From NCBI GenBank assembly GCA_016932855.1, contig JAFGCB010000014.1, forward strand, positions 6,496 to 70,495: a DNA stretch of 64,000 nt, written 5' to 3'. Each line of letters starts with the position of its first letter. The first letter of the stretch is position 1. The notes beneath the pieces were generated by a model. That model saw only the letters and a list, made by a program, of their open reading frames with translations. It ran no database searches and was not told the origin of the DNA. The translations under genes and the position numbers were made by a program. This document shows positions 1 through 64,000 of the stretch, in pieces. Source of the stretch: Candidatus Omnitrophota bacterium. GTDB taxonomy: Bacteria; Omnitrophota; Gorgyraeia; Duberdicusellales; Duberdicusellaceae.

Positions 1-865
1 CAAGCATTGCCGAAGATAAGATTAATCTTCGAAAAGTCAAATAATATATAGCTTTGCAGGCATAATGCATAGCAGTCTTTATAAGCTGAACGCCTCCCGC
101 TCCCAAGGCCCCGCCGGTTAAACAAGGATCTCCCTGCGTCGGCTCTGAAACCTCTATCGCAATAATTTCCAAGCCCGCCCTTTCTAAAATCTTTCTTATT
201 GTTTTCGGAGAAAAAGTATAAGGGTGAAAAATACTGGGCTTAAGCTTAAGCTTCCGGTTGATAACCGCCAAAATTCGTAAGAGACGTTGAAAAAATAATT
301 GAAATATTGCGTTATGCACCCGAATCCCGACAATTCCCTCAGGCTTTAAGATTCTCCTGGTTTCCTTAAGTTCCGCCAAGGGGTCATAAAAAAGAGCTAC
401 GACATCCCACAAGGTAACAACATCAAAAAAATTTTCGCTAAAACCAGCTTTTCGTAAAGTTGTCTTTTGTATATTATCAAGCTTAAACTCTTCTCTTGCA
501 TGCTCGTATGCCGAGCGGGATGGCTCAACTCCCCAAACTTGCCAGCCGTTCTCTAGTGCCAGCTTTAAAAATAGACCGTAGCCGCAACCCACGTCAAGAA
601 GTCTTCCTTTAGCCTGTAATACCTCTATTCTTTTAAGATTTCTTTCAAATAATTTTATTTTTGAATCATGCCAGACTTCTCTTCTATGCTCGGGTATAAT
701 GCCGTCAGATTCTACTTGTTTTAATGCCTCCTCTTCGGTAAGCCTTGGATTTTTGTAAACAAGGCCGCATCTTTTGCATTTAACAATCCTAAAGGGGCTG
801 CCCGGGATTAAAACCTTATATTCATTACTTTTACAAATATTACAACTGACCTGGCTTAACATCAT
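1..865 (-). CDS. Class I SAM-dependent methyltransferase with N-terminal Cys4 Zn-ribbon; 3' end runs off the window
   Basis: Minus-strand translation starts MMLSQVSCNICKSNEY..CKRCGL (CxxC..CxxC). Motif I LLDVGCGYG sits near 575-600, and post-I/II motifs LKPEGIVGIRV follow. No stop before position 1. Confidence 0.7.
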   Translation of the reverse strand, partial: MMLSQVSCNICKSNEYKVLIPGSPFRIVKCKRCGLVYKNPRLTEEEALKQVESDGIIPEHRREVWHDSKIKLFERNLKRIEVLQAKGRLLDVGCGYGLFLKLALENGWQVWGVEPSRSAYEHAREEFKLDNIQKTTLRKAGFSENFFDVVTLWDVVALFYDPLAELKETRRILKPEGIVGIRVHNAIFQLFFQRLLRILAVINRKLKLKPSIFHPYTFSPKTIRKILERAGLEIIAIEVSEPTQGDPCLTGGALGAGGVQLIKTAMHYACKAIYYLTFRRLILSSAML

Positions 866-875
866 TAATAAAAAT

Positions 876-2024
876 CTAGGGCTTTATTGCGGTCCTAATC
901 CTTTCTGCAAGCGCTCTCCAAGAAAAATATTTCTCCACCCGCTCTTTTCCGTTTTTACCCAATCTTACGGCATGCTCTTTATTTGTAAGTAACTCGTAAA
1001 TTAAATCTGATAATTTCTTAGCATCATAAGGATCAACTAATAACCCGGTCTCTTGGTCAATAACCGCATCAACTACCCCGCCTGACAAGCCGCCGATAAC
1101 AGGCTTGGCGCAGGCGTTAGCCTCCAGGTAGGCAATGCCAAAACCCTCAAACCAATGACGCCTTCCTTGCGTCTCCCTGCTTGGCATAACAAATACATCG
1201 CAAAGCGAAAAATATGGCGGCGTATCCTCATGAGCAACGTGGCCAACAAAGATTACGTTATCTTCCAGCTTTAACCTGGAAACTAGCTCTTCCAGATTCT
1301 TTCTTTCTCTGCCGTCTCCTACGATTAAGTACTTAACATCCGCCATTTTTTTCAAAAGATAAGAAAGGGCTTTAATTACTACGTCGTGGCCTTTATGATC
1401 ATCCAGGCGGGCTACGGTCAAAATGACCTTTTTACCAGTAAGTTTATATCTATCTATAATATCTCTGCAATCGGCATTAACTCCGAATTTTTCAATATCA
1501 ACGCCGCCCGGTATAACCAATAAATGTTCGGATTTAACTTGCCGGGCTTCAAGAAATCTTTTAGTAAACTCGGATATGGGAAAACATTTTACGGCCTTAT
1601 TAAATACTAGTCTTGCCAGCCATCTTAAATGCTGCTTAATAGTTCTTTTTAAAAGGGAGGTAGCATCGAATATCTCGGCGCCAAAGGCAACCACCGAATA
1701 AGAAAAACCGAATAAAAAAGAAGTAAAATATGAAATAGCGGCGCAAGGAAACCATACTATATTAAGCACATGCTGAATTCGATGTTTTCGAACTAAATAA
1801 ATAAACTTAAAGAAAAACTGAACTTCGCGCAAAAACAATATATTCGACACCCTCACAATCTTGAATTTCTGGCGAGAATCAAACTCTAAGCTTTCTTTAT
1901 GCTTTTGAGCCAAGACTATTACCTCTTCGCCCAGTTCATTCAATTGCGCTGTAATCCCGTAGGCGTATGTCGATATACCTCCGGGGATAGGAGGAAAATC
2001 AACAGTAAATATTAATATCCGCAT
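876..2024 (-). CDS. Glycosyltransferase family 4 (GT-B)
   Basis: N-terminus MRILIFTVDFPPIPGGISTYAYG. C-terminal GT4 signature EGFGIAYLEANACAKPVIGGLSGGVVDAVIDQETGLLVDP. Confidence 0.8.
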   Translation of the reverse strand: MRILIFTVDFPPIPGGISTYAYGITAQLNELGEEVIVLAQKHKESLEFDSRQKFKIVRVSNILFLREVQFFFKFIYLVRKHRIQHVLNIVWFPCAAISYFTSFLFGFSYSVVAFGAEIFDATSLLKRTIKQHLRWLARLVFNKAVKCFPISEFTKRFLEARQVKSEHLLVIPGGVDIEKFGVNADCRDIIDRYKLTGKKVILTVARLDDHKGHDVVIKALSYLLKKMADVKYLIVGDGRERKNLEELVSRLKLEDNVIFVGHVAHEDTPPYFSLCDVFVMPSRETQGRRHWFEGFGIAYLEANACAKPVIGGLSGGVVDAVIDQETGLLVDPYDAKKLSDLIYELLTNKEHAVRLGKNGKERVEKYFSWRALAERIRTAIKP

Positions 2025-2059
2025 TGGAAAAACCGGCTTTGATTAAGACCAGCAAATTT

Positions 2060-3205
2060 CTAAATCTCTTTTCCAGATTGAGCTACAAGCTCTTCGTATA
2101 AAAGCTGATATTGGGCCACCTTGTCTTTTATATTAAATTCAATATTTACAGCTAATTTCGCTTGCCGCGTTATTTTCTCGCTTCTTTCCCTGTTATCAAA
2201 AGTCTCTATTATTGCCCTGGCTAAAGCCATAGGGTCTTGTGCCGATACAAGGATGCCGGTCGTACCATTTTGTATTGTCTCCTTAACCCCTTCAATATCG
2301 GTAGCAATAATCAGAACCCCTTCTGCCATTGCCTCCAAAAGTACAATCGGCTGGCCTTCCCGGATTGAAGGCAAAACAAAAATATCCAAAGCCTGTAGAA
2401 TTTCTTTAATATCAGACCTAAAACCAGTAAAAATAACCCTTTCTTTTATACCTAGCCTCCCAGCCAAACTTTCTAATTTTCCTCTTAAAGGCCCTTCACC
2501 AACAATTAAATATCGGGTGTCGGGTATCGGGCATCGGGTATCGAGGATTTTTGCTGCTTCAATAAAGTATTTGAACCCCTTCTGCCAAACCAACCTTCCT
2601 ATCGTCCCCACAAGCCTTACATCCTCCGCAATTCCCAACTCCTTTCTAATCTTTATTCTGTTCTCTGTTCTCTGTTCTCTGTTCTCGGAACTAATTTCCA
2701 CTCCATTATAAATCCTGACAACCTTATCCGCAGGAACCTTATGGACCTTAATCAATCTATTCTTTAAAGCTTCGGATACCACAATAAATTTATCCACGAA
2801 TCTTTCGCTATAACGGTCTAAGCTCACATATAAAGCTTTTTGCAATAAATTTACATCATACCCTTCAGGCGGCATTACTATAGTATTAACTATAAAAACG
2901 CGCTTATCTCTTGCGGCCATTCGGGTAAAAAAGTCTGACCGCAAACCCTGGCTATGTACGATATCTATATTGCGCTGCTGGATTATCTGCGAAAGATAAC
3001 GGAAATTATTTAAATTATAAAGATTCTTAAGCGAAAGTGGTATTATTTTAGCCGAATCTTTTATCCTATCGGAAAATCCTCCCCCGGGATTACAGGCGAC
3101 AAAAATATCGTATTGGGATTTATCCAGAGAATTTATAATCTGGCTAAACGACCTTTCTCCTCCGCCGAAAAACACATTCTCGATAACAAACAATATTCTT
3201 ACCAT
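2060..3205 (-). CDS. Glycosyltransferase family 4 (GT-B); contains two heptanucleotide tandem-repeat tracts
   Basis: GT4 motif FVLPSIREGQPIVLLEAMAEGVLIIATDIEGVKETIQNGTTGILV. Internal repeats (ctgttct)x4 at about 2653-2680 and imperfect (atcgggN)x3-4 at about 2511-2545. Confidence 0.8.
   Translation of the reverse strand: MVRILFVIENVFFGGGERSFSQIINSLDKSQYDIFVACNPGGGFSDRIKDSAKIIPLSLKNLYNLNNFRYLSQIIQQRNIDIVHSQGLRSDFFTRMAARDKRVFIVNTIVMPPEGYDVNLLQKALYVSLDRYSERFVDKFIVVSEALKNRLIKVHKVPADKVVRIYNGVEISSENREQRTENRIKIRKELGIAEDVRLVGTIGRLVWQKGFKYFIEAAKILDTRCPIPDTRYLIVGEGPLRGKLESLAGRLGIKERVIFTGFRSDIKEILQALDIFVLPSIREGQPIVLLEAMAEGVLIIATDIEGVKETIQNGTTGILVSAQDPMALARAIIETFDNRERSEKITRQAKLAVNIEFNIKDKVAQYQLLYEELVAQSGKEI
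2511..2545. repeat. Imperfect heptanucleotide tandem repeat (atcgggN)x3-4 inside the GT4 gene
   Basis: gtcgggt atcgggc atcgggt atcgagg. Confidence 0.5.
2653..2680. repeat. Perfect heptanucleotide tandem repeat (ctgttct)x4 inside the GT4 gene
   Basis: ctttatt ctgttct ctgttct ctgttct ctgttct cgg. The unit length is not a multiple of 3. Confidence 0.8.
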
Positions 3206-3213
3206 AATTATAG

Positions 3214-3981
3214 CTAGCCTCTTCTTCCAACAAGCACCAGGGAATAGCCGAAATAATCATCAAAGATTGTCGGCACTTCAAGATACCGGGTATTTATCAT
3301 TATTCGCCATCTAAGTAAATGTAATATATAGCGCAGCAATAAAAAAAATATCGAATCTTTTATAACTGAGCTGCCTACAAGACTATATGACGAAAAACCT
3401 ATCGACTCTGCGATTTTTTTCAGCTCTTTACGGGTGAAAGGAATTTCCATAATATCGGAATATCCCAGTATATCCGATAACCACATAAAAACCCTATAGG
3501 CAAAGCAATCCTTATTAGGAACAGCCACGAAAGAAATGCCCCTTTCAGCCAGAAGGCTCTTATGTATGTCAAAAATATCAATACGTTCAGGATACGTAAA
3601 ATGCTCGGCTAATCCAAAAGACATCGATATATCGAATTTGCCGATAAGATCATCTGGGATATCAAAAATATCCGCTTTTATAAAACTGGCACTTAGGCCA
3701 AATGCTTTGAACAATTCGCCGGCCTTATCCAGGGCAACATCACTGTAATCTAAAAGACTTACCCTTGCTCCTTTTAAGGCAAATAAAAGGGCGTTTTCTC
3801 CCCGGCCTGAACCGATTTCAACAACTTTCAATCCTTCAAAGGAACCGAATCTTTCAATTACGCTCTTTTCAATCTTCCTAAAGCGCACGGAAGCCAGTTC
3901 ATTTTCGATAATCCGCTTATCAAACTTAGCGCCGGCTTTAAAATTTACCCAAAAATTATCCCAGGATTTCCGCTGATCCAT
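3214..3981 (-). CDS. Class I SAM-dependent methyltransferase
   Basis: Motif I VVEIGSGRGENALLFALKGARVSLLDYSDVALDKAGELF. Adjacent to GT genes. Confidence 0.75.
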   Translation of the reverse strand: MDQRKSWDNFWVNFKAGAKFDKRIIENELASVRFRKIEKSVIERFGSFEGLKVVEIGSGRGENALLFALKGARVSLLDYSDVALDKAGELFKAFGLSASFIKADIFDIPDDLIGKFDISMSFGLAEHFTYPERIDIFDIHKSLLAERGISFVAVPNKDCFAYRVFMWLSDILGYSDIMEIPFTRKELKKIAESIGFSSYSLVGSSVIKDSIFFLLLRYILHLLRWRIMINTRYLEVPTIFDDYFGYSLVLVGRRG

Positions 3982-4006
3982 CTAGAAATATATTTTATTT
4001 TCGATA

Positions 4007-5161
4007 TTAAATAACTTGGCGTAAACTTTCTTCAATCTGCCCTGCCCTAAGAACCCAGGTGCAATTCCTAACCACAAATTCTCTGCCTCTTCTGCCCATG
4101 TCTTTCCTCAACGTCTCGTCCCTGATTAATTTAATTATGGCCTCGGATACCTCCTTCTTATTATTGGCATCAACCGAAATCCCTGCTCCTATATCTTCCA
4201 CAAAATCACCGTAACCTTCCACATTGCTGGCTACAACCGGCTTACCGCAAGCCAGATATTCGTATAGTTTTATAGGATCGCCCGGGTCTAAACGCACTGA
4301 CTTAAAGAAAACCGCACAAACGTCAAAGGCATTAATATATAAGGCAATGTCCTTGAAAGGGACTGCTCCTGAGAAAATAAAAGCCTCATCAAGGCTCTTT
4401 GCCTTAACTTGTTGAATTAGCTTATCTTTCATTTGACCCTGGCCAACAATAACAAACTTCACATTAGGTATCTGTTCTAAGATTAAGGGCGAGCTTTCGA
4501 TTAATAAATCCAGCCCATGCCAGGGAAAAAGACCCCCTACAAAGCCGACCAAAAAATCATTCGTAGAAAAATTTAGCCTGATTTTAGCTTCTTTTACGTC
4601 GGAAGGTTTAAATAAATCTACATCAACTCCGTTTTTAACGATATCTATCTTATCGTCCTCAATCGCAAATCTTTTTACCAAATTATTTTTTAATACTTTG
4701 GTAACTACAAAAACCTTATTAGCTAACCTTAAGCACATCTTCTGAAATATACTTACCAAAAATATATAAAGTGGATTCCGGCCGGTCAAGCCTAACTCAT
4801 CTGCGGCTATGCCGTTAACATAAATAATAAGAGGTTTTTTAAATATCTTCGACAAAAACACCGGCCAGAAATCCAGATACACTTCAAAAAATAAGACTAT
4901 ATCCGGCCTAAACTTAAAGAGGTTTTTAATGAAATAAAAGGGCGAAAGAATCAAATATGAAAAATACTTAAGAACCGGCATATTTATAGTCCGTACATAC
5001 TCTGTATCAAAACCATCAAAGGATTGAAAGCTGCCCATAAAAGGTGCGCGAACCTTAATTTCATTACCGCTGCGGCTTAAAGCTTTGGCAATCTCTAAGA
5101 CCTGTCTCTTCCCCCCGCCGTATCCTGCCATGTCTTCATAACAAACAAAAAGAATCTTCAT
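4007..5161 (-). CDS. Glycosyltransferase family 4 (GT-B)
   Basis: N-terminus MKILFVCYEDMAGYGGGKRQ. C-terminus EYLACGKPVVASNVEGYGDFVEDIGAGISVD. Confidence 0.8.
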   Translation of the reverse strand: MKILFVCYEDMAGYGGGKRQVLEIAKALSRSGNEIKVRAPFMGSFQSFDGFDTEYVRTINMPVLKYFSYLILSPFYFIKNLFKFRPDIVLFFEVYLDFWPVFLSKIFKKPLIIYVNGIAADELGLTGRNPLYIFLVSIFQKMCLRLANKVFVVTKVLKNNLVKRFAIEDDKIDIVKNGVDVDLFKPSDVKEAKIRLNFSTNDFLVGFVGGLFPWHGLDLLIESSPLILEQIPNVKFVIVGQGQMKDKLIQQVKAKSLDEAFIFSGAVPFKDIALYINAFDVCAVFFKSVRLDPGDPIKLYEYLACGKPVVASNVEGYGDFVEDIGAGISVDANNKKEVSEAIIKLIRDETLRKDMGRRGREFVVRNCTWVLRAGQIEESLRQVI

Positions 5162-5168
5162 TTAAACC

Positions 5169-7115
5169 TCAATATATCTGCTTTAGGATAATGTTTTCTC
5201 TTTCTTTCCACCTGGGAAGCATATTGCTCTTGCCGTCAACGATTAATTTCTGACGAATCCTAATGACATTTAAAAAATTAAGTGCCGGTATTACATCGTA
5301 AGAAAAACCTACTTCCCGGCAATACTTCTTAAGTAAACTATCGGTCAATTTACTGCCTGCATAAGTAAGCTTGCATATCTTTGCCAAATCAGTCCCGGGA
5401 AGACCGTCCTCCTCCATACTCTTCCAGTCGATTATCTTAAACCTTATAGGCCAAATGCTTTGAATAACAAAATTATGCAAGTTAAGATCATTATGCGCAT
5501 ACACAAGTGGAATGCCGATCCACGTTTTCCTTAAAGTCTCTAAGTGCGTTCCTGCAGATTGACTTAAAGCATTATCGGATTTTTCTTCCAGAAAATCAGC
5601 AATGGGCTTTTCGGCATAATCAAAAAAAGAAAGATTATTATCTTTTCTGCTCTTTAAGCCCAGTTCAAGCAAGAAGTCAAATACCTCCGGTAAAAATCTT
5701 CTTCCTAAAAAAGTAAACATGATTAACTTCTGAACAAAATTTCGGTTATAAATCTTTAAGCTTTTGTAAAAAGGTAGTACTGAATAAGGAAATCCTCCAA
5801 TATTGCCATGAGCAATAATCTCAGGTAAAAGCTTAAGCCTGCTAAGCTGTAAAGATTTTAACTTTTCCAGATTCTCGACCTCTCTATTTAAAAAAGGCAG
5901 GCTTTCAAAGCGCGCGAACTTACAGATAAATTCGGAATTTTGTTTTCTTAAATTGACTGTAACCGAAGAGGTTAAGCTTGACCCTGTTCCGGCGACAAGA
6001 GAAGTAAAATATGCACCCTTTAGAAACGGTTCCCTATCGATAAGGCTCTCAACAATGCTTAGGAGCGGGGTTTGATTGAATCTTTTTTTTCTTAAAATAA
6101 ACATGTGCGAAATGCATAAATTTTTCTTAATACTGAAAGGTAAAAACGTTAGAGAGCAGCGATAAAGTCTTGACGCATGAAAAGACTGGGATCTTTTCCT
6201 GCTTTTGCAACGGCTGCGATAATAATCGAAGATTTCCTCGGGATAGCGGGAATCAGGCAAAGGAACCCGGACTTTATCTACAGAAAAATTAGCCTCTTTA
6301 AAAAAATCTATGTATTGTGAAACGCCCAGTAATCCGCTCAAATATTCCTTTCCTTTAAGTTTGGACACGCTGTTTATCAGCTTATCCGGAAATAAAAGCA
6401 GCCCCGGCATACCATTATTATGGTAGTTCTTGCTTATATTAAGCTCAAAAGAATATTTATTTCTGGTTGTAATATAGAAGACTCCTTTATCCTTTAATAC
6501 CCGGTATACTTCGTCTAAAAGCTTTCTTTGAATATTTTTTACATCTGGAAAACTTGCCTCAAATCCTAACCATTCAAAGACACCGTTTAGGATAACAATA
6601 TCAAACATATTGTCTTTATAAGGCAATAAGCAACCGCCGCCGCCTTGAGCCACTGATAGATTATCTACTCCATCCTCCTTTGCCCTAATATGCATAAATT
6701 GGCAATTTGCCGATACTTTCTCCAGGGCATATACCGACTTTACGGTCTTGGCAAGATTTAGAGAAATAAGACCGTGGCCTGCTCCGATGTCCAGAATCTG
6801 GGAATCCTTGGTAATAGGAAGTAAATATTTAAAATCCACCCGGCTTAAATCAGTAAGATAATCCAATAAGCCTAGCCTTCTTATCTGAACTTCAATCAAA
6901 GCCTGCGCATATCCTTTCTTCTTTGAAAGCTCAACTAATTCAGAAAGAACTTTATTAAAAGAAGAATCGCCGCTTAAAAAACGAGGCTTTTCTTTAAGAA
7001 AAACAGGTATTTCTTCCAAAATAGGATATTCTTCCTTACATTGAAGACAACGAAATAATTCCGGCTGTCTTTCCAAATCGCCTTTGCATTTAAGACAACA
7101 ATATACTTCAAACAT
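5169..7115 (-). CDS. Bifunctional methyltransferase/kinase-like protein: Zn-ribbon + SAM MTase + APH/eukaryotic-like kinase domain; WbdD-like candidate polysaccharide chain terminator
   Basis: N-terminal CxxC..CxxC. Motif I LDIGAGHGLISLNLAK. C-terminal Brenner kinase motif HNDLNLHNFVIQ ... IIDWKSM. Confidence 0.5.
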   Translation of the reverse strand: MFEVYCCLKCKGDLERQPELFRCLQCKEEYPILEEIPVFLKEKPRFLSGDSSFNKVLSELVELSKKKGYAQALIEVQIRRLGLLDYLTDLSRVDFKYLLPITKDSQILDIGAGHGLISLNLAKTVKSVYALEKVSANCQFMHIRAKEDGVDNLSVAQGGGGCLLPYKDNMFDIVILNGVFEWLGFEASFPDVKNIQRKLLDEVYRVLKDKGVFYITTRNKYSFELNISKNYHNNGMPGLLLFPDKLINSVSKLKGKEYLSGLLGVSQYIDFFKEANFSVDKVRVPLPDSRYPEEIFDYYRSRCKSRKRSQSFHASRLYRCSLTFLPFSIKKNLCISHMFILRKKRFNQTPLLSIVESLIDREPFLKGAYFTSLVAGTGSSLTSSVTVNLRKQNSEFICKFARFESLPFLNREVENLEKLKSLQLSRLKLLPEIIAHGNIGGFPYSVLPFYKSLKIYNRNFVQKLIMFTFLGRRFLPEVFDFLLELGLKSRKDNNLSFFDYAEKPIADFLEEKSDNALSQSAGTHLETLRKTWIGIPLVYAHNDLNLHNFVIQSIWPIRFKIIDWKSMEEDGLPGTDLAKICKLTYAGSKLTDSLLKKYCREVGFSYDVIPALNFLNVIRIRQKLIVDGKSNMLPRWKERENIILKQIY

Positions 7116-7127
7116 AATACTTTTAGA

Positions 7128-8693
7128 TTAAAGCAGAAGCCTTCCGATAATCGGCACTCTCTGTTTAATAAACAGCTTATCCCGGCTGTCAAAAATCCTA
7201 AAAACAAAAATAAAAACTATATAAATAATTGAAAAAACAGCGGCTTTTAGCAAAATGATGACTAGCCCTTCAAGCCGTCCGATACCACCTGAGAAAAAAT
7301 TAGAAAACAGCTTACTTAAATATAGGATGAATATATTAGCCCCCATGCTTGCCATTAGCGGCTTGCAGATAAGGATAAAAAAAGCTCCCAAGGGCTTGTT
7401 TAAATAATTATGGAATATCTTAATAAGAAATAATGCCCCGACAAAAAGAGACGCAGCCGTGCCTATGCAGGCTCCTATAATCCCCATCTTTATGATTAAG
7501 GCGATGCTTAAAATAATATTTAAGGGCGCAACCAGAATACTGTATTTCATCTCAAAATCAGGCCTGCCCAATCCTAAAGCGGTAGTAGTGGCCGTTCCGG
7601 TAAGGACATTCAGAAAATAGCCCACACAAAGAACCTGAAGAACTAAAACCGATGCGCTAAACCCCTGACCCAGCCAAGTCCTAAGTATCAATGAAGCATT
7701 AAATATCGCAAAAGAAAACAAAGGCATGCTTAAAAGAATTAAATATTTAGAACTTCTTAAATAAAACTCATATATTTCATCTCTGCTTTTTGTTGCGCCT
7801 ATTTCGGAAACAGCCGGTATAATCGCCGAAACCAATAAAAAGGCTAGTCTTCTTAAGGTAAAGGTAATCTTAAACCCTAATTCATAAAAGCTAACCGCAT
7901 TTATATTGATAAGCCGGCCAAGAAGGACTTTATCGGCATGGAAATTGACTAAAAAAGCAATCCGGGCGACATTAACCTTTAAGCTAAAGCCGAACAGCAT
8001 CTTAAAAATAGCTTTGTCGAATTTAAGAGGGCTAAAGCTTATCTGGGGCAAATTCCTTAAAGCAAATAATGCCGTAAGTATTCCTTTAATAAAGATAAGG
8101 ATTAGATTATTTATAACCAAACCTACAAGGCCGTATCCTTTTTTTAAGACAAAAACCGTTCCCGCCGCGGTTAAAAAGCTAATTACAATCAATATCTTGT
8201 TGGTAATATCCATACGCTGCAGACCGGAAAGAATAGAAGTAAAAATATCGAAAGCAACTATCAAAATAAATGAAGCTATGCCCAGACGGATAACCAGTAA
8301 GGCCTGTCTTTGTAAGCTTGGGGGTAAATCAAAAAAGCTTACGATTAATTCTGAAAAGATAAAAGCCAAAGCCCCTATTACCAAAGCAAGCAAAGCATAA
8401 AAAACAAAGCTTGTATTAATCAATTGGCTAAGCTTAAGGAAGTCTTCTTTAGCATGAAACTCCGATACATACTTGATTACCGGGGCTCTTATGCTGATAT
8501 CAAAAAAACCGAGATAAGAAATAAAAATATTAACAATTATCCATATTCCGAATCTTTCAAGACCCAAGTAATTAAGGATGTAAGGAGTAAGAACCAAGCT
8601 TAAAATTACCGAAAAAAATGCACCCATGGCGTTATAAAAAGTGTTCTTTACTACCTTCTGCGATATAGTAATATTGGCATTACCTGTATTCAT
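7128..8693 (-). CDS. wzx: Polysaccharide biosynthesis protein, MOP-superfamily oligosaccharide flippase (Wzx-like)
   Basis: 521 aa, about 12-14 predicted TM helices. Polysacc_synt-like N-terminus. Located in a GT-rich locus. Confidence 0.65.
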   Translation of the reverse strand: MNTGNANITISQKVVKNTFYNAMGAFFSVILSLVLTPYILNYLGLERFGIWIIVNIFISYLGFFDISIRAPVIKYVSEFHAKEDFLKLSQLINTSFVFYALLALVIGALAFIFSELIVSFFDLPPSLQRQALLVIRLGIASFILIVAFDIFTSILSGLQRMDITNKILIVISFLTAAGTVFVLKKGYGLVGLVINNLILIFIKGILTALFALRNLPQISFSPLKFDKAIFKMLFGFSLKVNVARIAFLVNFHADKVLLGRLININAVSFYELGFKITFTLRRLAFLLVSAIIPAVSEIGATKSRDEIYEFYLRSSKYLILLSMPLFSFAIFNASLILRTWLGQGFSASVLVLQVLCVGYFLNVLTGTATTTALGLGRPDFEMKYSILVAPLNIILSIALIIKMGIIGACIGTAASLFVGALFLIKIFHNYLNKPLGAFFILICKPLMASMGANIFILYLSKLFSNFFSGGIGRLEGLVIILLKAAVFSIIYIVFIFVFRIFDSRDKLFIKQRVPIIGRLLL

Positions 8694-8708
8694 GATAAAT
8701 ATCCTAAA

Positions 8709-9875
8709 TCACACTGGACTTTTATTGTTTAGAACCTCCTTACATACCCGGACTGTCATTTTTGCCAATATATCCCAGCTGTAATTATTAACAACAAATT
8801 CCCGGCCGTTCTTTCCCAATGTATCTCTTTTTTCTTTATCCGGCAAAAGATCTATTATGGCCTGCGAAAGAGCTTGGGGATTCTCGGGAGGGACTAAAAT
8901 CCCGCCTTTACTATTTGCAATCAATGAGTGGCTGCATTCAACATCGCTTGCCACTACAGGACGGCCGCTTGCAAAATAATCAAATATCTTAACCGGAGAG
9001 GCAGAGCCTCTTGATTTCAAAAAAGGCGCAACGCAGACATCCATGGCACTTATAAACGAAGGCATTTCATAGTAGGAAATATGCCCGGTAAAGATAAAGC
9101 TCTCCGATAAGCCTAAGTAGCGTACTTCTTTATCCAAATAACCGCGGACAGGCCCGTCGCCGACAATCAAAAATATTGCCTTACTAAATTTACCTAATAT
9201 AGCCGGCGCTGCCCGGACTAAAACTTCTATTCCCTGATGCTCGTAAAGAGTCCCTATAAAACCGACATAATATATATCCGGCTTTAGACCTAATTTATTA
9301 CGGGCCTCTTCGGCCTCAATCGGCCGGAATAAAGAAATATTAGATCCGCTGGTAATAACCGCGATCTTTGACGTGGGGACTTTTTGAAGTAGCTTAAGTG
9401 TCTCTTTTAATTCATAGGTAAGAGATACTATCTTGTCACAAAGAGCAAGATTAAATCTCTCCTTTGTCTTACTTATAAAATCTTTTATCCTGTTTGTGGT
9501 CTTATAAACGCAAGAAGCATGATGCACCTCTAAAACCAAAGCCGCGCCGAAGCACTTGGCTAAAACCTTCGATAGAAAGGTATCCATTTGCCGCAAGTAT
9601 ACTATGTCGGGCCTAAGTCTTAAAGCGTAAAAAACCGACATAAAAAATGATATTAAATAAAAAGACATGTAGTGGCAGAATTTAATTCTCAAAAAAGGCA
9701 CCTCTACTATCTTAAAACTTACTTTTGCATAAGAATTGCGATATTTGGGAACGAATACAACGACTTTGTTGCCGAGACTACAAAGGCCTTCTGATATCTC
9801 CCAGACTCTTACCAGGCCTATCTCTTTTACATCAATATAATTCTGAGGCCAATAAGCAAAAACAAAAATATTCAT
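8709..9875 (-). CDS. Glycosyltransferase family 4 (GT-B)
   Basis: FASGRPVVASDVECSHSLIANSKGGILVPPENPQALSQAI. GT4 C-terminal domain. Confidence 0.8.
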   Translation of the reverse strand: MNIFVFAYWPQNYIDVKEIGLVRVWEISEGLCSLGNKVVVFVPKYRNSYAKVSFKIVEVPFLRIKFCHYMSFYLISFFMSVFYALRLRPDIVYLRQMDTFLSKVLAKCFGAALVLEVHHASCVYKTTNRIKDFISKTKERFNLALCDKIVSLTYELKETLKLLQKVPTSKIAVITSGSNISLFRPIEAEEARNKLGLKPDIYYVGFIGTLYEHQGIEVLVRAAPAILGKFSKAIFLIVGDGPVRGYLDKEVRYLGLSESFIFTGHISYYEMPSFISAMDVCVAPFLKSRGSASPVKIFDYFASGRPVVASDVECSHSLIANSKGGILVPPENPQALSQAIIDLLPDKEKRDTLGKNGREFVVNNYSWDILAKMTVRVCKEVLNNKSPV

Positions 9876-9901
9876 AGCTATTTATCTTCTAACGGCTAAG
9901 G

Positions 9902-10792
9902 TTAATCTTTCCTGCAATTTACGACCACGTAAAGATCTTGACCCTCTTTTATAAAAATCCTGCCAATAGCTGCCAGCAACTTGTAAAAAGCAACCCTAAG
10001 CTTGCATAAACTATAATAAATAAGAGGAAAAAAAATGTTCTTGGACCCCGCCCTAATCTTTCTTTCTAAAGTCCTGGTGCCGAAACCGAAATTAAACAGA
10101 TAATATACATCATCGCAAAGTAAAGGGGCGGTTATAATCTTATCTACTCTGTAACTATGGGTCTCAAAGAACATCCTGATACTCTTCTTATCCCAGCGGG
10201 TTAAATGATGCGGCGGATAATCCCAGACCGATTTTTGAGGATAAATCCTGTCGCGATTGGGTATAGATAAAAACAGCTTAGCGTCATAAGCTAAAAAACC
10301 TTTAAGGAGCCTAAAAACCTCACCGGGAGCCTCCAAGTGCTCGAGAACCTGAAAAATAATTATAATATCGAACTTGGATTTTTCTTCATTTATACCTAAC
10401 TTATAAACATCCGATACGAAAGACTTATCTATGCCTAGGACGTTCTTGGTGAACTTAACTATATCCTTATTAATATCAACGGCTGTAACATCGCATCCTT
10501 TATCTTTAAGTTCTTTCAGAAAAATATTCCTCGAACACCCGATATTTAGAACCTTTTTTAAGTCCCATTCAATATCCTCTTTTAAAAAAGTCTTTTCATA
10601 CCAGCGAAGATAATCTAGCGACGCTCCTGATAAATCATACCACCACAGCTTCTCATACCAGGAGGCTGTGCCTGACTTCATGGGATTAGCAAAGATAACT
10701 TCGCAATCCCGGCATTTACGAAACCTATAACCCTGTGAAGTATATGTATTAATTTCATTATTATTATTAGAGAAGCATCCCGGACATTGCAT
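9902..10792 (-). CDS. Class I SAM-dependent methyltransferase with N-terminal Zn-ribbon
   Basis: MQCPGC...CRDC zinc ribbon. Motif I VLNIGCSRNIFLKELKDKGCDVTAVD. FDIIIIFQVLEHL. Confidence 0.75.
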   Translation of the reverse strand: MQCPGCFSNNNNEINTYTSQGYRFRKCRDCEVIFANPMKSGTASWYEKLWWYDLSGASLDYLRWYEKTFLKEDIEWDLKKVLNIGCSRNIFLKELKDKGCDVTAVDINKDIVKFTKNVLGIDKSFVSDVYKLGINEEKSKFDIIIIFQVLEHLEAPGEVFRLLKGFLAYDAKLFLSIPNRDRIYPQKSVWDYPPHHLTRWDKKSIRMFFETHSYRVDKIITAPLLCDDVYYLFNFGFGTRTLERKIRAGSKNIFFPLIYYSLCKLRVAFYKLLAAIGRIFIKEGQDLYVVVNCRKD

Positions 10793-10824
10793 TTTTAAAA
10801 AAGTTTTCGATTAATTATTTTATT

Positions 10825-12387
10825 CTAAAACAACACTCTATAGAGACGCACTTTGCCAAACGTATACAATAGCTCCCATTTTCCGGGGGGACGCTTAATA
10901 AATTCGGGAATCTCTTTAAATCTGGAAACCTTGCTGCCCTGGGGGCCTAGGAAAAATAAATCCGACTCATCTATTATTACATAAGTATCATCTAGCTCCC
11001 GATATTCTTTAACCCTAAAAATATTCTTAAATAGCGACTTTCTATTCTCTTCTTGCGAAAACAGCAAAAACCCCGAAAGAGGGTTCTGATAACTAGGCCC
11101 GGTTTTATATTTGGAATAATAATTGAGTCTCAAAGGCCAATTAACGCCCGTGCAATACACCGGCTTCAAAGGAAGACCTTTGATATAGTCGTAGACAAGT
11201 TGATATTTAACTTCTTCATCCTGATTATAAAGGCGCATCCGGTAAGAACCATATATTGAAGTAGCCAGAAGAAAAACCACTATTAGCGTCCTAAGGAACG
11301 AAAAAGAAATATTCCTACCTCTAAAATTCGCCTTGCTATTTGCCAAGCAATTATTTAAGAAAAAAGACAATATTAAGACTGCCGGGGCAGTTAAGACTGT
11401 CAAATACCTAAAACACTTGGGAATAAAATGCTGGGTCAAACTCCAGGCCCCAAATTCCAAGTATAAAAAAACTGTAAAAAACCAAAAAAGCAAAACATAA
11501 GCTTTTCTTAGCTTCTTAATAATAATCATAAGGGCCGAAAACAAAACAAAATAATAGAAAAATCCAAAACTTGAAAGCCCGTAGAGATTAAATCCGAACA
11601 TACCCTTAGGATATACTAATAAATTATGTTTTTGAATAACGAATTCGGGGGTTACCGCCATATACTCTCTAGCGAAGTGAGCATGAATCCGTAGTTGGAA
11701 GAGAAAATCTCCTGTTGAAAAGTATAAAAAAATCCAAAAGCATAATCCGAATAGAGCTGCCGCCACAAAGGGCAGGAAAAATGCTTTTTCATATTTACGC
11801 TTATAAGTAACATAAACGGCGAAAAACAATAATAATACCGCTGATACCTCTTTAACAAGAAAGCCTGCCCCAACAGCCAATCCGGAAGCGAACAGAGCCA
11901 AGATTCTTAAGAAATTGTTTTTTATTTGTTCAGCCTTAAGAAAAATAAATACCGATAAAATCATGAAAAATGCTGATACTACATCAGGAAACAACCGGGT
12001 GGCATAATTGATTTCCAAAGGAAAAAAAGAAAATAAAAAGGCTGCCAAGAGGGCGGTCTTATCGTCAAGGATAAGCTTTCCTAAATAAAAAACAAGGACA
12101 ATGCTTGCCAAAGAACAAACAAGAGGCCAAAGAACAGCCGCTATATCATTTACGCCTAAAATCAAAAACGATAAAGCAGTAGGCAAAGTTATTAAAAATC
12201 TGAACTCATAAGGGTTAGAAATATTCGCAACCTCAAAATTACCGCCTACTATAACCCTTGAACTGTGCGCATAAAGAAAAGAATCAAAACCTCCCATTCC
12301 TCCAAAAAGAAATAATCGTACGCCTAAGCCAAAAAGCAATATCAATGCCAATATATATCTGGGCTTAAGCCCTACGGAGCTAAACAT
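10825..12387 (-). CDS. Polytopic membrane glycosyltransferase, GT-C fold (PMT/ArnT, GT39/GT83-like)
   Basis: 520 aa, more than 10 TM helices. N-terminal LFLFGGMGGFDSFLYAH resembles the first-loop acidic motif of ArnT/PMT-type transferases. Confidence 0.45.
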   Translation of the reverse strand: MFSSVGLKPRYILALILLFGLGVRLFLFGGMGGFDSFLYAHSSRVIVGGNFEVANISNPYEFRFLITLPTALSFLILGVNDIAAVLWPLVCSLASIVLVFYLGKLILDDKTALLAAFLFSFFPLEINYATRLFPDVVSAFFMILSVFIFLKAEQIKNNFLRILALFASGLAVGAGFLVKEVSAVLLLFFAVYVTYKRKYEKAFFLPFVAAALFGLCFWIFLYFSTGDFLFQLRIHAHFAREYMAVTPEFVIQKHNLLVYPKGMFGFNLYGLSSFGFFYYFVLFSALMIIIKKLRKAYVLLFWFFTVFLYLEFGAWSLTQHFIPKCFRYLTVLTAPAVLILSFFLNNCLANSKANFRGRNISFSFLRTLIVVFLLATSIYGSYRMRLYNQDEEVKYQLVYDYIKGLPLKPVYCTGVNWPLRLNYYSKYKTGPSYQNPLSGFLLFSQEENRKSLFKNIFRVKEYRELDDTYVIIDESDLFFLGPQGSKVSRFKEIPEFIKRPPGKWELLYTFGKVRLYRVLF

Positions 12388-13786
12388 CGACCACCTCGAA
12401 TTCTTCCAAATAAGGAAGCATCATTACTATTGCCGCTAAAAACCAAAACGGCTCCATAATACGCACGATAATAAAAGTGTTAGCGCCAAAACCTTGAACA
12501 AGCAATCCTGTAAATCCGGCTAAAAAACCTAAAGACAAACCCTTGGCCCAGCTATTCTTTACGCCCTTAAAAATGGCTAAGGAATTTCGAAAAATCAATA
12601 TCAATAACCAGATAAATATCACAAAGCCTATAATCCCCGTTTCTCCCAAGACTCTGGGGTATTGAATATCAACAAGGCCAACCCCGGTAACTCCATAGCC
12701 TAATATTGGACTCTTAAGCCAATACCTGAACACTGTCCTCCAGCCCTCCACCCGGGCAACTGCTGATTGCTCCAAAGGAAGATTTTTTCCGAAGGCGTGA
12801 TAAGTCTTGTAGGGAGTAAAAGTTGATGCGATACGGCCGGTTATTGTATCCACTACCTGGGGAAGAAATACAAACACAATACAAACCACCAAAAGGGCCC
12901 CGGCGATAAGAAATAACCTTTTACTTCTGGATACCAAAATTATAACTGAGTACATTACAATAAAAGCAAGATAGCTGCTTCGGGAAAGAGTAAATATAAA
13001 AGAAGGAATTATGAAAAAACAAACTATGCCTGTAAATATTTTCCATGTTCTTGAACGACTGTATAAAAAGATGCCTATAGATACCGCGAACAATAAAACA
13101 AGATACCCTGCCAGGGTATTAGCCTCTCCGGCTTTTCCCTCAAAGGGAGCAGTTGTCCGGGATAAAACTCCGATTTGTGGCAAGGTGTAAATACAAACTA
13201 TAACACAGGTAAGTAGCAAGGCTATAATAAAGGTCTTAACTTGCTTTTGGTCGCGTATATTATTTGTGACCAAAAAATATAACATAAAATATTGAATGTA
13301 TTTTAGGACATAAAAAAAACTCGTAAGTGGGATGATATAAGCGTTTACTATTCCGACAATAGTCGAAATGATGCATACTGCAATATAACCTAATATAAGC
13401 GAAGTAAGAGAAGTCCGCCGTAAAAGCCCTAAGTCCTTATTCAAGGCCATCTTTGCAAGCCAGCCGAAAAAAACAACTCCTAAAAGGATATCATCCATCC
13501 TGACCACCACTTCTCTAGCTGGGACTTCGGCAAGTTTGAATTCAGGAGAAAGAAGCATGGAGAAAATCAATATAATTAAAGCCATATCAGTGTTTACAAA
13601 AGTGATTATCAAGACAACGAGTGAAAAAATAAGGGAAAAAACAAACAAAGGCAATTTTCCGGAAGCAAGATTAAGTTCGGGCTCAGAGGTTGGTGAATAA
13701 AAAATAAAGAAGATTATGATTATAAAGGCAATTAATAATAAGGCAGCTGAAATTTGCGATATGGCCTGGCCTTTTTTTCTACACAT
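12380..13786 (-). CDS. O-antigen ligase / Wzy_C-domain membrane protein (putative polymerase or O-glycosylation ligase)
   Basis: 468 aa polytopic protein. FTLSRSSYLAFIVMYSVIIL and a large periplasmic loop with GEANTLAGYL are typical of the Wzy_C/O-antigen-ligase family. Overlaps the upstream gene by 8 nt. Confidence 0.6.
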   Translation of the reverse strand: MCRKKGQAISQISAALLLIAFIIIIFFIFYSPTSEPELNLASGKLPLFVFSLIFSLVVLIITFVNTDMALIILIFSMLLSPEFKLAEVPAREVVVRMDDILLGVVFFGWLAKMALNKDLGLLRRTSLTSLILGYIAVCIISTIVGIVNAYIIPLTSFFYVLKYIQYFMLYFLVTNNIRDQKQVKTFIIALLLTCVIVCIYTLPQIGVLSRTTAPFEGKAGEANTLAGYLVLLFAVSIGIFLYSRSRTWKIFTGIVCFFIIPSFIFTLSRSSYLAFIVMYSVIILVSRSKRLFLIAGALLVVCIVFVFLPQVVDTITGRIASTFTPYKTYHAFGKNLPLEQSAVARVEGWRTVFRYWLKSPILGYGVTGVGLVDIQYPRVLGETGIIGFVIFIWLLILIFRNSLAIFKGVKNSWAKGLSLGFLAGFTGLLVQGFGANTFIIVRIMEPFWFLAAIVMMLPYLEEFEVVDV

Positions 13787-13816
13787 GAAAAACAGCTATA
13801 TTTATTACATTGAAAA

Positions 13817-13846
13817 TAAAAAAACGGGGCCGCGCCCCTATGCTCG
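13817..13846 (-). terminator. Rho-independent terminator downstream of the wzc-like gene
   Basis: Plus strand aaaaaaacGGGGCcgcGCCCC; on the minus strand this is a GC stem-loop followed by a U-run. Confidence 0.5.
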
Positions 13847-13903
13847 ATTTCCGCTTGATAATTCTAAGAGTAAAAACACTACTTGTTTACTGCATTTTCC
13901 TTT

Positions 13904-15814
13904 TTACTTCTCAGACCTGCTCTCGTCATCTCTGGTATAGTAGCCGTATTTTTTATAACGGTAGTAGTAAGGATAGGGCTCTATGGGCTCGGTCTGAGGC
14001 CGAGTATGATTAAGAACTATTCCGGAAATATTGGTATTTACTGAATCTAACTGTGCTTTGCAGCGCAGAAGAGCTTCCCGGGAAACTCTGCCAGTTTCAT
14101 AGCAGACAACGATAGAATCTACTAAATTAGCGATAAGAGAAGCGTCGGTTACCGGAAGGACCGGGGGCGAATCAAAAAATACCACATCAAATTCACTACG
14201 CAGCTGTTCAAGCAAGGAAGAAAACCTGCTCGAGGCTAAAAGTTCCGCCGGATTATGAGGTATAGTCCCGCAAGGAAGAACCCAGATATTCCTAAGCCCC
14301 GAGGGCTTTACCGCCTCATCGAATTCCATATCCCCCAATATAATGTCGGTAATGTTTCTTAAGGCGTCTTTTAAATTATCCAGACCCGACAGAACTTCAC
14401 TTAAGCCCGGCCGAGGCTCTATGCCGAAAGTCTTAGCCAAAGCAGGCCGGCGCATATCCGAAGAAACTAATAAGGTGCGCAGGCCCTCTTGTGCGGTAGC
14501 CAATCCTAAATTTGTCAAAATAGTAGTCTTTCCTTCCTGGGGAGAAGAGCTTGTAATAAGAATTACTTTTTTTGAAGGGCTTATCTTAAGATTAGTCCTT
14601 ATATTTCTGAAAGATTCCGATATAGGCGCAGTAGGCTTGTAATGAACTGCCAGACGGATATATTTCTCCTCCTCTTCGCTTTTGGGAGGAATAAAAAATC
14701 TTCTTTTTATCCTGTCTAAAATATTTCCTTTCGCCCTGGCTCCGGCCTCAATAGAAGGGACAACTCCCAATACCGACAATTTTGTGATATTTTCAACGTC
14801 TTCTATTGTACCTATAGAAGTATCAAGGGTCTCGGTAACAAAAGCTAAGACACTTCCCAAAATCAGGCCCATTATTCCGCCCAAAACCAAAGACAGCTTC
14901 CCCTGAGAGCCTATTGCAACCGGGGGCATGACCGCCGGATTGACCACTGAAACATCGGAAACTTCCTCAGCCTCGGTAATACGGGCCTGCTCCAGCTTTT
15001 CTTTAAGCATGGAATAAAGCTTTCTATTATCTTCCGTTTCCCTTTTTAGGCGGGCGTATTCCAGGGCCTCTTCAGAAAATCCTTTTATCTGATTCTTTAA
15101 ATCTACGACCTGCTCCTTAAGTTGTATCACTGTAGGGTGTTTTTCGGTATATTTCTGCAATAAGGCCGCGAGCTGAAATTCCAAATCTACAATCTTTTCT
15201 TGAATAGGTTCGGCAATGCTTATATTATCTATTTTATCATCGTATTCCTTAAGCCTGTTCTCGGTATCACTTAGTCGCACTTTAAGGGAATTGAGCTGCT
15301 CTTCGACAAATTCACGCACGCTGCGGGCCTGCTTATTCTTGCTAAGAAGGTTCTCCTCAACATATACCCGGGCGACAGCATTTGCTAAATCAACTGCTTC
15401 CTGAGGCTTTTTGGATGTAGCCATAATCTTTATTATATTTGTCCTTCCGATGAGCTCGGTTTCAACCTGCGAGCTTATTCTTGTTACCGCTTCATTAACC
15501 GCATCCAAAGGAGAGTTTTCTTCAATAAAACCAAGATGCAAGGCTACTTTCTTGATAACCGGATAGCCTTTAATGATCTTGGCCTGAGACTCCATAATAT
15601 CGCCGGGATTATAGGAAATCCATTCGGTAAGCAGCCCGGCGATTGTCTTTCTTTCTTCATATTTTACGGTAGTTGTAGACTGATAAAGGGTTATTTGACG
15701 GGAGGAATGAAAGCCGAAGAGTAGGACCGATAAGATAAAAGTAACAATAACGATAAACTTGCGTTTCCGGAAAATCCTTATATAATCGCGCAAATTTAGC
15801 TCGTATTGTACCAT
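13904..15814 (-). CDS. wzc: Polysaccharide co-polymerase / BY-kinase (Wzc-like tyrosine autokinase)
   Basis: N-terminal Wzz domain with TM helix. Walker A SSSPQEGKTT, Walker B VVFFDSPPV. C-terminal tyrosine cluster PYPYYYRYKKYGYYT. Confidence 0.8.
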   Translation of the reverse strand: MVQYELNLRDYIRIFRKRKFIVIVTFILSVLLFGFHSSRQITLYQSTTTVKYEERKTIAGLLTEWISYNPGDIMESQAKIIKGYPVIKKVALHLGFIEENSPLDAVNEAVTRISSQVETELIGRTNIIKIMATSKKPQEAVDLANAVARVYVEENLLSKNKQARSVREFVEEQLNSLKVRLSDTENRLKEYDDKIDNISIAEPIQEKIVDLEFQLAALLQKYTEKHPTVIQLKEQVVDLKNQIKGFSEEALEYARLKRETEDNRKLYSMLKEKLEQARITEAEEVSDVSVVNPAVMPPVAIGSQGKLSLVLGGIMGLILGSVLAFVTETLDTSIGTIEDVENITKLSVLGVVPSIEAGARAKGNILDRIKRRFFIPPKSEEEEKYIRLAVHYKPTAPISESFRNIRTNLKISPSKKVILITSSSPQEGKTTILTNLGLATAQEGLRTLLVSSDMRRPALAKTFGIEPRPGLSEVLSGLDNLKDALRNITDIILGDMEFDEAVKPSGLRNIWVLPCGTIPHNPAELLASSRFSSLLEQLRSEFDVVFFDSPPVLPVTDASLIANLVDSIVVCYETGRVSREALLRCKAQLDSVNTNISGIVLNHTRPQTEPIEPYPYYYRYKKYGYYTRDDESRSEK

Positions 15815-15933
15815 AATATTCTAGAAAAATTCTATCAGATTTACCCACCCCAATCAAGAAGATTAAGCGCTATTTGGCTTTCCTAATTACCCTTAAGCTT
15901 GACGCCTAAATTCTTATCTGATACCCTATCCTC
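15815..15933. promoter_or_regulatory. Divergent promoter region between wzc (-) and the ABC transporter (+); candidate -35 TTGACG
   Basis: Only strand switch in the first 17 kb. TTGACG-17nt-TACCCT lies upstream of the ATG at 15934. Confidence 0.3.
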
Positions 15934-16722
15934 ATGAATACAACAATAATAGAAACAAAAGAGATAACTAAACTCTTTTGGTCTCCTCTTTCTCTATCGA
16001 AAATATCAAGGTTAGATCTTAAAAGAACAAAGCCGGTCAAAGCCCTAGATCAAATATCTTTTAAATGCGACAAAGGCTCAACCTTAGTTGTTTTAGGGCC
16101 GAACGGTGCAGGAAAAACCACGCTACTTAAGATAATCTCTACTCTTGTGCTTGCCGACAAAGGCGAGGTTAAGATAGCCGGGTATAAGGTTGGTAAGGAT
16201 GATGAGAAAATAAAGTCGAAAATAGGCTTAGCTAGCGGGGAAGAGCGAAGTTTCTATTGGCGCCTTACCGGAAGACAGAATTTAGAGTTTTTTGCAAGCC
16301 TCTACGGCATGGATAAAAACGAAATTAAATCCCGGCTTGAGATATTATTTAAATTATTTAAGATTGACTACCAGGAAAAACGCTTTGATACCTACTCCAC
16401 TGGTATGAAAAGGCGATTTTCCCTTATAAGGGCCCTTATTCATGATCCGGAAATCTTACTTTTGGACGAACCCACAAAAAGCCTGGATTATAACTGCCGG
16501 CAGGAACTAACCAAGCTTATAAAAGAACTGACAATGAAGGGCAAAACCGTAATCTTGGCCACACATGATATACAAGAAGCCGAGAATTTATCTAGTTTAT
16601 TTATGATTCTTAACAAAGGAAGGCTCTGCGGATTCGGCTCTAAAGAAGAATTAAGTAAAAAGATAGGATTAGGCGCAACGAATCTGGCTAAAGTCTATTT
16701 AACCCTTACCGAGAATGTCTAA
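15934..16722 (+). CDS. ABC transporter ATP-binding protein (ABC-2 type; Wzt/TagH-like, no C-terminal CBM)
   Basis: Walker A LGPNGAGKTT, signature YSTGMKRR, Walker B LLLDEPT. Confidence 0.85.
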   Translation: MNTTIIETKEITKLFWSPLSLSKISRLDLKRTKPVKALDQISFKCDKGSTLVVLGPNGAGKTTLLKIISTLVLADKGEVKIAGYKVGKDDEKIKSKIGLASGEERSFYWRLTGRQNLEFFASLYGMDKNEIKSRLEILFKLFKIDYQEKRFDTYSTGMKRRFSLIRALIHDPEILLLDEPTKSLDYNCRQELTKLIKELTMKGKTVILATHDIQEAENLSSLFMILNKGRLCGFGSKEELSKKIGLGATNLAKVYLTLTENV

Positions 16723-17518
16723 AATAATTTCTCTACTAAAGAAAGATTTTTTAATTGAAACAAGTTACAAATTAGCCTTTTTATTCAATATCTTCGGCGT
16801 CATTAGCAGCCTGCTTATTTATTTCTTTATTGACAAACTTTTCGGCCAAAGAATAAGCCCGCACTTGGAAGAATTCGGAATAAATTATTTTTCTTATGTG
16901 CTTTTAAGCATGGCTTTCTTCAGTTATATCGGCGTAGGCATCGGCTCTTTTTCCTCCCGGATTAGAGCCGAACAAATACAGGGGACGCTGGAATCACTTC
17001 TGGTCACTCCCACCAAAATATCAATAATCCTCTTAAGTATGGGTCTCTGGAACCTCATCTTCGCCACAATCGACGTTTTTATATATATTTCTTTAGGGGT
17101 AATATTATTTAACATAAACTTTACTAATGTAAACCTTATTTCAACGCTCGCAGTATTAATCTTGACTATTATATCCTTTAGCAGCCTAGGCATACTTTCC
17201 GCCAGTTTTATAATGATTTTTAAACGGGGAAATCCTGTAGCCTGGATTATAAATACCCTAGAGGGCCTTTTAGGCGGTGTATATTTTCCGGTTAAGGTTA
17301 TGCCGGCTTTCCTGCAGTTTCTGGCTAGATTCCTACCGATTACCTATGCCATACGGGCAATGCAACTGGCTGTATACAAAGGACATACTGTCTTTGAGCT
17401 TAAAAATGAACTTCTTTTTCTTTTCTTGTTCTCCTGCCTGCTTCTACCTCTAAGCTTTACCTCTTTTAGCTACGCTCTTAAGAAAGCTCGCCTCCAAGGA
17501 AGCCTCCTGCAATACTAG
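16715..17518 (+). CDS. ABC-2 type transporter permease (Wzm-like)
   Basis: 267 aa, 6 TM. Overlaps the ATPase gene by 8 nt. ABC-2 permease topology. Confidence 0.7.
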   Translation: MSKIISLLKKDFLIETSYKLAFLFNIFGVISSLLIYFFIDKLFGQRISPHLEEFGINYFSYVLLSMAFFSYIGVGIGSFSSRIRAEQIQGTLESLLVTPTKISIILLSMGLWNLIFATIDVFIYISLGVILFNINFTNVNLISTLAVLILTIISFSSLGILSASFIMIFKRGNPVAWIINTLEGLLGGVYFPVKVMPAFLQFLARFLPITYAIRAMQLAVYKGHTVFELKNELLFLFLFSCLLLPLSFTSFSYALKKARLQGSLLQY

Positions 17519-17551
17519 CTTTACAGAAATGATTCAAACGGTTTTGTAACG

Positions 17552-18694
17552 TTAGGGGGTGAGGAGATTTTTTAAGCGGTGCAGGTAGTGGGTAGGGCGG
17601 ATTCTTGAAGGAGGCAAACCAAGGTTGTGGGCCAAAATAAGGGATGAAGGTAGAAAGCTCCTTTTAACAAAACGCAGTTTAGGAGAAAATCCTTTTTGTA
17701 GAAAAAGAAAAGCTAGCCAGCACATCCTGTAAGAACGCAGCCCTCTCTTGGCCAAATAGGAATAAATAAATTTCTGAAAGCCCGGCTTTAGCATTCCGGT
17801 ATATTTGGAATTAAGACTTTTCAAACCAAGTAATTCTTCCGTAAGAGCGAGGCTAAAATAGACAATCCCAGATATGCCCCACTCTCGGGAAAAATAATCA
17901 ATCCTTTGCCAATCCAGGTTTTCCGCGTAAGAAGATAAAACCATGGCAATATCCGACAATCTCATTAAGTTATCGAAAGAATGGATAAAAGCATGCAGAC
18001 ACAAATAAATTAAAAGATGCTCGGGACATAAAGCAAGAGCATCAACTCCGCCTATTTTAGTAGATTGTACTTTGCTCCAAACACTAAACATATCTATACG
18101 ACTGACTAAATCCTCCAAAGGCCAAGTGGTATTTACAAGGTGCCAGTGAAGATGTAAACAGTATTTAAAGGGCCTTTCTTTTTTGTACATAAGCGTGTTA
18201 AGAGGTAAGATGCGGGAATTTTTAAGAAAATCAAAGTAAGAGTCGGGGGTTATGTAGCCTAAAGAATTTAAAAGAAGGTTAGCCTCTTTAAGATTATCCT
18301 TGGCAATAAGTAAGTCTATATCGCTCATCGGACGTAAGGCTATATTCTTGTAAACATGTTCTGCCAGAAAAACCCCTTTAATAGCAATTGTTTTTATGTT
18401 TTTTTCGGAAAATTTAGCTATTATCTTTTCTGCCTCTTCGAATACAAGAGTATTACTCAAAGAATTAGCATAATACTTCCTCTTAAATTCCTCCCTAACA
18501 CTTAAAGGAACAAGACCGTTTAAATTCTTCAAACCCCGGTAAATAAGAGGATAAACTTTCTCCCTATAAGACTTATTAAGGATATATTGCCAGTCCACAC
18601 TGGAACCGGATAAGATCTGTTCAACCTGCTTTAAATAAGCGGCTCTGGCATTTAAGCCCAGCAAACAAGTTAATAATTCATCTTCTCTGCGCAT
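17552..18694 (-). CDS. Nucleotidyltransferase family protein (PF14907-like)
   Basis: Conserved RPMSDIDLLI (hG[GS]x..DxD-type NTase motif), about 380 aa. This family is commonly clustered with PqqD and HprK-like kinases. Confidence 0.45.
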   Translation of the reverse strand: MRREDELLTCLLGLNARAAYLKQVEQILSGSSVDWQYILNKSYREKVYPLIYRGLKNLNGLVPLSVREEFKRKYYANSLSNTLVFEEAEKIIAKFSEKNIKTIAIKGVFLAEHVYKNIALRPMSDIDLLIAKDNLKEANLLLNSLGYITPDSYFDFLKNSRILPLNTLMYKKERPFKYCLHLHWHLVNTTWPLEDLVSRIDMFSVWSKVQSTKIGGVDALALCPEHLLIYLCLHAFIHSFDNLMRLSDIAMVLSSYAENLDWQRIDYFSREWGISGIVYFSLALTEELLGLKSLNSKYTGMLKPGFQKFIYSYLAKRGLRSYRMCWLAFLFLQKGFSPKLRFVKRSFLPSSLILAHNLGLPPSRIRPTHYLHRLKNLLTP

Positions 18695-18699
18695 ACCTT

Positions 18700-19590
18700 T
18701 TATAGGACTTTACTCATGATAATTCGCTCTTTTTTAGTCTTTCTATCGCCTCTTCTTAACTCCCGGTCAATCGCAGGAACAGATACTTGATTAAACCCGA
18801 GCTTGCTGTATAAATTAACTGCCGGCTTATTATCCTTAAATACAAAGAGCCTCACTTGAGTAGCCCCTTCTTCTTTTAAAAACCTTAAGGCCGTATACGT
18901 AAGCTTGTAAGCAATGCCTAAACGCCGGTAAAACCAATGCACCTGCGTAGAATAAATCCACCATCCCCTATAAGCCTCATTATCGGTGAAATTATTAAGG
19001 TTTAAACCGGCAATAACCTTATCCTCTCTCTTGGCCAGGATACGTTTATCCAAACCATCTAAAGATTCAATCTCATAGTTTACTTTTACCCTAATAAGCG
19101 TTCTTACTATATAACGATAAACTTTAAAACCCTGCACCCAACGTAGCAACATACCAGCTATTTTACGCATAGCTTCTACAGCAAAATTAATCCTGGCGTA
19201 GAATAAAGCTATGGCCTTAAACAAGGGGCTATCGGGAAATATTCTCCTGTCCCCTCTTTGGATAAACTTAACCTTACCTAAAAGATCACCTGAAGCGACT
19301 TCTTCAGGCTCTATATTAGAATCCCCCCTGGCTATTAAAATAAGCTTTCCTTCGCGAAGACGCCTCTTTATAAACCTGTGGGCGGCCAGGCGTTTATCCG
19401 GAGTCTTATAAAATATCACCTCGCCCAAACGTATTTTATCGGCCGCGGCCCTTTCAACAGTAAGGATATCCCCGTCCAAGATAGACGGACACATACTTTT
19501 CCCCCTGGCCTTAAAGCGAAGAAGGCCTGCCTTATTAATAATATCCCGGCTTAACTTAAGAAATTCTATTTTGTCCAGCTTCACGGGCAA
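18700..19590 (-). CDS. Fusion protein: S24/S26 (LexA/signal-peptidase-like) serine peptidase domain + GNAT acetyltransferase domain
   Basis: N-terminal RGKSMCPSILDGDILTV (Ser of the Ser/Lys dyad) ... HRFIKRR ... GDLLGKV. C-terminal GATQVRLFVFKDNKPAVNLYSKLGFNQV (GNAT motif A/B). Confidence 0.45.
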   Translation of the reverse strand: MPVKLDKIEFLKLSRDIINKAGLLRFKARGKSMCPSILDGDILTVERAAADKIRLGEVIFYKTPDKRLAAHRFIKRRLREGKLILIARGDSNIEPEEVASGDLLGKVKFIQRGDRRIFPDSPLFKAIALFYARINFAVEAMRKIAGMLLRWVQGFKVYRYIVRTLIRVKVNYEIESLDGLDKRILAKREDKVIAGLNLNNFTDNEAYRGWWIYSTQVHWFYRRLGIAYKLTYTALRFLKEEGATQVRLFVFKDNKPAVNLYSKLGFNQVSVPAIDRELRRGDRKTKKERIIMSKVL

Positions 19591-20432
19591 CTATCTATAA
19601 AATCTAAAGAGCTTTGATCGGGAAGAAAACCGAAATCATGGCAGGAAACAGCGCCGGCTAAGCAGCCACAAAAATCAAGAGTAAAATCCGTTCCTTGCTT
19701 ATCCCAAAAAGGAGGAAAAGAGCAGACAAAAAGTCGCGAAACAGCTTCAATCTCTTTTAAGGCTTTAAGGCTATTTTCAGCGGCGTGTCTTAAGAAAAAT
19801 ATTTTCTCTAAAGGAACCTTACCGGAAGAACAAGCCTTTACATCTCCATACCAGGGCGTTCCGTACATCCAGAATCCCTGCTTGTCTTTACGGACAATAA
19901 TCCTATCGTCATTTAAGATATCCACCCCTTCTTTATCCTTCCATAACTTAGCGATGGTACTTTTGCCGGCTCCAGAGCTACCAACAAACAAAAAACCCTT
20001 ATTTTTATAACTGACCCCGCAGGAATGAAGAATTATACCCTTTCCCTTGGAAAGCAGATTTATCATAAGTATTTCCCCTAAAGGATATTCCAAAGGGAAA
20101 TTATAGCCGTCATTACTGTCCCGGTCATCCAGGTAAATACTGCCGGAAGTAAAGACCTTATCAAAAACAGCCGTAGCCGAAGTAGTCCTTAATATCCGCA
20201 AATCACCCTGCTTTGATATGCTCCATGTCCCGGAGACATCAAAAAAAGCCTCCTCTTGAATCTGATTATCATAAAGCCTTTCAATAATCTTAAGATTTAT
20301 ATCAGCTTTTTCTTTAGTTACGAACCGACGATAGGAATTATTATACAAACGGCAGGAATTAATACTTGCCGGATTAAGAGATATTACTATATCTCCCAAA
20401 GAAAATCTTAATTCATTTCCTGCCTTAGCCAT
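19581..20432 (-). CDS. HPr kinase-related P-loop kinase (HprK C-terminal domain-like)
   Basis: Walker A FLFVGSSGAGKSTIAKLW in an HprK-like context. 283 aa. Overlaps the downstream gene by 10 nt. Confidence 0.5.
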   Translation of the reverse strand: MAKAGNELRFSLGDIVISLNPASINSCRLYNNSYRRFVTKEKADINLKIIERLYDNQIQEEAFFDVSGTWSISKQGDLRILRTTSATAVFDKVFTSGSIYLDDRDSNDGYNFPLEYPLGEILMINLLSKGKGIILHSCGVSYKNKGFLFVGSSGAGKSTIAKLWKDKEGVDILNDDRIIVRKDKQGFWMYGTPWYGDVKACSSGKVPLEKIFFLRHAAENSLKALKEIEAVSRLFVCSFPPFWDKQGTDFTLDFCGCLAGAVSCHDFGFLPDQSSLDFIDSCP

Positions 20433-20488
20433 ATTATCTACCCAAAAAGAAATAGTTTCATTCCGAAGGTAAGAAATTTATACGGCTG

Positions 20489-20653
20489 TTAACTTCCGCT
20501 GTCCTTAGAGCACTTACCAGGATTAACAGGCGGACAAGACTCGCTTTTTCCGTTTGAGCCGTCGCTTCTTTTGCATCCTGTAAGCAAGGCTTCCTGGGGA
20601 ACTAAGTCAACTTGGCTTAGTGCCGGTTTTTGATAGGTTTTTTTTGTCATCAT
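20489..20653 (-). CDS. Unannotated 54-aa peptide; candidate RiPP precursor: MMTKKTYQKPALSQVDLVPQEALLTGCKRSDGSNGKSESCPPVNPGKCSKDSGS
   Basis: Hand-translated. Start ATGATG preceded by AAGGAGG 10 nt upstream. Lies between the rSAM/SPASM and kinase genes on the same strand. Core rich in Cys/Ser/Gly/Pro. Missing from the ORF track because it is under 60 aa. Confidence 0.5.
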   Translation of the reverse strand: MMTKKTYQKPALSQVDLVPQEALLTGCKRSDGSNGKSESCPPVNPGKCSKDSGS

Positions 20654-20697
20654 ACTCTGTATACCTCCTTAAAAATAATCCGCTTTTAAGCGTTCTT

Positions 20698-21777
20698 TTA
20701 ATAAACTGCCGGCTTAATCAAGCCTAAAGCCTCAGCCCTTAGATGAGCGACCTTGCAAAGATACTCGACCGGCTTTTGGGGATCGGAATTTTCAAGCTGG
20801 CCCCAGCCCGGACACTGTCCGCAAAGAGAGATTAGTTCACAGCTGTTACATCTGTAATCACTGCTGCACTTCCGGGATAAGACTTCAGGGACTCTATCAT
20901 ACCAGACTTCCTTAAAGCTGTTTTTTAGAAGACTAAAACTCTGGGCCCGGGACATCTCGCAGACAGTCAAATACCCGTAAGGGTCGATATTAAAGGAATT
21001 TACTCCCGCTCCGCAGATATAGAGATTATCCGAGCCTGTGCCACCCCAGAACTGCTCACAGAACTGTCTTAACTCCTGGGCCCTCTTGTAAGAAGCAAAA
21101 TCAAGCTCAACTACCTGACTGGGCAGAACTCTAAACTTACAGGGCTCTTTACAGCCGTCAAGTCTGGGGTTAATTCCTGTATCTAATCTAAAACTTAAGC
21201 CTAAATCTTGAGCAAACTTCTCCATGCTCCGGACTTCATCAAAGTTTAAATTCATAACCATAGTCTTTAAGCTAAGGGGTAATTTACGCTCTCTTAAAAT
21301 ATCAATTCCTTTAAGGCACTCTTTGAAAGAGCCGGGCACTCCGGTAATCTTCTCGTGGGTTTCCTTAGATGCACCGTAGATACTTACTTCTATGCGGAAA
21401 GGCGGATACTCTCTTAAATAATCGGCGATATAATCGGTAACCAGCGTAGCGTTAGTAAACAAAGTAATAATCATGCCTTTATTTTTTGCATAGCCATAGA
21501 TATCCAAAAAGTCTTTCCTTAAAAGCGGCTCTCCGCCGGTTATAAGAAGCCAAAGACAGCCGGAAGCGGCAATCTCGTCCAGAAGACGGCTAATCTCCTT
21601 AAAGCTTAGCTCCTTTTCTTTAATATCATGAAGGCAGTAGCAATGCACACAACCCATGTTGCAGCGGAAAGTAAGCTCTATGGTCCCGCAAATAGGAGTA
21701 CGGTCCTTCTTTACTTTGGAATGAATCTTTTGGCTAAACTTACTGTAAGGTATTTTTACCAGGGGACGGCAATCCAT
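20698..21777 (-). CDS. Radical SAM / SPASM-domain peptide-modifying enzyme
   Basis: CNMGCVHC (Cx3Cx2C). Cys-rich C-terminus CGAGVNS...CNSCELISLCGQCPGW is typical of SPASM auxiliary clusters. Confidence 0.8.
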   Translation of the reverse strand: MDCRPLVKIPYSKFSQKIHSKVKKDRTPICGTIELTFRCNMGCVHCYCLHDIKEKELSFKEISRLLDEIAASGCLWLLITGGEPLLRKDFLDIYGYAKNKGMIITLFTNATLVTDYIADYLREYPPFRIEVSIYGASKETHEKITGVPGSFKECLKGIDILRERKLPLSLKTMVMNLNFDEVRSMEKFAQDLGLSFRLDTGINPRLDGCKEPCKFRVLPSQVVELDFASYKRAQELRQFCEQFWGGTGSDNLYICGAGVNSFNIDPYGYLTVCEMSRAQSFSLLKNSFKEVWYDRVPEVLSRKCSSDYRCNSCELISLCGQCPGWGQLENSDPQKPVEYLCKVAHLRAEALGLIKPAVY

Positions 21778-21779
21778 CT

Positions 21780-22073
21780 TTAAACTTCCTCTATCCCTTT
21801 TATCCGTAATAAATTATCTAAGAATTCCTTAAGGTCCTGCTCTGCTTCTTTAACAGATACGTCAAATTCCTCAGCAAGCTTGTCCCTGATGCGGGTTAAG
21901 CTTATTTCCGGGTCAATTAATTCCCAAATCCTGGAAGCGACTTCATTTAAGGTATAAATACTCTGCAGATCACCTACGTTATTACTAATAGGCACCAAGA
22001 TAGACTCCTCAGCGATTTTTCTAAAGACAATATCGGGATTTTTCTTATAGCGTTTATCCAAGACTTGCATATT
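21780..22073 (-). CDS. PqqD-family peptide chaperone (RiPP recognition element)
   Basis: IYTLNEVASRIWELIDPEISLTRIRDKLAEEFDVSVKEAEQDLKEFLDNLL matches the PqqD fold consensus. The ORF-track start at 22124 overlaps the upstream gene; the internal Met at 22073 is more likely. Confidence 0.7.
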   Translation of the reverse strand, partial: NMQVLDKRYKKNPDIVFRKIAEESILVPISNNVGDLQSIYTLNEVASRIWELIDPEISLTRIRDKLAEEFDVSVKEAEQDLKEFLDNLLRIKGIEEV

Positions 22074-22077
22074 TTTA

Positions 22078-22950
22078 TTACCAGACTTTAGCCCCGCGGG
22101 AAAAGCCTTGGGCTTTGGTAGCATTATCTAAGATAGGTCCGAATAAGGTGCTTAGAAAATAATTTACATCAGCGATAAACTTCTTAGGGACAAATACAAT
22201 ATTTCCGGATGCCAAAGTAATGTTCTGCTGACTTGAAGGCTTATGGATAGCTTTATTTAAATCAAACCTTTCGGCCTTGGGATTATCAAAGCCGTCTTTT
22301 ACCACGATAACGCTTGAAGCAACCGAATGACTGGTAAAGCCTCCGGCTAAAGCTATAACTTCCAAAAGATTAGTTGCCCCGGAAATAGAATATACACCGG
22401 GATAAACCACTTCACCCAAGACGATTACTTTACCTAAGCCTATCTTGCGCAAAGAGATAGAAACATCAGGAAAACGAATGTATTCCTTTAACTTTGCGGT
22501 TATCTTTTCATCAAGCTGACCCACGCTAAGACCTGAAGCCTGGACTTCGTCTACTAAGGGTAAGGAAATCTTTCCGTCAGGCCTTACAATTGTCTCCTGA
22601 TCAAGGTCAGGGTTCTCCCAAACCGATATAAAAAGGGTATCTCCCTGACCGATAATATAGGCTCCGGATTGAGCATCGGCAGCAGTAACTGGCTGAGCTT
22701 CCTCTAATCCTAAAGGCTCTTCAACCCTGGCGACACGGGAAAGCCTTTCTTTATCTTTAAGAAATTGAAGGGATCTTTTGAACTCTCTTTCCGCTTCCTT
22801 ATAAAGACCGTGCTCGTAATAAATCGTCCCCACCCGGTAATGCTGGCGGGCCTTCTGCTCAAGGTCCTGGGAATAAAGAAGGCTACCGGCTGCTAAAAAT
22901 AAAATAAAACTTACGCTTAAAAAAGATAATCTCATGCCATTTGCAGACAT
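22078..22950 (-). CDS. wza: Polysaccharide export protein, Wza/OPX family (Poly_export + SLBB)
   Basis: Signal peptide. YIIGQGDTLFISVWENPDL..VRPDGKISLPLVDEVQASGLSVGQLDEKI is the Poly_export signature. SLBB-like C-terminus. Confidence 0.7.
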   Translation of the reverse strand: MSANGMRLSFLSVSFILFLAAGSLLYSQDLEQKARQHYRVGTIYYEHGLYKEAEREFKRSLQFLKDKERLSRVARVEEPLGLEEAQPVTAADAQSGAYIIGQGDTLFISVWENPDLDQETIVRPDGKISLPLVDEVQASGLSVGQLDEKITAKLKEYIRFPDVSISLRKIGLGKVIVLGEVVYPGVYSISGATNLLEVIALAGGFTSHSVASSVIVVKDGFDNPKAERFDLNKAIHKPSSQQNITLASGNIVFVPKKFIADVNYFLSTLFGPILDNATKAQGFSRGAKVW

Positions 22951-22991
22951 AGCGGATAAAAACCTTTTTCTTTTTAATCCTGCTTTACCGC

Positions 22992-24410
22992 CTATTCAAG
23001 TTCCTGCCCGGAAGCCTGGCCGCTCTCGATAGACTGAAGAATCACCTCGACTTTGCTGCGCAGCTCATCAGCGTCCTCTTCCTTAGATAAGTCATCCTGC
23101 AGGCTTCCTCCCAAATCCATCTGACCTATCTTTTCTTTGGTAAGCGGCTCTGCCTCTAAAGTTACGTCTTCGCCCAAAAGATTGGATACCTCCCGCAGGC
23201 GTTCCTGAAGGGCGGTATTCAAACTCGTAGTTTGAGAAAGTCTTTCCAATATCTTTCTCTGATTCTCTTCGCTGCTTTTAAAAGCCTCTTCTAATTTTTC
23301 GGATTTCTCCTTTAGATAAGAAATCTGGTCTTTAATTCCGGTGATCTGCTTCTCCTTTTCGTCCAGCTCCAAGTCTTTTCGATAAAGGACATCGGAAAGC
23401 TCTTTAAGCTGGTCCCGTAATCTGTTATAAAGAGAAGTTACTGTTCTTAATCTTTCGTTCTGCAGCCTTACTTTCTCCTGCAATGCTATGGATTCGGTGC
23501 TACCGGCTATCTGGTATTCTTTCAGTTTTTCCTCAAGATCATAGACGGCTTTGCTCTTTTGGTCTAAATCAGAGTTTAGCTTAACTATCTGGTCCTGAAA
23601 ACTTTTATTGCGAAACTGAAGTTCCTCTATATCCCTTTTATATCCTTCGATCTCTACTATCAAATCGTCTTTGTTTTTATTATACGACGAGAGCTTGTCC
23701 TCAAAAGCAAGCTTCTCTTTGTCCTTTTCCTCCAATTGCCTGGTAAGCTCTTCTATGCGTCTCTGCAAAAATTGAGAGGGCTTTTCGCCGGCCAACTCCT
23801 TCTGGTATCTTTCTATGTTTTTCTTAAGAAAGTCTCTTTCTTTTATGCTTTGGGCATACCTATCTTTAAGCTCTCCCAACTCCCTGATAAGACTCTGGGT
23901 CTGTCTGTCTTTTTCTTTTATCTGCATCTTTAAACGGTTAAACTGTTCTTGCTCAAAAGCGATGTCCTGTCTGCTTTCTAAATTTAATATTTTTACCTTA
24001 GCCTCCTGCAACTGGCTTGAAAAAGTATCCAATTCTTTGATATTGGCCTGCATTTGGTTTTTCAAGGCAAAATTTTCACCTCGCAAGACATCGGATTGAG
24101 CCTTAATACTGGTCAACTCAGAGTTTAAGCTGTTAATCATATCCTGAGCGGCTGAAAGCGCCCTTTTTAAACGCTGGGGATAACTCAATTCATCTACCTT
24201 ATCGCCTAAATCATCAAGTTCGGCTTGTTTGTCTACTAAAGAAGCTGTAAGCTGCTCAATCTTTTCCTCATAAGAGCTAACTTTCTCAAGAAGTGCGGCT
24301 TTTTCTCTTTGAAGAGAGCCTAAACTAAATCCGGAAAAAATAATAAAATAACCTGCTAACAAGGCTATGCTTGCGGCTAAAACCAAAAGGATAATATTTT
24401 TTTTAAACAT
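22992..24410 (-). CDS. Membrane-anchored coiled-coil protein (possible PCP/chain-length or scaffold protein)
   Basis: N-terminal TM helix followed by about 440 aa of heptad-rich coiled coil. Confidence 0.4.
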   Translation of the reverse strand: MFKKNIILLVLAASIALLAGYFIIFSGFSLGSLQREKAALLEKVSSYEEKIEQLTASLVDKQAELDDLGDKVDELSYPQRLKRALSAAQDMINSLNSELTSIKAQSDVLRGENFALKNQMQANIKELDTFSSQLQEAKVKILNLESRQDIAFEQEQFNRLKMQIKEKDRQTQSLIRELGELKDRYAQSIKERDFLKKNIERYQKELAGEKPSQFLQRRIEELTRQLEEKDKEKLAFEDKLSSYNKNKDDLIVEIEGYKRDIEELQFRNKSFQDQIVKLNSDLDQKSKAVYDLEEKLKEYQIAGSTESIALQEKVRLQNERLRTVTSLYNRLRDQLKELSDVLYRKDLELDEKEKQITGIKDQISYLKEKSEKLEEAFKSSEENQRKILERLSQTTSLNTALQERLREVSNLLGEDVTLEAEPLTKEKIGQMDLGGSLQDDLSKEEDADELRSKVEVILQSIESGQASGQELE

Positions 24411-24420
24411 ATTCTTAAGC

Positions 24421-25476
24421 TTATGCGATATAAAACCCCGGGCTTCTGCTTAAATCTATTTCTTTGGGTTTTTCCAGGCGTCTTCCCTGAGAATCAATCA
24501 GAACTTTGACTAAAGGCGAGGTCGGCAAAGCGGGATTACGCCTTACGACAAAAGCTAACTCCTGGGTGTTTAAGGTAACCGGGGTTCCTCTGGGATAGAG
24601 GCCGACCTTCTCCAACAAAGCCTTTATAACTTTTTTACTGAAACTTTCTTTATTATTCAGAATTATTTTTATACACTCTTTGGCTGTATGTGCCGGCCGA
24701 TAAGGCCGTTTATGAGTAAGAGCCTCGTATACGTCAGCTAAGCCGACGATTCTGGCAAAATCATTTATCTGCTCGGCCTTAAGGCCACGGGGGTAACCTA
24801 GGCCGTTAAAACGTTCATGCTCCTGCTCCAGGGCAGCCAGTATAGAAACATCAATATCGAGCCTTATCTTTTTCAAGGCTTCCGAACCCTGTAGAGGGTG
24901 ATCTTTTATCTTTCGAAAATCAGATATGCTTAAACGCTGAGGCAGGCTGGCAATAGGTAAATAACGGCGCATACCTATGTCGTGAAGAAAGCCCGCCGCA
25001 CCAAGCTTTATTAGATCATCCTTTGATAAACTAAACCAATGTCCGATTTCTAAAGAAAGAATACAGACATTTACCAAATTCAGAGAAAGATAGTGCCCTG
25101 AAAAAGAATCATCGGAGAATATAAAATCAAAAAGCTCCTGGGTATCCTTTTCGATAAAATCCGAAAGCTCCCGTACGCAAGAAAAAATGTCACTGATGTT
25201 TATCTTCGGTGCCTCGCCTTTAAATACCTCCTCGGCTAGATTTAAAGCCCGGGAATATAAACTCTTAGCCTTGACGGAGCCTTTTTCATCAGAAAGGCTC
25301 TTTGGAATATTTAAATCTTTTTTAATCTTTGAAGAATCTAAGCTTTTTGCGCTCGATGTATCGCTCTGCCGGAAAGAAGGGAAATTAAGTTTATGAAGAG
25401 AAATTCTATCATCAACAGGTTCTTTGGAAGATTTTCTTTCATCTTCTCCTTTAGGAATCTTAGAAAAATCAACCAT
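24421..25476 (-). CDS. HD-GYP domain protein (c-di-GMP phosphodiesterase family; possibly a degenerate metal site)
   Basis: FLHDIGM ... EQEHERFNGLGYPRGLKAEQINDFARIVGLADVYEALTHKRPYR. The HHExxDGxGYP consensus is present with one His replaced. Confidence 0.6.
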   Translation of the reverse strand: MVDFSKIPKGEDERKSSKEPVDDRISLHKLNFPSFRQSDTSSAKSLDSSKIKKDLNIPKSLSDEKGSVKAKSLYSRALNLAEEVFKGEAPKINISDIFSCVRELSDFIEKDTQELFDFIFSDDSFSGHYLSLNLVNVCILSLEIGHWFSLSKDDLIKLGAAGFLHDIGMRRYLPIASLPQRLSISDFRKIKDHPLQGSEALKKIRLDIDVSILAALEQEHERFNGLGYPRGLKAEQINDFARIVGLADVYEALTHKRPYRPAHTAKECIKIILNNKESFSKKVIKALLEKVGLYPRGTPVTLNTQELAFVVRRNPALPTSPLVKVLIDSQGRRLEKPKEIDLSRSPGFYIA

Positions 25477-26209
25477 CTCCTTTTTCGCCTACTTGCTTGC
25501 AAAAACACTCCTCTAAATCTTTTTCAGCTTGAATTATTATTTCCTTATCGATTATGTCCAAATGCTTAATAAAACCGGTAAGAAGCGCCAGGTCGCAAAT
25601 ATTATTGATTATCCGGGGTATGCCGCCGGATAGCTCGTAAATCTGGCTATAGGCAGGCTCGGTAAATATGGCCCGATCAAGACCTGCGACATTCAAACGA
25701 TGAGCGATATATCTGGCTGTCTGTATGCTGTCAAAGGGATGAAGGTAATAACGGATAGAAAACCTCTGCTTAAGCTGAGGCGAACGGGATATATTCTCCA
25801 AAATAGAAGATTGACCCAAAAGAAGCAAGGTAAACAAGAAAGAATCATCGCGCTGAATATTCAAAAGAAGTCTTAATTCCTCGAGAAAATCCTCTTGGGC
25901 TATGCTCTGGGCTTCATCAACAACAAGCGCAGTATAAAAACCGCTGTCAAAATTATCTTGAAGACTCCTACTTATGGCGTGAAGTAAATCTACTTTATCC
26001 ATGGATGAGAATCCATCAGAGCCGGACAACTGATATTGTATCTCTTTTAATAAATCAACCGGGCTTAAGCGGGGATTGGATATGACCACGAATCTGAACT
26101 GATTCTGGCCGCACTCCCTTATAAGAGCTTTGCTTAAAAGGGTCTTTCCCATGCCGTATTCTCCGGTCAAGAAAAAAGCGGGCTTATGCTCCCAAACCGC
26201 ATAACTCAT
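25469..26209 (-). CDS. ExeA/GspA/MshM-like AAA ATPase
   Basis: P-loop GEYGMGKT, VVDEAQ box, C-terminal GGIPRIINNICDLAL. Resembles the secretin-associated ATPases of T2SS/MSHA and PEP-CTERM loci. Confidence 0.6.
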   Translation of the reverse strand: MSYAVWEHKPAFFLTGEYGMGKTLLSKALIRECGQNQFRFVVISNPRLSPVDLLKEIQYQLSGSDGFSSMDKVDLLHAISRSLQDNFDSGFYTALVVDEAQSIAQEDFLEELRLLLNIQRDDSFLFTLLLLGQSSILENISRSPQLKQRFSIRYYLHPFDSIQTARYIAHRLNVAGLDRAIFTEPAYSQIYELSGGIPRIINNICDLALLTGFIKHLDIIDKEIIIQAEKDLEECFCKQVGEKGDG

Positions 26210-26325
26210 ACGCGATAAAGCTTCCCTGTGCTCGGGAGAATAATAAAAAAAAGTAGGATCAACCGTATTTTCGAAAGGCTTTTTTATAAGCTTCCAATAC
26301 TCGTTATATATAGTTACCTCCTGTT

Positions 26326-26856
26326 TTATTGTTGCGGCTCTTGGGCCAAGATCTTCCTCTTGGAAAGACTCTTAAAAGAATAATCTTCGGAACCCTCGGG
26401 CTTGGGAAAGCTTATTACGCCGCCCATGCTACTTAAATCCGGGGATATTTCGCCTCGAAAGAAGGTAACCTGGTTTTCGCTTGACTGCATAGTCTCCCAA
26501 ACCACTTGTCCGTCATCCTTAAGAGATAAGGTGTAATTGGAAGGGCTAAACCCCTCTGCGACAAGCTTCTTTGAAGAAACCTGATAACCGCTAAAGACAA
26601 GGACATCTTTACTGGTATTTCCTTTCTGGGGACCGGAAGAAACCCTCATTTCAACATCCCACTCGGTATCGTTTAAAGCTTCCTGCTTCTGAGAAATCAC
26701 TTCTCTTTTTCTCTGCATCTCCAATTCCGCCTGAGATAAAGCTTTTTCTTTCCCGGCATCTTTGGCCTTGGAAGGGACTCTTCCGGAAGAGCCGTTACAG
26801 CCATATCCTACAAATACACAGATAACAAACACCGCGATAGAAATAAACCGCGTCAT
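26326..26856 (-). CDS. Putative lipoprotein, unknown function
   Basis: Signal peptide MTRFISIAVFVICVFVGYGC. The ORF-track TTG start at 26871 is less likely than the ATG at 26856 with GGGGGAAGG upstream. Confidence 0.4.
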   Translation of the reverse strand: MTRFISIAVFVICVFVGYGCNGSSGRVPSKAKDAGKEKALSQAELEMQRKREVISQKQEALNDTEWDVEMRVSSGPQKGNTSKDVLVFSGYQVSSKKLVAEGFSPSNYTLSLKDDGQVVWETMQSSENQVTFFRGEISPDLSSMGGVISFPKPEGSEDYSFKSLSKRKILAQEPQQ

Positions 26857-27040
26857 CCTTCCCCCTTTCAATGACCCCGCGCCTTTGTTTTATCCACGAT
26901 GAATGGCTCAAAGGTGCGGGGGGAATTGACCTCGAACCCCGGCTTCGCCGGGATAAGAGATCTTATTTAGATTGATCCGTTTTCAACAAGTCCTGCTTCC
27001 AGCGGGACGAAATATCTTATCTAGATTAATCAACCGCAGT

Positions 27041-27985
27041 TCACTTAATCGGTGTTTCAGCTTCCCAGGCCTGCCAAGTAAGAATGTATTTTTTTACCCA
27101 ATCCACATCCTTATCCTCTTTGCTGGCAAGCCTTAAATATTTACGGAAATAATCAATCGCCTTATTTCTATCTACCAGATATTCAGCGTAAATATAGCCT
27201 AAATTAAAATAGGCGTAGACATCTTCGGGATTAAGCCTAAGAGCCTTTTCAAACTCGGCAATCGCTCGTTTATATTGACCCTCACCGGTGTAAAAAACGC
27301 CCAGATTATAATGCATAAGGGCTGTCTCTTTGATGAGGACTTTGTTTTCCCGGGCGATCTCGGCAAATTCCTTAGGAAGCTTGCTCAACTTCTTCTCTAA
27401 TTCTTTATTAGCGCTAAGGGCTTGGTTATACTTTTTCTTAAGCTCTGAATGCTGCCTTCGGTAAAGCTTGCTCTCGGCTTTTACCGATATCTTATCGCCC
27501 TCTAACTTTTCAATTTCTTTCTCCAGACCGCTGATTTTGCGCTCCAGAAGCAGGTTATCCTTTTTAGCCTGGTCAAGCTCCCTCTTGATATCATCTACTA
27601 TTTTATATTCAACTTCCATTTTTTCAATATAATTCTTAAGTACCTCCATCTGGCTTTTAAGCTCTGAATTTTGGGCCGCAAGTTCGTCTATATACTCCTT
27701 TAAATCGGTTATTTCGGCATTCAGAGCAATCTTGTCTTGCTCAAGCTGATTATTCTTGCCCTGGACAATCCTGGCTTCATCCTGCATTTGGCGTATCTCA
27801 GTTTTATATTGAAGAAGGTTTTTGCTCTGGGCTAAAATATTGTCCCGGTCTTTAAGAAGACGCTCGTACTCCTTCTTTAACTTCTCCAGCTCAACTCTTA
27901 AGGTTGCTGCGTCTTGAGCATAGACAAGGCTAGACCCCAAAATACAGGCCACTATGAAAACTGATAAATATATGCTGTTTCTCAT
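27041..27985 (-). CDS. Signal/TM + coiled-coil + C-terminal TPR protein (secretin partner; MshN-like?)
   Basis: N-terminal hydrophobic segment, about 180 aa coiled coil, TPR repeats LGVFYTGEGQYKRAIAEFEKALRLNPEDVYAYFNLGYIY. Paralog of 29889-31019. Confidence 0.55.
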   Translation of the reverse strand: MRNSIYLSVFIVACILGSSLVYAQDAATLRVELEKLKKEYERLLKDRDNILAQSKNLLQYKTEIRQMQDEARIVQGKNNQLEQDKIALNAEITDLKEYIDELAAQNSELKSQMEVLKNYIEKMEVEYKIVDDIKRELDQAKKDNLLLERKISGLEKEIEKLEGDKISVKAESKLYRRQHSELKKKYNQALSANKELEKKLSKLPKEFAEIARENKVLIKETALMHYNLGVFYTGEGQYKRAIAEFEKALRLNPEDVYAYFNLGYIYAEYLVDRNKAIDYFRKYLRLASKEDKDVDWVKKYILTWQAWEAETPIK

Positions 27986-27991
27986 AAGTAA

Positions 27992-29779
27992 TTAAAATTC
28001 CTGAACAGGTTTTATGCCGGCTTTCTCCCCGTCCTTTTGAATATCAAGATAAGGCTGGTAAGTCTTAAAAGTCCCCAAGGCTTCTTGTTCATCAAAAGGT
28101 TTATAATCCTGATATTCCTCATCGATTTTATCCCCGAAATCCCTGCGATTGCCGGTAAACAGCTCGTCTCCTTCTATAATATGCGGAGTAACCATAACCA
28201 GAAGCTCTGTACGTTTCTTGGTCTTGCTTGAAGAACTAAAAATATTACCTAAAATAGGGATCCTACCCAGAAAAGGAACTTCTTCTCTGTTGTCGGTATC
28301 GCTTTCTTCTTTCAAGCCTCCGATAATGACGCTTGCTCCGTCCTTTACCATAACAGTAGTCTCGGTAGTGGAAGTATTAAGAATGGGTATCTTATTATCC
28401 TGAGAAGTAGTAAGATAGGAAGTAACGCTACTTATTTCGGGCTTAAGATTCAAAGTAACAAAACCTTCGTCATTAATCGTGGGGGTTATGAAAAGCTGGA
28501 TACCCACATCTAAAAATGTCACCTCTTCCGCAACCGTGGTAGTGGAAGCGGTCTGAGTAGTAGTATTGGTTATATAGGCCTGCCTTTCTCCGATATGAAT
28601 TCTTGCTTCCCGATTATTGATAACCGCTATCTTGGGAGTAGCCACAATCTTGACATCGCCTATAGTCCTTAAATACTTAAATACGACGTCAAAATCATGC
28701 TTTCCCACAATACCTACGTGCATGTTCTCGGCACCGGTAGACTTTGTTGCTGAATCATAATCAGTAGTGGTGCCGCTAAAAGGATAGCTGCCTACATAAT
28801 CCACCGGCTCTATAGACGTTCCGTCGGGTGCAAGACCTCCTTTTAAGACTGTCTGGCGTGAACGCCAGGGGTCGCTATCGCCCATAACAGCTGAAAAAGG
28901 ATATGAACCCAGGTACATCATGCCGAATTTCTCACCCACATTAAACAAACCCTCCCATTCAACTCCCTTTTCTAAAGTATCGGAAAGTCTGATCTGAATA
29001 ATCCGCACCTCAACCAAAACCTCTTTTGTCTTACGGTCCAAGCCCTGTATCAAAGTCTCTATATCCTTCATTCTCTCAGGAAGAGTCTGAACAACCACCT
29101 GATTAGTCCTCGTATCAGGCTTTATATAACCTACCTTTTTTAAATCTAATTGGCTCTTAAGCTGCTCTGTAATCTCTTTAGCCTCGGCGTATTTTAAATC
29201 AAACATCTTTATGATCGTATTCTTATTCTCCAAAGAACTGATGGCGTCTTCTATCTCTTTTATTTTCTCAGGGGTGTCCATAACCAGCAAAGTCCCCGAA
29301 TCTTCGTTTACAAAAATTTTTCCGATATCGCTTTTTAAAGCATCACACAAATCGTCGGCATGGGCAGGCACTACGTATTTAAGCCTAAAAATCTTAACTT
29401 TTCTTAAATCAGAAAAAGCTTTTCCGTAAAGATCAGAATACTCTTTCTCGGTCATAATATTCAAGATCTCGCCTCTTCTGTCATAAGCAAGGCCGTTTGA
29501 GCGGAGCATAATATCAAAGACATCCTTAATCGGAGCATCCTCAACCATAAGGGTGATCCTTCCCCTGGCGTTTTTGGTAGGTATGATATTAAGCCCGGCG
29601 GTAGTGGACAAAAATTTAAGAGCATCAGTTATATCGATATCTTTAAAATCGAGAGTTACTCTCTTTCTCATCTTAAACTCAACGCTGTCCTCGGAAAAAG
29701 CTTTTGTTAGGCTTAAGCCCGAAATAATTATAATGATTAAGAGTAAAATTGCAAATTTCCTATTCAAACCTATCTCCAC
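27992..29779 (-). CDS. Secretin (GspD/PilQ/MshL family) outer-membrane channel
   Basis: STN/secretin-N-like FKDIDITDALKFLSTTAGLNIIP. Secretin C-domain VLVEVRIIQI...TPKIAVINNREARIHIG...VMVKDGASVIIGGL...EVPFLGRIPILGNIFS...ELLVMVTPHII. Confidence 0.8.
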   Translation of the reverse strand: MEIGLNRKFAILLLIIIIISGLSLTKAFSEDSVEFKMRKRVTLDFKDIDITDALKFLSTTAGLNIIPTKNARGRITLMVEDAPIKDVFDIMLRSNGLAYDRRGEILNIMTEKEYSDLYGKAFSDLRKVKIFRLKYVVPAHADDLCDALKSDIGKIFVNEDSGTLLVMDTPEKIKEIEDAISSLENKNTIIKMFDLKYAEAKEITEQLKSQLDLKKVGYIKPDTRTNQVVVQTLPERMKDIETLIQGLDRKTKEVLVEVRIIQIRLSDTLEKGVEWEGLFNVGEKFGMMYLGSYPFSAVMGDSDPWRSRQTVLKGGLAPDGTSIEPVDYVGSYPFSGTTTDYDSATKSTGAENMHVGIVGKHDFDVVFKYLRTIGDVKIVATPKIAVINNREARIHIGERQAYITNTTTQTASTTTVAEEVTFLDVGIQLFITPTINDEGFVTLNLKPEISSVTSYLTTSQDNKIPILNTSTTETTVMVKDGASVIIGGLKEESDTDNREEVPFLGRIPILGNIFSSSSKTKKRTELLVMVTPHIIEGDELFTGNRRDFGDKIDEEYQDYKPFDEQEALGTFKTYQPYLDIQKDGEKAGIKPVQEF

Positions 29780-29888
29780 TCAACCCCGTACCTTTGAATT
29801 ATTCATCGCAGATACAGCAAAGGTGCGGGGTAAATCCGGACATAGACTTATGTTCGTCGCTTTGCTCCTCCATAAGTCTCGCCCTCAT

Positions 29889-31019
29889 TTAACTGCCTTC
29901 TATGGCCTCCTGCATAAGAAGATATTTTCTGGCCCGATCCGAATCTTCATCGGAAGGCGTAAGGCCCAAATACTTGCGGAAATGGGCGATCGCCCTGTCT
30001 CTGTCCAAAATATATTCTGAGTATATAACCCCCAAGTTGTAGTGAGCGTCGGAATCATTAGGGTCTACTTTTAGAACTTCCTGAAATTCGCTGATTGCCT
30101 TGCGGTAATCTTCCTTCTGGGTATAAAAAACCCCCAGATTATAATGAAGCACCGCTTTCTCTTTAAGAATCTCCTTATTAAGCCGGTTAAGCTCTGAAAG
30201 CTTTCTGGGAATAGTCTTGGTCTTTGACTGAAGTTCTTTGTTGTCCTTAAGCAGCTGGGTATAATTATCTTCAATACCTTTCCAGCGCTTCATCTGGGCA
30301 TCAAACAAAGCCAAGGTCTTTTCGTACTGCTTCTGGTAATAAGCCGCTTCCTTCCGGGAACTTGCCGCATCCCGCTCGTAATCTTTGCTCTGCCTGGCTA
30401 GATCGTTTTTCTGCTTAGTAACTTCTTTAAGCTTTGCCTGCAAGCTTTCTATCTTCGGGGTAAATTTTTTACTGGCTTTCTCTAAAGAGACGCTTTCTCT
30501 CTGACAGCGGGAAAGCTCCCGCTCCAAAGTGCTGTAGTTTTTCTCAAGTTCAAGATACTCGCGTTTGATATTCGCCGATACCGCTTCCAAATCATAATAC
30601 TTGCTGTCAAAACTGCTTATTTCTTTTTTGTAAGCGCTAAGCTCCTCTTTGGCCATGTTTTTCTCTTCGGTTAAAGCCTCGTTCGCCTGAAAAACAATAT
30701 CAAGCTGTTCTTTAAGTTCAACAACCTCGCCTTCAAGCTCGGCGTACTGACTTTCCAAATCTTTGTAATCCAGCTTAGCTTTATCCAAATCCCCTGCAAG
30801 AGACTCGTTCTCCTGCCCGAGGACTTTCTTTTCCTGTTTTAAAGACGTAAGTTCATCTTTGATTTTTTTATAGTCTTTATTAAGCTGGGTATATTTTTCA
30901 CGCAGAGAAGAAACATCCTTATTAAAGCCGAATAAGAACTTACCTACAAGAGCCAATAGACAGATTAAAAGGACTAAAGAAATGCCGATTTTTATTCCGA
31001 TACTAATCTTTTTAGCCAT
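29889..31019 (-). CDS. TM + coiled-coil + C-terminal TPR protein (paralog of 27041-27985)
   Basis: Same architecture. TPR LHYNLGVFYTQKEDYRKAISEFQEVLKVDPNDSDAHYNLGVIYSEY. Confidence 0.55.
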   Translation of the reverse strand: MAKKISIGIKIGISLVLLICLLALVGKFLFGFNKDVSSLREKYTQLNKDYKKIKDELTSLKQEKKVLGQENESLAGDLDKAKLDYKDLESQYAELEGEVVELKEQLDIVFQANEALTEEKNMAKEELSAYKKEISSFDSKYYDLEAVSANIKREYLELEKNYSTLERELSRCQRESVSLEKASKKFTPKIESLQAKLKEVTKQKNDLARQSKDYERDAASSRKEAAYYQKQYEKTLALFDAQMKRWKGIEDNYTQLLKDNKELQSKTKTIPRKLSELNRLNKEILKEKAVLHYNLGVFYTQKEDYRKAISEFQEVLKVDPNDSDAHYNLGVIYSEYILDRDRAIAHFRKYLGLTPSDEDSDRARKYLLMQEAIEGS

Positions 31020-31022
31020 AGC

Positions 31023-32828
31023 TCACCTTTCAGGTTTAAAAGATTTAAATTTTACCTCTTTCTCCTCTTTGGCTTCGAGTTTTAAACCTTCTCGGTAATA
31101 GCCTTTGGTCGACTTGGTGGGCTGCGTTCCGATAGGTTCTCCGCGTTCGCCCACCAGGACATCGCCGCTAATCAAAGTAGGAGTAATCATAATCAAAAGT
31201 TCGGTTCTCTCATCGTGAGGCGCGTTTGAAGTGAAAAACTTACCCAGGAAAGGTATGCTCCCCAAAAAAGGAGTAGTCTTTTTCTTTACCCCTTTTACTT
31301 CCCCCCGCAAACCTCCGATAACAATCGTAGAACCGCTCTTGGCCATAACCGTTGTCTCGGCCAGAGAAGTATCAATAATGGGGATCTTATTATCCGAGGG
31401 CGTAGTTAATACCGAAACTACGCTGCTTACCTCAGTTTTAATCTTAAGAGTAATGTAGCCCTCTTCGTTTATATTGGGAGTTATATACAGCTGAGTTCCT
31501 ACATCGACAAAAGTGACTTCTTCGGATACGGTACTGGTAGTCTGGCCGGTAGTGGTAGTGGTGGTTACATAAGCCTGTTTCTCTCCGACGTGGATCTTTG
31601 CTTCCTGGTCATCGGTAATGGTTATCTTAGGGGTAGCAAGAATATTAGTCTCTTCTATTTCTTTAAAAAATTTCATAATAATATCGAAATCGTGCTTTCC
31701 GACAATACCCAGGTGTATCTCGTCTAAACCGGAAGTTTTATTGCCGGCGGTAACGTCTACAGCTGTACCGCTAAAAGGATAGGCTCCGACATAGCCTGCG
31801 CCGACCACTGTTGTTGTCCCATCGCCTATTTTGCCTCCGTCCATAACTACCTTGCGCGAACGCCAGGGATCAGCCGCTGCCTGAACCGAAGCAAAAGGAG
31901 TCGAGCCCAGATAAGTAAGGCCGTGTTCCCGGGCCACATCAAAAAGACCCTCCCACTCAACGTCCTCGGTTAAATCATCGGTGAGTTTTACTTTTATTAT
32001 TTTGGCTTCGATAAGTACTTCCCTGGTCTTTCTATCTAATCTCTTAATTAATTCCTCGATTTGGCGCATCCTTTCGGGAAGAGTCTGAACAAGAACTTGA
32101 TTCGTCCTTTCGTCAGCCCGTACTGAGCCGACCTTCTTAGCTTCAAGCTGAGTTTTAAGCTGGGCAGCGACGTCTTCTGCTTTGGCATAATTAATATTAA
32201 ATGCTTTTACGACATTCCTTTCTTCAAAACTCTTTATAGCCTCTTCTATTTGAGCGATGGAAGCCTCGGAATCCATAAGCACAACTGTCCCGGACTCAGG
32301 GGAAACCAGAACCCTTCCTACATCGCTCTTTAAAGTGTCGCATAAGTTAAAGATCTGCTCAGGAATAGCATAAGCAAGATTGATTATTTTTACCTTACGG
32401 ATATCGGAAAAATTCTTTCCGTATAAGGCCTTGTACTCCTGCTCGGTCATAACATTATAAATACCTGATTTTTTATCATAGGCCAGGTCATTGGCCCTTA
32501 GCATTACATCAAAAATATCCTTAATAGGCGTATCTCTAACGCTTAAGCTTACTCTTCCTTCAACCTGGTTAGTGGTTACGATGTTTACCTCGGCCTTCAT
32601 GGCCAGAAATTTCAAAGCCTCAACCACATCGATATTTTTTAAATCCAGAGAGATACTTCCTTTCATATCCGAAGTATTTGGCGCCGGCAACGAGGAATCC
32701 AGGGAAGCCAGTTCCAAGACCTCTTCTTGAGCATACACAAAAGAAACCGCTGCTATGCAAAAAATAAAAAATAATGACCGTCTAAGCTTATGTCTTTCGG
32801 CTCGGGCTATAAATCTTTTCCTCTTCAT
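31023..32828 (-). CDS. Secretin (second paralog)
   Basis: Same domain order and motifs as 27992-29779: VLIEAKIIKV..., TPKITITDDQEAKIHVG, VMAKSGSTIVIGGL..TTPFLGSIPFLGKFF..ELLIMITPTLI. Confidence 0.8.
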   Translation of the reverse strand: MKRKRFIARAERHKLRRSLFFIFCIAAVSFVYAQEEVLELASLDSSLPAPNTSDMKGSISLDLKNIDVVEALKFLAMKAEVNIVTTNQVEGRVSLSVRDTPIKDIFDVMLRANDLAYDKKSGIYNVMTEQEYKALYGKNFSDIRKVKIINLAYAIPEQIFNLCDTLKSDVGRVLVSPESGTVVLMDSEASIAQIEEAIKSFEERNVVKAFNINYAKAEDVAAQLKTQLEAKKVGSVRADERTNQVLVQTLPERMRQIEELIKRLDRKTREVLIEAKIIKVKLTDDLTEDVEWEGLFDVAREHGLTYLGSTPFASVQAAADPWRSRKVVMDGGKIGDGTTTVVGAGYVGAYPFSGTAVDVTAGNKTSGLDEIHLGIVGKHDFDIIMKFFKEIEETNILATPKITITDDQEAKIHVGEKQAYVTTTTTTGQTTSTVSEEVTFVDVGTQLYITPNINEEGYITLKIKTEVSSVVSVLTTPSDNKIPIIDTSLAETTVMAKSGSTIVIGGLRGEVKGVKKKTTPFLGSIPFLGKFFTSNAPHDERTELLIMITPTLISGDVLVGERGEPIGTQPTKSTKGYYREGLKLEAKEEKEVKFKSFKPER

Positions 32829-33511
32829 TTCAGCTCTTTTTCCTGCCCCTGGTATCGTAATATCACTTTATCTTTAAAAATACCGGCCACTTCAACCTCG
32901 CCTATGAAATCGCCGCGTTTTAAAAAAAAGGTTTTCTGGGCTTTAGTGTCCTCTATCATCGCATCAGGGTCATCCGACCAGGAAATACCCACCAGCTTAA
33001 GATTGGCGGTCATCTTCGCTACCTCTTTTACAGGATCTTGTTTGGCCGCCTCTTCGCCTTCTTTTTTAGCTTCATCCTTTATCTCTTTGGAAGTCATCTT
33101 GAAAATATCTCTTTTTCGTGCTTTCTCAAGATAGAAAGAAGGATTTTTTAAAAAAGCAATATCCTTAACATTAAAGCCCTTAATGTCTCTATCAATTTTA
33201 AAGGCAGAATCAACCTGCTCTTTGATCCCCAGCATCGAGGTTGCCAAGTCAAAAGACATGAAAGAAAAAATCCCTAAAGCAGCGATGATTAAAAGCTTAT
33301 TTATATCAGTGATATCCAGGCTTACTTGCCCGGAGAAAACCTTAAACAAACTTACCTTAAAGAAGGAAAACCTGCCTCTAAGCCCTCCCAAAGAAAAAAG
33401 GCTTAAGCCTTTGCGCAGAGAACCTTTACCGGCAAAGGAAGAACCTGCCTTTTTTTCTTCGATCAATTTAAGTAATTCCCTCTCGGGAGTGGGAGACTGA
33501 TTCTCAGCCAT
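32825..33511 (-). CDS. Inner-membrane secretin-associated protein, GspC/PilP-like (tentative)
   Basis: Single TM. C-terminal beta-rich FFLKRGDFIGEVEVAGIFKDKVILRYQGQEKEL resembles the PilP/GspC homology region. 4-nt overlap with the secretin gene. Confidence 0.35.
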   Translation of the reverse strand: MAENQSPTPERELLKLIEEKKAGSSFAGKGSLRKGLSLFSLGGLRGRFSFFKVSLFKVFSGQVSLDITDINKLLIIAALGIFSFMSFDLATSMLGIKEQVDSAFKIDRDIKGFNVKDIAFLKNPSFYLEKARKRDIFKMTSKEIKDEAKKEGEEAAKQDPVKEVAKMTANLKLVGISWSDDPDAMIEDTKAQKTFFLKRGDFIGEVEVAGIFKDKVILRYQGQEKELK

Positions 33512-34982
33512 CGCCTTCTTTTTGCTTATCCGGCATACTGTCCGGCGTTATGTATACCTTAACATCAGCGCTTCTTTTTAATTCTTCTTTCCATTCGCCG
33601 AAGGCTTTATGTTTTTTAATGTTTCTTACCAGCTCAAAATAGCCTTCTTTTCTAGGCTCGAATCCCTCGGGATTGGCTCTGCGTATTTTTAAGATTTTAA
33701 AAGCACCGTATCCTTTATATATCGGAAAAGGCGTGTAGAAAGAGCCAGGAGGCTCTTTAAGCATGTCATAAGCGCCTTCTCTTTGGAAACCCCAGATATT
33801 AATAAGAAAATCCAAGGCTACAAATCCCGGCCGTTTAAAGGATTTTGGCTTCCTGCGCCTCTCTTCCTGCCAAGCTCCGGGGCCTCTATCGATTTTCTTG
33901 TAAAATTCCTTGGCATTATTGAAGGTATCAAAACGAAGCATGTCTTTACCTTCGGAGTGTTTGTCAAAAAAGTTACTATAAGCTTTCTCTACGCTACGGC
34001 TATCTTTAAGAAATTCCTGATAATCTGCTTCATTAACTTCCGGTTCCTCGCCTTGGAAAATTTTCTGTCTTAAAATATCGACCTTAACCAGATGGGCTAT
34101 TCGGGCCCTAAAATCCTCTTCGGATAAATTAAAGTCATCTTCCAGCCAGGCCTTAAAATCATCCTTATCTGTCTGCCAATTAAAATCGACATCCAAATCT
34201 ATTAATAAATACTTAATGGTTCCGTCTACCAGAGAAGCCTCGACTTCTATTCCCCGCTGTAAGGCCGCAAGGGAAAAAACAAGGTCCTGCCAGATTAAAT
34301 CCTCTAAATCTTTTTCGGTAGTAGGCATTGCTGCCTGCTCATAAAAATCCTGGGCTTCTTTTAAATCATCGAACTGGACAAGCTCTACCGAAAGGCTATT
34401 GTATTCATCAAGAAACTTCTGTCTTGCTTCTTCTTCGCTTACCTCGGGCTCGATGCCGTCAATAACCTGAAGTCTTAGCTTTTCAAGCTTAACCAAATGT
34501 TCGACAAGATTCTCGAAAAACTCAACCGAAACCTTTAAATTTTCAGTTACCCAATCCTCGTAAGCCTGCCTGTCGGTTTTCCAATCAAAAGACACTTTTT
34601 CTGCCTGTAAAATCTTTTCTATCTCCGCGCTCTTTTCCTCCGGCGTTGCCTGAATGCCCCTTCTGAAAGCTTCGAAAGAAAGAAGAAGCTCCTGCCAGGT
34701 AAGTTCCTCCAGCTCCTCTTCGGTTTGCGGCGTTTTACCCCTCCACTTGGCGCTAAATGATAAAACCGCAGTCTTGGCAAAGTAGTAATTTCCTATGGGA
34801 ACCGGCACGCCGAAAAATTCTCCGGCAAGCTGAGAAGTATCCGGTATTTCTTCTCTGGCCGACGGCTCTGCTAACTCGACTATTTGGTCAGGAATATTTT
34901 CTTCTACAGGCTTACTGCAGGACAAAACAAACCCCAGCATAAAAAAGATAAGATACTTAAAAATTCTAGTTGGTTGCATCAA
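33504..34982 (-). CDS. Lipoprotein with two internal about 100-aa repeats; possible SurA/parvulin-like periplasmic chaperone
   Basis: Lipobox FVLSCS. Repeats ELTWQELLLSFEAFRRGIQ / DLIWQDLVFSLAALQRGIE. The C-terminus FYTPFPIYKGYGAFKILKI is parvulin-like. Confidence 0.3.
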   Translation of the reverse strand: MMQPTRIFKYLIFFMLGFVLSCSKPVEENIPDQIVELAEPSAREEIPDTSQLAGEFFGVPVPIGNYYFAKTAVLSFSAKWRGKTPQTEEELEELTWQELLLSFEAFRRGIQATPEEKSAEIEKILQAEKVSFDWKTDRQAYEDWVTENLKVSVEFFENLVEHLVKLEKLRLQVIDGIEPEVSEEEARQKFLDEYNSLSVELVQFDDLKEAQDFYEQAAMPTTEKDLEDLIWQDLVFSLAALQRGIEVEASLVDGTIKYLLIDLDVDFNWQTDKDDFKAWLEDDFNLSEEDFRARIAHLVKVDILRQKIFQGEEPEVNEADYQEFLKDSRSVEKAYSNFFDKHSEGKDMLRFDTFNNAKEFYKKIDRGPGAWQEERRRKPKSFKRPGFVALDFLINIWGFQREGAYDMLKEPPGSFYTPFPIYKGYGAFKILKIRRANPEGFEPRKEGYFELVRNIKKHKAFGEWKEELKRSADVKVYITPDSMPDKQKEGDG

Positions 34983-35836
34983 CTCTCTCTGGCCAAGGAA
35001 ACAGCCGTATGCCAGCCTTTCTGAATATCTTTCTGGACCAAATCATTTATTAAACGCGCGTCAACCGCGTGCCTGTTACGCAGTATAAGCTCCTTTAAAG
35101 CCCTGTGGCAAAGCAGGGTTATTTTCCTAGGATAACCACCGGTATAACTATATATTTGCCCGATTGCATCATCTAAAAAAAGATGCATGTTGGAGGTGTA
35201 GCCAGCTTCTTTTATCCGGAACTCAATCATCTCTTTAGTCTCCGCGCGGCTTAAAGGATTAAGGGTGTATTTAAAGCTTACCCTGTCGAGAAAATTAGAG
35301 ATATTGACAACCTTGGAATGAAGCTCAAGCTGGCCCAAAAGCACAAGCTGCAAGAGCTTGAATTCATTGGTCTCGTAGTTAAGCAAAACCCTTAATGTCT
35401 CAAGAGAGCTTTCGTTTAGCTTCTGGGCCTCATCGATAATCAAAACTACTGTCTTTGACTCGATAACGCCTTTCTGAAAAAGAAACTTCTCCAGGGCTTC
35501 TTTCAGAGAAACTCTGGTATCCTGGCTTTGAGCGGAAATAGCGAAGCTGCGGGTAAGATAATCAAGAAAGGTCCTCTCGTCATCAAAAGAAGGGTCTAAA
35601 ACAATATGGAAAATGAAATCATCCCTGTCTTTCAACTCCTGGATAAGCTTGCGGGATAAAGAAGTCTTACCCGTGCCCACATCGCCTAAGATTACGCTTA
35701 AACCTCTCTTAAGACGCAACTCTATAAGAATATTAGCTAAAGCTGTATCGTGGTCTTTGGCCAAATAGAGAAAATCCGGATCGGGGCTGGTGGAAAAAGG
35801 CTCTTTATTAAAACCCAATATTTTAAAGTAACTCAT
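34979..35836 (-). CDS. ExeA/GspA/MshM-like AAA ATPase (second copy)
   Basis: P-loop GDVGTGKTS, IIDEAQ box, C-terminal GGYPRKITLLCHRAL. Confidence 0.6.
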   Translation of the reverse strand: MSYFKILGFNKEPFSTSPDPDFLYLAKDHDTALANILIELRLKRGLSVILGDVGTGKTSLSRKLIQELKDRDDFIFHIVLDPSFDDERTFLDYLTRSFAISAQSQDTRVSLKEALEKFLFQKGVIESKTVVLIIDEAQKLNESSLETLRVLLNYETNEFKLLQLVLLGQLELHSKVVNISNFLDRVSFKYTLNPLSRAETKEMIEFRIKEAGYTSNMHLFLDDAIGQIYSYTGGYPRKITLLCHRALKELILRNRHAVDARLINDLVQKDIQKGWHTAVSLARES

Positions 35837-36025
35837 ATTCCTCCTTATAAATATACGGATCTACGAATCCTTACCAATATACTAATGAGATTATTCCTAA
35901 TAGATTCGTAAATATATTTGTGGTTATCTAGAGTCATTTTTATTTTTTTATTAAAACTTGCATAATTATCAAATCACCTCTACTATTCTCACCTGGGTTT
36001 CTTAAAAAATGATAAATAGAAAACT

Positions 36026-36265
36026 TTATGCGTGCTTTCGCAACATGTTGCGGATAAGCCTTAAAGGATAGCCCTCGTCCTTGAGGCGGGAAATCCGGTC
36101 TAATACCGCCAGGACTTCCTTCTCCTCGTAGAGGCGCTTATTGCCCTTACGCTTTACCACCGATAAAAAACCCAAGTTAGTGTAATGATTGATAGTAGGG
36201 TAAGAAATATCATACCTGGAAGATATCTCCTTGGCTGAAATCAATTTACTGTTTGTTCCCATCAT
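36026..36265 (-). CDS. MerR-family HTH DNA-binding protein (small)
   Basis: ISAKEISSRYDISYPTINHYTNLGFLSVVKRKGNKRLYEEKEV is a MerR-type wing-HTH. Confidence 0.5.
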   Translation of the reverse strand: MMGTNSKLISAKEISSRYDISYPTINHYTNLGFLSVVKRKGNKRLYEEKEVLAVLDRISRLKDEGYPLRLIRNMLRKHA

Positions 36266-36517
36266 ATCCGGTCTTCTTTTAACCTAATACAAAACCTTAA
36301 GCAGATACAAAAAGTGCCTAGAAAACTTAAGATAAGTCTTATCCCCGTACTTAATGTAAGTACTTTAAGTAGTGCATATGTAACGCATATCCAAATTATT
36401 ATATATTTTGCAAGTTGTCAAGATAAAAAATGGGGTTAACTGTTTGAAGTACAAGATGTTGTGGGTTGTGTCTTAAAACACCCCTACAGGAAGGTATAAA
36501 AAAGGCAGAGTTTTTTC

Positions 36518-37816
36518 TTAAATCACTGAGTAACCTTTCTTAAACATGTTTTTAGGAAGGTTAAAATAACCAAATATAATACGGGGGTTTTTCTCTCGTA
36601 TACGCTTAATCATCCCATAAACACCTAAAGGATTTAAGTTTTGTCCGGGTATATTCTTTAATAAATAGTCGCTATCTATACAAAGATTGCGCCATTGAAT
36701 CATATCGACGTAGCCTTTGTTTAAAAAATCGGATAGATGGTCTACTTCCTCCTCTGTGTCAGTCACTCCCGGAAAAACCAAAAGATTAACTGCTACAAAA
36801 AGACCGCTTTTCTTGGCTGTCTTTATCGAAGAAATCACTTCCTTTAGCCCGTATCCCTTGGGTCTGAAATAAGCATCATAAAGCGCCGGCTTAAGACTAT
36901 TAAGGCTTATTCGTATGCTGTCTAGACCGGCTTCTTTAAGCTGCTTGATCTTTTCCGGACTATAAGCATTAGTATTTAAATGAATAGTTCCTTTATCGGT
37001 GTTTTTTCGTATACCTAGAATTGCCTCTCTTAATGTTTTAAACTCAAGCAAAGGCTCTCCTTCACAGCCTTGGCCGAAACTTACAATAGGCTCCTTGGCA
37101 TTACGAATGTGAATTAAGGCTACCTCCTCTACTTCTTGAGGGCTGGGCACAAAGGTAATTCTACTATGAGAAGCCACAGGACAGCTTGAGGCCTGAAGGG
37201 ATAAACACCCCAAACAGCGGGCATTACAAGAGGGAGCAACCGGCAAAGGCGCTTCCCAGCGTCCAAAGAAGAAATTCTGGGCAGCTAAACAGTTGTAATT
37301 AAGGGCGCAATTGAATAAATGCCGGATAAGCCTGTTTTTTCGATGCTTTTTTACCATATTCCTTGCTTTTCTCCCTAAAAGAGCTCTATCTTTATAATAA
37401 GAAGGTCTTTGGCGACTGCGACGGTCTATCTTTATTGCCGAAGTTATAAATCTTCCCTGTCTAAATCCCACTGCCGCATAAGCCCAAAGAGGAAGAACGG
37501 TTTTTAAATCTATTTTCCTGGCCGCCGGATGAAGAAGACGGGTAAACCCCGGGATAAGAAAAGCCGATAAAGGATAAACCAGCCGTCCTTTATAGTCCGC
37601 AACCGCTACAGCCTCTCCCTGAACAGGGCTATAGCCGAAACTTATATGGCCGACCATAAAAAAAAGCTTGCTTGCTCTAGGCAGAACAATAAGCTCCTCC
37701 TCTCGCGGCAACCTCATGGCCTTGCCGTCGAAAGCAAGCATCACAAGCTTTGGGTGGACAAAGATATTACCCTTAGAATCAGAAACAACTAATCTCGGTA
37801 AATCACTCATAAGCAA
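36518..37816 (-). CDS. Radical SAM domain protein with about 190-aa N-terminal extension of unknown function
   Basis: CNARCLGC (Cx3Cx2C) at about residue 200. TIM-barrel-like IHLNTN...SIRISLNS. Confidence 0.6.
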   Translation of the reverse strand: MLMSDLPRLVVSDSKGNIFVHPKLVMLAFDGKAMRLPREEELIVLPRASKLFFMVGHISFGYSPVQGEAVAVADYKGRLVYPLSAFLIPGFTRLLHPAARKIDLKTVLPLWAYAAVGFRQGRFITSAIKIDRRSRQRPSYYKDRALLGRKARNMVKKHRKNRLIRHLFNCALNYNCLAAQNFFFGRWEAPLPVAPSCNARCLGCLSLQASSCPVASHSRITFVPSPQEVEEVALIHIRNAKEPIVSFGQGCEGEPLLEFKTLREAILGIRKNTDKGTIHLNTNAYSPEKIKQLKEAGLDSIRISLNSLKPALYDAYFRPKGYGLKEVISSIKTAKKSGLFVAVNLLVFPGVTDTEEEVDHLSDFLNKGYVDMIQWRNLCIDSDYLLKNIPGQNLNPLGVYGMIKRIREKNPRIIFGYFNLPKNMFKKGYSVI

Positions 37817-37922
37817 GATAACGCACTCTTAAGGGATAAACGGGTTAGAAGAAATAGAGGGATAGTTGATCTATCCCCTATATCCCTTACAACCCCTATA
37901 ACCCTTATAACCCCTATTACTG

Positions 37923-38657
37923 CTAATAACTGCGATTAACTGCTTTTAAGTCAGCTCCCAGTCCTGCCTCTCTATAGAGACTTCTGACTTCTTCTTTAGT
38001 GAGCTGCCTGAACTTACCCTCCGGCAGGCTTCCCAGGCTTAAACAGCCTTCTCTTACTCTTTTCAGTTCCAAGACCCTGTACCCCAAAGATTCAAACATC
38101 CTCCGTACTTGGCGCTTTCTTCCCTCGCGAAGAGTAACCTCAACCTTAAACTTAGATTCAATTCTAACCTTGCAAGGAAGAGTAAGGCCGTCCTCTAATA
38201 TTAACCCTCTGGCAATCCTTAGAAGATCATTCTTATTTAAGGGCTTATCCAATAAAGCCTTATAGGTTTTTTCTACCTTGAACTTAGGGTGAGTTATCCT
38301 AAAGGTAAGCTCTCCGTCATTGGTAAGAAGGAGCAGTCCTTTGGTGTCTCTGTCAAGCCTTCCTACAGGATGAAGGTGAGCGTATTGCCTGGGAAGTATA
38401 TCGCTTAGAGTTTTTGCGGCGAAGGGGTCGCTTCGGGTTGTAGTAATCCCCTTGGGTTTATTAAAAAGAAGGTAGGTATTATTTTTAAGGCTGATTTTTC
38501 GTCCGTCGAAAAAGACTATATTCTTAGAAGGAACCACCTGGCAAGAAGGCTCTAAAATCTTTTGTCTATCTACGCTTACTCTGCCCTGTTTAATAAATTC
38601 CAAGGCCTTGCGTCTAGAACAAATACCTGCCCGGGCTAGAAATAACTGAAGTCGCAT
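37923..38657 (-). CDS. rRNA pseudouridine synthase, RsuA/RluB family (S4 + PseudoU_synth_2)
   Basis: S4 domain MRLQLFLARAGICSRRKALEFIKQGRVSV. Catalytic HPVGRLDRDTKGLLLLTNDGEL. Confidence 0.8.
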   Translation of the reverse strand: MRLQLFLARAGICSRRKALEFIKQGRVSVDRQKILEPSCQVVPSKNIVFFDGRKISLKNNTYLLFNKPKGITTTRSDPFAAKTLSDILPRQYAHLHPVGRLDRDTKGLLLLTNDGELTFRITHPKFKVEKTYKALLDKPLNKNDLLRIARGLILEDGLTLPCKVRIESKFKVEVTLREGRKRQVRRMFESLGYRVLELKRVREGCLSLGSLPEGKFRQLTKEEVRSLYREAGLGADLKAVNRSY

Positions 38658-38686
38658 AGGAATCTTGGGATAATAAGGCGCTTTTT

Positions 38687-39907
38687 TTACAGGTTAACCT
38701 CATCGTCTCTATTAAACAAAGAAAGGAAAAGAAGAAGATAATCCTGGATATGGCGGGTTATAAGAAAGTTATTCTTAACATGCTGCTTGCCATGCTGACC
38801 TAATATCTTGGCATACTCCGGCTCATGGAGTAAGTGCTTAATCCAATAAGCAGTGCCTTCGACGGTATAGGTAAGAATCCCTGAATACTTGTGAGCTATT
38901 TGAAGAGGTATGCCTCCCACTGCGCCGGCAATTACCGGCTTTTCCTTCCACAAGCCCTCGCAGACAGTCAAACCAAACCCCTCTTTAAGCGACTTCTGCA
39001 GGATAACACTTGAGGCCCTTTGCAGGGCATTAATTTCCAGATTGCTGTCCGAAGGCAGAAGAAGAACAAATATATCCTTATCAGCCTCTGCTTCATCCAT
39101 AACCTCTTTAAGAACTTTCTGGCCTTCAGGATCGTCTTTAGCCCCTCCGCCGGCTAAGACCAGCTGGCAATCGGTATATTTTTTAACTAGCCTATAGGCC
39201 TTGATTACTCCCACGGGGTCTTTTAAGTAGTCAAAACGGGATACCTGGGTAATAATCGGCTTGTCCTTATCGATACCGAACCGCGAGAGGACCGAATCAA
39301 TAAAGCCTTGCTCTAACTCTTTATTTTTATCGCTTAAGGGATCTATGGAAGGAGCGACAAGAACCTGAGGTATGGAAAGCCTGCGGGAAAAAGCAGGGGC
39401 CGAGAAGACGCTTGCGTCATATTTCTCTATAAATTTTTTAAGAAACAGCCAGATATCTCTTTGAGGCTTGGAAAAATCTATATGGCAGCGCCAAATCCAT
39501 TTATTCTTAAACTGTTTTCTCTTCTTGACCAGCCCTATCGGCTGGGGATCATGAATATACATAATATCAGCCCAGTTCTTGAAGTCTTCCGAATTCTTCT
39601 GATTTATTTCCAAAAAATGCTTAAATTCCTGACGGGTGATGCTTACCTCGACTCCATGCAGCCCGTTATGAATTTTTTTCGTGATATCGAAAAAAACATC
39701 GTCTCCTTTTATAACTTCCCAAAATACGGATAAACCCAAATTCCTCATCAGGGGTATCATCCTGTTAAGTATCTCGGCGACTCCTCCTCCCATGGCGGTT
39801 GAATTGACGTTAGTAATGCTGAACCCTTTCAGCTTTTCTGCCAAAATGTAAAGCTCGTCAATTACCTGATTGCCTACTATCGAACGATATTCATTTATGT
39901 GCAGCAT
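38687..39907 (-). CDS. treT: Trehalose glycosyltransferring synthase (TreT-like, GT4)
   Basis: VNSTAMGGGVAEIL, HDPQP, WIWRCHIDFS, KPIITQVSRFD, DDPEG, LQRASSVILQKSLKEGFGLTVCEG closely recall archaeal/Thermotoga TreT motifs. Confidence 0.6.
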   Translation of the reverse strand: MLHINEYRSIVGNQVIDELYILAEKLKGFSITNVNSTAMGGGVAEILNRMIPLMRNLGLSVFWEVIKGDDVFFDITKKIHNGLHGVEVSITRQEFKHFLEINQKNSEDFKNWADIMYIHDPQPIGLVKKRKQFKNKWIWRCHIDFSKPQRDIWLFLKKFIEKYDASVFSAPAFSRRLSIPQVLVAPSIDPLSDKNKELEQGFIDSVLSRFGIDKDKPIITQVSRFDYLKDPVGVIKAYRLVKKYTDCQLVLAGGGAKDDPEGQKVLKEVMDEAEADKDIFVLLLPSDSNLEINALQRASSVILQKSLKEGFGLTVCEGLWKEKPVIAGAVGGIPLQIAHKYSGILTYTVEGTAYWIKHLLHEPEYAKILGQHGKQHVKNNFLITRHIQDYLLLFLSLFNRDDEVNL

Positions 39908-40580
39908 CGCTTTGCATCTGTTGGGTTACCGCCTCTATTATTTTTCGGCGTATACCTTCTAAAGTATAGGTGTAAGGATCGAATCTTGAAAGCCTGTCCG
40001 CAAGCCCGGGATATCCTGTAGTGCGCAGCCAGTATGAAAAATCGTTGTCTCCTTTCTTTAAACGGACCCTGGCTTCAAACATATGAAAATAAATCGAGTG
40101 GATGCTCGCTTTTCCTATACAGTCTTTGAATTCTTCCAGGTTTTTGGCGGTGAAATTTGTAGGGATAATAAAAATCCTTGAAGAAAGAAAATTAAATTCT
40201 TCGCCGGGGATACAATTCCGCAAGCTAGGCGTCTTAACTAAATAATCCTTAAGAATCTTTATAAGCTCTCTGCGCAGGTCTTCTATGTCTCTAAACTGAA
40301 AAATATCAAGGCTGGCAACCAATTCGCCTAGCTTCTTAAGCCCCAGAGAATTGTTTATCCAGTAGGAAAAATCATTGGGATGTTCAGGCGAAAAATATCT
40401 ATGCTGCTCTAGATACCTGTGGGTATGATGATAAATACTTGCCGAAGGCACGTTGGCCAAAGCCTCGCTAAGCTCTTTTACATTACGGCTAACCCGGCCC
40501 AGAAGTTTTACCTGAGTAATTCTTGTATAAAACTTAAAAAAATTCATTTCAATATTATTACCTATATCCTGGCTGTTCAT
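39891..40580 (-). CDS. Hypothetical protein with internal NDFSYW repeat
   Basis: 229-aa ORF overlapping the treT start by 17 nt. No recognisable domain. Confidence 0.3.
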   Translation of the reverse strand: MNSQDIGNNIEMNFFKFYTRITQVKLLGRVSRNVKELSEALANVPSASIYHHTHRYLEQHRYFSPEHPNDFSYWINNSLGLKKLGELVASLDIFQFRDIEDLRRELIKILKDYLVKTPSLRNCIPGEEFNFLSSRIFIIPTNFTAKNLEEFKDCIGKASIHSIYFHMFEARVRLKKGDNDFSYWLRTTGYPGLADRLSRFDPYTYTLEGIRRKIIEAVTQQMQSDAAHK

Positions 40581-43012
40581 GACAGCGACTTATCCTTATC
40601 CCTTAAAGGTATTTTATATATTTTTCCAGAAAAAAGATCGTGAATCTGCCGGTTTACTTCAACTCTAAAGCTCAACGGCTTTGCTCCTAAAGCATGGATA
40701 AAAATAATAACCTGGCTTTTTCTTATAGTCAAGGAAATCCACCTGCCCCGATAAAAAAACTTGAATTCCAGTTTATGCCAGCTTTTAGGAAGAGAAGGCT
40801 CGATTCTAATCCTGTCTTTCAGAAATTCGACTCCGGCAAAGGCCTTGCGCACGATATAGACCGTACCTCCCATTACACCGAGATGAATCCCTTCAAGAGC
40901 AGTGCCGCCCTGAATATCGTAAAAATCGGCTTCCAGAGACTCAACGAAGAGATCCCAGGAATCATTATAAAATCCAAGCTTGTGGGCTATGAAGCAATGA
41001 ACCACCTTGCTTAAGGACGAACCGTGCGAGGTCCGCTTTATATAATACTGGTAATTCTTTCTAAGCTTTTCTGCGTCGAAGCTGTAGCCGAGATTCTTAA
41101 AAATATCCTCTGCTTCGGAAAGAGTAAACAAATAAAATATCATAAGGCTATCGGCCTGCTTGGAGACTTTGTAGTCATCGGGCGAATTTCCTTCCGCCTT
41201 TAAAATCCTGTCCAGGCGGTGGATATTATGATATTTTGCCCGGTAGCGCTCCCAGTTAATCTCCCGAAGCTTAAAATAACCTTCAAACTGGCTGATAATA
41301 CCTTTTTCGTTAAAAATTATTTTCATTTTCTTGGCCATATCAGCCCAATGTCTTATCTCCTTCTCCCTCAACCTCAACCTTCGCAAAAGTGACCTTTTAT
41401 GCTCCATAGGCAAAATGGTAAATATTTCGTTGGCCTTGGAAAGCACCCAGGAAATCATAAGGTTAGAATAAGCGTTGTCGCGAAGGCCGGGAGTGCGGGA
41501 TAAAGGAAGTTTCTCATGAAATTCATCAGGGCCCATGATTCCTTGAGTATGAAAACGCCCGTCTTTGGGGTCGTACCTTATAAGGCTTGCGCAAAACTGG
41601 GCAATTGAAAGGAAGATTTCAGCGCCGTATTTTAGAAAGAAATTAAAATCACCGGTCAAAGAATAATGCTTCCAGACATTATAGGCAATGGCAAAAGAAA
41701 TGTGTCTTTGGCGGGAGCTTAAATCCGGACCCCACTTTCCGGACATGGGGTTAAGATGGATAACTTGGGTTTCTTCTCTGCCTGATGAGCCGCTCTGCCA
41801 GGGAAACATCGCTCCTCTATAAGCGTTAGCTCTGGCATAGCGCCTGGCCTCAGACAGCCTCCTGTATCTATAGAGAAGCAAAGATTCAGTAACCTCGGGG
41901 ATATGTAAATCATAAAAAGGTCTCGCGAAAAGCTCATCCCAGAAGATATGCCCCCGATAGGCTTCGCCGTGAAGACCCCTGGCCGGAAGCCCGGCATCAA
42001 TCCTGGCGCTATGCGGGCTTGCGGTCTGAAGAAGATGAAATATGTGAAGCCTTAGAATCTTCTGCGAAAAAGTATCTCCTTCTACCCGTATATCTGCTTT
42101 ATCCCAAAGCCTAAGCCAAGCTTTCTCGTGATTATTGCAGACTTCATCAAATGAACCTGTATTCTTTAAAGCCTTAACAGCGGCTTTGGACGGATAAGCC
42201 GTATCTTTTTCTTTTGAAGAATAAATAGAGACTGTCTTATCTACAACATAAGACTTGTTTCTATGGACAAATATCTTAAACTCCTGGCCGACGGCCTCTT
42301 TACCTTCAAGAATGTTTTTTGTTTCAGGCGTAAGCGCCTGCCCTTCGGAATAAATCCTTACCCGGCAAGCCTGGGAAACCAAAGTCCTCGACTGGCTCGT
42401 CCTCATCGATAAGAAAGCTGTGTTATCATCATAAAAACCCAAGGAAAAAGGACGCCAGTGCTTTGAATTCAATTTCTTGTAACGCTCTACTCCCTGATTA
42501 ACCACGCTTCCGTCAAGCATTGATTTTACGGTAATCCAATTGCTGTAATTTTTCGGCGTAATCACATACTTAAGGGCCCCGATATGAGGATTAGCCATGC
42601 TTACTAAAAAAACCGTCTCAATCAAGGTCTGTTTGCGATAAAGGTCCTCGAAAAGAATACGCCTTGAACATCGGCCTCTGCGCATATCAAGCTCCTGATG
42701 GAAAGATACGATATTATCAGTGGAAGGCCTAAACCAATCGCTAGTGCCGATCTTAAAGGTAAGAAAAAGCCAATTAGGACAGTTTACAAAATCCTCATTT
42801 TCTACTGTCTTTCCGGATATGCGGGTCTTAAGGCGGTTATAAAGGCCGGCCATGTAGGTTCCGGGGTAGTGGACCTTGGAAGCGGATGCTTCCGGAGCCG
42901 CGGCCCTGGTGCCGAAGTAACCGTTAGCTAAAGTGCATAAAGCCTCTCGCAACCTTTCCTGCTCCGGCTTAAAGTGATTATAGGAAATTTTCCATTCGTA
43001 TGGGGTGGCCAT
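40577..43012 (-). CDS. Glycoside hydrolase family 65 disaccharide phosphorylase (trehalose/kojibiose/maltose phosphorylase family)
   Basis: 811 aa. Central (alpha/alpha)6 catalytic region GEAYRGHIFWDELFARPFYDLHIPEVTESLLLYRYRRL. Confidence 0.8.
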   Translation of the reverse strand: MATPYEWKISYNHFKPEQERLREALCTLANGYFGTRAAAPEASASKVHYPGTYMAGLYNRLKTRISGKTVENEDFVNCPNWLFLTFKIGTSDWFRPSTDNIVSFHQELDMRRGRCSRRILFEDLYRKQTLIETVFLVSMANPHIGALKYVITPKNYSNWITVKSMLDGSVVNQGVERYKKLNSKHWRPFSLGFYDDNTAFLSMRTSQSRTLVSQACRVRIYSEGQALTPETKNILEGKEAVGQEFKIFVHRNKSYVVDKTVSIYSSKEKDTAYPSKAAVKALKNTGSFDEVCNNHEKAWLRLWDKADIRVEGDTFSQKILRLHIFHLLQTASPHSARIDAGLPARGLHGEAYRGHIFWDELFARPFYDLHIPEVTESLLLYRYRRLSEARRYARANAYRGAMFPWQSGSSGREETQVIHLNPMSGKWGPDLSSRQRHISFAIAYNVWKHYSLTGDFNFFLKYGAEIFLSIAQFCASLIRYDPKDGRFHTQGIMGPDEFHEKLPLSRTPGLRDNAYSNLMISWVLSKANEIFTILPMEHKRSLLRRLRLREKEIRHWADMAKKMKIIFNEKGIISQFEGYFKLREINWERYRAKYHNIHRLDRILKAEGNSPDDYKVSKQADSLMIFYLFTLSEAEDIFKNLGYSFDAEKLRKNYQYYIKRTSHGSSLSKVVHCFIAHKLGFYNDSWDLFVESLEADFYDIQGGTALEGIHLGVMGGTVYIVRKAFAGVEFLKDRIRIEPSLPKSWHKLEFKFFYRGRWISLTIRKSQVIIFIHALGAKPLSFRVEVNRQIHDLFSGKIYKIPLRDKDKSLS

Positions 43013-43137
43013 AATTATTAAAGATTCGCGGTGCGTTTATGATATATAGTCATACTGTAGCCATGCTATTGTCATACATAGTCATACAATTGTTTAACTA
43101 ATGTATGACTTTCTATTATTAAGGTAACCTGTAACGG

Positions 43138-44754
43138 TTAACCATTATTAATAATATCTTCAAATAGTTTTTTTACTTCTTCTACGGAAGATAAACGAAA
43201 ATCAGCGCAAGAGGTGCGGTTATCCTCTGCTACCAATACAGGCATGCCCCGGGTGCGTATCATCCTAAAAGCGTCTTCATCGGTAGTATCGTCGCCTATA
43301 TAAACAACATTGGCCCTATCCCAGGATAATCCCAGGGCCGCAATAATCCAGCGTATAGCTTTTCCTTTGTCCCAATCAATAGCCGGAAGTATCTCAAAGA
43401 CTTTCTTGCCCTTCATAAGCCGAAGCTCGTTATGCGAGACGACTTTTTTATTCACCGCTTCTTCAATCCCGGGCAAGTGCTTTTCATCAACAAGACGATA
43501 GTGCACGGCGAGGCTGAATTTCTTTTCTTCAATCAGAACTCCTTCGATGCCGGCCAGTTCTCTAGAAATTTCTTTAGTAACGGCGGCGATAAGAGGTATT
43601 GTCTTTTCTGCCCTGGGCTCTACCATAACGAACGAAGGGCCTAGGATATCAAAGCCGTGACTTCCGGCATAAAAAACTCCCTTAAGGCCCACTAAGTTTT
43701 CCACATCCTCGCGCATTCTTCCGCTTACAATAAAAACCTGAAACTTTCCAGATAAATCTGCAAGGGTTTGCCTCATCTTATCATCCAAAATCGCAAGATC
43801 AGGTCTACTTACTATAGGGGTTAAAGTTCCGTCATAATCAAGAAAAAAGACAGGCTTCTTATTGCCGGAAAAACCCTCTTTGGCGCTGCGTAAATAATAA
43901 GGATTAATCTTTGCTTTCGGACACAGCGCTTGCAAATCCTTGGGGGTGTTTATCTTTTCCGGGGGGCTTTGCCAGTTTTCAAACAAAGAGCAAGGCCTTC
44001 TTTTAAACCAGCTCTCTATCCACTCCAAGCTTATCTGGGAAAGATCTTCAACCGCGGCATCAGCGCCGTTCTCAAGAAGCCCTTTAACATTATTTTCCCG
44101 GCCTACTCCCAGCACTAAACCAAAACCGCCGTTTCTTCCGGCTTGCACCCCAGATGTAGCGTCTTCAATAACTACCGACTTTGAAACATTTGCTCCAACA
44201 TTATGGGCGGCAACAACAAATATATCGCCTTCGGGCTTGCCTTTAAGGCCCAGCTTAACGGAAACCACTCCGTCAACCCGCGTCTCAAATAAATCCTCTA
44301 TACCGCAAGATTTAAGAATCAATTGACAGTTTTTAGAAGACGAAGCAATGCCTACCTTTATCCCGGCCCTCCTAAGTTCTTTAATCAGGTTGATTGATGA
44401 AGGATACATTTGGGCACCCTGTTTCTCTACAATTTTCTGAAACTGGACATTTTTTTTATTCCCGATACCGCAGACTGTCTCTTTATCCGGCGCATCTTCC
44501 GGCTGGCCGAAAGGGATATTTATATCTCTGGATTCAAGAAAACTTTGAACTCCTTTATAGCGGGGCTTGCCGTCAACATAAGGCAAGTAATCGGCTTCAT
44601 GAGTAAATTCCTTAAAAGCCCTGCCATCCCTGACTTGCAGCATGCGCAGGTATTCCTCAAAAGCTTCTTTCCAGGCCTGAAAGTGGACTTGAGCTGTCTT
44701 TGTAATAACCCCGTCTAAATCAAAAATAACCGCTTCAAAAGAATAGTGACTCAT
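43138..44754 (-). CDS. Fusion: beta-phosphoglucomutase (HAD) + trehalose-6-phosphate phosphatase (OtsB-like HAD-IIB)
   Basis: N-terminus AVIFDLDGVITKT...GIASSSKN (beta-PGM). C-terminus VFFLDYDGTLTPIVSRPDLA...VYIGDDTTDEDAF (T6PP). Confidence 0.7.
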   Translation of the reverse strand: MSHYSFEAVIFDLDGVITKTAQVHFQAWKEAFEEYLRMLQVRDGRAFKEFTHEADYLPYVDGKPRYKGVQSFLESRDINIPFGQPEDAPDKETVCGIGNKKNVQFQKIVEKQGAQMYPSSINLIKELRRAGIKVGIASSSKNCQLILKSCGIEDLFETRVDGVVSVKLGLKGKPEGDIFVVAAHNVGANVSKSVVIEDATSGVQAGRNGGFGLVLGVGRENNVKGLLENGADAAVEDLSQISLEWIESWFKRRPCSLFENWQSPPEKINTPKDLQALCPKAKINPYYLRSAKEGFSGNKKPVFFLDYDGTLTPIVSRPDLAILDDKMRQTLADLSGKFQVFIVSGRMREDVENLVGLKGVFYAGSHGFDILGPSFVMVEPRAEKTIPLIAAVTKEISRELAGIEGVLIEEKKFSLAVHYRLVDEKHLPGIEEAVNKKVVSHNELRLMKGKKVFEILPAIDWDKGKAIRWIIAALGLSWDRANVVYIGDDTTDEDAFRMIRTRGMPVLVAEDNRTSCADFRLSSVEEVKKLFEDIINNG

Positions 44755-44883
44755 AATTAATCTTTTAGATTAAATACAACAACTGGATCCTAGATCCTCG
44801 CTTTAAAACATAAGCACCTAGCACCTGGCACCTATGGTCTTTAAGAGCGCTTATCGAGGATCGAAGAAAAGTCTCAGGTTGTT

Positions 44884-46065
44884 CTATAGGAATTTATGGT
44901 AGATAGAAACCGTATCCTGGGCAACCCTGTCTTTGGTGTACTGGGATTCTACAATCTGCCTTCCGGTATAACCTAAACGCATTCTTAGTTTGTAATCATC
45001 TATAAGTTGGATAATTCTTGAAGCTAAAACTTCAAAGTCTCTTATGGGAATAACGTATCCGTTAATGCCGTCTCTTACAATCTCGGGCATGCCCCCGGAA
45101 TTAGTGACTATTATGGGCTTTCCCGAGGCCAAGGATTCAAGCATAGTCAGGCCAAACGGCTCGCCCGACGACGAAGGATAAACGCAGACCGTTGATACTC
45201 CGTAAAGGTCGCACATATCTTCCAAACTGTATACATCAATAAGTACGTTTTTCTTAAGATTAAAATGGTTGATAAGGCCTACGATGTAAGCTATGTCTTT
45301 CTGCTGAGTCTCTCCCCAGTCAATTATATTTTTCGAACCGGCCAATACCAGGATAACATTGGGATGCTTCTTTTTTACTAAATGCAAGGCCTTTACGCTT
45401 ATGTCGCATCCCTTAGCCAAGCCGATTCTTGCCGGATGGAATACTACCGGCCTATTCTTAAGTTCGGGATATTTGGCAAGGATTTCTTTAGAGCTGATGC
45501 CGGGCTTAAATTTCTCCTCGTCGACTCCGTGATGAATAACCGTAATCTTCCTATCATCTATGCCCGCGCCCATAAGTTCTTTTTTTATGAAGTGACTTAC
45601 GGCAATTATATGGGTCCACTTAACCTTATGGGCAAGCTCCAGAAACAAAAGGTCATCCCAGGCATTATGGGCGGTAAGAAATAAGGGGCATCCTTTTTTC
45701 CTGGCCAGGGTTTCCAAAGTTTTAACATGAGTTTCGCTAAAATAATGCATGTTATGGGCGTGAAGTACGTCCGGCTTGGTCTTATCGATAAATTTGGAGA
45801 AAGTTGTAGATATCTCTTCTTCTAATCCCTTAAGCCCTCTTTTATAAAGCCAGTTTAAATCCATAAGAGGGGTTCTAAAGATTTCAACATCGTTATATTT
45901 ATAATAACCCTTAACTCCTTCAACGGCACCGGTAAGCAAACTAACCTTGTGCCCGTGTTTTACCATTTGGGGCAGTATTATGGTAAGATGGGTCTCTACC
46001 CCGCCTATAATTGGCGGAAAGCCCCAGTGCAAATGAACAATACTAAGTTTTTTATTCTTATCCAT
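44884..46065 (-). CDS. Glycosyltransferase family 4 (GT-B)
   Basis: SIVHLHWGFPPIIGGVETH...EPFGLTMLESLASGKPIIVTNSGGMPEIV. Confidence 0.75.
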   Translation of the reverse strand: MDKNKKLSIVHLHWGFPPIIGGVETHLTIILPQMVKHGHKVSLLTGAVEGVKGYYKYNDVEIFRTPLMDLNWLYKRGLKGLEEEISTTFSKFIDKTKPDVLHAHNMHYFSETHVKTLETLARKKGCPLFLTAHNAWDDLLFLELAHKVKWTHIIAVSHFIKKELMGAGIDDRKITVIHHGVDEEKFKPGISSKEILAKYPELKNRPVVFHPARIGLAKGCDISVKALHLVKKKHPNVILVLAGSKNIIDWGETQQKDIAYIVGLINHFNLKKNVLIDVYSLEDMCDLYGVSTVCVYPSSSGEPFGLTMLESLASGKPIIVTNSGGMPEIVRDGINGYVIPIRDFEVLASRIIQLIDDYKLRMRLGYTGRQIVESQYTKDRVAQDTVSIYHKFL

Positions 46066-46067
46066 TG

Positions 46068-48395
46068 TTAGTAGTGCACATCCTGTATATATTTTCTACG
46101 AGATCTTGAAAAAATATAGGTCCTATTGGGCTTTAAGGTCTGAACCGCGTCAAAAACCCCTATTTCTAAAGCTTTTTTAGCCTTCGATTTTATTTTAATC
46201 TTAACCTTATCGTTTGTAAGCTCTAATTGTATCAAATTCTGCCTCCAAATTAAAGAAAAAATCATCCCTTTCCAAATCCGGGGCATCTGAGGATTTATGT
46301 ATAATTTCTCCCGCTTAAGGCTTATGCCGGCGAAACCGAAAACAACTGTCTGCCAAGTTCCTCCCAGGTTTGCGGCATGAACCCCCTCAAAAGTATTGCC
46401 GCAGAGATTGCTTATATCTGTAAGTAGCGAAACAGTAAAAAAATTATAGGCTATCTGCAGATCATTTATCCTGCTGGCGATAAGAGCATGCATGGAAGCG
46501 CTCAAAGACGACTTATGCACGGTACGGGGCATGTAAAAATTATAATTTGCCAGCTTTGTCTTCTTATCAAAGACATCGTCAAGAAGACATAAAAGCATCA
46601 AAACATCGGCCTGTTTTACCAACTGGGTATTTTTTAGACCCCTTACTTTTATGTTTCGAGGAATTATGGGCATGCCGCTTTCGTCCGTCTCTTTCGGCAA
46701 AACCTCCCTTAACTTAAAATATCCGTCAAATTGCTCGATAACTCTATCTTTATTGATATTAATTGATATCCTTGCGGCAATCCTCTGCCATGAAGAGACT
46801 TCCCTCTGTGTTAAAGAAAGGTTTTTCTCCAGAATCCTGCAAAGCGAAAAATTCTTATTTTTAAGCTTAGAATGCATTTTATAAGCGGTAACCAGGTTCC
46901 ATTTAGCCATCATATTAGTAAAGGCGTTATTATTGACGCCGATATGGAACTCGTCAGGACCGATCACATTATTTATTTCGTAGCGCCTTTTCTTCTTATT
47001 AAACTCAACTCTCGAAGCCCAGAAGCGGGCGCTCTCAAACATGATCTCATACCCGCAATACTCCATAAACTTCTCGTCACCGGTAAATACGTAATACTTA
47101 TACACGGCATAGGCAACATCGCTGGTGATATGGTGCTCCATCTGGTGGGTATGAATCTTTATTACTGTGCCGTCTATATCTTTAGCCCAGGCAGGAGTCT
47201 CTTCCTCTCCGGTATAGGCCGACTCCCAGGGAATTTTGGCGCCCCGGTAACCTTCTTTTTTAGCCAGCTCCCTTGCTTTATTGATTCTACGGTATCTGTA
47301 AAGGAGTAAATTCTTTGCAACTTGAGGAAATATCGCCAGGTAGAAAGGCATAAGAAAAATCTCGGTATCCCAGAAAACATGGCCGCGGTATCCTTCGCCG
47401 CTTAAAGTCCGGGCCCCGACGCTCGAAAGACCGTAGTCATAATGCTGGCAGATAAGCATGTGGTAAATATTAAATCTTAAATTCGTCTGCACATCCTGTG
47501 TTGCCTCAACAAGAATATCGGCCCTTCTCCATAATTTCTCCCAGGCCTTTACGTGGTCATCAAGAAGGCTTATAAATTTCCCCCGGAATGCCTTAGAGAA
47601 TATCTTATATGTCTCATCCTTAAAGCAACCATGATCCCTATGAGGAGGAAATCTCTTTATGCAGAAAATTTTGGTAAATATTACAGTCTGATTCTTCTTT
47701 ATTTTCAGGCGGAAAACATTGTCTTGGGCGTAAATCTTCTTTTTCTTAATTTGGTAATAAAATCCACTCCAGTAAACTATAGGCTGTTTTTTCTCCAGAG
47801 TCTCTGCCACCAGGAATCCTGCTTTGTGAGCTTGACCCAATTCCTTAACCCGAAAATGCTTCTTTCTTCCCTCGCTTAAAACTCCGGCATTAAAGACAGA
47901 AGTGTCTATTCCGGTATTTATGTCCAGAACGCAGGAAGTATCAAGAGGAGTAAAAACTATCTGAAGAGCTCCGATATTCTTATTGTGCATGCTAACGAAG
48001 CGTAAAGACTGGTAATCGAAGCGTCTTTTTTTATTATCGCTGTATAAAGTCTGCCTTATAAGCAGGCCTTTCTTCATGTTGAGGACCCTGCGATGTTCTA
48101 GAGAATTCATTGCTATTAAATCGAATTTTTCGCCTTTGCATGTAAATTTAAAGTTAATCGGATTGGGAAGATTCACCAGCTCCGCGACCTGGGAAGCCAT
48201 TTTATCATATAGGCCGGCAATGTAGGTTCCCGGCTGGGCATCGTAAGGTATCTCTTCTAAGACTGCGCGGGTGCCCAAATAGCCGTTGCCTAGGGCAAAC
48301 TGGGATTCCCGTATATTCTGCAAGGGACGCACCCATTTACTTTCTCTTATAAGCCAAAGTTCATCTTTAAGATAGTCGGAATAAAAATCCTTCAT
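46068..48395 (-). CDS. Glycoside hydrolase family 65 phosphorylase (second copy)
   Basis: 775 aa. GEGYRGHVFWDTEIFLMPFYLAIFPQVAKNLLLYRYRRI. Confidence 0.8.
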   Translation of the reverse strand: MKDFYSDYLKDELWLIRESKWVRPLQNIRESQFALGNGYLGTRAVLEEIPYDAQPGTYIAGLYDKMASQVAELVNLPNPINFKFTCKGEKFDLIAMNSLEHRRVLNMKKGLLIRQTLYSDNKKRRFDYQSLRFVSMHNKNIGALQIVFTPLDTSCVLDINTGIDTSVFNAGVLSEGRKKHFRVKELGQAHKAGFLVAETLEKKQPIVYWSGFYYQIKKKKIYAQDNVFRLKIKKNQTVIFTKIFCIKRFPPHRDHGCFKDETYKIFSKAFRGKFISLLDDHVKAWEKLWRRADILVEATQDVQTNLRFNIYHMLICQHYDYGLSSVGARTLSGEGYRGHVFWDTEIFLMPFYLAIFPQVAKNLLLYRYRRINKARELAKKEGYRGAKIPWESAYTGEEETPAWAKDIDGTVIKIHTHQMEHHITSDVAYAVYKYYVFTGDEKFMEYCGYEIMFESARFWASRVEFNKKKRRYEINNVIGPDEFHIGVNNNAFTNMMAKWNLVTAYKMHSKLKNKNFSLCRILEKNLSLTQREVSSWQRIAARISININKDRVIEQFDGYFKLREVLPKETDESGMPIIPRNIKVRGLKNTQLVKQADVLMLLCLLDDVFDKKTKLANYNFYMPRTVHKSSLSASMHALIASRINDLQIAYNFFTVSLLTDISNLCGNTFEGVHAANLGGTWQTVVFGFAGISLKREKLYINPQMPRIWKGMIFSLIWRQNLIQLELTNDKVKIKIKSKAKKALEIGVFDAVQTLKPNRTYIFSRSRRKYIQDVHY

Positions 48396-49054
48396 AATAA
48401 ATCCTCTAGAATATCCAAGTTTACCCTGGATAAATCGCTTACCACTATATCAGCCTTATCCAGCCTCCAGGGATTCTGGTAACGGTCAATTCCTACGGTA
48501 AGAAAGCCGCCGCTTTTGCCTGCTTCAACTCCTAATACCGCGTCTTCAAAGACCACACACTGACCGGGCTTAAAACCCAGCTTCTTACAAGCTAAAAGAA
48601 AAATCTCGGGGTCGGGCTTGCCTTTTTCCACTTCACTGCCGCCGACAACCACATCAAACAAATTTGTGATACCTGCTTTTTCCAGTATGGAATAACAATT
48701 TTTGCTGGAAGATATCACACCCGCCTTAAGGGCTTGAGCCTTAAATCGTTTTATTAAATCTATTGCCTCTGGATACACATCCACACCGTATTCCTCTAAA
48801 AATTCCAGGAAATAATTGTGTTTTCGCAAGGAAGCTTGCTTAAGTTCTTCCTCGGTTAAATTATTTAATATGGCCCGGGCTCCGTCTATTCCCGGGATAC
48901 CATCTACTTTGGCTTTATAATCCTGGAAATTGAAACTTTTACCATATTCGGAAAACATTCTCTGCCAGGCTTGGAAATGAAGTTTTACCGTATCTACGAT
49001 GACCCCGTCTAAATCAAATATAGCCGCCTTAAGCCTTCTTTCTTTCTTCTCCAT
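48392..49054 (-). CDS. pgmB: Beta-phosphoglucomutase (HAD superfamily)
   Basis: AAIFDLDGVIVDT...GVISSSKN...VVFEDAVLGVEAGKSGG. 4-nt overlap with the GH65 gene. Confidence 0.75.
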   Translation of the reverse strand: MEKKERRLKAAIFDLDGVIVDTVKLHFQAWQRMFSEYGKSFNFQDYKAKVDGIPGIDGARAILNNLTEEELKQASLRKHNYFLEFLEEYGVDVYPEAIDLIKRFKAQALKAGVISSSKNCYSILEKAGITNLFDVVVGGSEVEKGKPDPEIFLLACKKLGFKPGQCVVFEDAVLGVEAGKSGGFLTVGIDRYQNPWRLDKADIVVSDLSRVNLDILEDLL

Positions 49055-49676
49055 AGGTGTAGTTTACTATCTTGCTCTTACTTAAATCCAGGTTCGGCAC
49101 TATTATAATGGACTTATCTTCAGCTAAAAACCTGGACCGGCGCACGCCGATGCTTAAAACCTCCACAATTTCACCGGTAGGGATTTTAATCTTATCTTTT
49201 ACTGTAAAGGGCTTATCGATCATAATAAGAAACCCGGCAATTATATTGGCGATAGTATCCTGGGCAGCCAGAGCAATAGCCAGTGAACTTACGCCTAAAG
49301 CAGTTATAAGCGCGCTTATATTGACTCCGTAGAAGGGAAGAATCACAAGAAAAGCTACAACCCAGATAATAAGCTTAAGTGTCCTGCGGGCGATAGGTAT
49401 CAACTCATCATCAAGCGTGGTTGTGGTCTTTACAGCTATATTATCTCTATACCACTCCAGCATAGCTGACACAATCCTGTGAATAATAAAGGCCGCGCAG
49501 ATAATAAAAGCGGTAGCAATGTATTTTTTAAGAGACGCCTTAAGAGCCTCTGAGATTAAAGGATATATCCTTGTTCTGTAAATGACGTAGTTTGCGATAA
49601 ACAAAACCAGAACAATCAAAGGCAGTATTGACTTCTTTATTATTTCCCAGGAAATCTTCTTAGAAATTCTGCTCAT
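49029..49676 (-). CDS. Mechanosensitive ion channel family protein (short MscS-like)
   Basis: LAAQDTIANIIAGFLIMIDKPFTVKDKIKI matches the MscS pore-helix/beta-domain signature. 215 aa with 3 TM. Confidence 0.6.
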   Translation of the reverse strand: MSRISKKISWEIIKKSILPLIVLVLFIANYVIYRTRIYPLISEALKASLKKYIATAFIICAAFIIHRIVSAMLEWYRDNIAVKTTTTLDDELIPIARRTLKLIIWVVAFLVILPFYGVNISALITALGVSSLAIALAAQDTIANIIAGFLIMIDKPFTVKDKIKIPTGEIVEVLSIGVRRSRFLAEDKSIIIVPNLDLSKSKIVNYTYGEERKKA

Positions 49677-49819
49677 GTTACCTTCTTCTTTTGAACGGCC
49701 AAAAAAAGCAGCTAAATCAAACCTGCCTTAGAAAGCCTGTTAATCATATATTATATAGAAAAATAGAGGTTTTTAAAGGATTTTGTTAGGCCGCAAGCAG
49801 AGACAGAAAATAAGGTTTT

Positions 49820-50473
49820 TTAGCGGTGTCTTTCTACCTTCTTCCGGGGACAAAGCTTCTTAGCCCTGCATTTACCGCAAAAAGGCGAAACAGGTAAGCA
49901 GATATTCTGACCGAAAGCCACGAAAACTGTATTAAGTCTTATCCAATATTTTTCAGGCATTATCTTCATTAATTCCTGCTCGGTCTCCAAAGGCTTCTTG
50001 GTAGCTACCCAGCCAAGCCTGTTGGATATCCGGTGCACATGGGTATCAACGCATATAGAAGAAACCCCGTAGCTTAAGCCTAAAACCAGATTAGCGGTTT
50101 TTCTTCCCACTCCTTTAAGCCCAAGCAATTTTTCTAAACTGGAAGGAACTTTGCCTTTGTATGTATCAATGATGTCTTTGCTTAAACTCAAGATAACCTT
50201 TGCTTTGTTGCGGTAAAAGCCTACCGGATAGATTAGCCTGGCTATATCCCTGCCGGAAAGCTTTAGCATCTGGCCGGGATTAGATACTTTTGCAAAAAGC
50301 CTTCCCGAAGCCTCGGCTGTTGTCTTATCTTTAGTCCTTAAACTTAAGATGCAGGAAATCAGGACCTTGTATGGATCTTTGTCTTTATCGGATACTTTGG
50401 TAACCCAAGGAACATTTAACCCCTTGACCTGCCTTTCGATTAACTTGAATATTCTAACGTATTTATTATTCAA
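49820..50473 (-). CDS. nth: Endonuclease III (HhH-GPD base-excision glycosylase with 4Fe-4S)
   Basis: HhH LKGVGRKTANLVL, catalytic VDTHVHRISNRLGW, Cys cluster CLPVSPFCGKCRAKKLC. Confidence 0.85.
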   Translation of the reverse strand: MNNKYVRIFKLIERQVKGLNVPWVTKVSDKDKDPYKVLISCILSLRTKDKTTAEASGRLFAKVSNPGQMLKLSGRDIARLIYPVGFYRNKAKVILSLSKDIIDTYKGKVPSSLEKLLGLKGVGRKTANLVLGLSYGVSSICVDTHVHRISNRLGWVATKKPLETEQELMKIMPEKYWIRLNTVFVAFGQNICLPVSPFCGKCRAKKLCPRKKVERHR

Positions 50474-50648
50474 AATATTCCTTCGTTATCCGGTTACGTA
50501 GCGTCTGGAAAAATATATTAGGCAATCTTTTATTTAGCCTTTCAACGCTTGCCGATTAACTTTTCCAGCTACGCAACCGATTGACGATTAGCCAGCATCC
50601 CCAATTGCTAATTTTTCATTGATAATTTCAAATTGAATATCGCGGAGA

Positions 50649-51578
50649 CTAAAATTTATTTTTAAGGTAGTCTCGAACTGATATAGCAGCGATTGTGCCT
50701 TCGGCGCAGGCTGTGTCTATCTGGCGGACTTCCTTGGAGCGGATATCTCCGGCCGCAAACACGCCCTCAAGAGAGGTCTTCATGCGCTCATCTGTAACAA
50801 TATAACCGTGTTGGTCCAACTCGATTAGGCCTTTTACGAAATCAGAATTAGGCAGATACCCCGCATATATAAATACCCCCTGAACAGGTATATCTTTTTC
50901 CTTATCAGTCGCTCTGTCTTTTATAATAACAGCCTCGACAATATCTTTTCCCTTTATGACGGTAAGCTTATGATTTAAGAAAAACTTTGCTTTTTCATTC
51001 TTTTGAATTCTTTCCTGCAAAATCTTTTGAGCGGTCATATAGGGCAAAAATTCAATGAAAGTAACGCTTTTGGTATATTTCAAAAGAGCCTCGCCCTCCT
51101 GAAGTCCTGAATTTCCGCATCCGATAACAGAAACGTCCTTGCCTTTAAATAAGGGGCCGTCGCAGGTGGCACAATAGGAAACCCCCTTACCCTTAAAAAC
51201 ATCTTCCCCGGGAATATCAAGCCTTTTGGGAACGCTGCCTGAAGCTACTATCACTGCCCAGGCCTTAAAAACCTCTTGATCGGTCTTTAAAACAAATTCT
51301 TTGTTATTTAAAGAGAGGTTGTTTACTTCCTTAAACTCGGTTATCTCAGCCCCGAAACGGCCTGCCTGCTCCTTGAATCTATCCATAAGCTCCATGCCGC
51401 TTATTCCTTCGGCAAACCCGGGATAATTCTCAACCAAATCAGTGGAAGCCGCAAGACCTCCAGTAAGGTTTTTTTCTAAGACAAGAGTCTTGATTGACTC
51501 CCTGGAAGTATAAATAGCCGCGGTGAGTCCGGCGGCGCCGCCGCCGATAATAATCACATCGTAAATTTTAGTCTCCAT
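50649..51578 (-). CDS. trxB: Thioredoxin-disulfide reductase
   Basis: FAD GxGxxG DVIIIGGGAAGLTAAIY, redox CATCDG, NADPH site, C-terminal GDIR. Confidence 0.85.
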   Translation of the reverse strand: METKIYDVIIIGGGAAGLTAAIYTSRESIKTLVLEKNLTGGLAASTDLVENYPGFAEGISGMELMDRFKEQAGRFGAEITEFKEVNNLSLNNKEFVLKTDQEVFKAWAVIVASGSVPKRLDIPGEDVFKGKGVSYCATCDGPLFKGKDVSVIGCGNSGLQEGEALLKYTKSVTFIEFLPYMTAQKILQERIQKNEKAKFFLNHKLTVIKGKDIVEAVIIKDRATDKEKDIPVQGVFIYAGYLPNSDFVKGLIELDQHGYIVTDERMKTSLEGVFAAGDIRSKEVRQIDTACAEGTIAAISVRDYLKNKF

Positions 51579-51639
51579 AACGATATCTCATTATACTACC
51601 AGCAAATAATCTGGTTAATCGCCAATTCTTTAATGACCA

Positions 51640-51775
51640 ATGACTAATGAAATCCCAAATCCCAATACTACCAAATCCCAAATAAATCCCAAATCCAAAA
51701 TCCAAATATTGGGATTTGGAAATTAGGATTTGTTTGGTAGTATTGGTAGTATTTGACATTGGGATTTGATTTTTT
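51640..51775. repeat. About 130-bp imperfect palindrome built from AAATCCCAAAT-type units
   Basis: Left arm aaatcccaaatcccaatactaccaaatcccaaataaatcccaaatccaaaatccaaatatt is mirrored by gggatttgg...tttggtagtattggtagtatttg...gggatttga. Confidence 0.6.
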
Positions 51776-51867
51776 TATTCGCAATTCGGACTTGGTCATC
51801 AGACATTAAAATGCATATATATTTTGAAATATGAAATTCGTTTATAGTTTGGTGTCTTTAGTCTGAT

Positions 51868-52260
51868 TTAGGACGGCTGGTCTTTGTCAATTTCTTTCTG
51901 CTGTAAATCAGTCAGGAATTCATCCAGATACTTCTCCGCTGCTTCCATGGTTGAGAAATAATTATCGGGCAAAACTTGCACTGCCTCAAAAACCTTCTTT
52001 ATCTGAGGCTGAAGGTTTATTATAGCTAAGGTGCCTTCGTACTCGGCAAGGGCCATCTTGGTTTTAAATATGACGCTTAAGCCCATGCTGCTTATATAGG
52101 TTACACCCTGCATATCAAACATAATTGCCTTTGTTGTTTTAACTAGAATAGGCTTAAGCTGCTCTTCTAAAATAGTATAGGTCTCTGTATCAATAGAGCC
52201 GACAGGCGCAACGGTAAATACCCCTTCTTCCTTCTTGGTCAATGTGACTTTAAGTGGCAT
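51868..52260 (-). CDS. STAS-domain protein (anti-sigma-factor antagonist, SpoIIAA/RsbV-like)
   Basis: 130 aa. DMQGVTYISSMGLSVIF (the phosphorylatable Ser region). Confidence 0.65.
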   Translation of the reverse strand: MPLKVTLTKKEEGVFTVAPVGSIDTETYTILEEQLKPILVKTTKAIMFDMQGVTYISSMGLSVIFKTKMALAEYEGTLAIINLQPQIKKVFEAVQVLPDNYFSTMEAAEKYLDEFLTDLQQKEIDKDQPS

Positions 52261-52334
52261 ATTACGACCTCCGGTCTTAGTATTTTATCTCTTTATGAAA
52301 TTTATTCAAGGGAATTGATTTCCGGCTTCCCGGG

Positions 52335-52727
52335 CTACCGGGGATTAATAATCTCCCAGTATTCAAGCTCGCCGTTAGGATTGAAAAACAGATAGATTTT
52401 CTCGCCTTCAAACCAATCACTCTGGCCTTCTTTATATACCCACTTGTCGCCGTATTCCTTAGAAAAGACTATTACCGGCTTACCGAATAACTTTAAGGCC
52501 CTTTCTTTGGAAATGCCTTTTTCTATCGTATTATCCTCTATGTGTTTTTTGACTCTTAAGAAATTTACGGTTTCCTCATGTAAGGCTCTTTCTTTTAATT
52601 TGTCGCTTTTACCCACCTGCATCAAAGTATTAAGTCCGCTTAATTTTGCGCATCCGCTGAAATAGATAAGGGCTGCCCCGCATAAAACACTGACCTGGAT
52701 TATCCTAAGGGAATTTCTTTTCTTCAT
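52335..52727 (-). CDS. Putative lipoprotein, unknown function
   Basis: Signal peptide + LIYFSGC lipobox. Confidence 0.4.
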   Translation of the reverse strand: MKKRNSLRIIQVSVLCGAALIYFSGCAKLSGLNTLMQVGKSDKLKERALHEETVNFLRVKKHIEDNTIEKGISKERALKLFGKPVIVFSKEYGDKWVYKEGQSDWFEGEKIYLFFNPNGELEYWEIINPR

Positions 52728-52774
52728 GTCTATTTACTTAAGATTATAGCAAATTATCGCCATTGAACCCAGCC

Positions 52775-54739
52775 TTAATTAACGCTGTCGCCGGCGGGCT
52801 TTTCCGCGCCCACTTCAAGTAAAATAAGCGTTATGTCATCATGCTGGCTAAGGCCTTTGGAAAACTGAAAAAGCTTATCCTTAATAATATTTAAAATAAC
52901 CTCTGCGCAAGACCCCCTATTCTCAAACAAAAGCCTCTTGGCCGGCTCAAGCTCAAACTCCGCTCCTTTCTTGTCCCGGGCTTCGGTCAATCCGTCGGTA
53001 TAGAGAAGAAACTTATCCTTATCATTCAGGACCCTTTCAAAAGAGCTGTACTCCAATGATCCCACTACGCCTAAAGGAGGGCCTGAATCCGGCAAAAACT
53101 CAATAACCTCATCAGCCTTGGAATCATAAAAGGCAATAGGAGAATGCCCGGCGCAGGAAGCAGTCATCAGATGACTGTCCATATCTATAATCAGGTAAAG
53201 GGCGGTAACAAACCTGCCTTTAAGAACCCTTGAAAGCTCGGTGTTTAGTTTAGTTAAGACTTCAGCCGGATTATCCAGGTTAGTTGCGAAGACCCGGAAC
53301 AAGGATACTGTTTGGGCCATAATCAAAGAGGCGGGAACGCCCTTGCCGGATACATCACCGATGAAAACTCCCATTTTATTTTCTGACAGAGGCACGACAT
53401 CGTAAAGGTCTCCGGCAACGAATTTAGCCGGCTTAAAAAAACAAGCCAGGTTAAGCCCGGGACATTCTTTTATCTTTTGGGGGAGAAAACTATCCTGGAT
53501 TTTATGGGCGATCTCCAGCTCCTTTTCTATAAGCTCTCTTTTTCTTATCTCCTTAATCACTCTATAAAGGGTCGAACCGGCGTAGGTAAAAACAATAATA
53601 AATAAGGGAAAGAATAAGTCTGTCCATAACCCGCAGAAAATAAAGGCGCTAAAAGATAAAATAAAATAACCTAAGCCCAGCCCCAGGCTTCCTAAAAAAG
53701 ACTTCAGAGGAATAAACTTAAGACAAATAAACAGACATAAAATAAAAATACTAATATTTATAAGAGTATTTAGAAAATCAGGGGCTTCTCTTATAAATTT
53801 CTGGGTAAGAATGCTGTTTAATACGCTTGCCTGAAGGCCGACCATAGGATAGATATTATCCAAAGGCGTGGGCTTAAAATCCGATGTCCCGGAAGCGGTA
53901 AGACCTATAATGCAGATTGCATCTTTAATCTCGGACAAGTCTATGGCGGGTCTTAGGCCCTGCTGGACATCGGTATAAGCTTGAAGAATCGAAAGAAAAG
54001 ATAAATGCTTAAAAGACTTCTCCCAGACATCAGGATAATTCACCAGAAGAGATGCGTTAGAAGATACGGGAAGAGAAAGCTTTTTGTCGATAGTAAGGAT
54101 TCCTTTCTTGAACTCTGCATTATTACTATTCAACCCTAAAAAATCACAAGCTACCTTCAAAGCCAGATGCGGCACTAATCCATCTTTGTATTTTATAAAT
54201 AGGGGGACTTTCCTTCGCTTTCCGTCGGAATCAGGAGGAGAATTTATATGACCCATGCCCTTAGCATAATCAGAAAAATCTTTAAAAACCCCGGCGTCAA
54301 TACTCGCGGCTTCCAAAGGCTTATATCCTCCTGTCTTTGCTCTATTAATCCCGAAAGCTAAAGGAAGATAGACGTTTTCCGCCTTTTGTATAGACCGAGA
54401 AAGATACTCATCATGCAGACTAAGGGCGCCCCGGTCACTGAAAATAATGTCAAAGACTATGCTCTTTGCCTTATATTCCTTTAAAACATCTACCAGGGCT
54501 GCGTGGAATTCACGGGGGATAGGCCAAGTGCCTAATCTTTTCAAGGCATCATCGGATATTTCAATAAGAACTATTTTTGGCGAGACTTTTTGAGACGGCC
54601 GCAGCCTAAACCTTAAATCATAAAAGAGAAGCTCGTAATTATCAAAGGCTCTAAAATAAGAAACACTGAAAATAACTAAAAAACTTATAATAATTATCCA
54701 TGATCCCAAAGAAATATTCTTCAGAGATTTCATCGGCAA
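52775..54739 (-). CDS. CHASE2 sensor domain + PP2C/SpoIIE-type Ser/Thr phosphatase (RsbU-like)
   Basis: CHASE2 LGTWPIPREFHAALVDVL...FDIIFSD; TM segments. PPM domain GDVSGKGVPASLIMAQT. Confidence 0.7.
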   Translation of the reverse strand: MPMKSLKNISLGSWIIIISFLVIFSVSYFRAFDNYELLFYDLRFRLRPSQKVSPKIVLIEISDDALKRLGTWPIPREFHAALVDVLKEYKAKSIVFDIIFSDRGALSLHDEYLSRSIQKAENVYLPLAFGINRAKTGGYKPLEAASIDAGVFKDFSDYAKGMGHINSPPDSDGKRRKVPLFIKYKDGLVPHLALKVACDFLGLNSNNAEFKKGILTIDKKLSLPVSSNASLLVNYPDVWEKSFKHLSFLSILQAYTDVQQGLRPAIDLSEIKDAICIIGLTASGTSDFKPTPLDNIYPMVGLQASVLNSILTQKFIREAPDFLNTLINISIFILCLFICLKFIPLKSFLGSLGLGLGYFILSFSAFIFCGLWTDLFFPLFIIVFTYAGSTLYRVIKEIRKRELIEKELEIAHKIQDSFLPQKIKECPGLNLACFFKPAKFVAGDLYDVVPLSENKMGVFIGDVSGKGVPASLIMAQTVSLFRVFATNLDNPAEVLTKLNTELSRVLKGRFVTALYLIIDMDSHLMTASCAGHSPIAFYDSKADEVIEFLPDSGPPLGVVGSLEYSSFERVLNDKDKFLLYTDGLTEARDKKGAEFELEPAKRLLFENRGSCAEVILNIIKDKLFQFSKGLSQHDDITLILLEVGAEKPAGDSVN

Positions 54740-54800
54740 AAGGCAAGTGTTTCACAAAGAATAAATGAGTCCGGAATCGGCCTTAAGGCCGGGGTTTTGT

Positions 54801-55481
54801 TTATTTTTTTTCTTTTCCTTTATGCAGAATTTTCCAGGGATGCAGCTTTATATCTTGGCTGAACTCCTCGAAATTTCCGGTCGTGGCCTCCAAATTCTCG
54901 ATAATCGCTGTTATCCTGTCCTGATTGGCCTCCACGGTATAATTAAGGTTCTTGGCCAGCTTCTTGACCTCGTCGGTTAAGCTGTTCACGTTTACTATAA
55001 GAGAATCCAGGTTTTCGGATATACCTTCGGCTTCCTCCATCAAAACATCCAAATCCATAGAGGATGTTCCTTCAAGAAGCGACCCGGGTTTTATGAAGGC
55101 TTCTCCTTTACTGGAGGCGATTTGGATGAACTTTTCTCCCATAAGCCCCAGGGTTTTTATGGTAATTTTGGGATCCGCCCAGATTTTTATGCCTTTATTG
55201 ATTAATAATTTTAATTTTACCTGGGTTTGGCCTTCGTTATATGAAACATCTATCTGCTGAACTCTGCCTACTTCAAGGCCGTTTACCATTACCGGAGAAT
55301 TTTTTTGAATACCAGAGACGTCGTCAAAGACAACGTATACATTGTAGCCTTCGTCCCGGACGTGCAGCTTTCCGGTGCTAAGAATCAAATACAAGAAACC
55401 CGCCACGCAGGCAAAAAAGAAAATCCCCACCTTAACCTCATTGCTAAATTTTTTCATGCGACTCTCCTTTAACGACGACAC
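54801..55481 (-). CDS. mlaD: MCE-domain protein, MlaD-like
   Basis: N-terminal TM. MCE fold YNVYVVFDDVSGIQKNSPVMVNGLEVGRVQQIDV. Confidence 0.7.
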   Translation of the reverse strand: MSSLKESRMKKFSNEVKVGIFFFACVAGFLYLILSTGKLHVRDEGYNVYVVFDDVSGIQKNSPVMVNGLEVGRVQQIDVSYNEGQTQVKLKLLINKGIKIWADPKITIKTLGLMGEKFIQIASSKGEAFIKPGSLLEGTSSMDLDVLMEEAEGISENLDSLIVNVNSLTDEVKKLAKNLNYTVEANQDRITAIIENLEATTGNFEEFSQDIKLHPWKILHKGKEKK

Positions 55482-55716
55482 AATTTATGGAGCCCCGAAT
55501 CTTAGGAACGACATAAATTGTACGTCGGAGTTCCCCGCCTCATTAATAATATTATTCTTAAGCGGGGTCCCGCTAAATATTAGAAAATATTTGGGAGCGG
55601 GAAAACCCAACACCTTTATTTTATTCCTGTAAACACCCCAGGGGTATAGGGGTGAAATTCGGCCAACCTGCTTGCGTTAGGCAACTTCGCTGCCTAACGT
55701 AAGCGCAGGCCTCATT

Positions 55717-56526
55717 TCATTTCCCGAATTCTTCAAAAAGATCAACGTCCTCGGTAAAAAAATCTATCGGCCCTTCGGGAAGACCGTTTATAAACTGTTT
55801 TATATATTCATTATCGGAATTCTTTATCTCCTCGGGCGTGCCTACTTTAACAATGCTTCCCTGATGAACCATGGCCACTCTATCGGCGATTCTGAAAACG
55901 CTCTGCATATCGTGAGTCACTACCACCGAGGTAATAAGCAGCTTAGCGCTTAAGTCTTTGATTAGTTTATCGATTACTCCTCCTACAACAGGATCAAGCC
56001 CTGAAGTAGGCTCATCATAAAAGACGACATAAGGGTCCAAAGCAATGGCCCGGGCAAGGCCTACGCGCTTGCGCATGCCTCCGGAAATCTTGGAAGGGTA
56101 ATAAGATTCAAAACCCCGCAAGCCCACTAAAGAAAGCTTCATTTTAACAATTATCCTTATGATATTCTCATCCAGCTTAGTATGTTCTCTAAGAGGCAAA
56201 GCCACGTTTTCGTCCACCGTCAAGGAATCCAAAAGAGCTGAATATTGAAAAAGCATTCCGAAAGACTTTCTTATCTGATCTAATTCTTCGATGTCTATGC
56301 GGCTTATATCTTTTCCTCTAATAAATATATTTCCTTCATCGGGTTTGATAATCCCGGTCATAAGTCTTAAAAGGGTGCTTTTACCCGAACCCGAACAGCC
56401 CATGATGACAAAAGTTTCTCCGCTGTAAATATCAAAATTTACGTTATCGATAATCTTTCGACCGTCGAAAAACTTGCTCACACCTTTTAAAGATATTACT
56501 TTTTCCTTGGAAATATTTTGGCTCAT
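55717..56526 (-). CDS. mlaF: ABC transporter ATP-binding protein, MlaF-like
   Basis: Walker A GCSGSGKSTLL, signature ISGGMRKRV, Walker B VFYDEPTSGLDP. The start is moved to the internal Met to avoid a 47-nt overlap. Confidence 0.8.
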   Translation of the reverse strand: MSQNISKEKVISLKGVSKFFDGRKIIDNVNFDIYSGETFVIMGCSGSGKSTLLRLMTGIIKPDEGNIFIRGKDISRIDIEELDQIRKSFGMLFQYSALLDSLTVDENVALPLREHTKLDENIIRIIVKMKLSLVGLRGFESYYPSKISGGMRKRVGLARAIALDPYVVFYDEPTSGLDPVVGGVIDKLIKDLSAKLLITSVVVTHDMQSVFRIADRVAMVHQGSIVKVGTPEEIKNSDNEYIKQFINGLPEGPIDFFTEDVDLFEEFGK

Positions 56527-56527
56527 T

Positions 56528-57316
56528 TTATATATTAGAGAAATAAAATATTGCGGTAAGAAAACAATCAGCAAGAATAATAAGAATAAAACTGATCACG
56601 ACGCTTCGGGTAGTAGACCTTCCTACGCCCTCAGCGCCCTTTGTAGTATTTAAGCCTTCAAAACAAGCAATAAGAGCAATGATCATGGCGAATACAAAAG
56701 ATTTCAAAAGTCCGGTATATACGTCCTTTAGCTCCAAATATTTAAAACTAGTCTGCATGTATAAATAGGGGTTTATATTCAGACTTCCTGACCCCACTAT
56801 GAATCCTCCCATGATTCCCGAAATATTACCCACCACAGTAAGACAGGGCAACATGAAAAATAAGGCTAAAAACCTAGGCACCGCTAAAAATCTTATAGGA
56901 TTTATAGCCATGGTCTCCAGGGCCTCTATCTGCTCGGTGACTTTCATTGTTCCCAGTTCCGCGGCAATTGCCGAGCCAACCCTGCCGGCAACCACCAAAG
57001 CCGTAAGCACAGGGCTTAACTCCCTGCATAAAGATATTGAAACAAGAGAGGCCACATAGATAACAGCGCCCATTTTTTCCAACTGATAGGCTGACTGCAT
57101 AGCAAGGACTATCCCCGTAAATATCGCCACGAAGAATACTATTACAATAGAGCGAAGCCCGGCAAACCCCATTTGGTAAAATATGCTCTCAAGCTTAGCG
57201 GTCTTTTTCTTAAAAGGGCCGAAGACTATCCAGTATACAATCTGAATGAATAAAGACCCTATGCCTTTTGCTCCTTTAAAAATATCAAGAATAAATCTGC
57301 CTACGCGAGTAACCAT
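56528..57316 (-). CDS. mlaE: ABC transporter permease, MlaE-like
   Basis: About 260 aa, 5-6 TM. Directly upstream of mlaF. Start placed at the internal Met. Confidence 0.65.
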   Translation of the reverse strand: MVTRVGRFILDIFKGAKGIGSLFIQIVYWIVFGPFKKKTAKLESIFYQMGFAGLRSIVIVFFVAIFTGIVLAMQSAYQLEKMGAVIYVASLVSISLCRELSPVLTALVVAGRVGSAIAAELGTMKVTEQIEALETMAINPIRFLAVPRFLALFFMLPCLTVVGNISGIMGGFIVGSGSLNINPYLYMQTSFKYLELKDVYTGLLKSFVFAMIIALIACFEGLNTTKGAEGVGRSTTRSVVISFILIILADCFLTAIFYFSNI

Positions 57317-57317
57317 A

Positions 57318-57650
57318 TTATAAGCTTTGCAAGGCCTCCTGGCGGCTCTCGAAGATCTCAAAAAGTTTATCGAGCTTGGTTATCTCAAAGACATTCTTTA
57401 CCTTCTGGCTCATATTACTAAAACACAGCCTTCCTCCGGCGCGTTTTAAGCGCTGCAGCATTTCAATCAAAGTAGCAAGGCCGGAACTATCGATGTAGGA
57501 AACGCTGGAAAAATCAACAAGAACTTTGCTCTCCTTGTTGCGTATAATTTCATCAAAGGCCTTCCTTAATTCGGGAGAAGTATTGATATTTACTTCGCCT
57601 TCCAAAATACATACAAGCACTCCGTTAGCTCTTTCTTCTTTTACATTCAC
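57318..57650 (-). CDS. STAS-domain protein (MlaB-like or anti-sigma antagonist)
   Basis: VDFSSVSYIDSSGLATLIEML. First gene of the mla operon and adjacent to the RsbW-like kinase. Confidence 0.65.
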   Translation of the reverse strand: MNVKEERANGVLVCILEGEVNINTSPELRKAFDEIIRNKESKVLVDFSSVSYIDSSGLATLIEMLQRLKRAGGRLCFSNMSQKVKNVFEITKLDKLFEIFESRQEALQSL

Positions 57651-57936
57651 GGCCTTCCTCCTTCAATGACCCCGAACCCTGAAAGGGTGAGGGGGAATTC
57701 CCCGCCTCATTAACAGTATTATTTTCGGCGGGGTCCCGCCTTACATAAATACGCCATATTTAGGTGGCGGGAGATCTCGGACCCCGACGAAGTCAGGGTG
57801 AAAGATCTTATTTAGGTTAATTTCATTCTACATAGAGCGTTTAATGAGACCATCCCCTTTATTAAGAGAGGTGATCGCTTTTTTTTCAGACTTTAATATA
57901 TTTAATAAATTAAATACCAATGATAATGAGGCGGGC

Positions 57937-58344
57937 TTATTCGTCCTTGTTAAAGACTTTTACCATTTTTATCTGGCTGCCCCCATCAGAAAATTCAACC
58001 TCATCCATGAGATTTTTTATTAAGAATATGCCTCTGCCTGAGGTTTTTTCAAGATTTTCCACTTTGGTCGGATCAAGAACATTATCAAAATCAAAACCTT
58101 GACCTTTATCCTTGACTATGATAATCAACTTATCGCCCTGGGATTCCACGACAACATCTACAAATAACTGGGGGTCCATTTTATTGCCGTACTTAATGGC
58201 GTTAACCAAGGCCTCCTCCAGAGACAGCCTTATATTGAAAAATTGTTCGCTAGATATGCCTAAAGGCTTGATTTTCTCGGCAAGGGAAGATATAAATTCG
58301 GGTATTATCTCTAGTCTCGAAGGTACTTTTTCTGAAATATTCAT
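57937..58344 (-). CDS. Anti-sigma regulatory factor, RsbW/SpoIIAB-like Ser/Thr kinase (HATPase_c)
   Basis: EALVNAIKYGN (N-box), DKGQGFD, SGRGIFLIKNLMDEV (G-boxes). Confidence 0.6.
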   Translation of the reverse strand: MNISEKVPSRLEIIPEFISSLAEKIKPLGISSEQFFNIRLSLEEALVNAIKYGNKMDPQLFVDVVVESQGDKLIIIVKDKGQGFDFDNVLDPTKVENLEKTSGRGIFLIKNLMDEVEFSDGGSQIKMVKVFNKDE

Positions 58345-58451
58345 AATATAAAAGTTAAAGTTGTTTGTAAAATTATATCCTAGAATCTTAAATTTCCAAC
58401 TTTTTTCTTAAAGCTCCTGAGAGCCTCTATTAAAAAAGATAAGCTTTTTTA

Positions 58452-61400
58452 TTACTGGGAAAAATAGCCCCCTGAAAGCTTCTTTAATTTTTCCATCGTT
58501 GTCTTAATCACCTCTTTTAAGTATTCGATCTCTTTATCTTTATCGGCTATATCCTCAAGGAGCTTATCTACCTGCCTGCCGTCGTAAGGAGATTTTAAGC
58601 CGGCTCTTTCTTTTAGCACCTTGATCTCAGCGTCTTTGCTTCGAAGTTCTTGGCTGGTTTCAGTCAATCTCTGCTGAAGGGATTTAAGCTCTTTCGTCAA
58701 AAGAACGACTTCCTGGTTTAAGCGGTCTATCTCCTTATCAGCGCCGGCTGAAGTAATCACTTGATCCGCGGGTTGTTGCGAAAGCGAAGCCTCAACATCT
58801 TTAAGTTTTGCATCTTTAAGCCTTAAATCGTTCTTCAAGGAATTGATCTCTTGGGTTAAAAAATTAATTTTCTCAGAAGCTTGAGAAAGCTCAAGCGCAA
58901 GTTCTTTTTCCTTACGGAAAGAATCTCTTATTCTTGAGCTTAAAACCTGTTTCTCGTCAAGAAGAAGAGATTTACTCTTCTGGTATTCACTCACGCTTGC
59001 CTTGCTTATGGCCATTTCGTCTTTAAAAGCGGTATTCTCTTTAAGAATCGCATCCATTTGGCCTTTAAGTTCCTCAAGAGCCTCATCTTTAGACTCTAGA
59101 TTTTTCCTTAATCTTATGCTTTCTTCCAAAAAGGCAGCACTATCTTTCTGCTGTTTTGCAAGCTCATTGTCTTTAGCCTTTATTTGGCTGCGCAGAATGG
59201 CTATCTGCTCCTGGGCTTTAGAAAGGCTTGATGCTAAATTTTCTTCTTTATCTAAAAAAGCCTGCATCTTAGAATTAAGCGCTTTTTTTTCTTCGTCGAA
59301 TCCCTCCAGCTCTTTAATCTTTTTTTCCTTCTGGGCCAGCCTATTATCAAGAGAAAAAATAGTCTTATTAAGAGAGGCTATTTTCATGTTTGCCTCGTCA
59401 AGTTTTAGAACGGCGTCTTTGTTGTCCTGGGAGAAACTACTGAGCTTGGAAATAAGGCTTTCCTTTTCTTTAAGGATTCTTTCTTTGTTTTTTAACTCTT
59501 CCTGAAAAGCCCTATCCTTGGATTCCAACTCTTCTTTAAGAGAGGCTACGTCTTTATTTAAAGAGGCGGTTTGCTGGGTCGCCTGCTTAAGCTGAGAAAC
59601 AAAAAGGTCTCTTTCGGAAAGAAGCTTGGCCTGTTCTTTAAGCTTCTTTTCTTTAGCCTCAAGATCCCTCTTTAAAGACTCGCGTTCTTGCTCTATCTGT
59701 TTCATCTCCTCAATAAACTTGTCTCTTTCTTTAGAAAACTTGACATACTTACGCAGCTGGCTGTCTTTTTCCTGTATTTCTTTACTCAGAGATTTCTGCT
59801 CTTTAAGCATTTTTTCCTCTTTGCCGGAAATTTCTTTCCTTAAGGAGCTTAAACCGTCGCTTAATCGTAAAACCTCATCCTGTTTTTCTTTAAGCTGTAA
59901 AGCCAGCTGCTCGCTGCTCTTGGAGCTTTCTTCTAATCGGGATTTTAGCGACGCTATTTCTTCCGAAAGGCCGCGTCTATCTTTTGTCTCTTTCAACAAA
60001 AGGTCTTGCACTTCTTTTAGCTTCTTATCTTTTTGGGAAATATCGCTGTTAAGTGCGTTTAACTTGCCGGTTGAATCTTCAAGCTTTAAAGTAAGCTCCT
60101 TTTCCTTTCCGGAGAAACTTTCAAGCTGCTCTTTAAGCCGCGAGGAAAGTGAGGTATTTTCTTTAAGTAGCTTTCCGGCCTGCCCGAGCTCCTCTTCTTT
60201 AGCCTTAACTATATCCTGTATTTCTTTAAGTCTTTCTTCTTGAGTTTTAAGCCTTTTCTTTAAAAGGTCGATTTCCTTGTCGCGAGCCGCTATTTCTTGA
60301 TCAGCCCGGCCATACTTTTCAAAAGAATCTTTCTCTTTAGCAGAAGCCTTCAAAAGATCTTCTTCAAGCTTTGCTATCCTTAAATCTTTATCTTTAGCCA
60401 GGTTTTCCAGCGCCTTAAGCTGCTGGTCTTTATCTTTAATCTCGCCGCCCAACGAAACCATCCCTTGCTTTGCCTGGTCAAGCTTCGAAACTAATTCCTT
60501 TTCTTTCCGGGAAGACTCTATAAGATGACCCTTAACTTCTGAAGATAAAGCCTTTTCTTCTTCGAGAGCCTCTTTTGCTTCTTTAAGCTGACTGTCTTTT
60601 ATTTGGATATCGTTTTTAAGAGAGGTTAACTCTTTGCTTAGCGAACCTACCTTTTGATTAACCTCAACTAGCTTTTCTTCAAGCTGTTTAAGGAGTCCTT
60701 CTTTCTCTTCAAGAATACCCGGGGCTTCTTTTAATTGCTCTTCTTTTAAAGCAAGGTCTTTCTTTAAAAAGACAATTTCATCCTCAAGAGAGGCTATTTT
60801 CTTGCCTTGCTGTTCAACTTGAGAAGATAACTCCTTTTCTTTCCGGGAGCTTTCGATAAGGCGCTGCTTGACTAAATCAGCAAGCTCCTGCTCTTCGGCA
60901 AGGGTTTGCTTTGCCTCTTTAAGCTGAGCTTCCTTAATATTAAGATCGTTAGTTAAAGAAGCTACCTTCATGCTTAAGGCATCGATATCTTGGTTTACCT
61001 GGTTAAGCTTTAAAGATAACTCCTTTTCTTTCCGGGAGCTTTCGATAAAATCTCCTTTGATTTTAGTCGCGCGGAACTTTTCGTCCTCAATAGCCTGGGC
61101 TGCTTCTTTAAGCTGGGAGTCTCTTATTTGGAAAGACTTACGTAAAGAAGCGAGGTCCTGACTTAAAGAATTTATTTTCTTAGTGGCCTGGGCAAACTCT
61201 AAACTAAGACCTTTTTCTCTGCTCGAGGAAAGCTCGAAGTCTTCTTTAAGTTTGTTTAAATTTAAGTCTTTTTCCTGAATAAGCTCTTGGGCCTTGCTTA
61301 ATTGCCCTTCTTTGATTTTAAGACTAGTGCTCAATGAAGCGATATCGTCATTAAGGGATTTAATCCTGGCCATACTTTGACTTAGCTGAACCTGCAAATC

Positions 61401-62111
61401 TTTTACCTCCTGAACAGAAGAAGCTAAATCAGCCTTTCGTTGGTCAGCGATGGTTTGTTTGGCGCTAAGAAGTTTTTGAGAATCCAGGAGTTGTTCCTGC
61501 TTTTCCTCTAATTCCTTTTTTAAAAACTTAAAATCGGCGTCAAGAGAGGCTATTTCCCGGGCTTGTTCTTTGAGTTTAATCTTAAGCTCGCCATCTTCCT
61601 GAGAAAGATCAGCTAGCTGGGAAATAAGACGGTCCTTGTCTTTCTGGATCCTGGCTTTTTCATTAAGCTCTCTTTTAAGCAGCTCGTCTTTTGTTTCGCT
61701 CTCCTTTTTAAAAAAAACAAGGTTCTTCTCCAGAAGCTCTATCTCCTTCTTCAAAAGGATAATCTCTTTATTAGTTTCAACAAGCTTGTAGATAAGGTCT
61801 CTTTCTTTCTGAAGGGAAACCTTAAGCCTTTCCTGCAGCTGGGTTACGAATTCGTCCTTTTCTTTTAACTGCCTTATCCTTGTTACAATCTCGTCAGCTT
61901 CCTGCTTGACCCTTCGCAGATCCTCTTCAAAGGAATCAACGCCTTCTAATTCCCCGGCAAGCTCTTCCTCTGGATTATTTAATTCGTTTTCAGGGTCCTG
62001 GGCTGGTAAGATGGGGACAAAAAAGAAAATAACAAAAAGGAAGGCTAAAAGAAAACTTACTCTTCTAAATTTTGCCTCTGCTCTCATTTCCTTAACGAAG
62101 ATTATACACAA
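58452..62111 (-). CDS. Giant (1219 aa) signal-peptide/TM-anchored coiled-coil protein with tandem about 60-65-aa repeats
   Basis: N-terminal hydrophobic segment FLLAFLFVIFFFVPILPA, then continuous heptad coiled coil. Repeated ESSRKEKELS...QLKEA modules. The DNA shows about 190-nt periodic repeats. Confidence 0.7.
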   Translation of the reverse strand: MCIIFVKEMRAEAKFRRVSFLLAFLFVIFFFVPILPAQDPENELNNPEEELAGELEGVDSFEEDLRRVKQEADEIVTRIRQLKEKDEFVTQLQERLKVSLQKERDLIYKLVETNKEIILLKKEIELLEKNLVFFKKESETKDELLKRELNEKARIQKDKDRLISQLADLSQEDGELKIKLKEQAREIASLDADFKFLKKELEEKQEQLLDSQKLLSAKQTIADQRKADLASSVQEVKDLQVQLSQSMARIKSLNDDIASLSTSLKIKEGQLSKAQELIQEKDLNLNKLKEDFELSSSREKGLSLEFAQATKKINSLSQDLASLRKSFQIRDSQLKEAAQAIEDEKFRATKIKGDFIESSRKEKELSLKLNQVNQDIDALSMKVASLTNDLNIKEAQLKEAKQTLAEEQELADLVKQRLIESSRKEKELSSQVEQQGKKIASLEDEIVFLKKDLALKEEQLKEAPGILEEKEGLLKQLEEKLVEVNQKVGSLSKELTSLKNDIQIKDSQLKEAKEALEEEKALSSEVKGHLIESSRKEKELVSKLDQAKQGMVSLGGEIKDKDQQLKALENLAKDKDLRIAKLEEDLLKASAKEKDSFEKYGRADQEIAARDKEIDLLKKRLKTQEERLKEIQDIVKAKEEELGQAGKLLKENTSLSSRLKEQLESFSGKEKELTLKLEDSTGKLNALNSDISQKDKKLKEVQDLLLKETKDRRGLSEEIASLKSRLEESSKSSEQLALQLKEKQDEVLRLSDGLSSLRKEISGKEEKMLKEQKSLSKEIQEKDSQLRKYVKFSKERDKFIEEMKQIEQERESLKRDLEAKEKKLKEQAKLLSERDLFVSQLKQATQQTASLNKDVASLKEELESKDRAFQEELKNKERILKEKESLISKLSSFSQDNKDAVLKLDEANMKIASLNKTIFSLDNRLAQKEKKIKELEGFDEEKKALNSKMQAFLDKEENLASSLSKAQEQIAILRSQIKAKDNELAKQQKDSAAFLEESIRLRKNLESKDEALEELKGQMDAILKENTAFKDEMAISKASVSEYQKSKSLLLDEKQVLSSRIRDSFRKEKELALELSQASEKINFLTQEINSLKNDLRLKDAKLKDVEASLSQQPADQVITSAGADKEIDRLNQEVVLLTKELKSLQQRLTETSQELRSKDAEIKVLKERAGLKSPYDGRQVDKLLEDIADKDKEIEYLKEVIKTTMEKLKKLSGGYFSQ

Positions 62112-62186
62112 TCTTACAAGTATATCAAATAATTATTGTAAACTTGGCACTACCGCAATACCCCTCGCAAGACTTAAAGAAAGCGC

Positions 62187-62738
62187 TTAATCAGCCCAAA
62201 AATGATACCTTTGACCTAGCTGTACATCTATTGTCACGTGCTTATCCGGAGCAAGCCTTAAGGCCTCGTGAATGGGACGATCAAAGGTATAGAGCTCTAC
62301 GTGCTTGCCATACTGCTCTTTTATCTCGGTAATAACCTCGGCAAAGTCTGAATCGCCTGAAACAAGCGCTGCTGTGTCGTATTGATTGGTCACTGCTTTA
62401 GAGAACATATCCAAAGCAATCTTAACATCAAGCCCTTTCTGAATCCACTCATTATTAAAACGCACAAGTCTTCCGAGTTTAACCTCGAAATAAGGAATAT
62501 TTAGCTTCAAATCCTTGAAATACTCCTGCTGTTCTTGATAAGTATGAGGATTCTCCTCCTTGCTGAATTCTGCGGAATAATAATAGCAGCGGATTAGATT
62601 CCGCCTTCCTACTATCCATTTTAAAATATTCCTCCACTCGATATCCCTTCTTCTGATGGCTTTTCTTCGCCGCGTACCCAAAGCCTTCATTTTCTGAACC
62701 ACGTATTCAGCATCAATAAATACCATTATCCGGTTCAT
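62187..62738 (-). CDS. NYN/LabA-like (PIN-fold) domain protein
   Basis: MVFIDAEYV ... [13 protein letters not shown] is the NYN family acidic signature. Confidence 0.55.
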
Positions 62739-63319
62739 TTTTCTTTCCTTTCTATATTATTAGCGGTGTTCCTAATTATATTAGTTATTATACCATCACT
62801 ATTAGAAAATTTAAGTTTTAAATAAGAAAAAAATCTTTTGTGAAAAATAGCATTTTATGCAGAAAAAGCTGCTTGAAAATTAAATATATAATTTTTGGCC
62901 GGTATTAGACCGGAATATATTGAACCTTTTCTTGCGGGTAAACCGGGCTTTGGTATAAATAATCCATCCCTGCAGAGATTTAAGGCTGAATTTAAGCGGA
63001 TAGATAAAGGTAATTACTTATGAGGCGGCTTAGACAAACCGGAAATAGTGGGCAAACAGGGGAAATTATCCCCGGGGATATTAGAAGAATCTTCTTTTTT
63101 ACCGATAACAAAAAAAATGCTGGCAGCCGCAAAAAGAGGAAAATCACCTATAATCTTAAATAAAAAAGAAAACAAATCTGTTTTTTCCATATCCTCCCCT
63201 TTTTGATCCCTTTAAGTATAACATCTTTGGAATATTTTTTTCAATGGTAAGGTTTTAAAAATATAGGCTTATCGACTAAGAAAGAAAGAAAGAAAGCTAA
63301 TTAAATCTCGGAAGGTTAT

Positions 63320-63748
63320 TTAATAAAAATTCCGGTCTACCCAGTCCCGAAGCGAAGTTATTGTCCCTTCGACTGCCGGTATATTTGATATCTGCCGCAA
63401 CAACAGATCAAACAAGACTGCTAAAAAGGCAACGGCAACTATAAGAATAATTGTCATTATCGAGGATACTACAGAAAATCTTAAGACTTCCTGCAAATAA
63501 GTCTTCCAGGGTTTTACAATCATATCCCTGCCCCTGACAAGCATTGTAGCAATTATAAACACAAAATTAAGCCCGAGAAATACCGGCGAAAGAAGCCTGA
63601 GGGCTTCGATAAACAGGGAAAGAATGATGGGAAATTTTTCATAATAAATTGCCGCTATCAACAATAAAAATTCAAGAATAAATAAGCCCGAAAGGATATA
63701 GATAGTAATTACTTCTTTCCGGTTTAATTTAATTTTGAATTCAGCCAT
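63320..63748 (-). CDS. Small integral membrane protein, unknown function
   Basis: 142 aa with 3-4 TM helices. Confidence 0.35.
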   Translation of the reverse strand: MAEFKIKLNRKEVITIYILSGLFILEFLLLIAAIYYEKFPIILSLFIEALRLLSPVFLGLNFVFIIATMLVRGRDMIVKPWKTYLQEVLRFSVVSSIMTIILIVAVAFLAVLFDLLLRQISNIPAVEGTITSLRDWVDRNFY

Positions 63749-64000
63749 GTTTTTTCAATGCTAAAAAGAAGCTTTTTATTATTAAGCCTGCTTTTTTAAT
63801 ATTTTACTCCTGGAAAAAGAAATCCCAAACAAAATCTGTTTGGGATTATTCTTGTGCTCTTTTAAAAAAAATTCTAAAAAAGATTATTTTATTGGATAAA
63901 AATCCGGATAAGACGGATTAAAAGGCTGTCTATAAGATAAGGGTCTTAATTACCAGAGATTTTCGCGGAATTTTTTATCCAGGGCCATAAACCAATCAAA

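What the first reader, a model, noticed from the sequence alone, without database searches (positions are those of the whole stretch)
25469..35836. Tandemly duplicated secretin + coiled-coil/TPR modules with two ExeA-like ATPases but no pilus or T2SS/T4P machinery
Two paralogous pairs of [secretin (GspD/PilQ-like) + downstream TM-coiled-coil-TPR protein] sit at 27041-29779 and 29889-32828. They are flanked by two ExeA/GspA/MshM-like AAA ATPases (25469-26209, 34979-35836), a GspC/PilP-like protein and a repeat lipoprotein. This resembles the MshL/MshM/MshN trio of MSHA pili, but no pilin, prepilin peptidase, GspE/PilB ATPase or platform genes are in the 64 kb. The modules sit directly next to Wza, Wzc, Wzx and glycosyltransferases. 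One possibility is a secretin-based polysaccharide or protein export route, analogous in logic to TPR+barrel exporters (BcsC, PgaA, AlgK/E). Haft's PEP-CTERM loci carry a similar ExeA-like ATPase, yet no exosortase or PEP-CTERM substrate is recognisable here.
Basis: partly seen in the sequence, partly recalled or inferred. Interest (0 to 1): 0.7.

Follow-up and report, generated by a model that had tools for sequence, protein, structure and literature searches.

The report
Outer half of split type II secretion system
This stretch of an uncultured Omnitrophota genome encodes the outer-membrane half (two paralogous secretin channels with their helper proteins) of a type II secretion-like machine whose motor and filament genes most likely lie elsewhere in the genome, so it is an unusual variant of a known machine rather than a new polysaccharide exporter.

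Summary
The window (a Candidatus Omnitrophica MAG) carries, on the minus strand:
- two secretins, 50% identical to each other;
- a coiled-coil/TPR protein after each secretin;
- two ExeA/MshM-like AAA ATPases;
- a GspC-like protein;
- a repeat lipoprotein.
No pilin, GspE or GspF gene lies in the 64 kb.

In 83 related loci the module is a conserved Omnitrophota cassette found in many genomic contexts. In two metagenome contigs carrying one such locus, the cassette is followed directly by gspE, gspF, pseudopilins (J, K), a GspL-like protein and gspM. In another locus, J/K-like pseudopilins directly precede a double-secretin cassette.

Conversely, four of four Omnitrophota gspE–gspF loci lack a secretin and a gspC within 10 kb. 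These loci sit next to giant ORFs and an F-type ATPase, and one of them shows the full gspE-to-gspM set. The window therefore most likely holds the gspA-like/gspC/gspD half of a split T2SS-like machine.

The Wza/EPS block does follow the double-secretin cassette consistently in this lineage. In one complete genome, however, it lies about 830 kb away. Secretin-mediated polysaccharide export therefore stays speculative.

What is new is the ancient, retained tandem secretin+TPR duplication. I rate this a new variant of a known kind, of moderate interest.

The parts
36026..36265 (-). Small MerR-type HTH protein (79 aa) that heads the cassette.
   Evidence: Pfam MerR_1, E 2.6e-9. A homologue precedes the cassette in most related loci, and often a second copy precedes secretin-2.
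34979..35836 (-). ATPase A: cytoplasmic ExeA/GspA/MshM-like AAA+ ATPase with no TM segment or peptidoglycan-binding domain.
   Evidence: AAA_22, E 1.9e-21. TIGR03015 at 189.9 bits, below the 324.5 cut-off. Walker A is GDVGTGKT and Walker B is IIDEAQ. It is 61-77% identical in relatives. It precedes the GspC-like gene in 48 of 56 loci.
33504..34982 (-). Repeat lipoprotein of the SurA_N/PpiD-like periplasmic chaperone family.
   Evidence: Lipobox VLSC. Internal repeat, E 4e-24. The window copy has no Pfham-level hit of its own (no Pfam hit). Aligned orthologues hit SurA_N_2/SurA_N_3 (15 hits), Rotamase_2 (4) and cyclophilin Pro_isomerase (6 single-secretin-type members, E 2e-55).
32825..33511 (-). 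GspC-like bitopic protein: conserved cytoplasmic N-terminal peptide (TPEKQLL.LIE), one TM helix and a periplasmic HR-like domain.
   Evidence: Pfam T2SSC at 28.4 bits (gathering score 27). NF041515 GspC_delta at 35.7 bits, below 150. A profile of orthologues hits the GspC HR structure 3oss_C weakly, E 0.045. It is immediately followed by a secretin in 65 of 65 loci.
31023..32828 (-). Secretin-1 (601 aa): the paralogue that always follows the GspC-like gene.
   Evidence: Pfam Secretin, Secretin_N x2 and STN. Below the NCBIfam cut-offs for GspD, PilQ and MshL. Equidistant from PilQ and GspD structures. It forms its own clade in the NJ tree.
29889..31019 (-). Coiled-coil/TPR partner 1 (376 aa): N-terminal membrane anchor, about 250 aa of coiled coil and a C-terminal 2-3 repeat TPR.
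   Evidence: TPR_1/2/8/11 hits at residues 289-357. 79 of 82 secretins in relatives are followed by such a gene. Length in relatives is 305-1300 aa.
27992..29779 (-). Secretin-2 (595 aa): the paralogue never preceded by a GspC-like gene.
   Evidence: Pfam Secretin E 1.7e-48, Secretin_N x2, STN and GspD N0. 50% identical to secretin-1. Separate clade with topology parallel to the secretin-1 clade.
27041..27985 (-). Coiled-coil/TPR partner 2 (314 aa).
   Evidence: TPR hits at residues 221-298. 31% identical to partner 1.
26326..26871 (-). Small exported, probably lipidated protein with a conserved beta-rich C-terminal domain. Function unknown; a pilotin-like role is only a guess.
   Evidence: Conserved after partner 2 in nearly all related loci. 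No PDB or Pfam match. The single-sequence AF2 model was unusable, pLDDT 44.
25469..26209 (-). ATPase B: second ExeA/MshM-like AAA+ ATPase, shortened at the N-terminus.
   Evidence: AAA_22, E 5e-18. TIGR03015 at 138 bits, matching profile positions 36-265 only. Related double-secretin loci carry A only, B only or both, and every complete locus has at least one.
24421..25476 (-). HD-GYP-type protein, a putative c-di-GMP phosphodiesterase or receptor.
   Evidence: Pfam HD_5, E 3.5e-20. HD and GYP motifs are present. The window copy reads HERFNGLGYP where most orthologues read HERxDGSGYP. It overlaps ATPase B by 8 nt.
22992..24410 (-). Membrane-anchored coiled-coil protein (472 aa). It travels with the Wza-like gene, not with the secretins.
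   Evidence: No Pfam domain. In CP070807.1 its counterpart sits directly upstream of Wza, far from the secretin cassette.
22078..22950 (-). Wza-like OPX protein, the first gene of the neighbouring EPS/RiPP block. It is a conserved neighbour in this lineage, not shown to be part of the secretin machine.
   Evidence: Poly_export + SLBB. TIGR03027 at 119.5 bits, below 180. The AF2 model (pLDDT 84.7) matches Wza and WzaB at E about 1e-15. It follows the coiled-coil gene in every related locus that reaches that far.

Best explanation
The region is the outer-membrane/periplasmic half of an Omnitrophota-type type II secretion (type IV filament superfamily) machine.

**Proposed roles (all inferred)**
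- The two secretins form outer-membrane channels.
- The bitopic GspC-like protein ties secretin-1 to the inner membrane through its HR-like domain. It probably presents its conserved cytoplasmic N-terminal peptide to the ExeA/MshM-like ATPase, by analogy with GspA-GspB.
- Each secretin has a dedicated membrane-anchored coiled-coil/TPR partner, analogous to MshN or TadD. Together with the SurA-like lipoprotein and the small lipoprotein, it probably helps the secretin assemble or stay in the envelope.
- The HD-GYP protein, together with the MshEN and PilZ domains of the distant GspE, points to c-di-GMP control.
- The motor (GspE), platform (GspF), pseudopilins (G, J, K) and GspL/M are encoded elsewhere in the genome. 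In relatives they sit beside an F-type ATPase operon and giant ORFs.
- The likely cargo is folded periplasmic proteins, possibly large surface proteins.

**Shown**
- Domain identities, paralogy and cassette conservation.
- Physical linkage of orthologous cassettes to T2SS genes in some relatives.
- Absence of a secretin and gspC from the gspE-gspF loci examined.

**Inferred**
- That this particular genome has the E-M genes elsewhere.
- The protein contacts and the cargo.
- The reason for keeping two secretins.
For: **Cassette conservation.** In 83 related loci, 79 of 82 secretins are followed by a coiled-coil/TPR gene. 65 of 65 GspC-like genes are followed by a secretin. 48 of 56 GspC-like genes are preceded by ATPase A. 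Flanking genes differ between loci: ribosomal genes/dnaB in L003, hydrogenase/MCP in L004.

**Direct linkage to T2SS genes**
- In L048 the order is ATPase A (67% identical to the window's), GspC-like, secretin (53%) and TPR partner. These are followed at once by T2SSE+MshEN+PilZ, T2SSF, an N_methyl pilin, T2SSJ, T2SSK, a PilM+PilN fusion and T2SSM_b. L049, from a second metagenome, shows the same junction as far as gspE.
- In L030, N_methyl and T2SSJ pseudopilins and a GspK-like gene directly precede a double-secretin cassette.
- In L039, PilM_2 and PilO genes lie about 6 kb upstream.
- A 158-aa protein that follows gspM in L086 has a 47%-identical homologue after the TPR gene in L036.

**Complementarity.** Four of four contexts of GspE orthologues (60-66% identical to the L048 GspE) show giant ORF, F-type ATPase, small MshEN protein, GspE and GspF, with no secretin or GspC within 10 kb. 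L086 also shows G, J, K, L and M.

**The distant cluster is T2SS-like.** GspG scores 136 bits, above the 88.85 cut-off. GspE, GspF, GspJ, GspK and GspM are the top hits for the other genes, all below their cut-offs.

**Literature.** Type IV filament systems are often split over several loci (shown for T4aP and ComM). MshM is a mandatory MSH component, and MshN is homologous to the secretin-assembly factor TadD (PMC6668835). T2SS-like loci near Omnitrophota giant genes are reported in 10.1101/2023.11.21.568195.
Against: - No E-M gene was seen in this genome. Only about 71 kb of the MAG could be read.
- Co-occurrence of the cassette and an E-M cluster in one and the same genome was not demonstrated, except where they are fused (L048/L049).
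- Only 3 of about 50 long related loci show adjacent T2SS genes.
- Both secretins score below the GspD, PilQ and MshL cut-offs. The GspC assignment rests on a borderline Pfam score.
- Nothing explains why two secretin/TPR pairs are kept.
- Nothing explains why the double cassette is so consistently followed by the coiled-coil/Wza block.
Confidence: 0.68

Rival explanations
1. Secretin-coupled polysaccharide export. Secretin-2, with its TPR partner, serves as the outer-membrane conduit for the adjacent Wza-like OPX protein and the Wzx/Wzy/Wzc pathway. It would replace the beta-barrel porin that short OPX proteins normally need.
For: - The order HD-GYP, coiled-coil protein, Wza-like gene is found in every double-secretin locus that reaches that far. 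That is 7 metagenome loci plus the window and L089, across about 50% secretin divergence.
- The genes run as one tight minus-strand series from 36265 to 17552.
- The OPX has a single SLBB and no Pfam Wza_C.
- Class-3 OPX proteins need a separate porin (PMC9603273, PMC12819527).
- The Pfam scans of the window's ORFs returned no outer-membrane beta-barrel family.
Against: - In complete genome CP070807.1 the block of coiled-coil protein, Wza, PqqD, rSAM, ScmC, S24/NTP_transf_5, Wzc and Wzy is intact next to the dcw genes. It lies about 830 kb from the secretin cassette, whose secretin-2 is truncated there.
- Single-secretin cassettes have no Wza nearby and are followed by large secreted proteins instead.
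- The cassette is joined to T2SS genes in relatives.
- The AF2 model of the OPX has a 28-residue C-terminal helix that might itself reach the membrane, so a porin may not be needed.
- No secretin is known to pass polysaccharide.
Confidence: 0.08
2. A self-contained secretin system with no pseudopilus. The AAA_22 ATPases, the GspC-like protein and the coiled-coil/TPR proteins would form a complete trans-envelope device that opens or assembles the secretins by themselves. It would be a new kind of secretin-based exporter.
For: - Most related loci (about 47 of 50 long ones) show no type IV filament genes within 10 kb.
- The cassette has its own regulators (MerR; often a histidine kinase and response regulator) and always at least one ATPase.
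- Single-secretin cassettes are followed by a conserved family of 900-2200 aa secreted proteins that could be a dedicated cargo.
Against: - The ATPases are small cytoplasmic AAA_22 proteins with no membrane segment. Their relatives (GspA/ExeA, MshM) are accessory factors, not secretion motors (established knowledge; PMC6668835).
- Fusion with complete T2SS gene sets in L048/L049, and with pseudopilins in L030.
- The gspE-gspF loci examined lack exactly the parts this cassette provides.
Confidence: 0.12
3. The secretins serve a surface type IVa/MSHA-like pilus (PilQ/MshL role in adhesion, motility or DNA uptake) rather than protein secretion.
For: - Seymour et al. call T4aP in nearly all Omnitrophota using TXSScan (PMC10066038).
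- The GspE orthologue has an MshEN domain, and the L/M-like proteins hit PilM/PilN/PilO.
- The secretin profile scores PilQ (167 bits) as high as GspD (161 bits).
- The order secretin, TPR, MshEN-ATPase, platform in L048 mirrors mshL-N-E-G.
Against: - The major subunit in the E-M cluster passes the GspG equivalog cut-off (136 against 88.85).
- J, K and M are T2SS-type, and GspE/GspF score higher for the T2SS models than for PilB/PilC.
- The linker protein hits T2SSC, not PilP.
- No PilT was seen in the loci read.
Confidence: 0.12

Closest known systems
Type II secretion system with GspA/GspB (ExeA/ExeB) secretin-assembly factors (Aeromonas, Vibrio)
   Same: - A secretin with N0 + Secretin_N + secretin domains, and a GspC-type HR-domain linker directly upstream.
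- An ExeA-like P-loop ATPase at the head of the cluster.
- In relative L048 the order is A-C-D-(TPR)-E-F-pseudopilins-L-M.
- A GspG-type major pseudopilin is present in the distant cluster of another relative (L086).
   Different: - The ATPase is cytoplasmic only, with no TM segment and no peptidoglycan-binding domain.
- No recognisable GspB. A coiled-coil/TPR protein follows each secretin instead.
- The secretin and its TPR partner are duplicated in tandem.
- The system is split, with the E-M genes at another locus beside an F-type ATPase and giant ORFs.
- Extra components: a SurA-like lipoprotein, a small lipoprotein, an HD-GYP protein and a MerR-type protein.
- All family scores fall below the curated cut-offs.
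MSHA pilus mshL-mshM-mshN-mshE-mshG block (Vibrio cholerae)
   Same: - A trio of secretin, ExeA-like cytoplasmic ATPase and TPR protein.
- The assembly ATPase of the relatives carries the c-di-GMP-binding MshEN domain.
- The order secretin, TPR, ATPase, platform is seen in L048.
   Different: - MSH loci are almost always a single locus (PMC6668835), whereas this system is split.
- The TIGR02519 MshL scores (172 and 141 bits) are below the 250 cut-off.
- The pseudopilins are GspG/J/K-type.
- The TPR protein has a long coiled coil.
- There are two secretins.
XrtA/PEP-CTERM EPS loci with the TIGR03015 ATPase (Haft)
   Same: - Best NCBIfam hits are TIGR03015 for both ATPases, TIGR03027 for the Wza-like gene, and TIGR03007/TIGR03018 for the Wzc-like gene.
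- An EPS gene cluster lies next door.
   Different: - All scores are below the cut-offs.
- No exosortase, EpsI or PEP-CTERM protein is present in the window.
- The ATPases are embedded among secretin genes, not EPS genes.
Class-3 OPX / Wzp porin polysaccharide translocons (Myxococcus WzaB-WzpB)
   Same: The neighbouring OPX has Poly_export plus a single SLBB and resembles the WzaB crystal structure 9n9a (Foldseek E 3.5e-15).
   Different: - No Wzp-like beta-barrel gene was found nearby.
- The OPX has an N-terminal TPR-like hairpin and a predicted C-terminal helix.
- Any link to the secretins is by synteny only.

Membership tests
T2SS secretin GspD (TIGR02517) | Whole-protein score at or above the equivalog cut-off of 351.35 bits. 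| tested here: not met
   239.1 bits (secretin-2) and 217.3 bits (secretin-1). The Pfam Secretin, Secretin_N and STN domains are all present.
Type IV pilus secretin PilQ (TIGR02515) | Score at or above 284.35 bits. | tested here: not met
   238.8 and 219.2 bits. No AMIN domain hit. PDB profile scores for PilQ and GspD are nearly equal.
MSHA pilus (MshL/MshM/MshN/MshE/MshG/MshA) | MshL equivalog score at or above 250.2 bits. | tested here: not met
   172.4 and 141.5 bits.
MSHA pilus (MshL/MshM/MshN/MshE/MshG/MshA) | The mandatory genes mshA, mshE and mshG present, normally in the same single locus (PMC6668835). | tested here: not met
   No pilin motif, T2SSE or T2SSF in the 64 kb (Pfam). MshM-like ATPase and MshN-like TPR analogues are present.
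Type II secretion system (gspC-M) | GspC HR-domain protein next to the secretin. | tested here: inconclusive
   Pfam T2SSC at 28.4 bits against a gathering score of 27 (met). TIGR01713 at 19 bits against 101.6, and NF041515 at 35.7 against 150 (not met). The profile hits 3oss_C at E 0.045.
Type II secretion system (gspC-M) | GspE, GspF, GspG and minor pseudopilins, GspL and GspM encoded in the same genome. | not testable with these tools
   They are absent from the window and from the 7 kb beyond it, and the rest of the MAG could not be read. In relatives they are either fused to the cassette (L048/L049, L030) or lie in secretin-less loci. The GspG of L086 passes its cut-off, 136 against 88.85.
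XrtA/PEP-CTERM system ATPase (TIGR03015) | Score at or above 324.5 bits. | tested here: not met
   189.9 and 138.2 bits.
XrtA/PEP-CTERM system ATPase (TIGR03015) | An exosortase (EpsH/XrtA) and PEP-CTERM proteins in the neighbourhood. | tested here: not met
   No exosortase family hit in the Pfam scans of essentially all minus-strand ORFs of 100 aa or more and the two plus-strand ABC genes.
GspA/ExeA | AAA ATPase fused to a TM segment and a periplasmic peptidoglycan-binding domain, paired with GspB. | tested here: not met
   The proteins are 285 and 246 aa and show only the AAA_22 region, with no TM segment, PG_binding or T2SSB hit.
OPX (Wza family), for the neighbouring gene | Poly_export (PES) domain plus SLBB. 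| tested here: met
   Pfam Poly_export at 82.5 bits and SLBB_2 at 35.6 bits. Foldseek to Wza 2j58 and WzaB 9n9a at E about 1e-15.
OPX (Wza family), for the neighbouring gene | C-terminal outer-membrane-spanning helix (Class 1) or none (Class 3). | tested here: inconclusive
   No Wza_C hit. The AF2 model shows a helix at residues 257-284 whose pLDDT falls from 84 to 44.

The most novel reading that the evidence does not exclude
The retained second secretin/TPR pair, with ATPase B and the HD-GYP protein, is not a spare T2SS pore. It would instead be a dedicated outer-membrane conduit for the adjacent short-OPX Wzx/Wzy polysaccharide pathway. That would be the first case of a secretin passing a polysaccharide, standing in for the Wzp-type porin of Class-3 OPX systems.
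Probability: 0.08. Interest if true: 0.85.

Novelty: new variant of a known kind. Interest (0 to 1): 0.4.

Why it matters
Omnitrophota are ultra-small, uncultured bacteria, probably predatory or parasitic. Their giant proteins are thought to be delivered by T2SS-like machines.

This analysis suggests that the secretin-less gspE–gspF loci next to the giant ORFs are completed by a separate, phylum-wide cassette. That cassette holds GspA-like ATPases, GspC, secretin(s) and a new class of coiled-coil/TPR secretin partners.

The ancient tandem duplication of secretin plus partner has been kept over long divergence. I found no description of it in the searchable literature. It raises testable questions about heteromeric or specialised secretin pores.

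The result also removes a tempting but weakly founded claim of a secretin-based polysaccharide exporter.

Tried and rejected
- **Exact look-ups that failed.** Secretin-2 and the 183-aa end gene were not on record, probably because of start-codon differences.
- **GTDB scan with a single protein.** I therefore could not search complete genomes for co-occurrence of the cassette and gspE.
- **Same-genome proof.** No gspE hit carried the locus-tag prefix of this MAG (JW734_) or of CP070807.1 (JSW40_).
- **Literature.** Searches for Omnitrophota secretins and for tandem or second secretins found nothing relevant.
- **Rfam.** No hit in the whole window, and no c-di-GMP riboswitch.
- **Promoter/terminator scan.** Counts did not differ from shuffles.
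- **TPR tails against the PDB.** Only generic consensus TPR hits, so no specific PilF/PilW/TadD relationship can be claimed.
- **ATPase A against the PDB.** No hit.
- **Small lipoprotein.** No PDB hit with a profile. The single-sequence AF2 model was unusable, pLDDT 44, because alignments with locus-derived sequences are not accepted by the predictor.
- **Large secreted proteins of single-secretin loci.** They have no homologue in the window.
- **Rejected readings.** Filamentous-phage pIV and T3SS secretin: there are no phage or T3SS genes, and the profile scores are much lower (85 bits for 7ofh, 66 bits for InvG).

Full report
**1. What is in the window**

The 64-kb window comes from a Candidatus Omnitrophica MAG. 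The window's secretin-1 is 100% identical to an NCBI protein with locus tag JW734_01470 on a 73.7-kb contig. Part of the region was also found in a Logan assembly of SRR13394437.

Almost all genes run on the minus strand. In transcription order, the finding's coordinates correspond exactly to these ORFs:

| Coordinates | Gene product |
|---|---|
| 36026-36265 | MerR-type HTH protein |
| 34979-35836 | ATPase A |
| 33504-34982 | 492-aa lipoprotein |
| 32825-33511 | GspC-like protein |
| 31023-32828 | secretin-1 |
| 29889-31019 | coiled-coil/TPR partner 1 |
| 27992-29779 | secretin-2 |
| 27041-27985 | coiled-coil/TPR partner 2 |
| 26326-26871 | small lipoprotein |
| 25469-26209 | ATPase B |
| 24421-25476 | HD-GYP protein |
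| 22992-24410 | anchored coiled-coil protein |

Profile searches confirm the identities.
- Both secretins have Secretin, two Secretin_N stretches and STN.
- Both ATPases are AAA_22 proteins. Their best NCBIfam hit is the PEP-CTERM ATPase TIGR03015, at 190 and 138 bits against a cut-off of 324.5.
- The 228-aa protein just reaches the T2SSC gathering score (28.4 against 27).

The paralogy is real: the secretins are 50% identical, the TPR partners 31% and the ATPases 29%.

The lipoprotein contains an internal repeat, E 4e-24. Through its orthologues it belongs to a SurA_N/PpiD-like chaperone family. Members of that family in other loci carry cyclophilin or parvulin-type PPIase domains.

No prepilin motif, GspE Walker box or T2SS E-M homologue occurs anywhere in the window. 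Pfam scans of the remaining ORFs found none either. The roughly 7 kb beyond the window start holds only more EPS genes.

**2. The cassette is a conserved Omnitrophota module in changing surroundings**

Homologues of the secretin with 50% identity or more are abundant, and the named ones are almost all Omnitrophota. I collected 83 related loci: 4 from GTDB genomes, 77 from metagenomes and 2 by exact look-up. I annotated them by BLAST against the window's proteins.

The core is very regular:
- 79 of 82 secretins with a complete downstream gene are followed by a coiled-coil/TPR gene.
- All 65 GspC-like genes are immediately followed by a secretin.
- 48 of 56 GspC-like genes are preceded by ATPase A.

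Two variants exist.
- **Double variant** (27 loci, including the window type). Order: MerR, [ATPase A], [SurA-like], GspC-like, secretin-1, TPR-1, [MerR], secretin-2, TPR-2, small lipoprotein, [ATPase B], HD-GYP. Every complete locus has at least one of the two ATPases.
- **Single variant.** Order: histidine kinase, response regulator, ATPase A, GspC-like, secretin, TPR, small lipoprotein, SurA-like/cyclophilin protein. It ends with a member of a conserved family of 900-2200-aa secreted proteins.

The genes around the cassette differ. They are ribosomal genes and dnaB in the complete genome CP070807.1, and hydrogenase and chemotaxis genes in a 646-kb contig.

An NJ tree puts the GspC-associated secretin-1 and the secretin-2 sequences into separate clades with parallel internal topology. 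The duplication is therefore old, and both copies have been kept.

**3. The cassette belongs to a type II secretion-like machine**

Three lines of evidence link it to the missing machinery.

(i) *Fusion with a full T2SS set.* In L048 the cassette is followed directly by these genes:
- a GspE with MshEN and PilZ domains;
- GspF;
- an N-methyl pilin;
- T2SSJ and T2SSK;
- a PilM-PilN fusion (GspL-like);
- T2SSM_b.

In that cassette ATPase A is 67% identical to the window's and the secretin 53%. L049, from a second and independent metagenome, shows the same junction as far as gspE. An assembly chimera is therefore unlikely. This reproduces the classical order gspA, C, D, E, F, pseudopilins, L, M.

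(ii) *Other linkages.*
- In L030 a double-secretin cassette is directly preceded by an N-methyl pilin, a T2SSJ pseudopilin and a GspK-like protein.
- In L039, PilM_2 and PilO genes lie about 6 kb upstream.
- A 158-aa protein that follows gspM in L086 has a 47%-identical homologue after the TPR gene in L036.

(iii) *Complementary gene content.* The GspE orthologue is widespread in Omnitrophota at 60-66% identity. In four of four long contigs it sits in the arrangement giant ORF (more than 2600 to more than 4300 aa), F-type ATPase operon, small MshEN protein, GspE, GspF. In L086 this is followed by GspG, a pilin, GspJ, GspK, a GspL-like protein and GspM. None of the four has a secretin or GspC within 10 kb.

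The L086 genes are T2SS-type. GspG passes its equivalog cut-off (136 against 88.85 bits). The best models for the others are GspE, GspF, GspJ, GspK and GspM, all below their cut-offs.

This is the locus type that Seymour et al. describe as a type-4a pilus cluster next to a "symbiotic" F-type ATPase (PMC10066038). West-Roberts et al. separately report a T2SS-like locus (gspD, gspE, gspF, rcpC, a Rotamase_2 isomerase) next to giant genes (10.1101/2023.11.21.568195).

Split loci are common in this superfamily, notably for T4aP and ComM. MshM is a mandatory MSH gene, and MshN is homologous to the secretin-assembly factor TadD (PMC6668835).

The most economical reading is that the window holds the gspA-like/gspC/gspD half of a split T2SS-like machine. 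I could not read the rest of this MAG. The presence of the E-M half in this particular genome is therefore an inference.

**4. How it probably works**

All of the following is inference from domain content, gene order and knowledge of GspA/B, GspC-GspD and MshM/N.
- The secretins form the outer-membrane pores.
- The GspC-like protein has a strongly conserved cytoplasmic N-terminal peptide (TPEKQLL.LIE), one TM helix and an HR-like domain. It can link the N0 domain of secretin-1 to the inner membrane, and possibly to ATPase A, whose gene usually overlaps or adjoins it.
- Each coiled-coil/TPR protein is anchored at its N-terminus and ends in a highly conserved 2-3 repeat TPR. It probably binds or stabilises its own secretin. 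Its length varies from 305 to 1300 aa, which argues against a simple periplasmic ruler.
- The SurA-like lipoprotein and the small lipoprotein may chaperone the secretin or the cargo.
- The HD-GYP protein fits c-di-GMP control together with the MshEN and PilZ domains of GspE. The window copy has Asn in place of the Asp of the DGxGYP motif.

The secretins are equidistant from PilQ and GspD structures. They fall below all curated secretin cut-offs, so they form a distinct subfamily.

**5. The polysaccharide hypothesis**

Evidence in its favour:
- The Wza-like gene is a genuine OPX. It has Poly_export and one SLBB, and its AF2 model (pLDDT 84.7) matches Wza and WzaB at E about 1e-15.
- The order HD-GYP, coiled-coil protein, Wza holds in every double-secretin locus that reaches that far.
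- L089 repeats the window's order as far as the ABC-2 transporter, Wzc and Wzy.

Evidence against:
- In the complete genome CP070807.1 the block of coiled-coil protein, Wza, PqqD, rSAM, small ORF, ScmC, S24/NTP_transf_5, Wzc and Wzy lies next to the dcw genes at 0.97 Mb. The secretin cassette lies at 1.80 Mb, with its secretin-2 reduced to the N-domains.
- Single-secretin cassettes have no Wza next to them.
- Within the window, a convergent ABC-2 pair separates the Wzc/Wzy/Wzx/glycosyltransferase genes from the secretin-to-NTP_transf_5 gene run.
- The OPX model also has a C-terminal helix of uncertain confidence, so even the need for a separate pore is unclear.

I rate secretin-mediated polysaccharide export at about 8%.

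**6. Verdict**

The thing itself is a new variant of a known kind: a split, MSHA-flavoured T2SS whose outer half carries an ancient tandem duplication of secretin plus coiled-coil/TPR partner.

Interest is moderate at 0.4. The duplication and the new partner family are worth structural study. However, the headline idea of an orphan or polysaccharide secretin is not supported.

Noticed in passing
window 17552-22124 (-), small ORF at 20489-20653 (-): A RiPP-like cassette sits inside the EPS block: PqqD, rSAM/SPASM, a conserved Cys-rich 54-aa ORF (MMTKKTYQKPALSQVDLVPQEALLTGCKRSDGSNGKSESCPPVNPGKCSKDSGS), a ScmC/HprK-like P-loop protein, an S24-like peptidase+GNAT and NTP_transf_5. The small ORF has an orthologue in CP070807.1 (L088:12305-12463). 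The whole cassette recurs next to Wza and Wzc in other Omnitrophota.
   Followed up: partly
L005:18971-21704, L023:8244-11239, L038:17872-21614, L039:18942-21914, L045:15030-21671, L056:14958-18969, L060:8760-11878, L065:16330-19601: Single-secretin cassettes are followed by a conserved family of large secreted proteins (900-2200+ aa). They have no Pfam hit and share an N-terminal motif like AVQIKRVQTGDxYFDxDDT after the signal peptide. They are candidate cargo or surface components. The window has no homologue.
   Followed up: partly
L086, L087, L090, L091 (each 1-13500): The Omnitrophota GspE (MshEN+T2SSE+PilZ) and GspF genes always follow an extra F-type ATPase operon and a giant ORF (more than 2600 to more than 4300 aa, running off the locus). 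A small stand-alone MshEN protein lies just before GspE.
   Followed up: partly
L003:13994-15427 (CP070807.1): In this complete genome the second secretin is cut down to its N-terminal domains (Secretin_N only). The small lipoprotein, ATPase B and HD-GYP genes are missing, and Pth and ribosomal protein genes follow directly.
   Followed up: no
window 24421-25476 (-): The HD-GYP protein of the window (and of L016) has Asn where orthologues have the Asp of HERxDGSGYP. All members read EH instead of the usual HH before the motif. It may be a degenerate receptor rather than an active phosphodiesterase.
   Followed up: partly
window 38687-49054 (-): A trehalose/maltose-type cluster lies upstream: TreT-like glycosyltransferase, DUF5752, two GH65 phosphorylases, a HAD+trehalose-phosphatase fusion, a GT4 glycosyltransferase and a HAD protein, followed by an MscS-like channel.
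   Followed up: no
window 51868-62111 (-): A partner-switching set is interleaved with an MlaD/E/F-like ABC system. The set comprises two STAS proteins, an HATPase_c_2 anti-sigma-type kinase and a CHASE2-SpoIIE phosphatase. It is followed by a 1219-aa signal-peptide coiled-coil protein with no Pfam domain.
   Followed up: no
L036:5187-7682; also reversed ORFs of 818-835 aa in L032 and L042: In L036, an STT3/PglB-type oligosaccharyltransferase (831 aa) and glycosyltransferases follow a single-secretin cassette. Reversed ORFs of similar length occupy the same position in L032 and L042 but were not scanned against any family library. This hints at protein glycosylation near the machine.
   Followed up: no
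83 related loci: The coiled-coil/TPR partner has a bimodal length: most are 305-413 aa, but many partner-1 copies are 550-1300 aa. The C-terminal TPR module stays about 60% identical throughout.
   Followed up: partly

Follow-up and report, generated by a model that had tools for sequence, protein, structure and literature searches.

Four GC-rich intergenic regions in a 64-kb stretch of DNA from a member of the Omnitrophota (the window; ~40% GC, with nearly all genes on the minus strand) are probably lineage-specific mosaics of interspersed repeats of the BIME/BOX/REP kind, inserted in operon junctions and co-transcribed as mRNA hairpins. Sequence comparisons establish the existence of three hairpin modules, their combination in mosaics, the tightness of the same junctions in related genomes and the restriction of the modules to this lineage.

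The four regions, all of them on the minus strand, are each flanked by co-oriented minus-strand genes, and the operons of the window are compact outside of them. Region A (26857–27040) is a 184-nt spacer leading from a TPR/coiled-coil gene (27041–27985) to a lipoprotein-like gene (26326–26856), and region B (29766–29888) is a 123-nt spacer between a gene for a 376-aa coiled-coil/TPR protein (29889–31019) and a secretin gene that starts at ~29764. Region C (55459–55716), of ~258–259 nt, separates mlaF (55717–56574) from mlaD (54801–55457) within an operon, whereas region D (57651–57936), of 286 nt, extends from an RsbW-like HATPase_c_2 gene (57937–58344) to a STAS gene (57318–57650) that overlaps mlaE. 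All of them sit directly upstream of ribosome-binding sites. A previous reading of the same DNA, made from the sequence only (the sequence-only reading), had placed GC-rich stem-loops in four intergenic regions, and these are indeed found there: the GC content of regions A–D is 0.43–0.49, vs. ~0.40 for the whole window and 0.23–0.41 for the other intergenic regions, and each folds as a chain of independent stem-loops that are more stable than expected from dinucleotide shuffles (z of -2.85, -3.67, -6.64, and -5.14 for A–D, respectively). The four regions occur at 100% identity in two contigs from the Logan assembly of run SRR13394437, indicating that they are not an artifact of one assembly. 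The same reading described them as leader elements upstream of minus-strand genes, but region C lies inside the mlaEF-mlaD operon and is thus not an operon leader. Around the Mla transporter genes there is a partner-switching module (51868–58344), whose members are a CHASE2-SpoIIE phosphatase (52775–54739), the RsbW-like kinase (57937–58344) and two STAS proteins (57318–57650 and 51868–52260).

Local alignment and repeat finding resolved three modules, designated M1, M2, and M3, which are combined differently in each region and which, as in BIME and BOX elements, vary in number, order and orientation. Read from 5′ to 3′ on the minus strand, region A is composed of M1, M1, the sequence AATTCC, M2, and TCATTGAA plus a Shine-Dalgarno sequence; region B contains a unique hairpin (X) and then M2, which is inverted; region C contains a hairpin (Y), a smaller hairpin, M3 and a further hairpin (W); and region D starts with a unique AT-rich part of ~115 nt, followed by M1, M3, a degenerate M2 and a tail. 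Within the 64-kb window, the similarity between the hairpins from A and B spans 48 nt (81% identity, E = 1.8e-7), that between the blocks from C and D spans 80 nt (77.5%, E = 7e-10) and that between A and D spans 49 nt (73%, E = 1.9e-4). The sharing of blocks noted in the sequence-only reading is therefore far beyond chance, with E values reaching 7e-10, although none of the blocks is present in all four. Likewise, the motifs that it quoted (ttcaatgaccccg, ccccgcctcatta... and caaaggtgcgggg paired with ccccgYRcctttg) are essentially confined to regions A–D, whereas "gggggaattccc" is exact in D only. Its proposal that A and D are collinear over ~150 contiguous nt had to be abandoned in favor of a collinearity block by block, involving M1, AATTCCCC, an M2-like hairpin, and CGGGGTCATTGAA plus the Shine-Dalgarno sequence. 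None of the ~17 other intergenic regions of the window contains a module.

Module M1 (~49 nt, three copies) consists of an AT-rich 17-nt head, ATYAAYCTARATAAGAT, and, 3′ of it, a GC-rich hairpin in two tiers. Conservation across the three copies is highest in this head, which contains an imperfect palindrome (ATCT-N5-AGAT). Two copies are in tandem in region A, their starts 54 nt apart: A1 (26982–27030, minus strand; found by repeat finding, pattern match and a covariance model, 54.6 bits), with the head ATTAATCTAGATAAGAT preceding a GC-rich hairpin, and A2 (26928–26976, minus strand; 70.8 bits), with ATCAATCTAAATAAGAT followed by the hairpin GATCTC..CCCGGCGAAGCCGGG..GAGGTC (MFE of -22.0 kcal/mol). 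The third copy is in region D (57773–57821, minus strand; repeat finding, pattern match and covariance model, 66.6 bits). A 20-position core pattern derived from the A/D block gave exactly three matches, with none expected, and the covariance model, run with the filters off, found only these three copies in the window. The hairpin is kept although the copies are only 61–73% identical, and four out of 14 pairs changed on both sides; as far as three sequences go, this shows that the palindrome is maintained, be it at the RNA or at the DNA level. Palindromic repeats are expected to keep their hairpin, and the retention of the M1 stem at this level of identity fits with this.

Module M2, of 47 nt, forms a hairpin in which 13-nt arms (CCCCGCACCTTTG / CAAAGGYRCGGGG) enclose a loop of 21 nt; it is present in A and B and, in a short degenerate form, in D. 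The copy in A (26875–26921, minus strand) has arms CCCCGCACCTTTG / CAAAGGCGCGGGG, and that in B (29784–29830, plus strand) has arms as in the A copy and a loop that matches that of A only when reverse-complemented: 14 out of 21 positions are then identical, vs. eight in direct orientation, and 19 of 100000 shuffles reach 14. With respect to the genes, M2 is thus found in either orientation, a feature difficult to explain for a strand-specific RNA motif. The degenerate hairpin in D (57669–57697, minus strand) has the form CCCC..CACCCTTTCAGGGTT..GGGG and is preceded by AATT, as in A.

Module M3 (~80 nt) comprises two adjacent hairpins with alternating CCCGCY/GGCGGG units, and a conserved second loop containing AATAATAnTnTTAATGA. 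It is found in C (55527–55602, minus strand; MFE of -29.4 kcal/mol), as CCCGCT...AGCGGG, an A, and CCCCGCT...GGCGGGG with the second loop AATAATATTATTAATGA, and in D (57694–57772, minus strand; MFE of -32.0 kcal/mol). An isolated and inverted M3 piece, TAATGAGGCGGG (57923–57936, plus strand), lies at the 5′ end of D, adjoining the HATPase stop codon. Regions A and D also have in common the 23 nt preceding the start codon (CGGGGTCATTGAA plus Shine-Dalgarno): the tail in A (26857–26879, minus strand), CGGGGTCATTGAAAGGGGGAAGG, comprises the 3′ end of a hairpin and the ribosome-binding site, directly before the ATG, and 21 out of 23 aligned positions are identical, with one gap, in 57651–57672. 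The remaining hairpins X and Y are single-copy. Hairpin X (29838–29884, minus strand) begins 4 nt downstream of the preceding stop codon, with an MFE of -19.8 kcal/mol in sense and -10.0 kcal/mol in antisense, and hairpin Y (55661–55712, minus strand; 52 nt, MFE of -29.4 kcal/mol) directly follows the mlaF stop codon. The tips of two of the hairpins, at 26940–26950 (M1 copy A2) and 55683–55692 (hairpin Y), contain GCGAAGC and GCGAAGT, respectively, and GCGAAGC-like strings recur in the repeats described below from loci L028, L029, and L043; GCGAAGC is an unusually stable DNA mini-hairpin.

The same junctions are mostly compact in related genomes. We retrieved 80 loci containing relatives of MlaE, mostly from Omnitrophota MAGs or from MAGs automatically labeled as "uncultured Planctomycetia/Planctomycetales", the best of which encodes a protein 80% identical to that from the window. 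The gene order [large protein]-HATPase-STAS-MlaE-MlaF-MlaD is conserved among the relatives, and the HATPase-STAS-MlaEFD part of the partner-switching arrangement is conserved in most of these 80 loci. In most of them the HATPase-STAS gap is of ~1–5 nt, vs. 286 nt in the window, and the MlaF-MlaD gap is of ~10–20 nt, vs. ~258–259 nt in the window; the tight junctions were confirmed with ORF maps of the two closest relatives and with the junction sequences. The nearest secretin in a collection of 15 billion proteins was only 65–66% identical, indicating that the source lineage is isolated. The secretin cluster is syntenic in loci L092–L096: in L093–L096 the coiled-coil and secretin genes overlap by 4 nt, vs. 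the 123 nt of region B, and the distance from the gene for a 331-aa protein to the lipoprotein-like gene is 12 nt, vs. the 184 nt of region A, while L092 is equally compact over the same stretch (4-nt overlap, 14-nt gap, and 23-nt overlap). Sensitive blastn did not find any of the modules in 1.09 Mb of related loci, and the M1 covariance model did not find any match in 1.13 Mb. Together, the tight junctions and the absence of modules in the relatives indicate that regions A–D are lineage-specific fillings, with the same sites empty in other genomes as occurs with BIME- and BOX-type elements. Judging from these comparisons, the filled junctions are ancestrally tight and, in part, translationally coupled.

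A minority of the relatives have expanded mla junctions, which hold unrelated, strongly folding palindromic sequences. These include L009 (9521–9664), L024 (8019–8168), L028 (9768–9943), L029 (10787–10956 and 11821–12070), L038 (11664–11792), L043 (532–651), and L050 (4852–4952). For nine of the 12 expansions that were compared, further copies are present elsewhere in the retrieved loci, whereas we did not find any further match there for those from L012, L028, and L046. Additional copies in the same locus were found for L009 (four matches at three sites), L010, L038 (110 nt, 84.5% identity), L050 (96%), and L073; copies in other genomes connect L009 with L024, and L029 and L043 with each other and with L050, L057, L076, and L080. 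Loci L029 and L043 have "GTCATTGCGAGCGAA...GCGAAGCAATC" in common, and a motif in L028 is similar by eye, without a blast match. The presence of unrelated repeats in the junctions of the relatives supports reading regions A–D in the same way, and, as far as can be judged from these loci, it seems common in Omnitrophota for lineage-specific families of repeats to invade operon junctions independently.

Several observations count against the repeat reading. The part of the source genome that could be reached amounts to ~71 kb (the window plus L082 and L083), with 2–3 copies per module, and all of the known copies are in two operons located ~26 kb apart; the further 7.4 kb of the same genome in L082 and L083 do not contain any module. 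The best-matching pairs are within the same operon (M2 from A and B; M3 from C and D), which could be due to local duplication or to an operon-specific function. A Pfam search of 50 of the larger predicted proteins of the window, encoded up to position 58345, did not reveal any transposase or RAYT domain, and the elements do not have defined termini: repeat finding and blastn did not show terminal inverted repeats bracketing A, B, or C, the only inverted pair in D is the 12-nt TAATGAGGCGGG, with one copy internal, and no target-site duplication was recognizable at A–D. In other collections, only chance-like matches were obtained. The M1 core pattern had eight metagenome-wide matches, all of them chance-like (no hairpin, unrelated flanks and GC content of 0.32–0.57), and the copies from the window were not among them, indicating that this collection does not include the source genome; the M3 and M2 patterns gave only chance matches, in coding-like contexts, in viral contigs.

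The first alternative is that the modules are lineage-specific cis-regulatory RNAs, located in a 5′-UTR or between cistrons and recognized by a common RNA-binding protein or sRNA, that co-regulate the secretin and STAS-MlaEFD clusters, which we deem unlikely. In its favor, the four regions are immediately 5′ of ribosome-binding sites, the end of a hairpin plus CGGGGTCATTGAA adjoining the Shine-Dalgarno sequence is common to A and D, there are compensatory changes in the M1 stem and the modules are missing from the other intergenic regions. All the copies of M1 and M3 are also in the sense orientation with respect to the genes, and B, C, and D are 6–7 kcal/mol more stable on the sense strand, with more G-U pairs; these two features, which count against the repeat reading, are compatible with selection at the RNA level. 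However, the sense strand is skewed towards G, which confounds the folding advantage, and the asymmetry between strands is mixed: the sense strand gives the more stable fold for M1 (two out of three copies), M3 and hairpin X, and the antisense strand for M2. Moreover, the orientation of M2 differs between A and B, the four regions lack a common block, three copies of M1 are too few for a covariation test and nothing is conserved at orthologous positions in ~85 relatives.

Comparison with known RNA families points in the same direction. The sequence-only reading proposed an Rfam scan as a check, and at the gathering score there were no matches in the whole window. At E values of up to 5 one scan was empty and another gave four chance-level matches (E = 1.9–4.5), with only one of them inside a region (DUF3800-XI, 57691–57712, 14.9 bits vs. 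a gathering score of 37.8); a scan for tRNA and tmRNA genes in the window was likewise negative. A conserved cis-regulatory RNA of a curated family was thus discarded, as there is no Rfam match and most relatives lack a spacer at the orthologous sites. The four alternating CCCGCC/GGCGGG segments of M3 could suggest an attenuator, pairing as 1:2/3:4 or as 2:3, but this was also rejected: there is no U-tract after the 3:4 hairpin, and neither a leader peptide nor a start codon after an internal GAGG. Small ORFs across the modules were discarded because the frames are broken by stops and no gene is called there in the Logan annotation. Of the three options offered by the sequence-only reading, these results favor small repeat elements over a conserved regulatory leader, given that one of the elements is, in addition, intercistronic, and over a promoter cassette, discussed below.

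Alternatively, the regions might be non-mobile, local junk generated by slippage, or by duplication plus gene conversion between neighboring sites, with the hairpins as a by-product and with neither a function nor a family of copies across the genome. The low copy number in the available 71 kb, the location of the closest pairs 2–3 kb apart in the same operon and the tandem duplication of M1 in A agree with this explanation. It is nevertheless rather improbable, since M1 and the tail are common to loci separated by ~30.8 kb, M2 is inverted between sites, the hairpin structure is kept despite 27–39% divergence and the analogous fillings in relatives are mostly multi-copy repeat families.

Both operons are envelope-related, and a shared regulatory role is conceivable. 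There is a slim chance that the modules, rather than being selfish repeats, act as a lineage-specific "uncoupling cassette" or post-transcriptional regulon that was recruited into envelope operons (secretin/pilotin-like and STAS-MlaEFD). Were this true, the units, some of them with the hairpin-plus-ribosome-binding-site end CGGGGTCATTGAAGGAGG, would set the stoichiometry of the cistrons or respond to a common RNA-binding factor.

The last possibility, that the modules are portable promoter or operator cassettes acting as internal promoters, with the M1 head ATYAAYCTARATAAGAT being a site for a transcription factor or a sigma factor, is very improbable. Promoters are known to arise from Correia-type repeats, no part of M1 is better conserved in the three copies than the 17-nt head, which contains TAAGAT, similar to a -10 hexamer, and two heads are 54 nt apart in A. 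Conversely, B and C do not have M1, there is no acceptable -35 hexamer 16–18 nt from TAAGAT in any copy, as read from the sequence, and a scan for sigma-70-type promoters gave no match inside A–D, which is a weak negative given that the Omnitrophota consensus may differ. An IHF site in the M1 head was also discarded, because neither strand conforms to the WATCAANNNNTTR consensus. Intrinsic terminators were rejected as well: the scan did not reveal T-tracts after the module hairpins, and its only internal match, a weak one at 57769–57752, is the inner stem of M3.

We therefore favor the reading of A–D as mosaic interspersed repeats, for which the following sequence of events can be proposed. 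The modules would have spread at the DNA level, by means of a trans-acting transposase or by recombination. Their location in spacers between co-oriented genes, together with the lack of promoter and terminator signals, indicates that they are probably transcribed as part of polycistronic mRNAs, where they would form stem-loops of around -10 to -32 kcal/mol each, situated immediately 3′ of the stop codon of one gene and immediately 5′ of the ribosome-binding site of the next. Insertion of such hairpins would break an ancestral translational coupling, and the hairpins could stop exonucleases or serve as sites of processing, shifting the relative stability, translation and expression of the flanking cistrons, an effect of the kind deduced for pneumococcal repeats (Croucher et al., PMC3049150); an effect of the elements on expression could hence be exerted at the RNA level.

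Other parts of the window also contain repeated sequences. A short-period array of TAGGGGTTATAAGGGTTATAGGGGTTGTAAGGGATATAGGGGATAG (37817–37922, minus strand), unrelated to the modules, is located upstream of a radical-SAM gene (36518–37816). A long imperfect palindrome (51579–51867), with GGGATTT/AAATCCC and TACTACCAA units and 29-nt arms that are 83% complementary according to repeat finding, lies downstream of the second STAS gene (51868–52260) and upstream of a pyridine-nucleotide oxidoreductase gene (50649–51578), and resembles the short-period palindromic fillings of L009, L024, and L038. In spacers of a trehalose gene cluster there are several (G)TATGAC(T/A) units (43013–43137) and three copies of AGGTGCC/AGGTGCT (44755–44883). 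Upstream of the partner-switching and mla genes, the gene for a 1219-aa protein (58452–62111) has internal repeats with a period of 189 nt and its multiples, as detected by repeat finding, and probably encodes a coiled-coil repeat protein. Lastly, a RiPP-like cluster (19581–22124, corresponding to 15862–18405 in L110) includes genes for a PqqD-like protein and a radical-SAM enzyme, a small ORF of 54 aa called in the 20433–20697 spacer, and a gene for a further protein, which the Logan annotation matches to PF27840 (ScmC).

Most work on small interspersed palindromic repeats concerns Proteobacteria and Firmicutes, and in the literature searched we did not find any account of them for Omnitrophota, which is a phylum known largely from metagenomes. 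In the window, the repeats would have separated genes of conserved envelope operons that used to overlap and to be coupled in translation, and different Omnitrophota lineages appear to have filled the same mla junctions independently with unrelated repeat families. For annotation, this implies that such spacers should not be called riboswitches or promoters; for the assembly of MAGs, that contigs may be broken by repeats; and for the evolution of operons, that this locus is a natural experiment on the tolerance to insertions.

Regions A–D are not a new kind of system, although their sequences are unrelated to described repeat families. As with REP, BIME, and REPIN elements, the modules are short, imperfect, hairpin-forming palindromes in intergenic spacers between co-oriented genes, and they form mosaics of palindromic units and other short motifs in alternating orientations; for instance, M3 is made of four alternating CCCGCC/GGCGGG units and M2 of two inverted 13-mers separated by a 21-nt spacer. 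Co-transcribed hairpins of the REP type stabilize the upstream mRNA and modulate the translation of the downstream gene. In contrast to those families, with which they do not share sequence similarity, the modules are longer (47–80 nt), M1 has a conserved, single-stranded and AT-rich head, and the copies seen in ~71 kb are 2–3 per module, REPs and REPINs having tens to hundreds per genome. REPINs are mobilized by a RAYT (a Y1/HUH transposase), whose gene is usually flanked by the repeats; no RAYT gene was seen among the 50 larger window proteins examined with Pfam, encoded up to position 58345.

The small insertions of the MITE type, such as the Correia elements of Neisseria and ERIC, resemble A–D in being non-coding, of ~100–300 nt, intergenic or intercistronic, and able to form long mRNA hairpins. 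They differ in that A–D are not bracketed by terminal inverted repeats or by a recognizable target-site duplication, and in that their content is a mosaic rather than a single unit. A parallel in organization is provided by the pneumococcal BOX, RUP, and SPRITE repeats, which are lineage-restricted, highly structured and likely to affect co-transcribed genes (Croucher et al., PMC3049150). With these, the elements of the window share a modular architecture with a variable number of modules (boxA-boxB(n)-boxC in BOX), an extensive secondary structure, co-transcription, which is here deduced from gene context, restriction to a lineage and the lack of an encoded transposase. BOX elements belong to a different phylum and have an unrelated sequence; their ends are defined by modules A and C, and a genome contains over 100 of them. 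Our comparison with BOX and with the palindromic units of REP-type elements would thus be one of ways of working only, homology in sequence not being expected across phyla.
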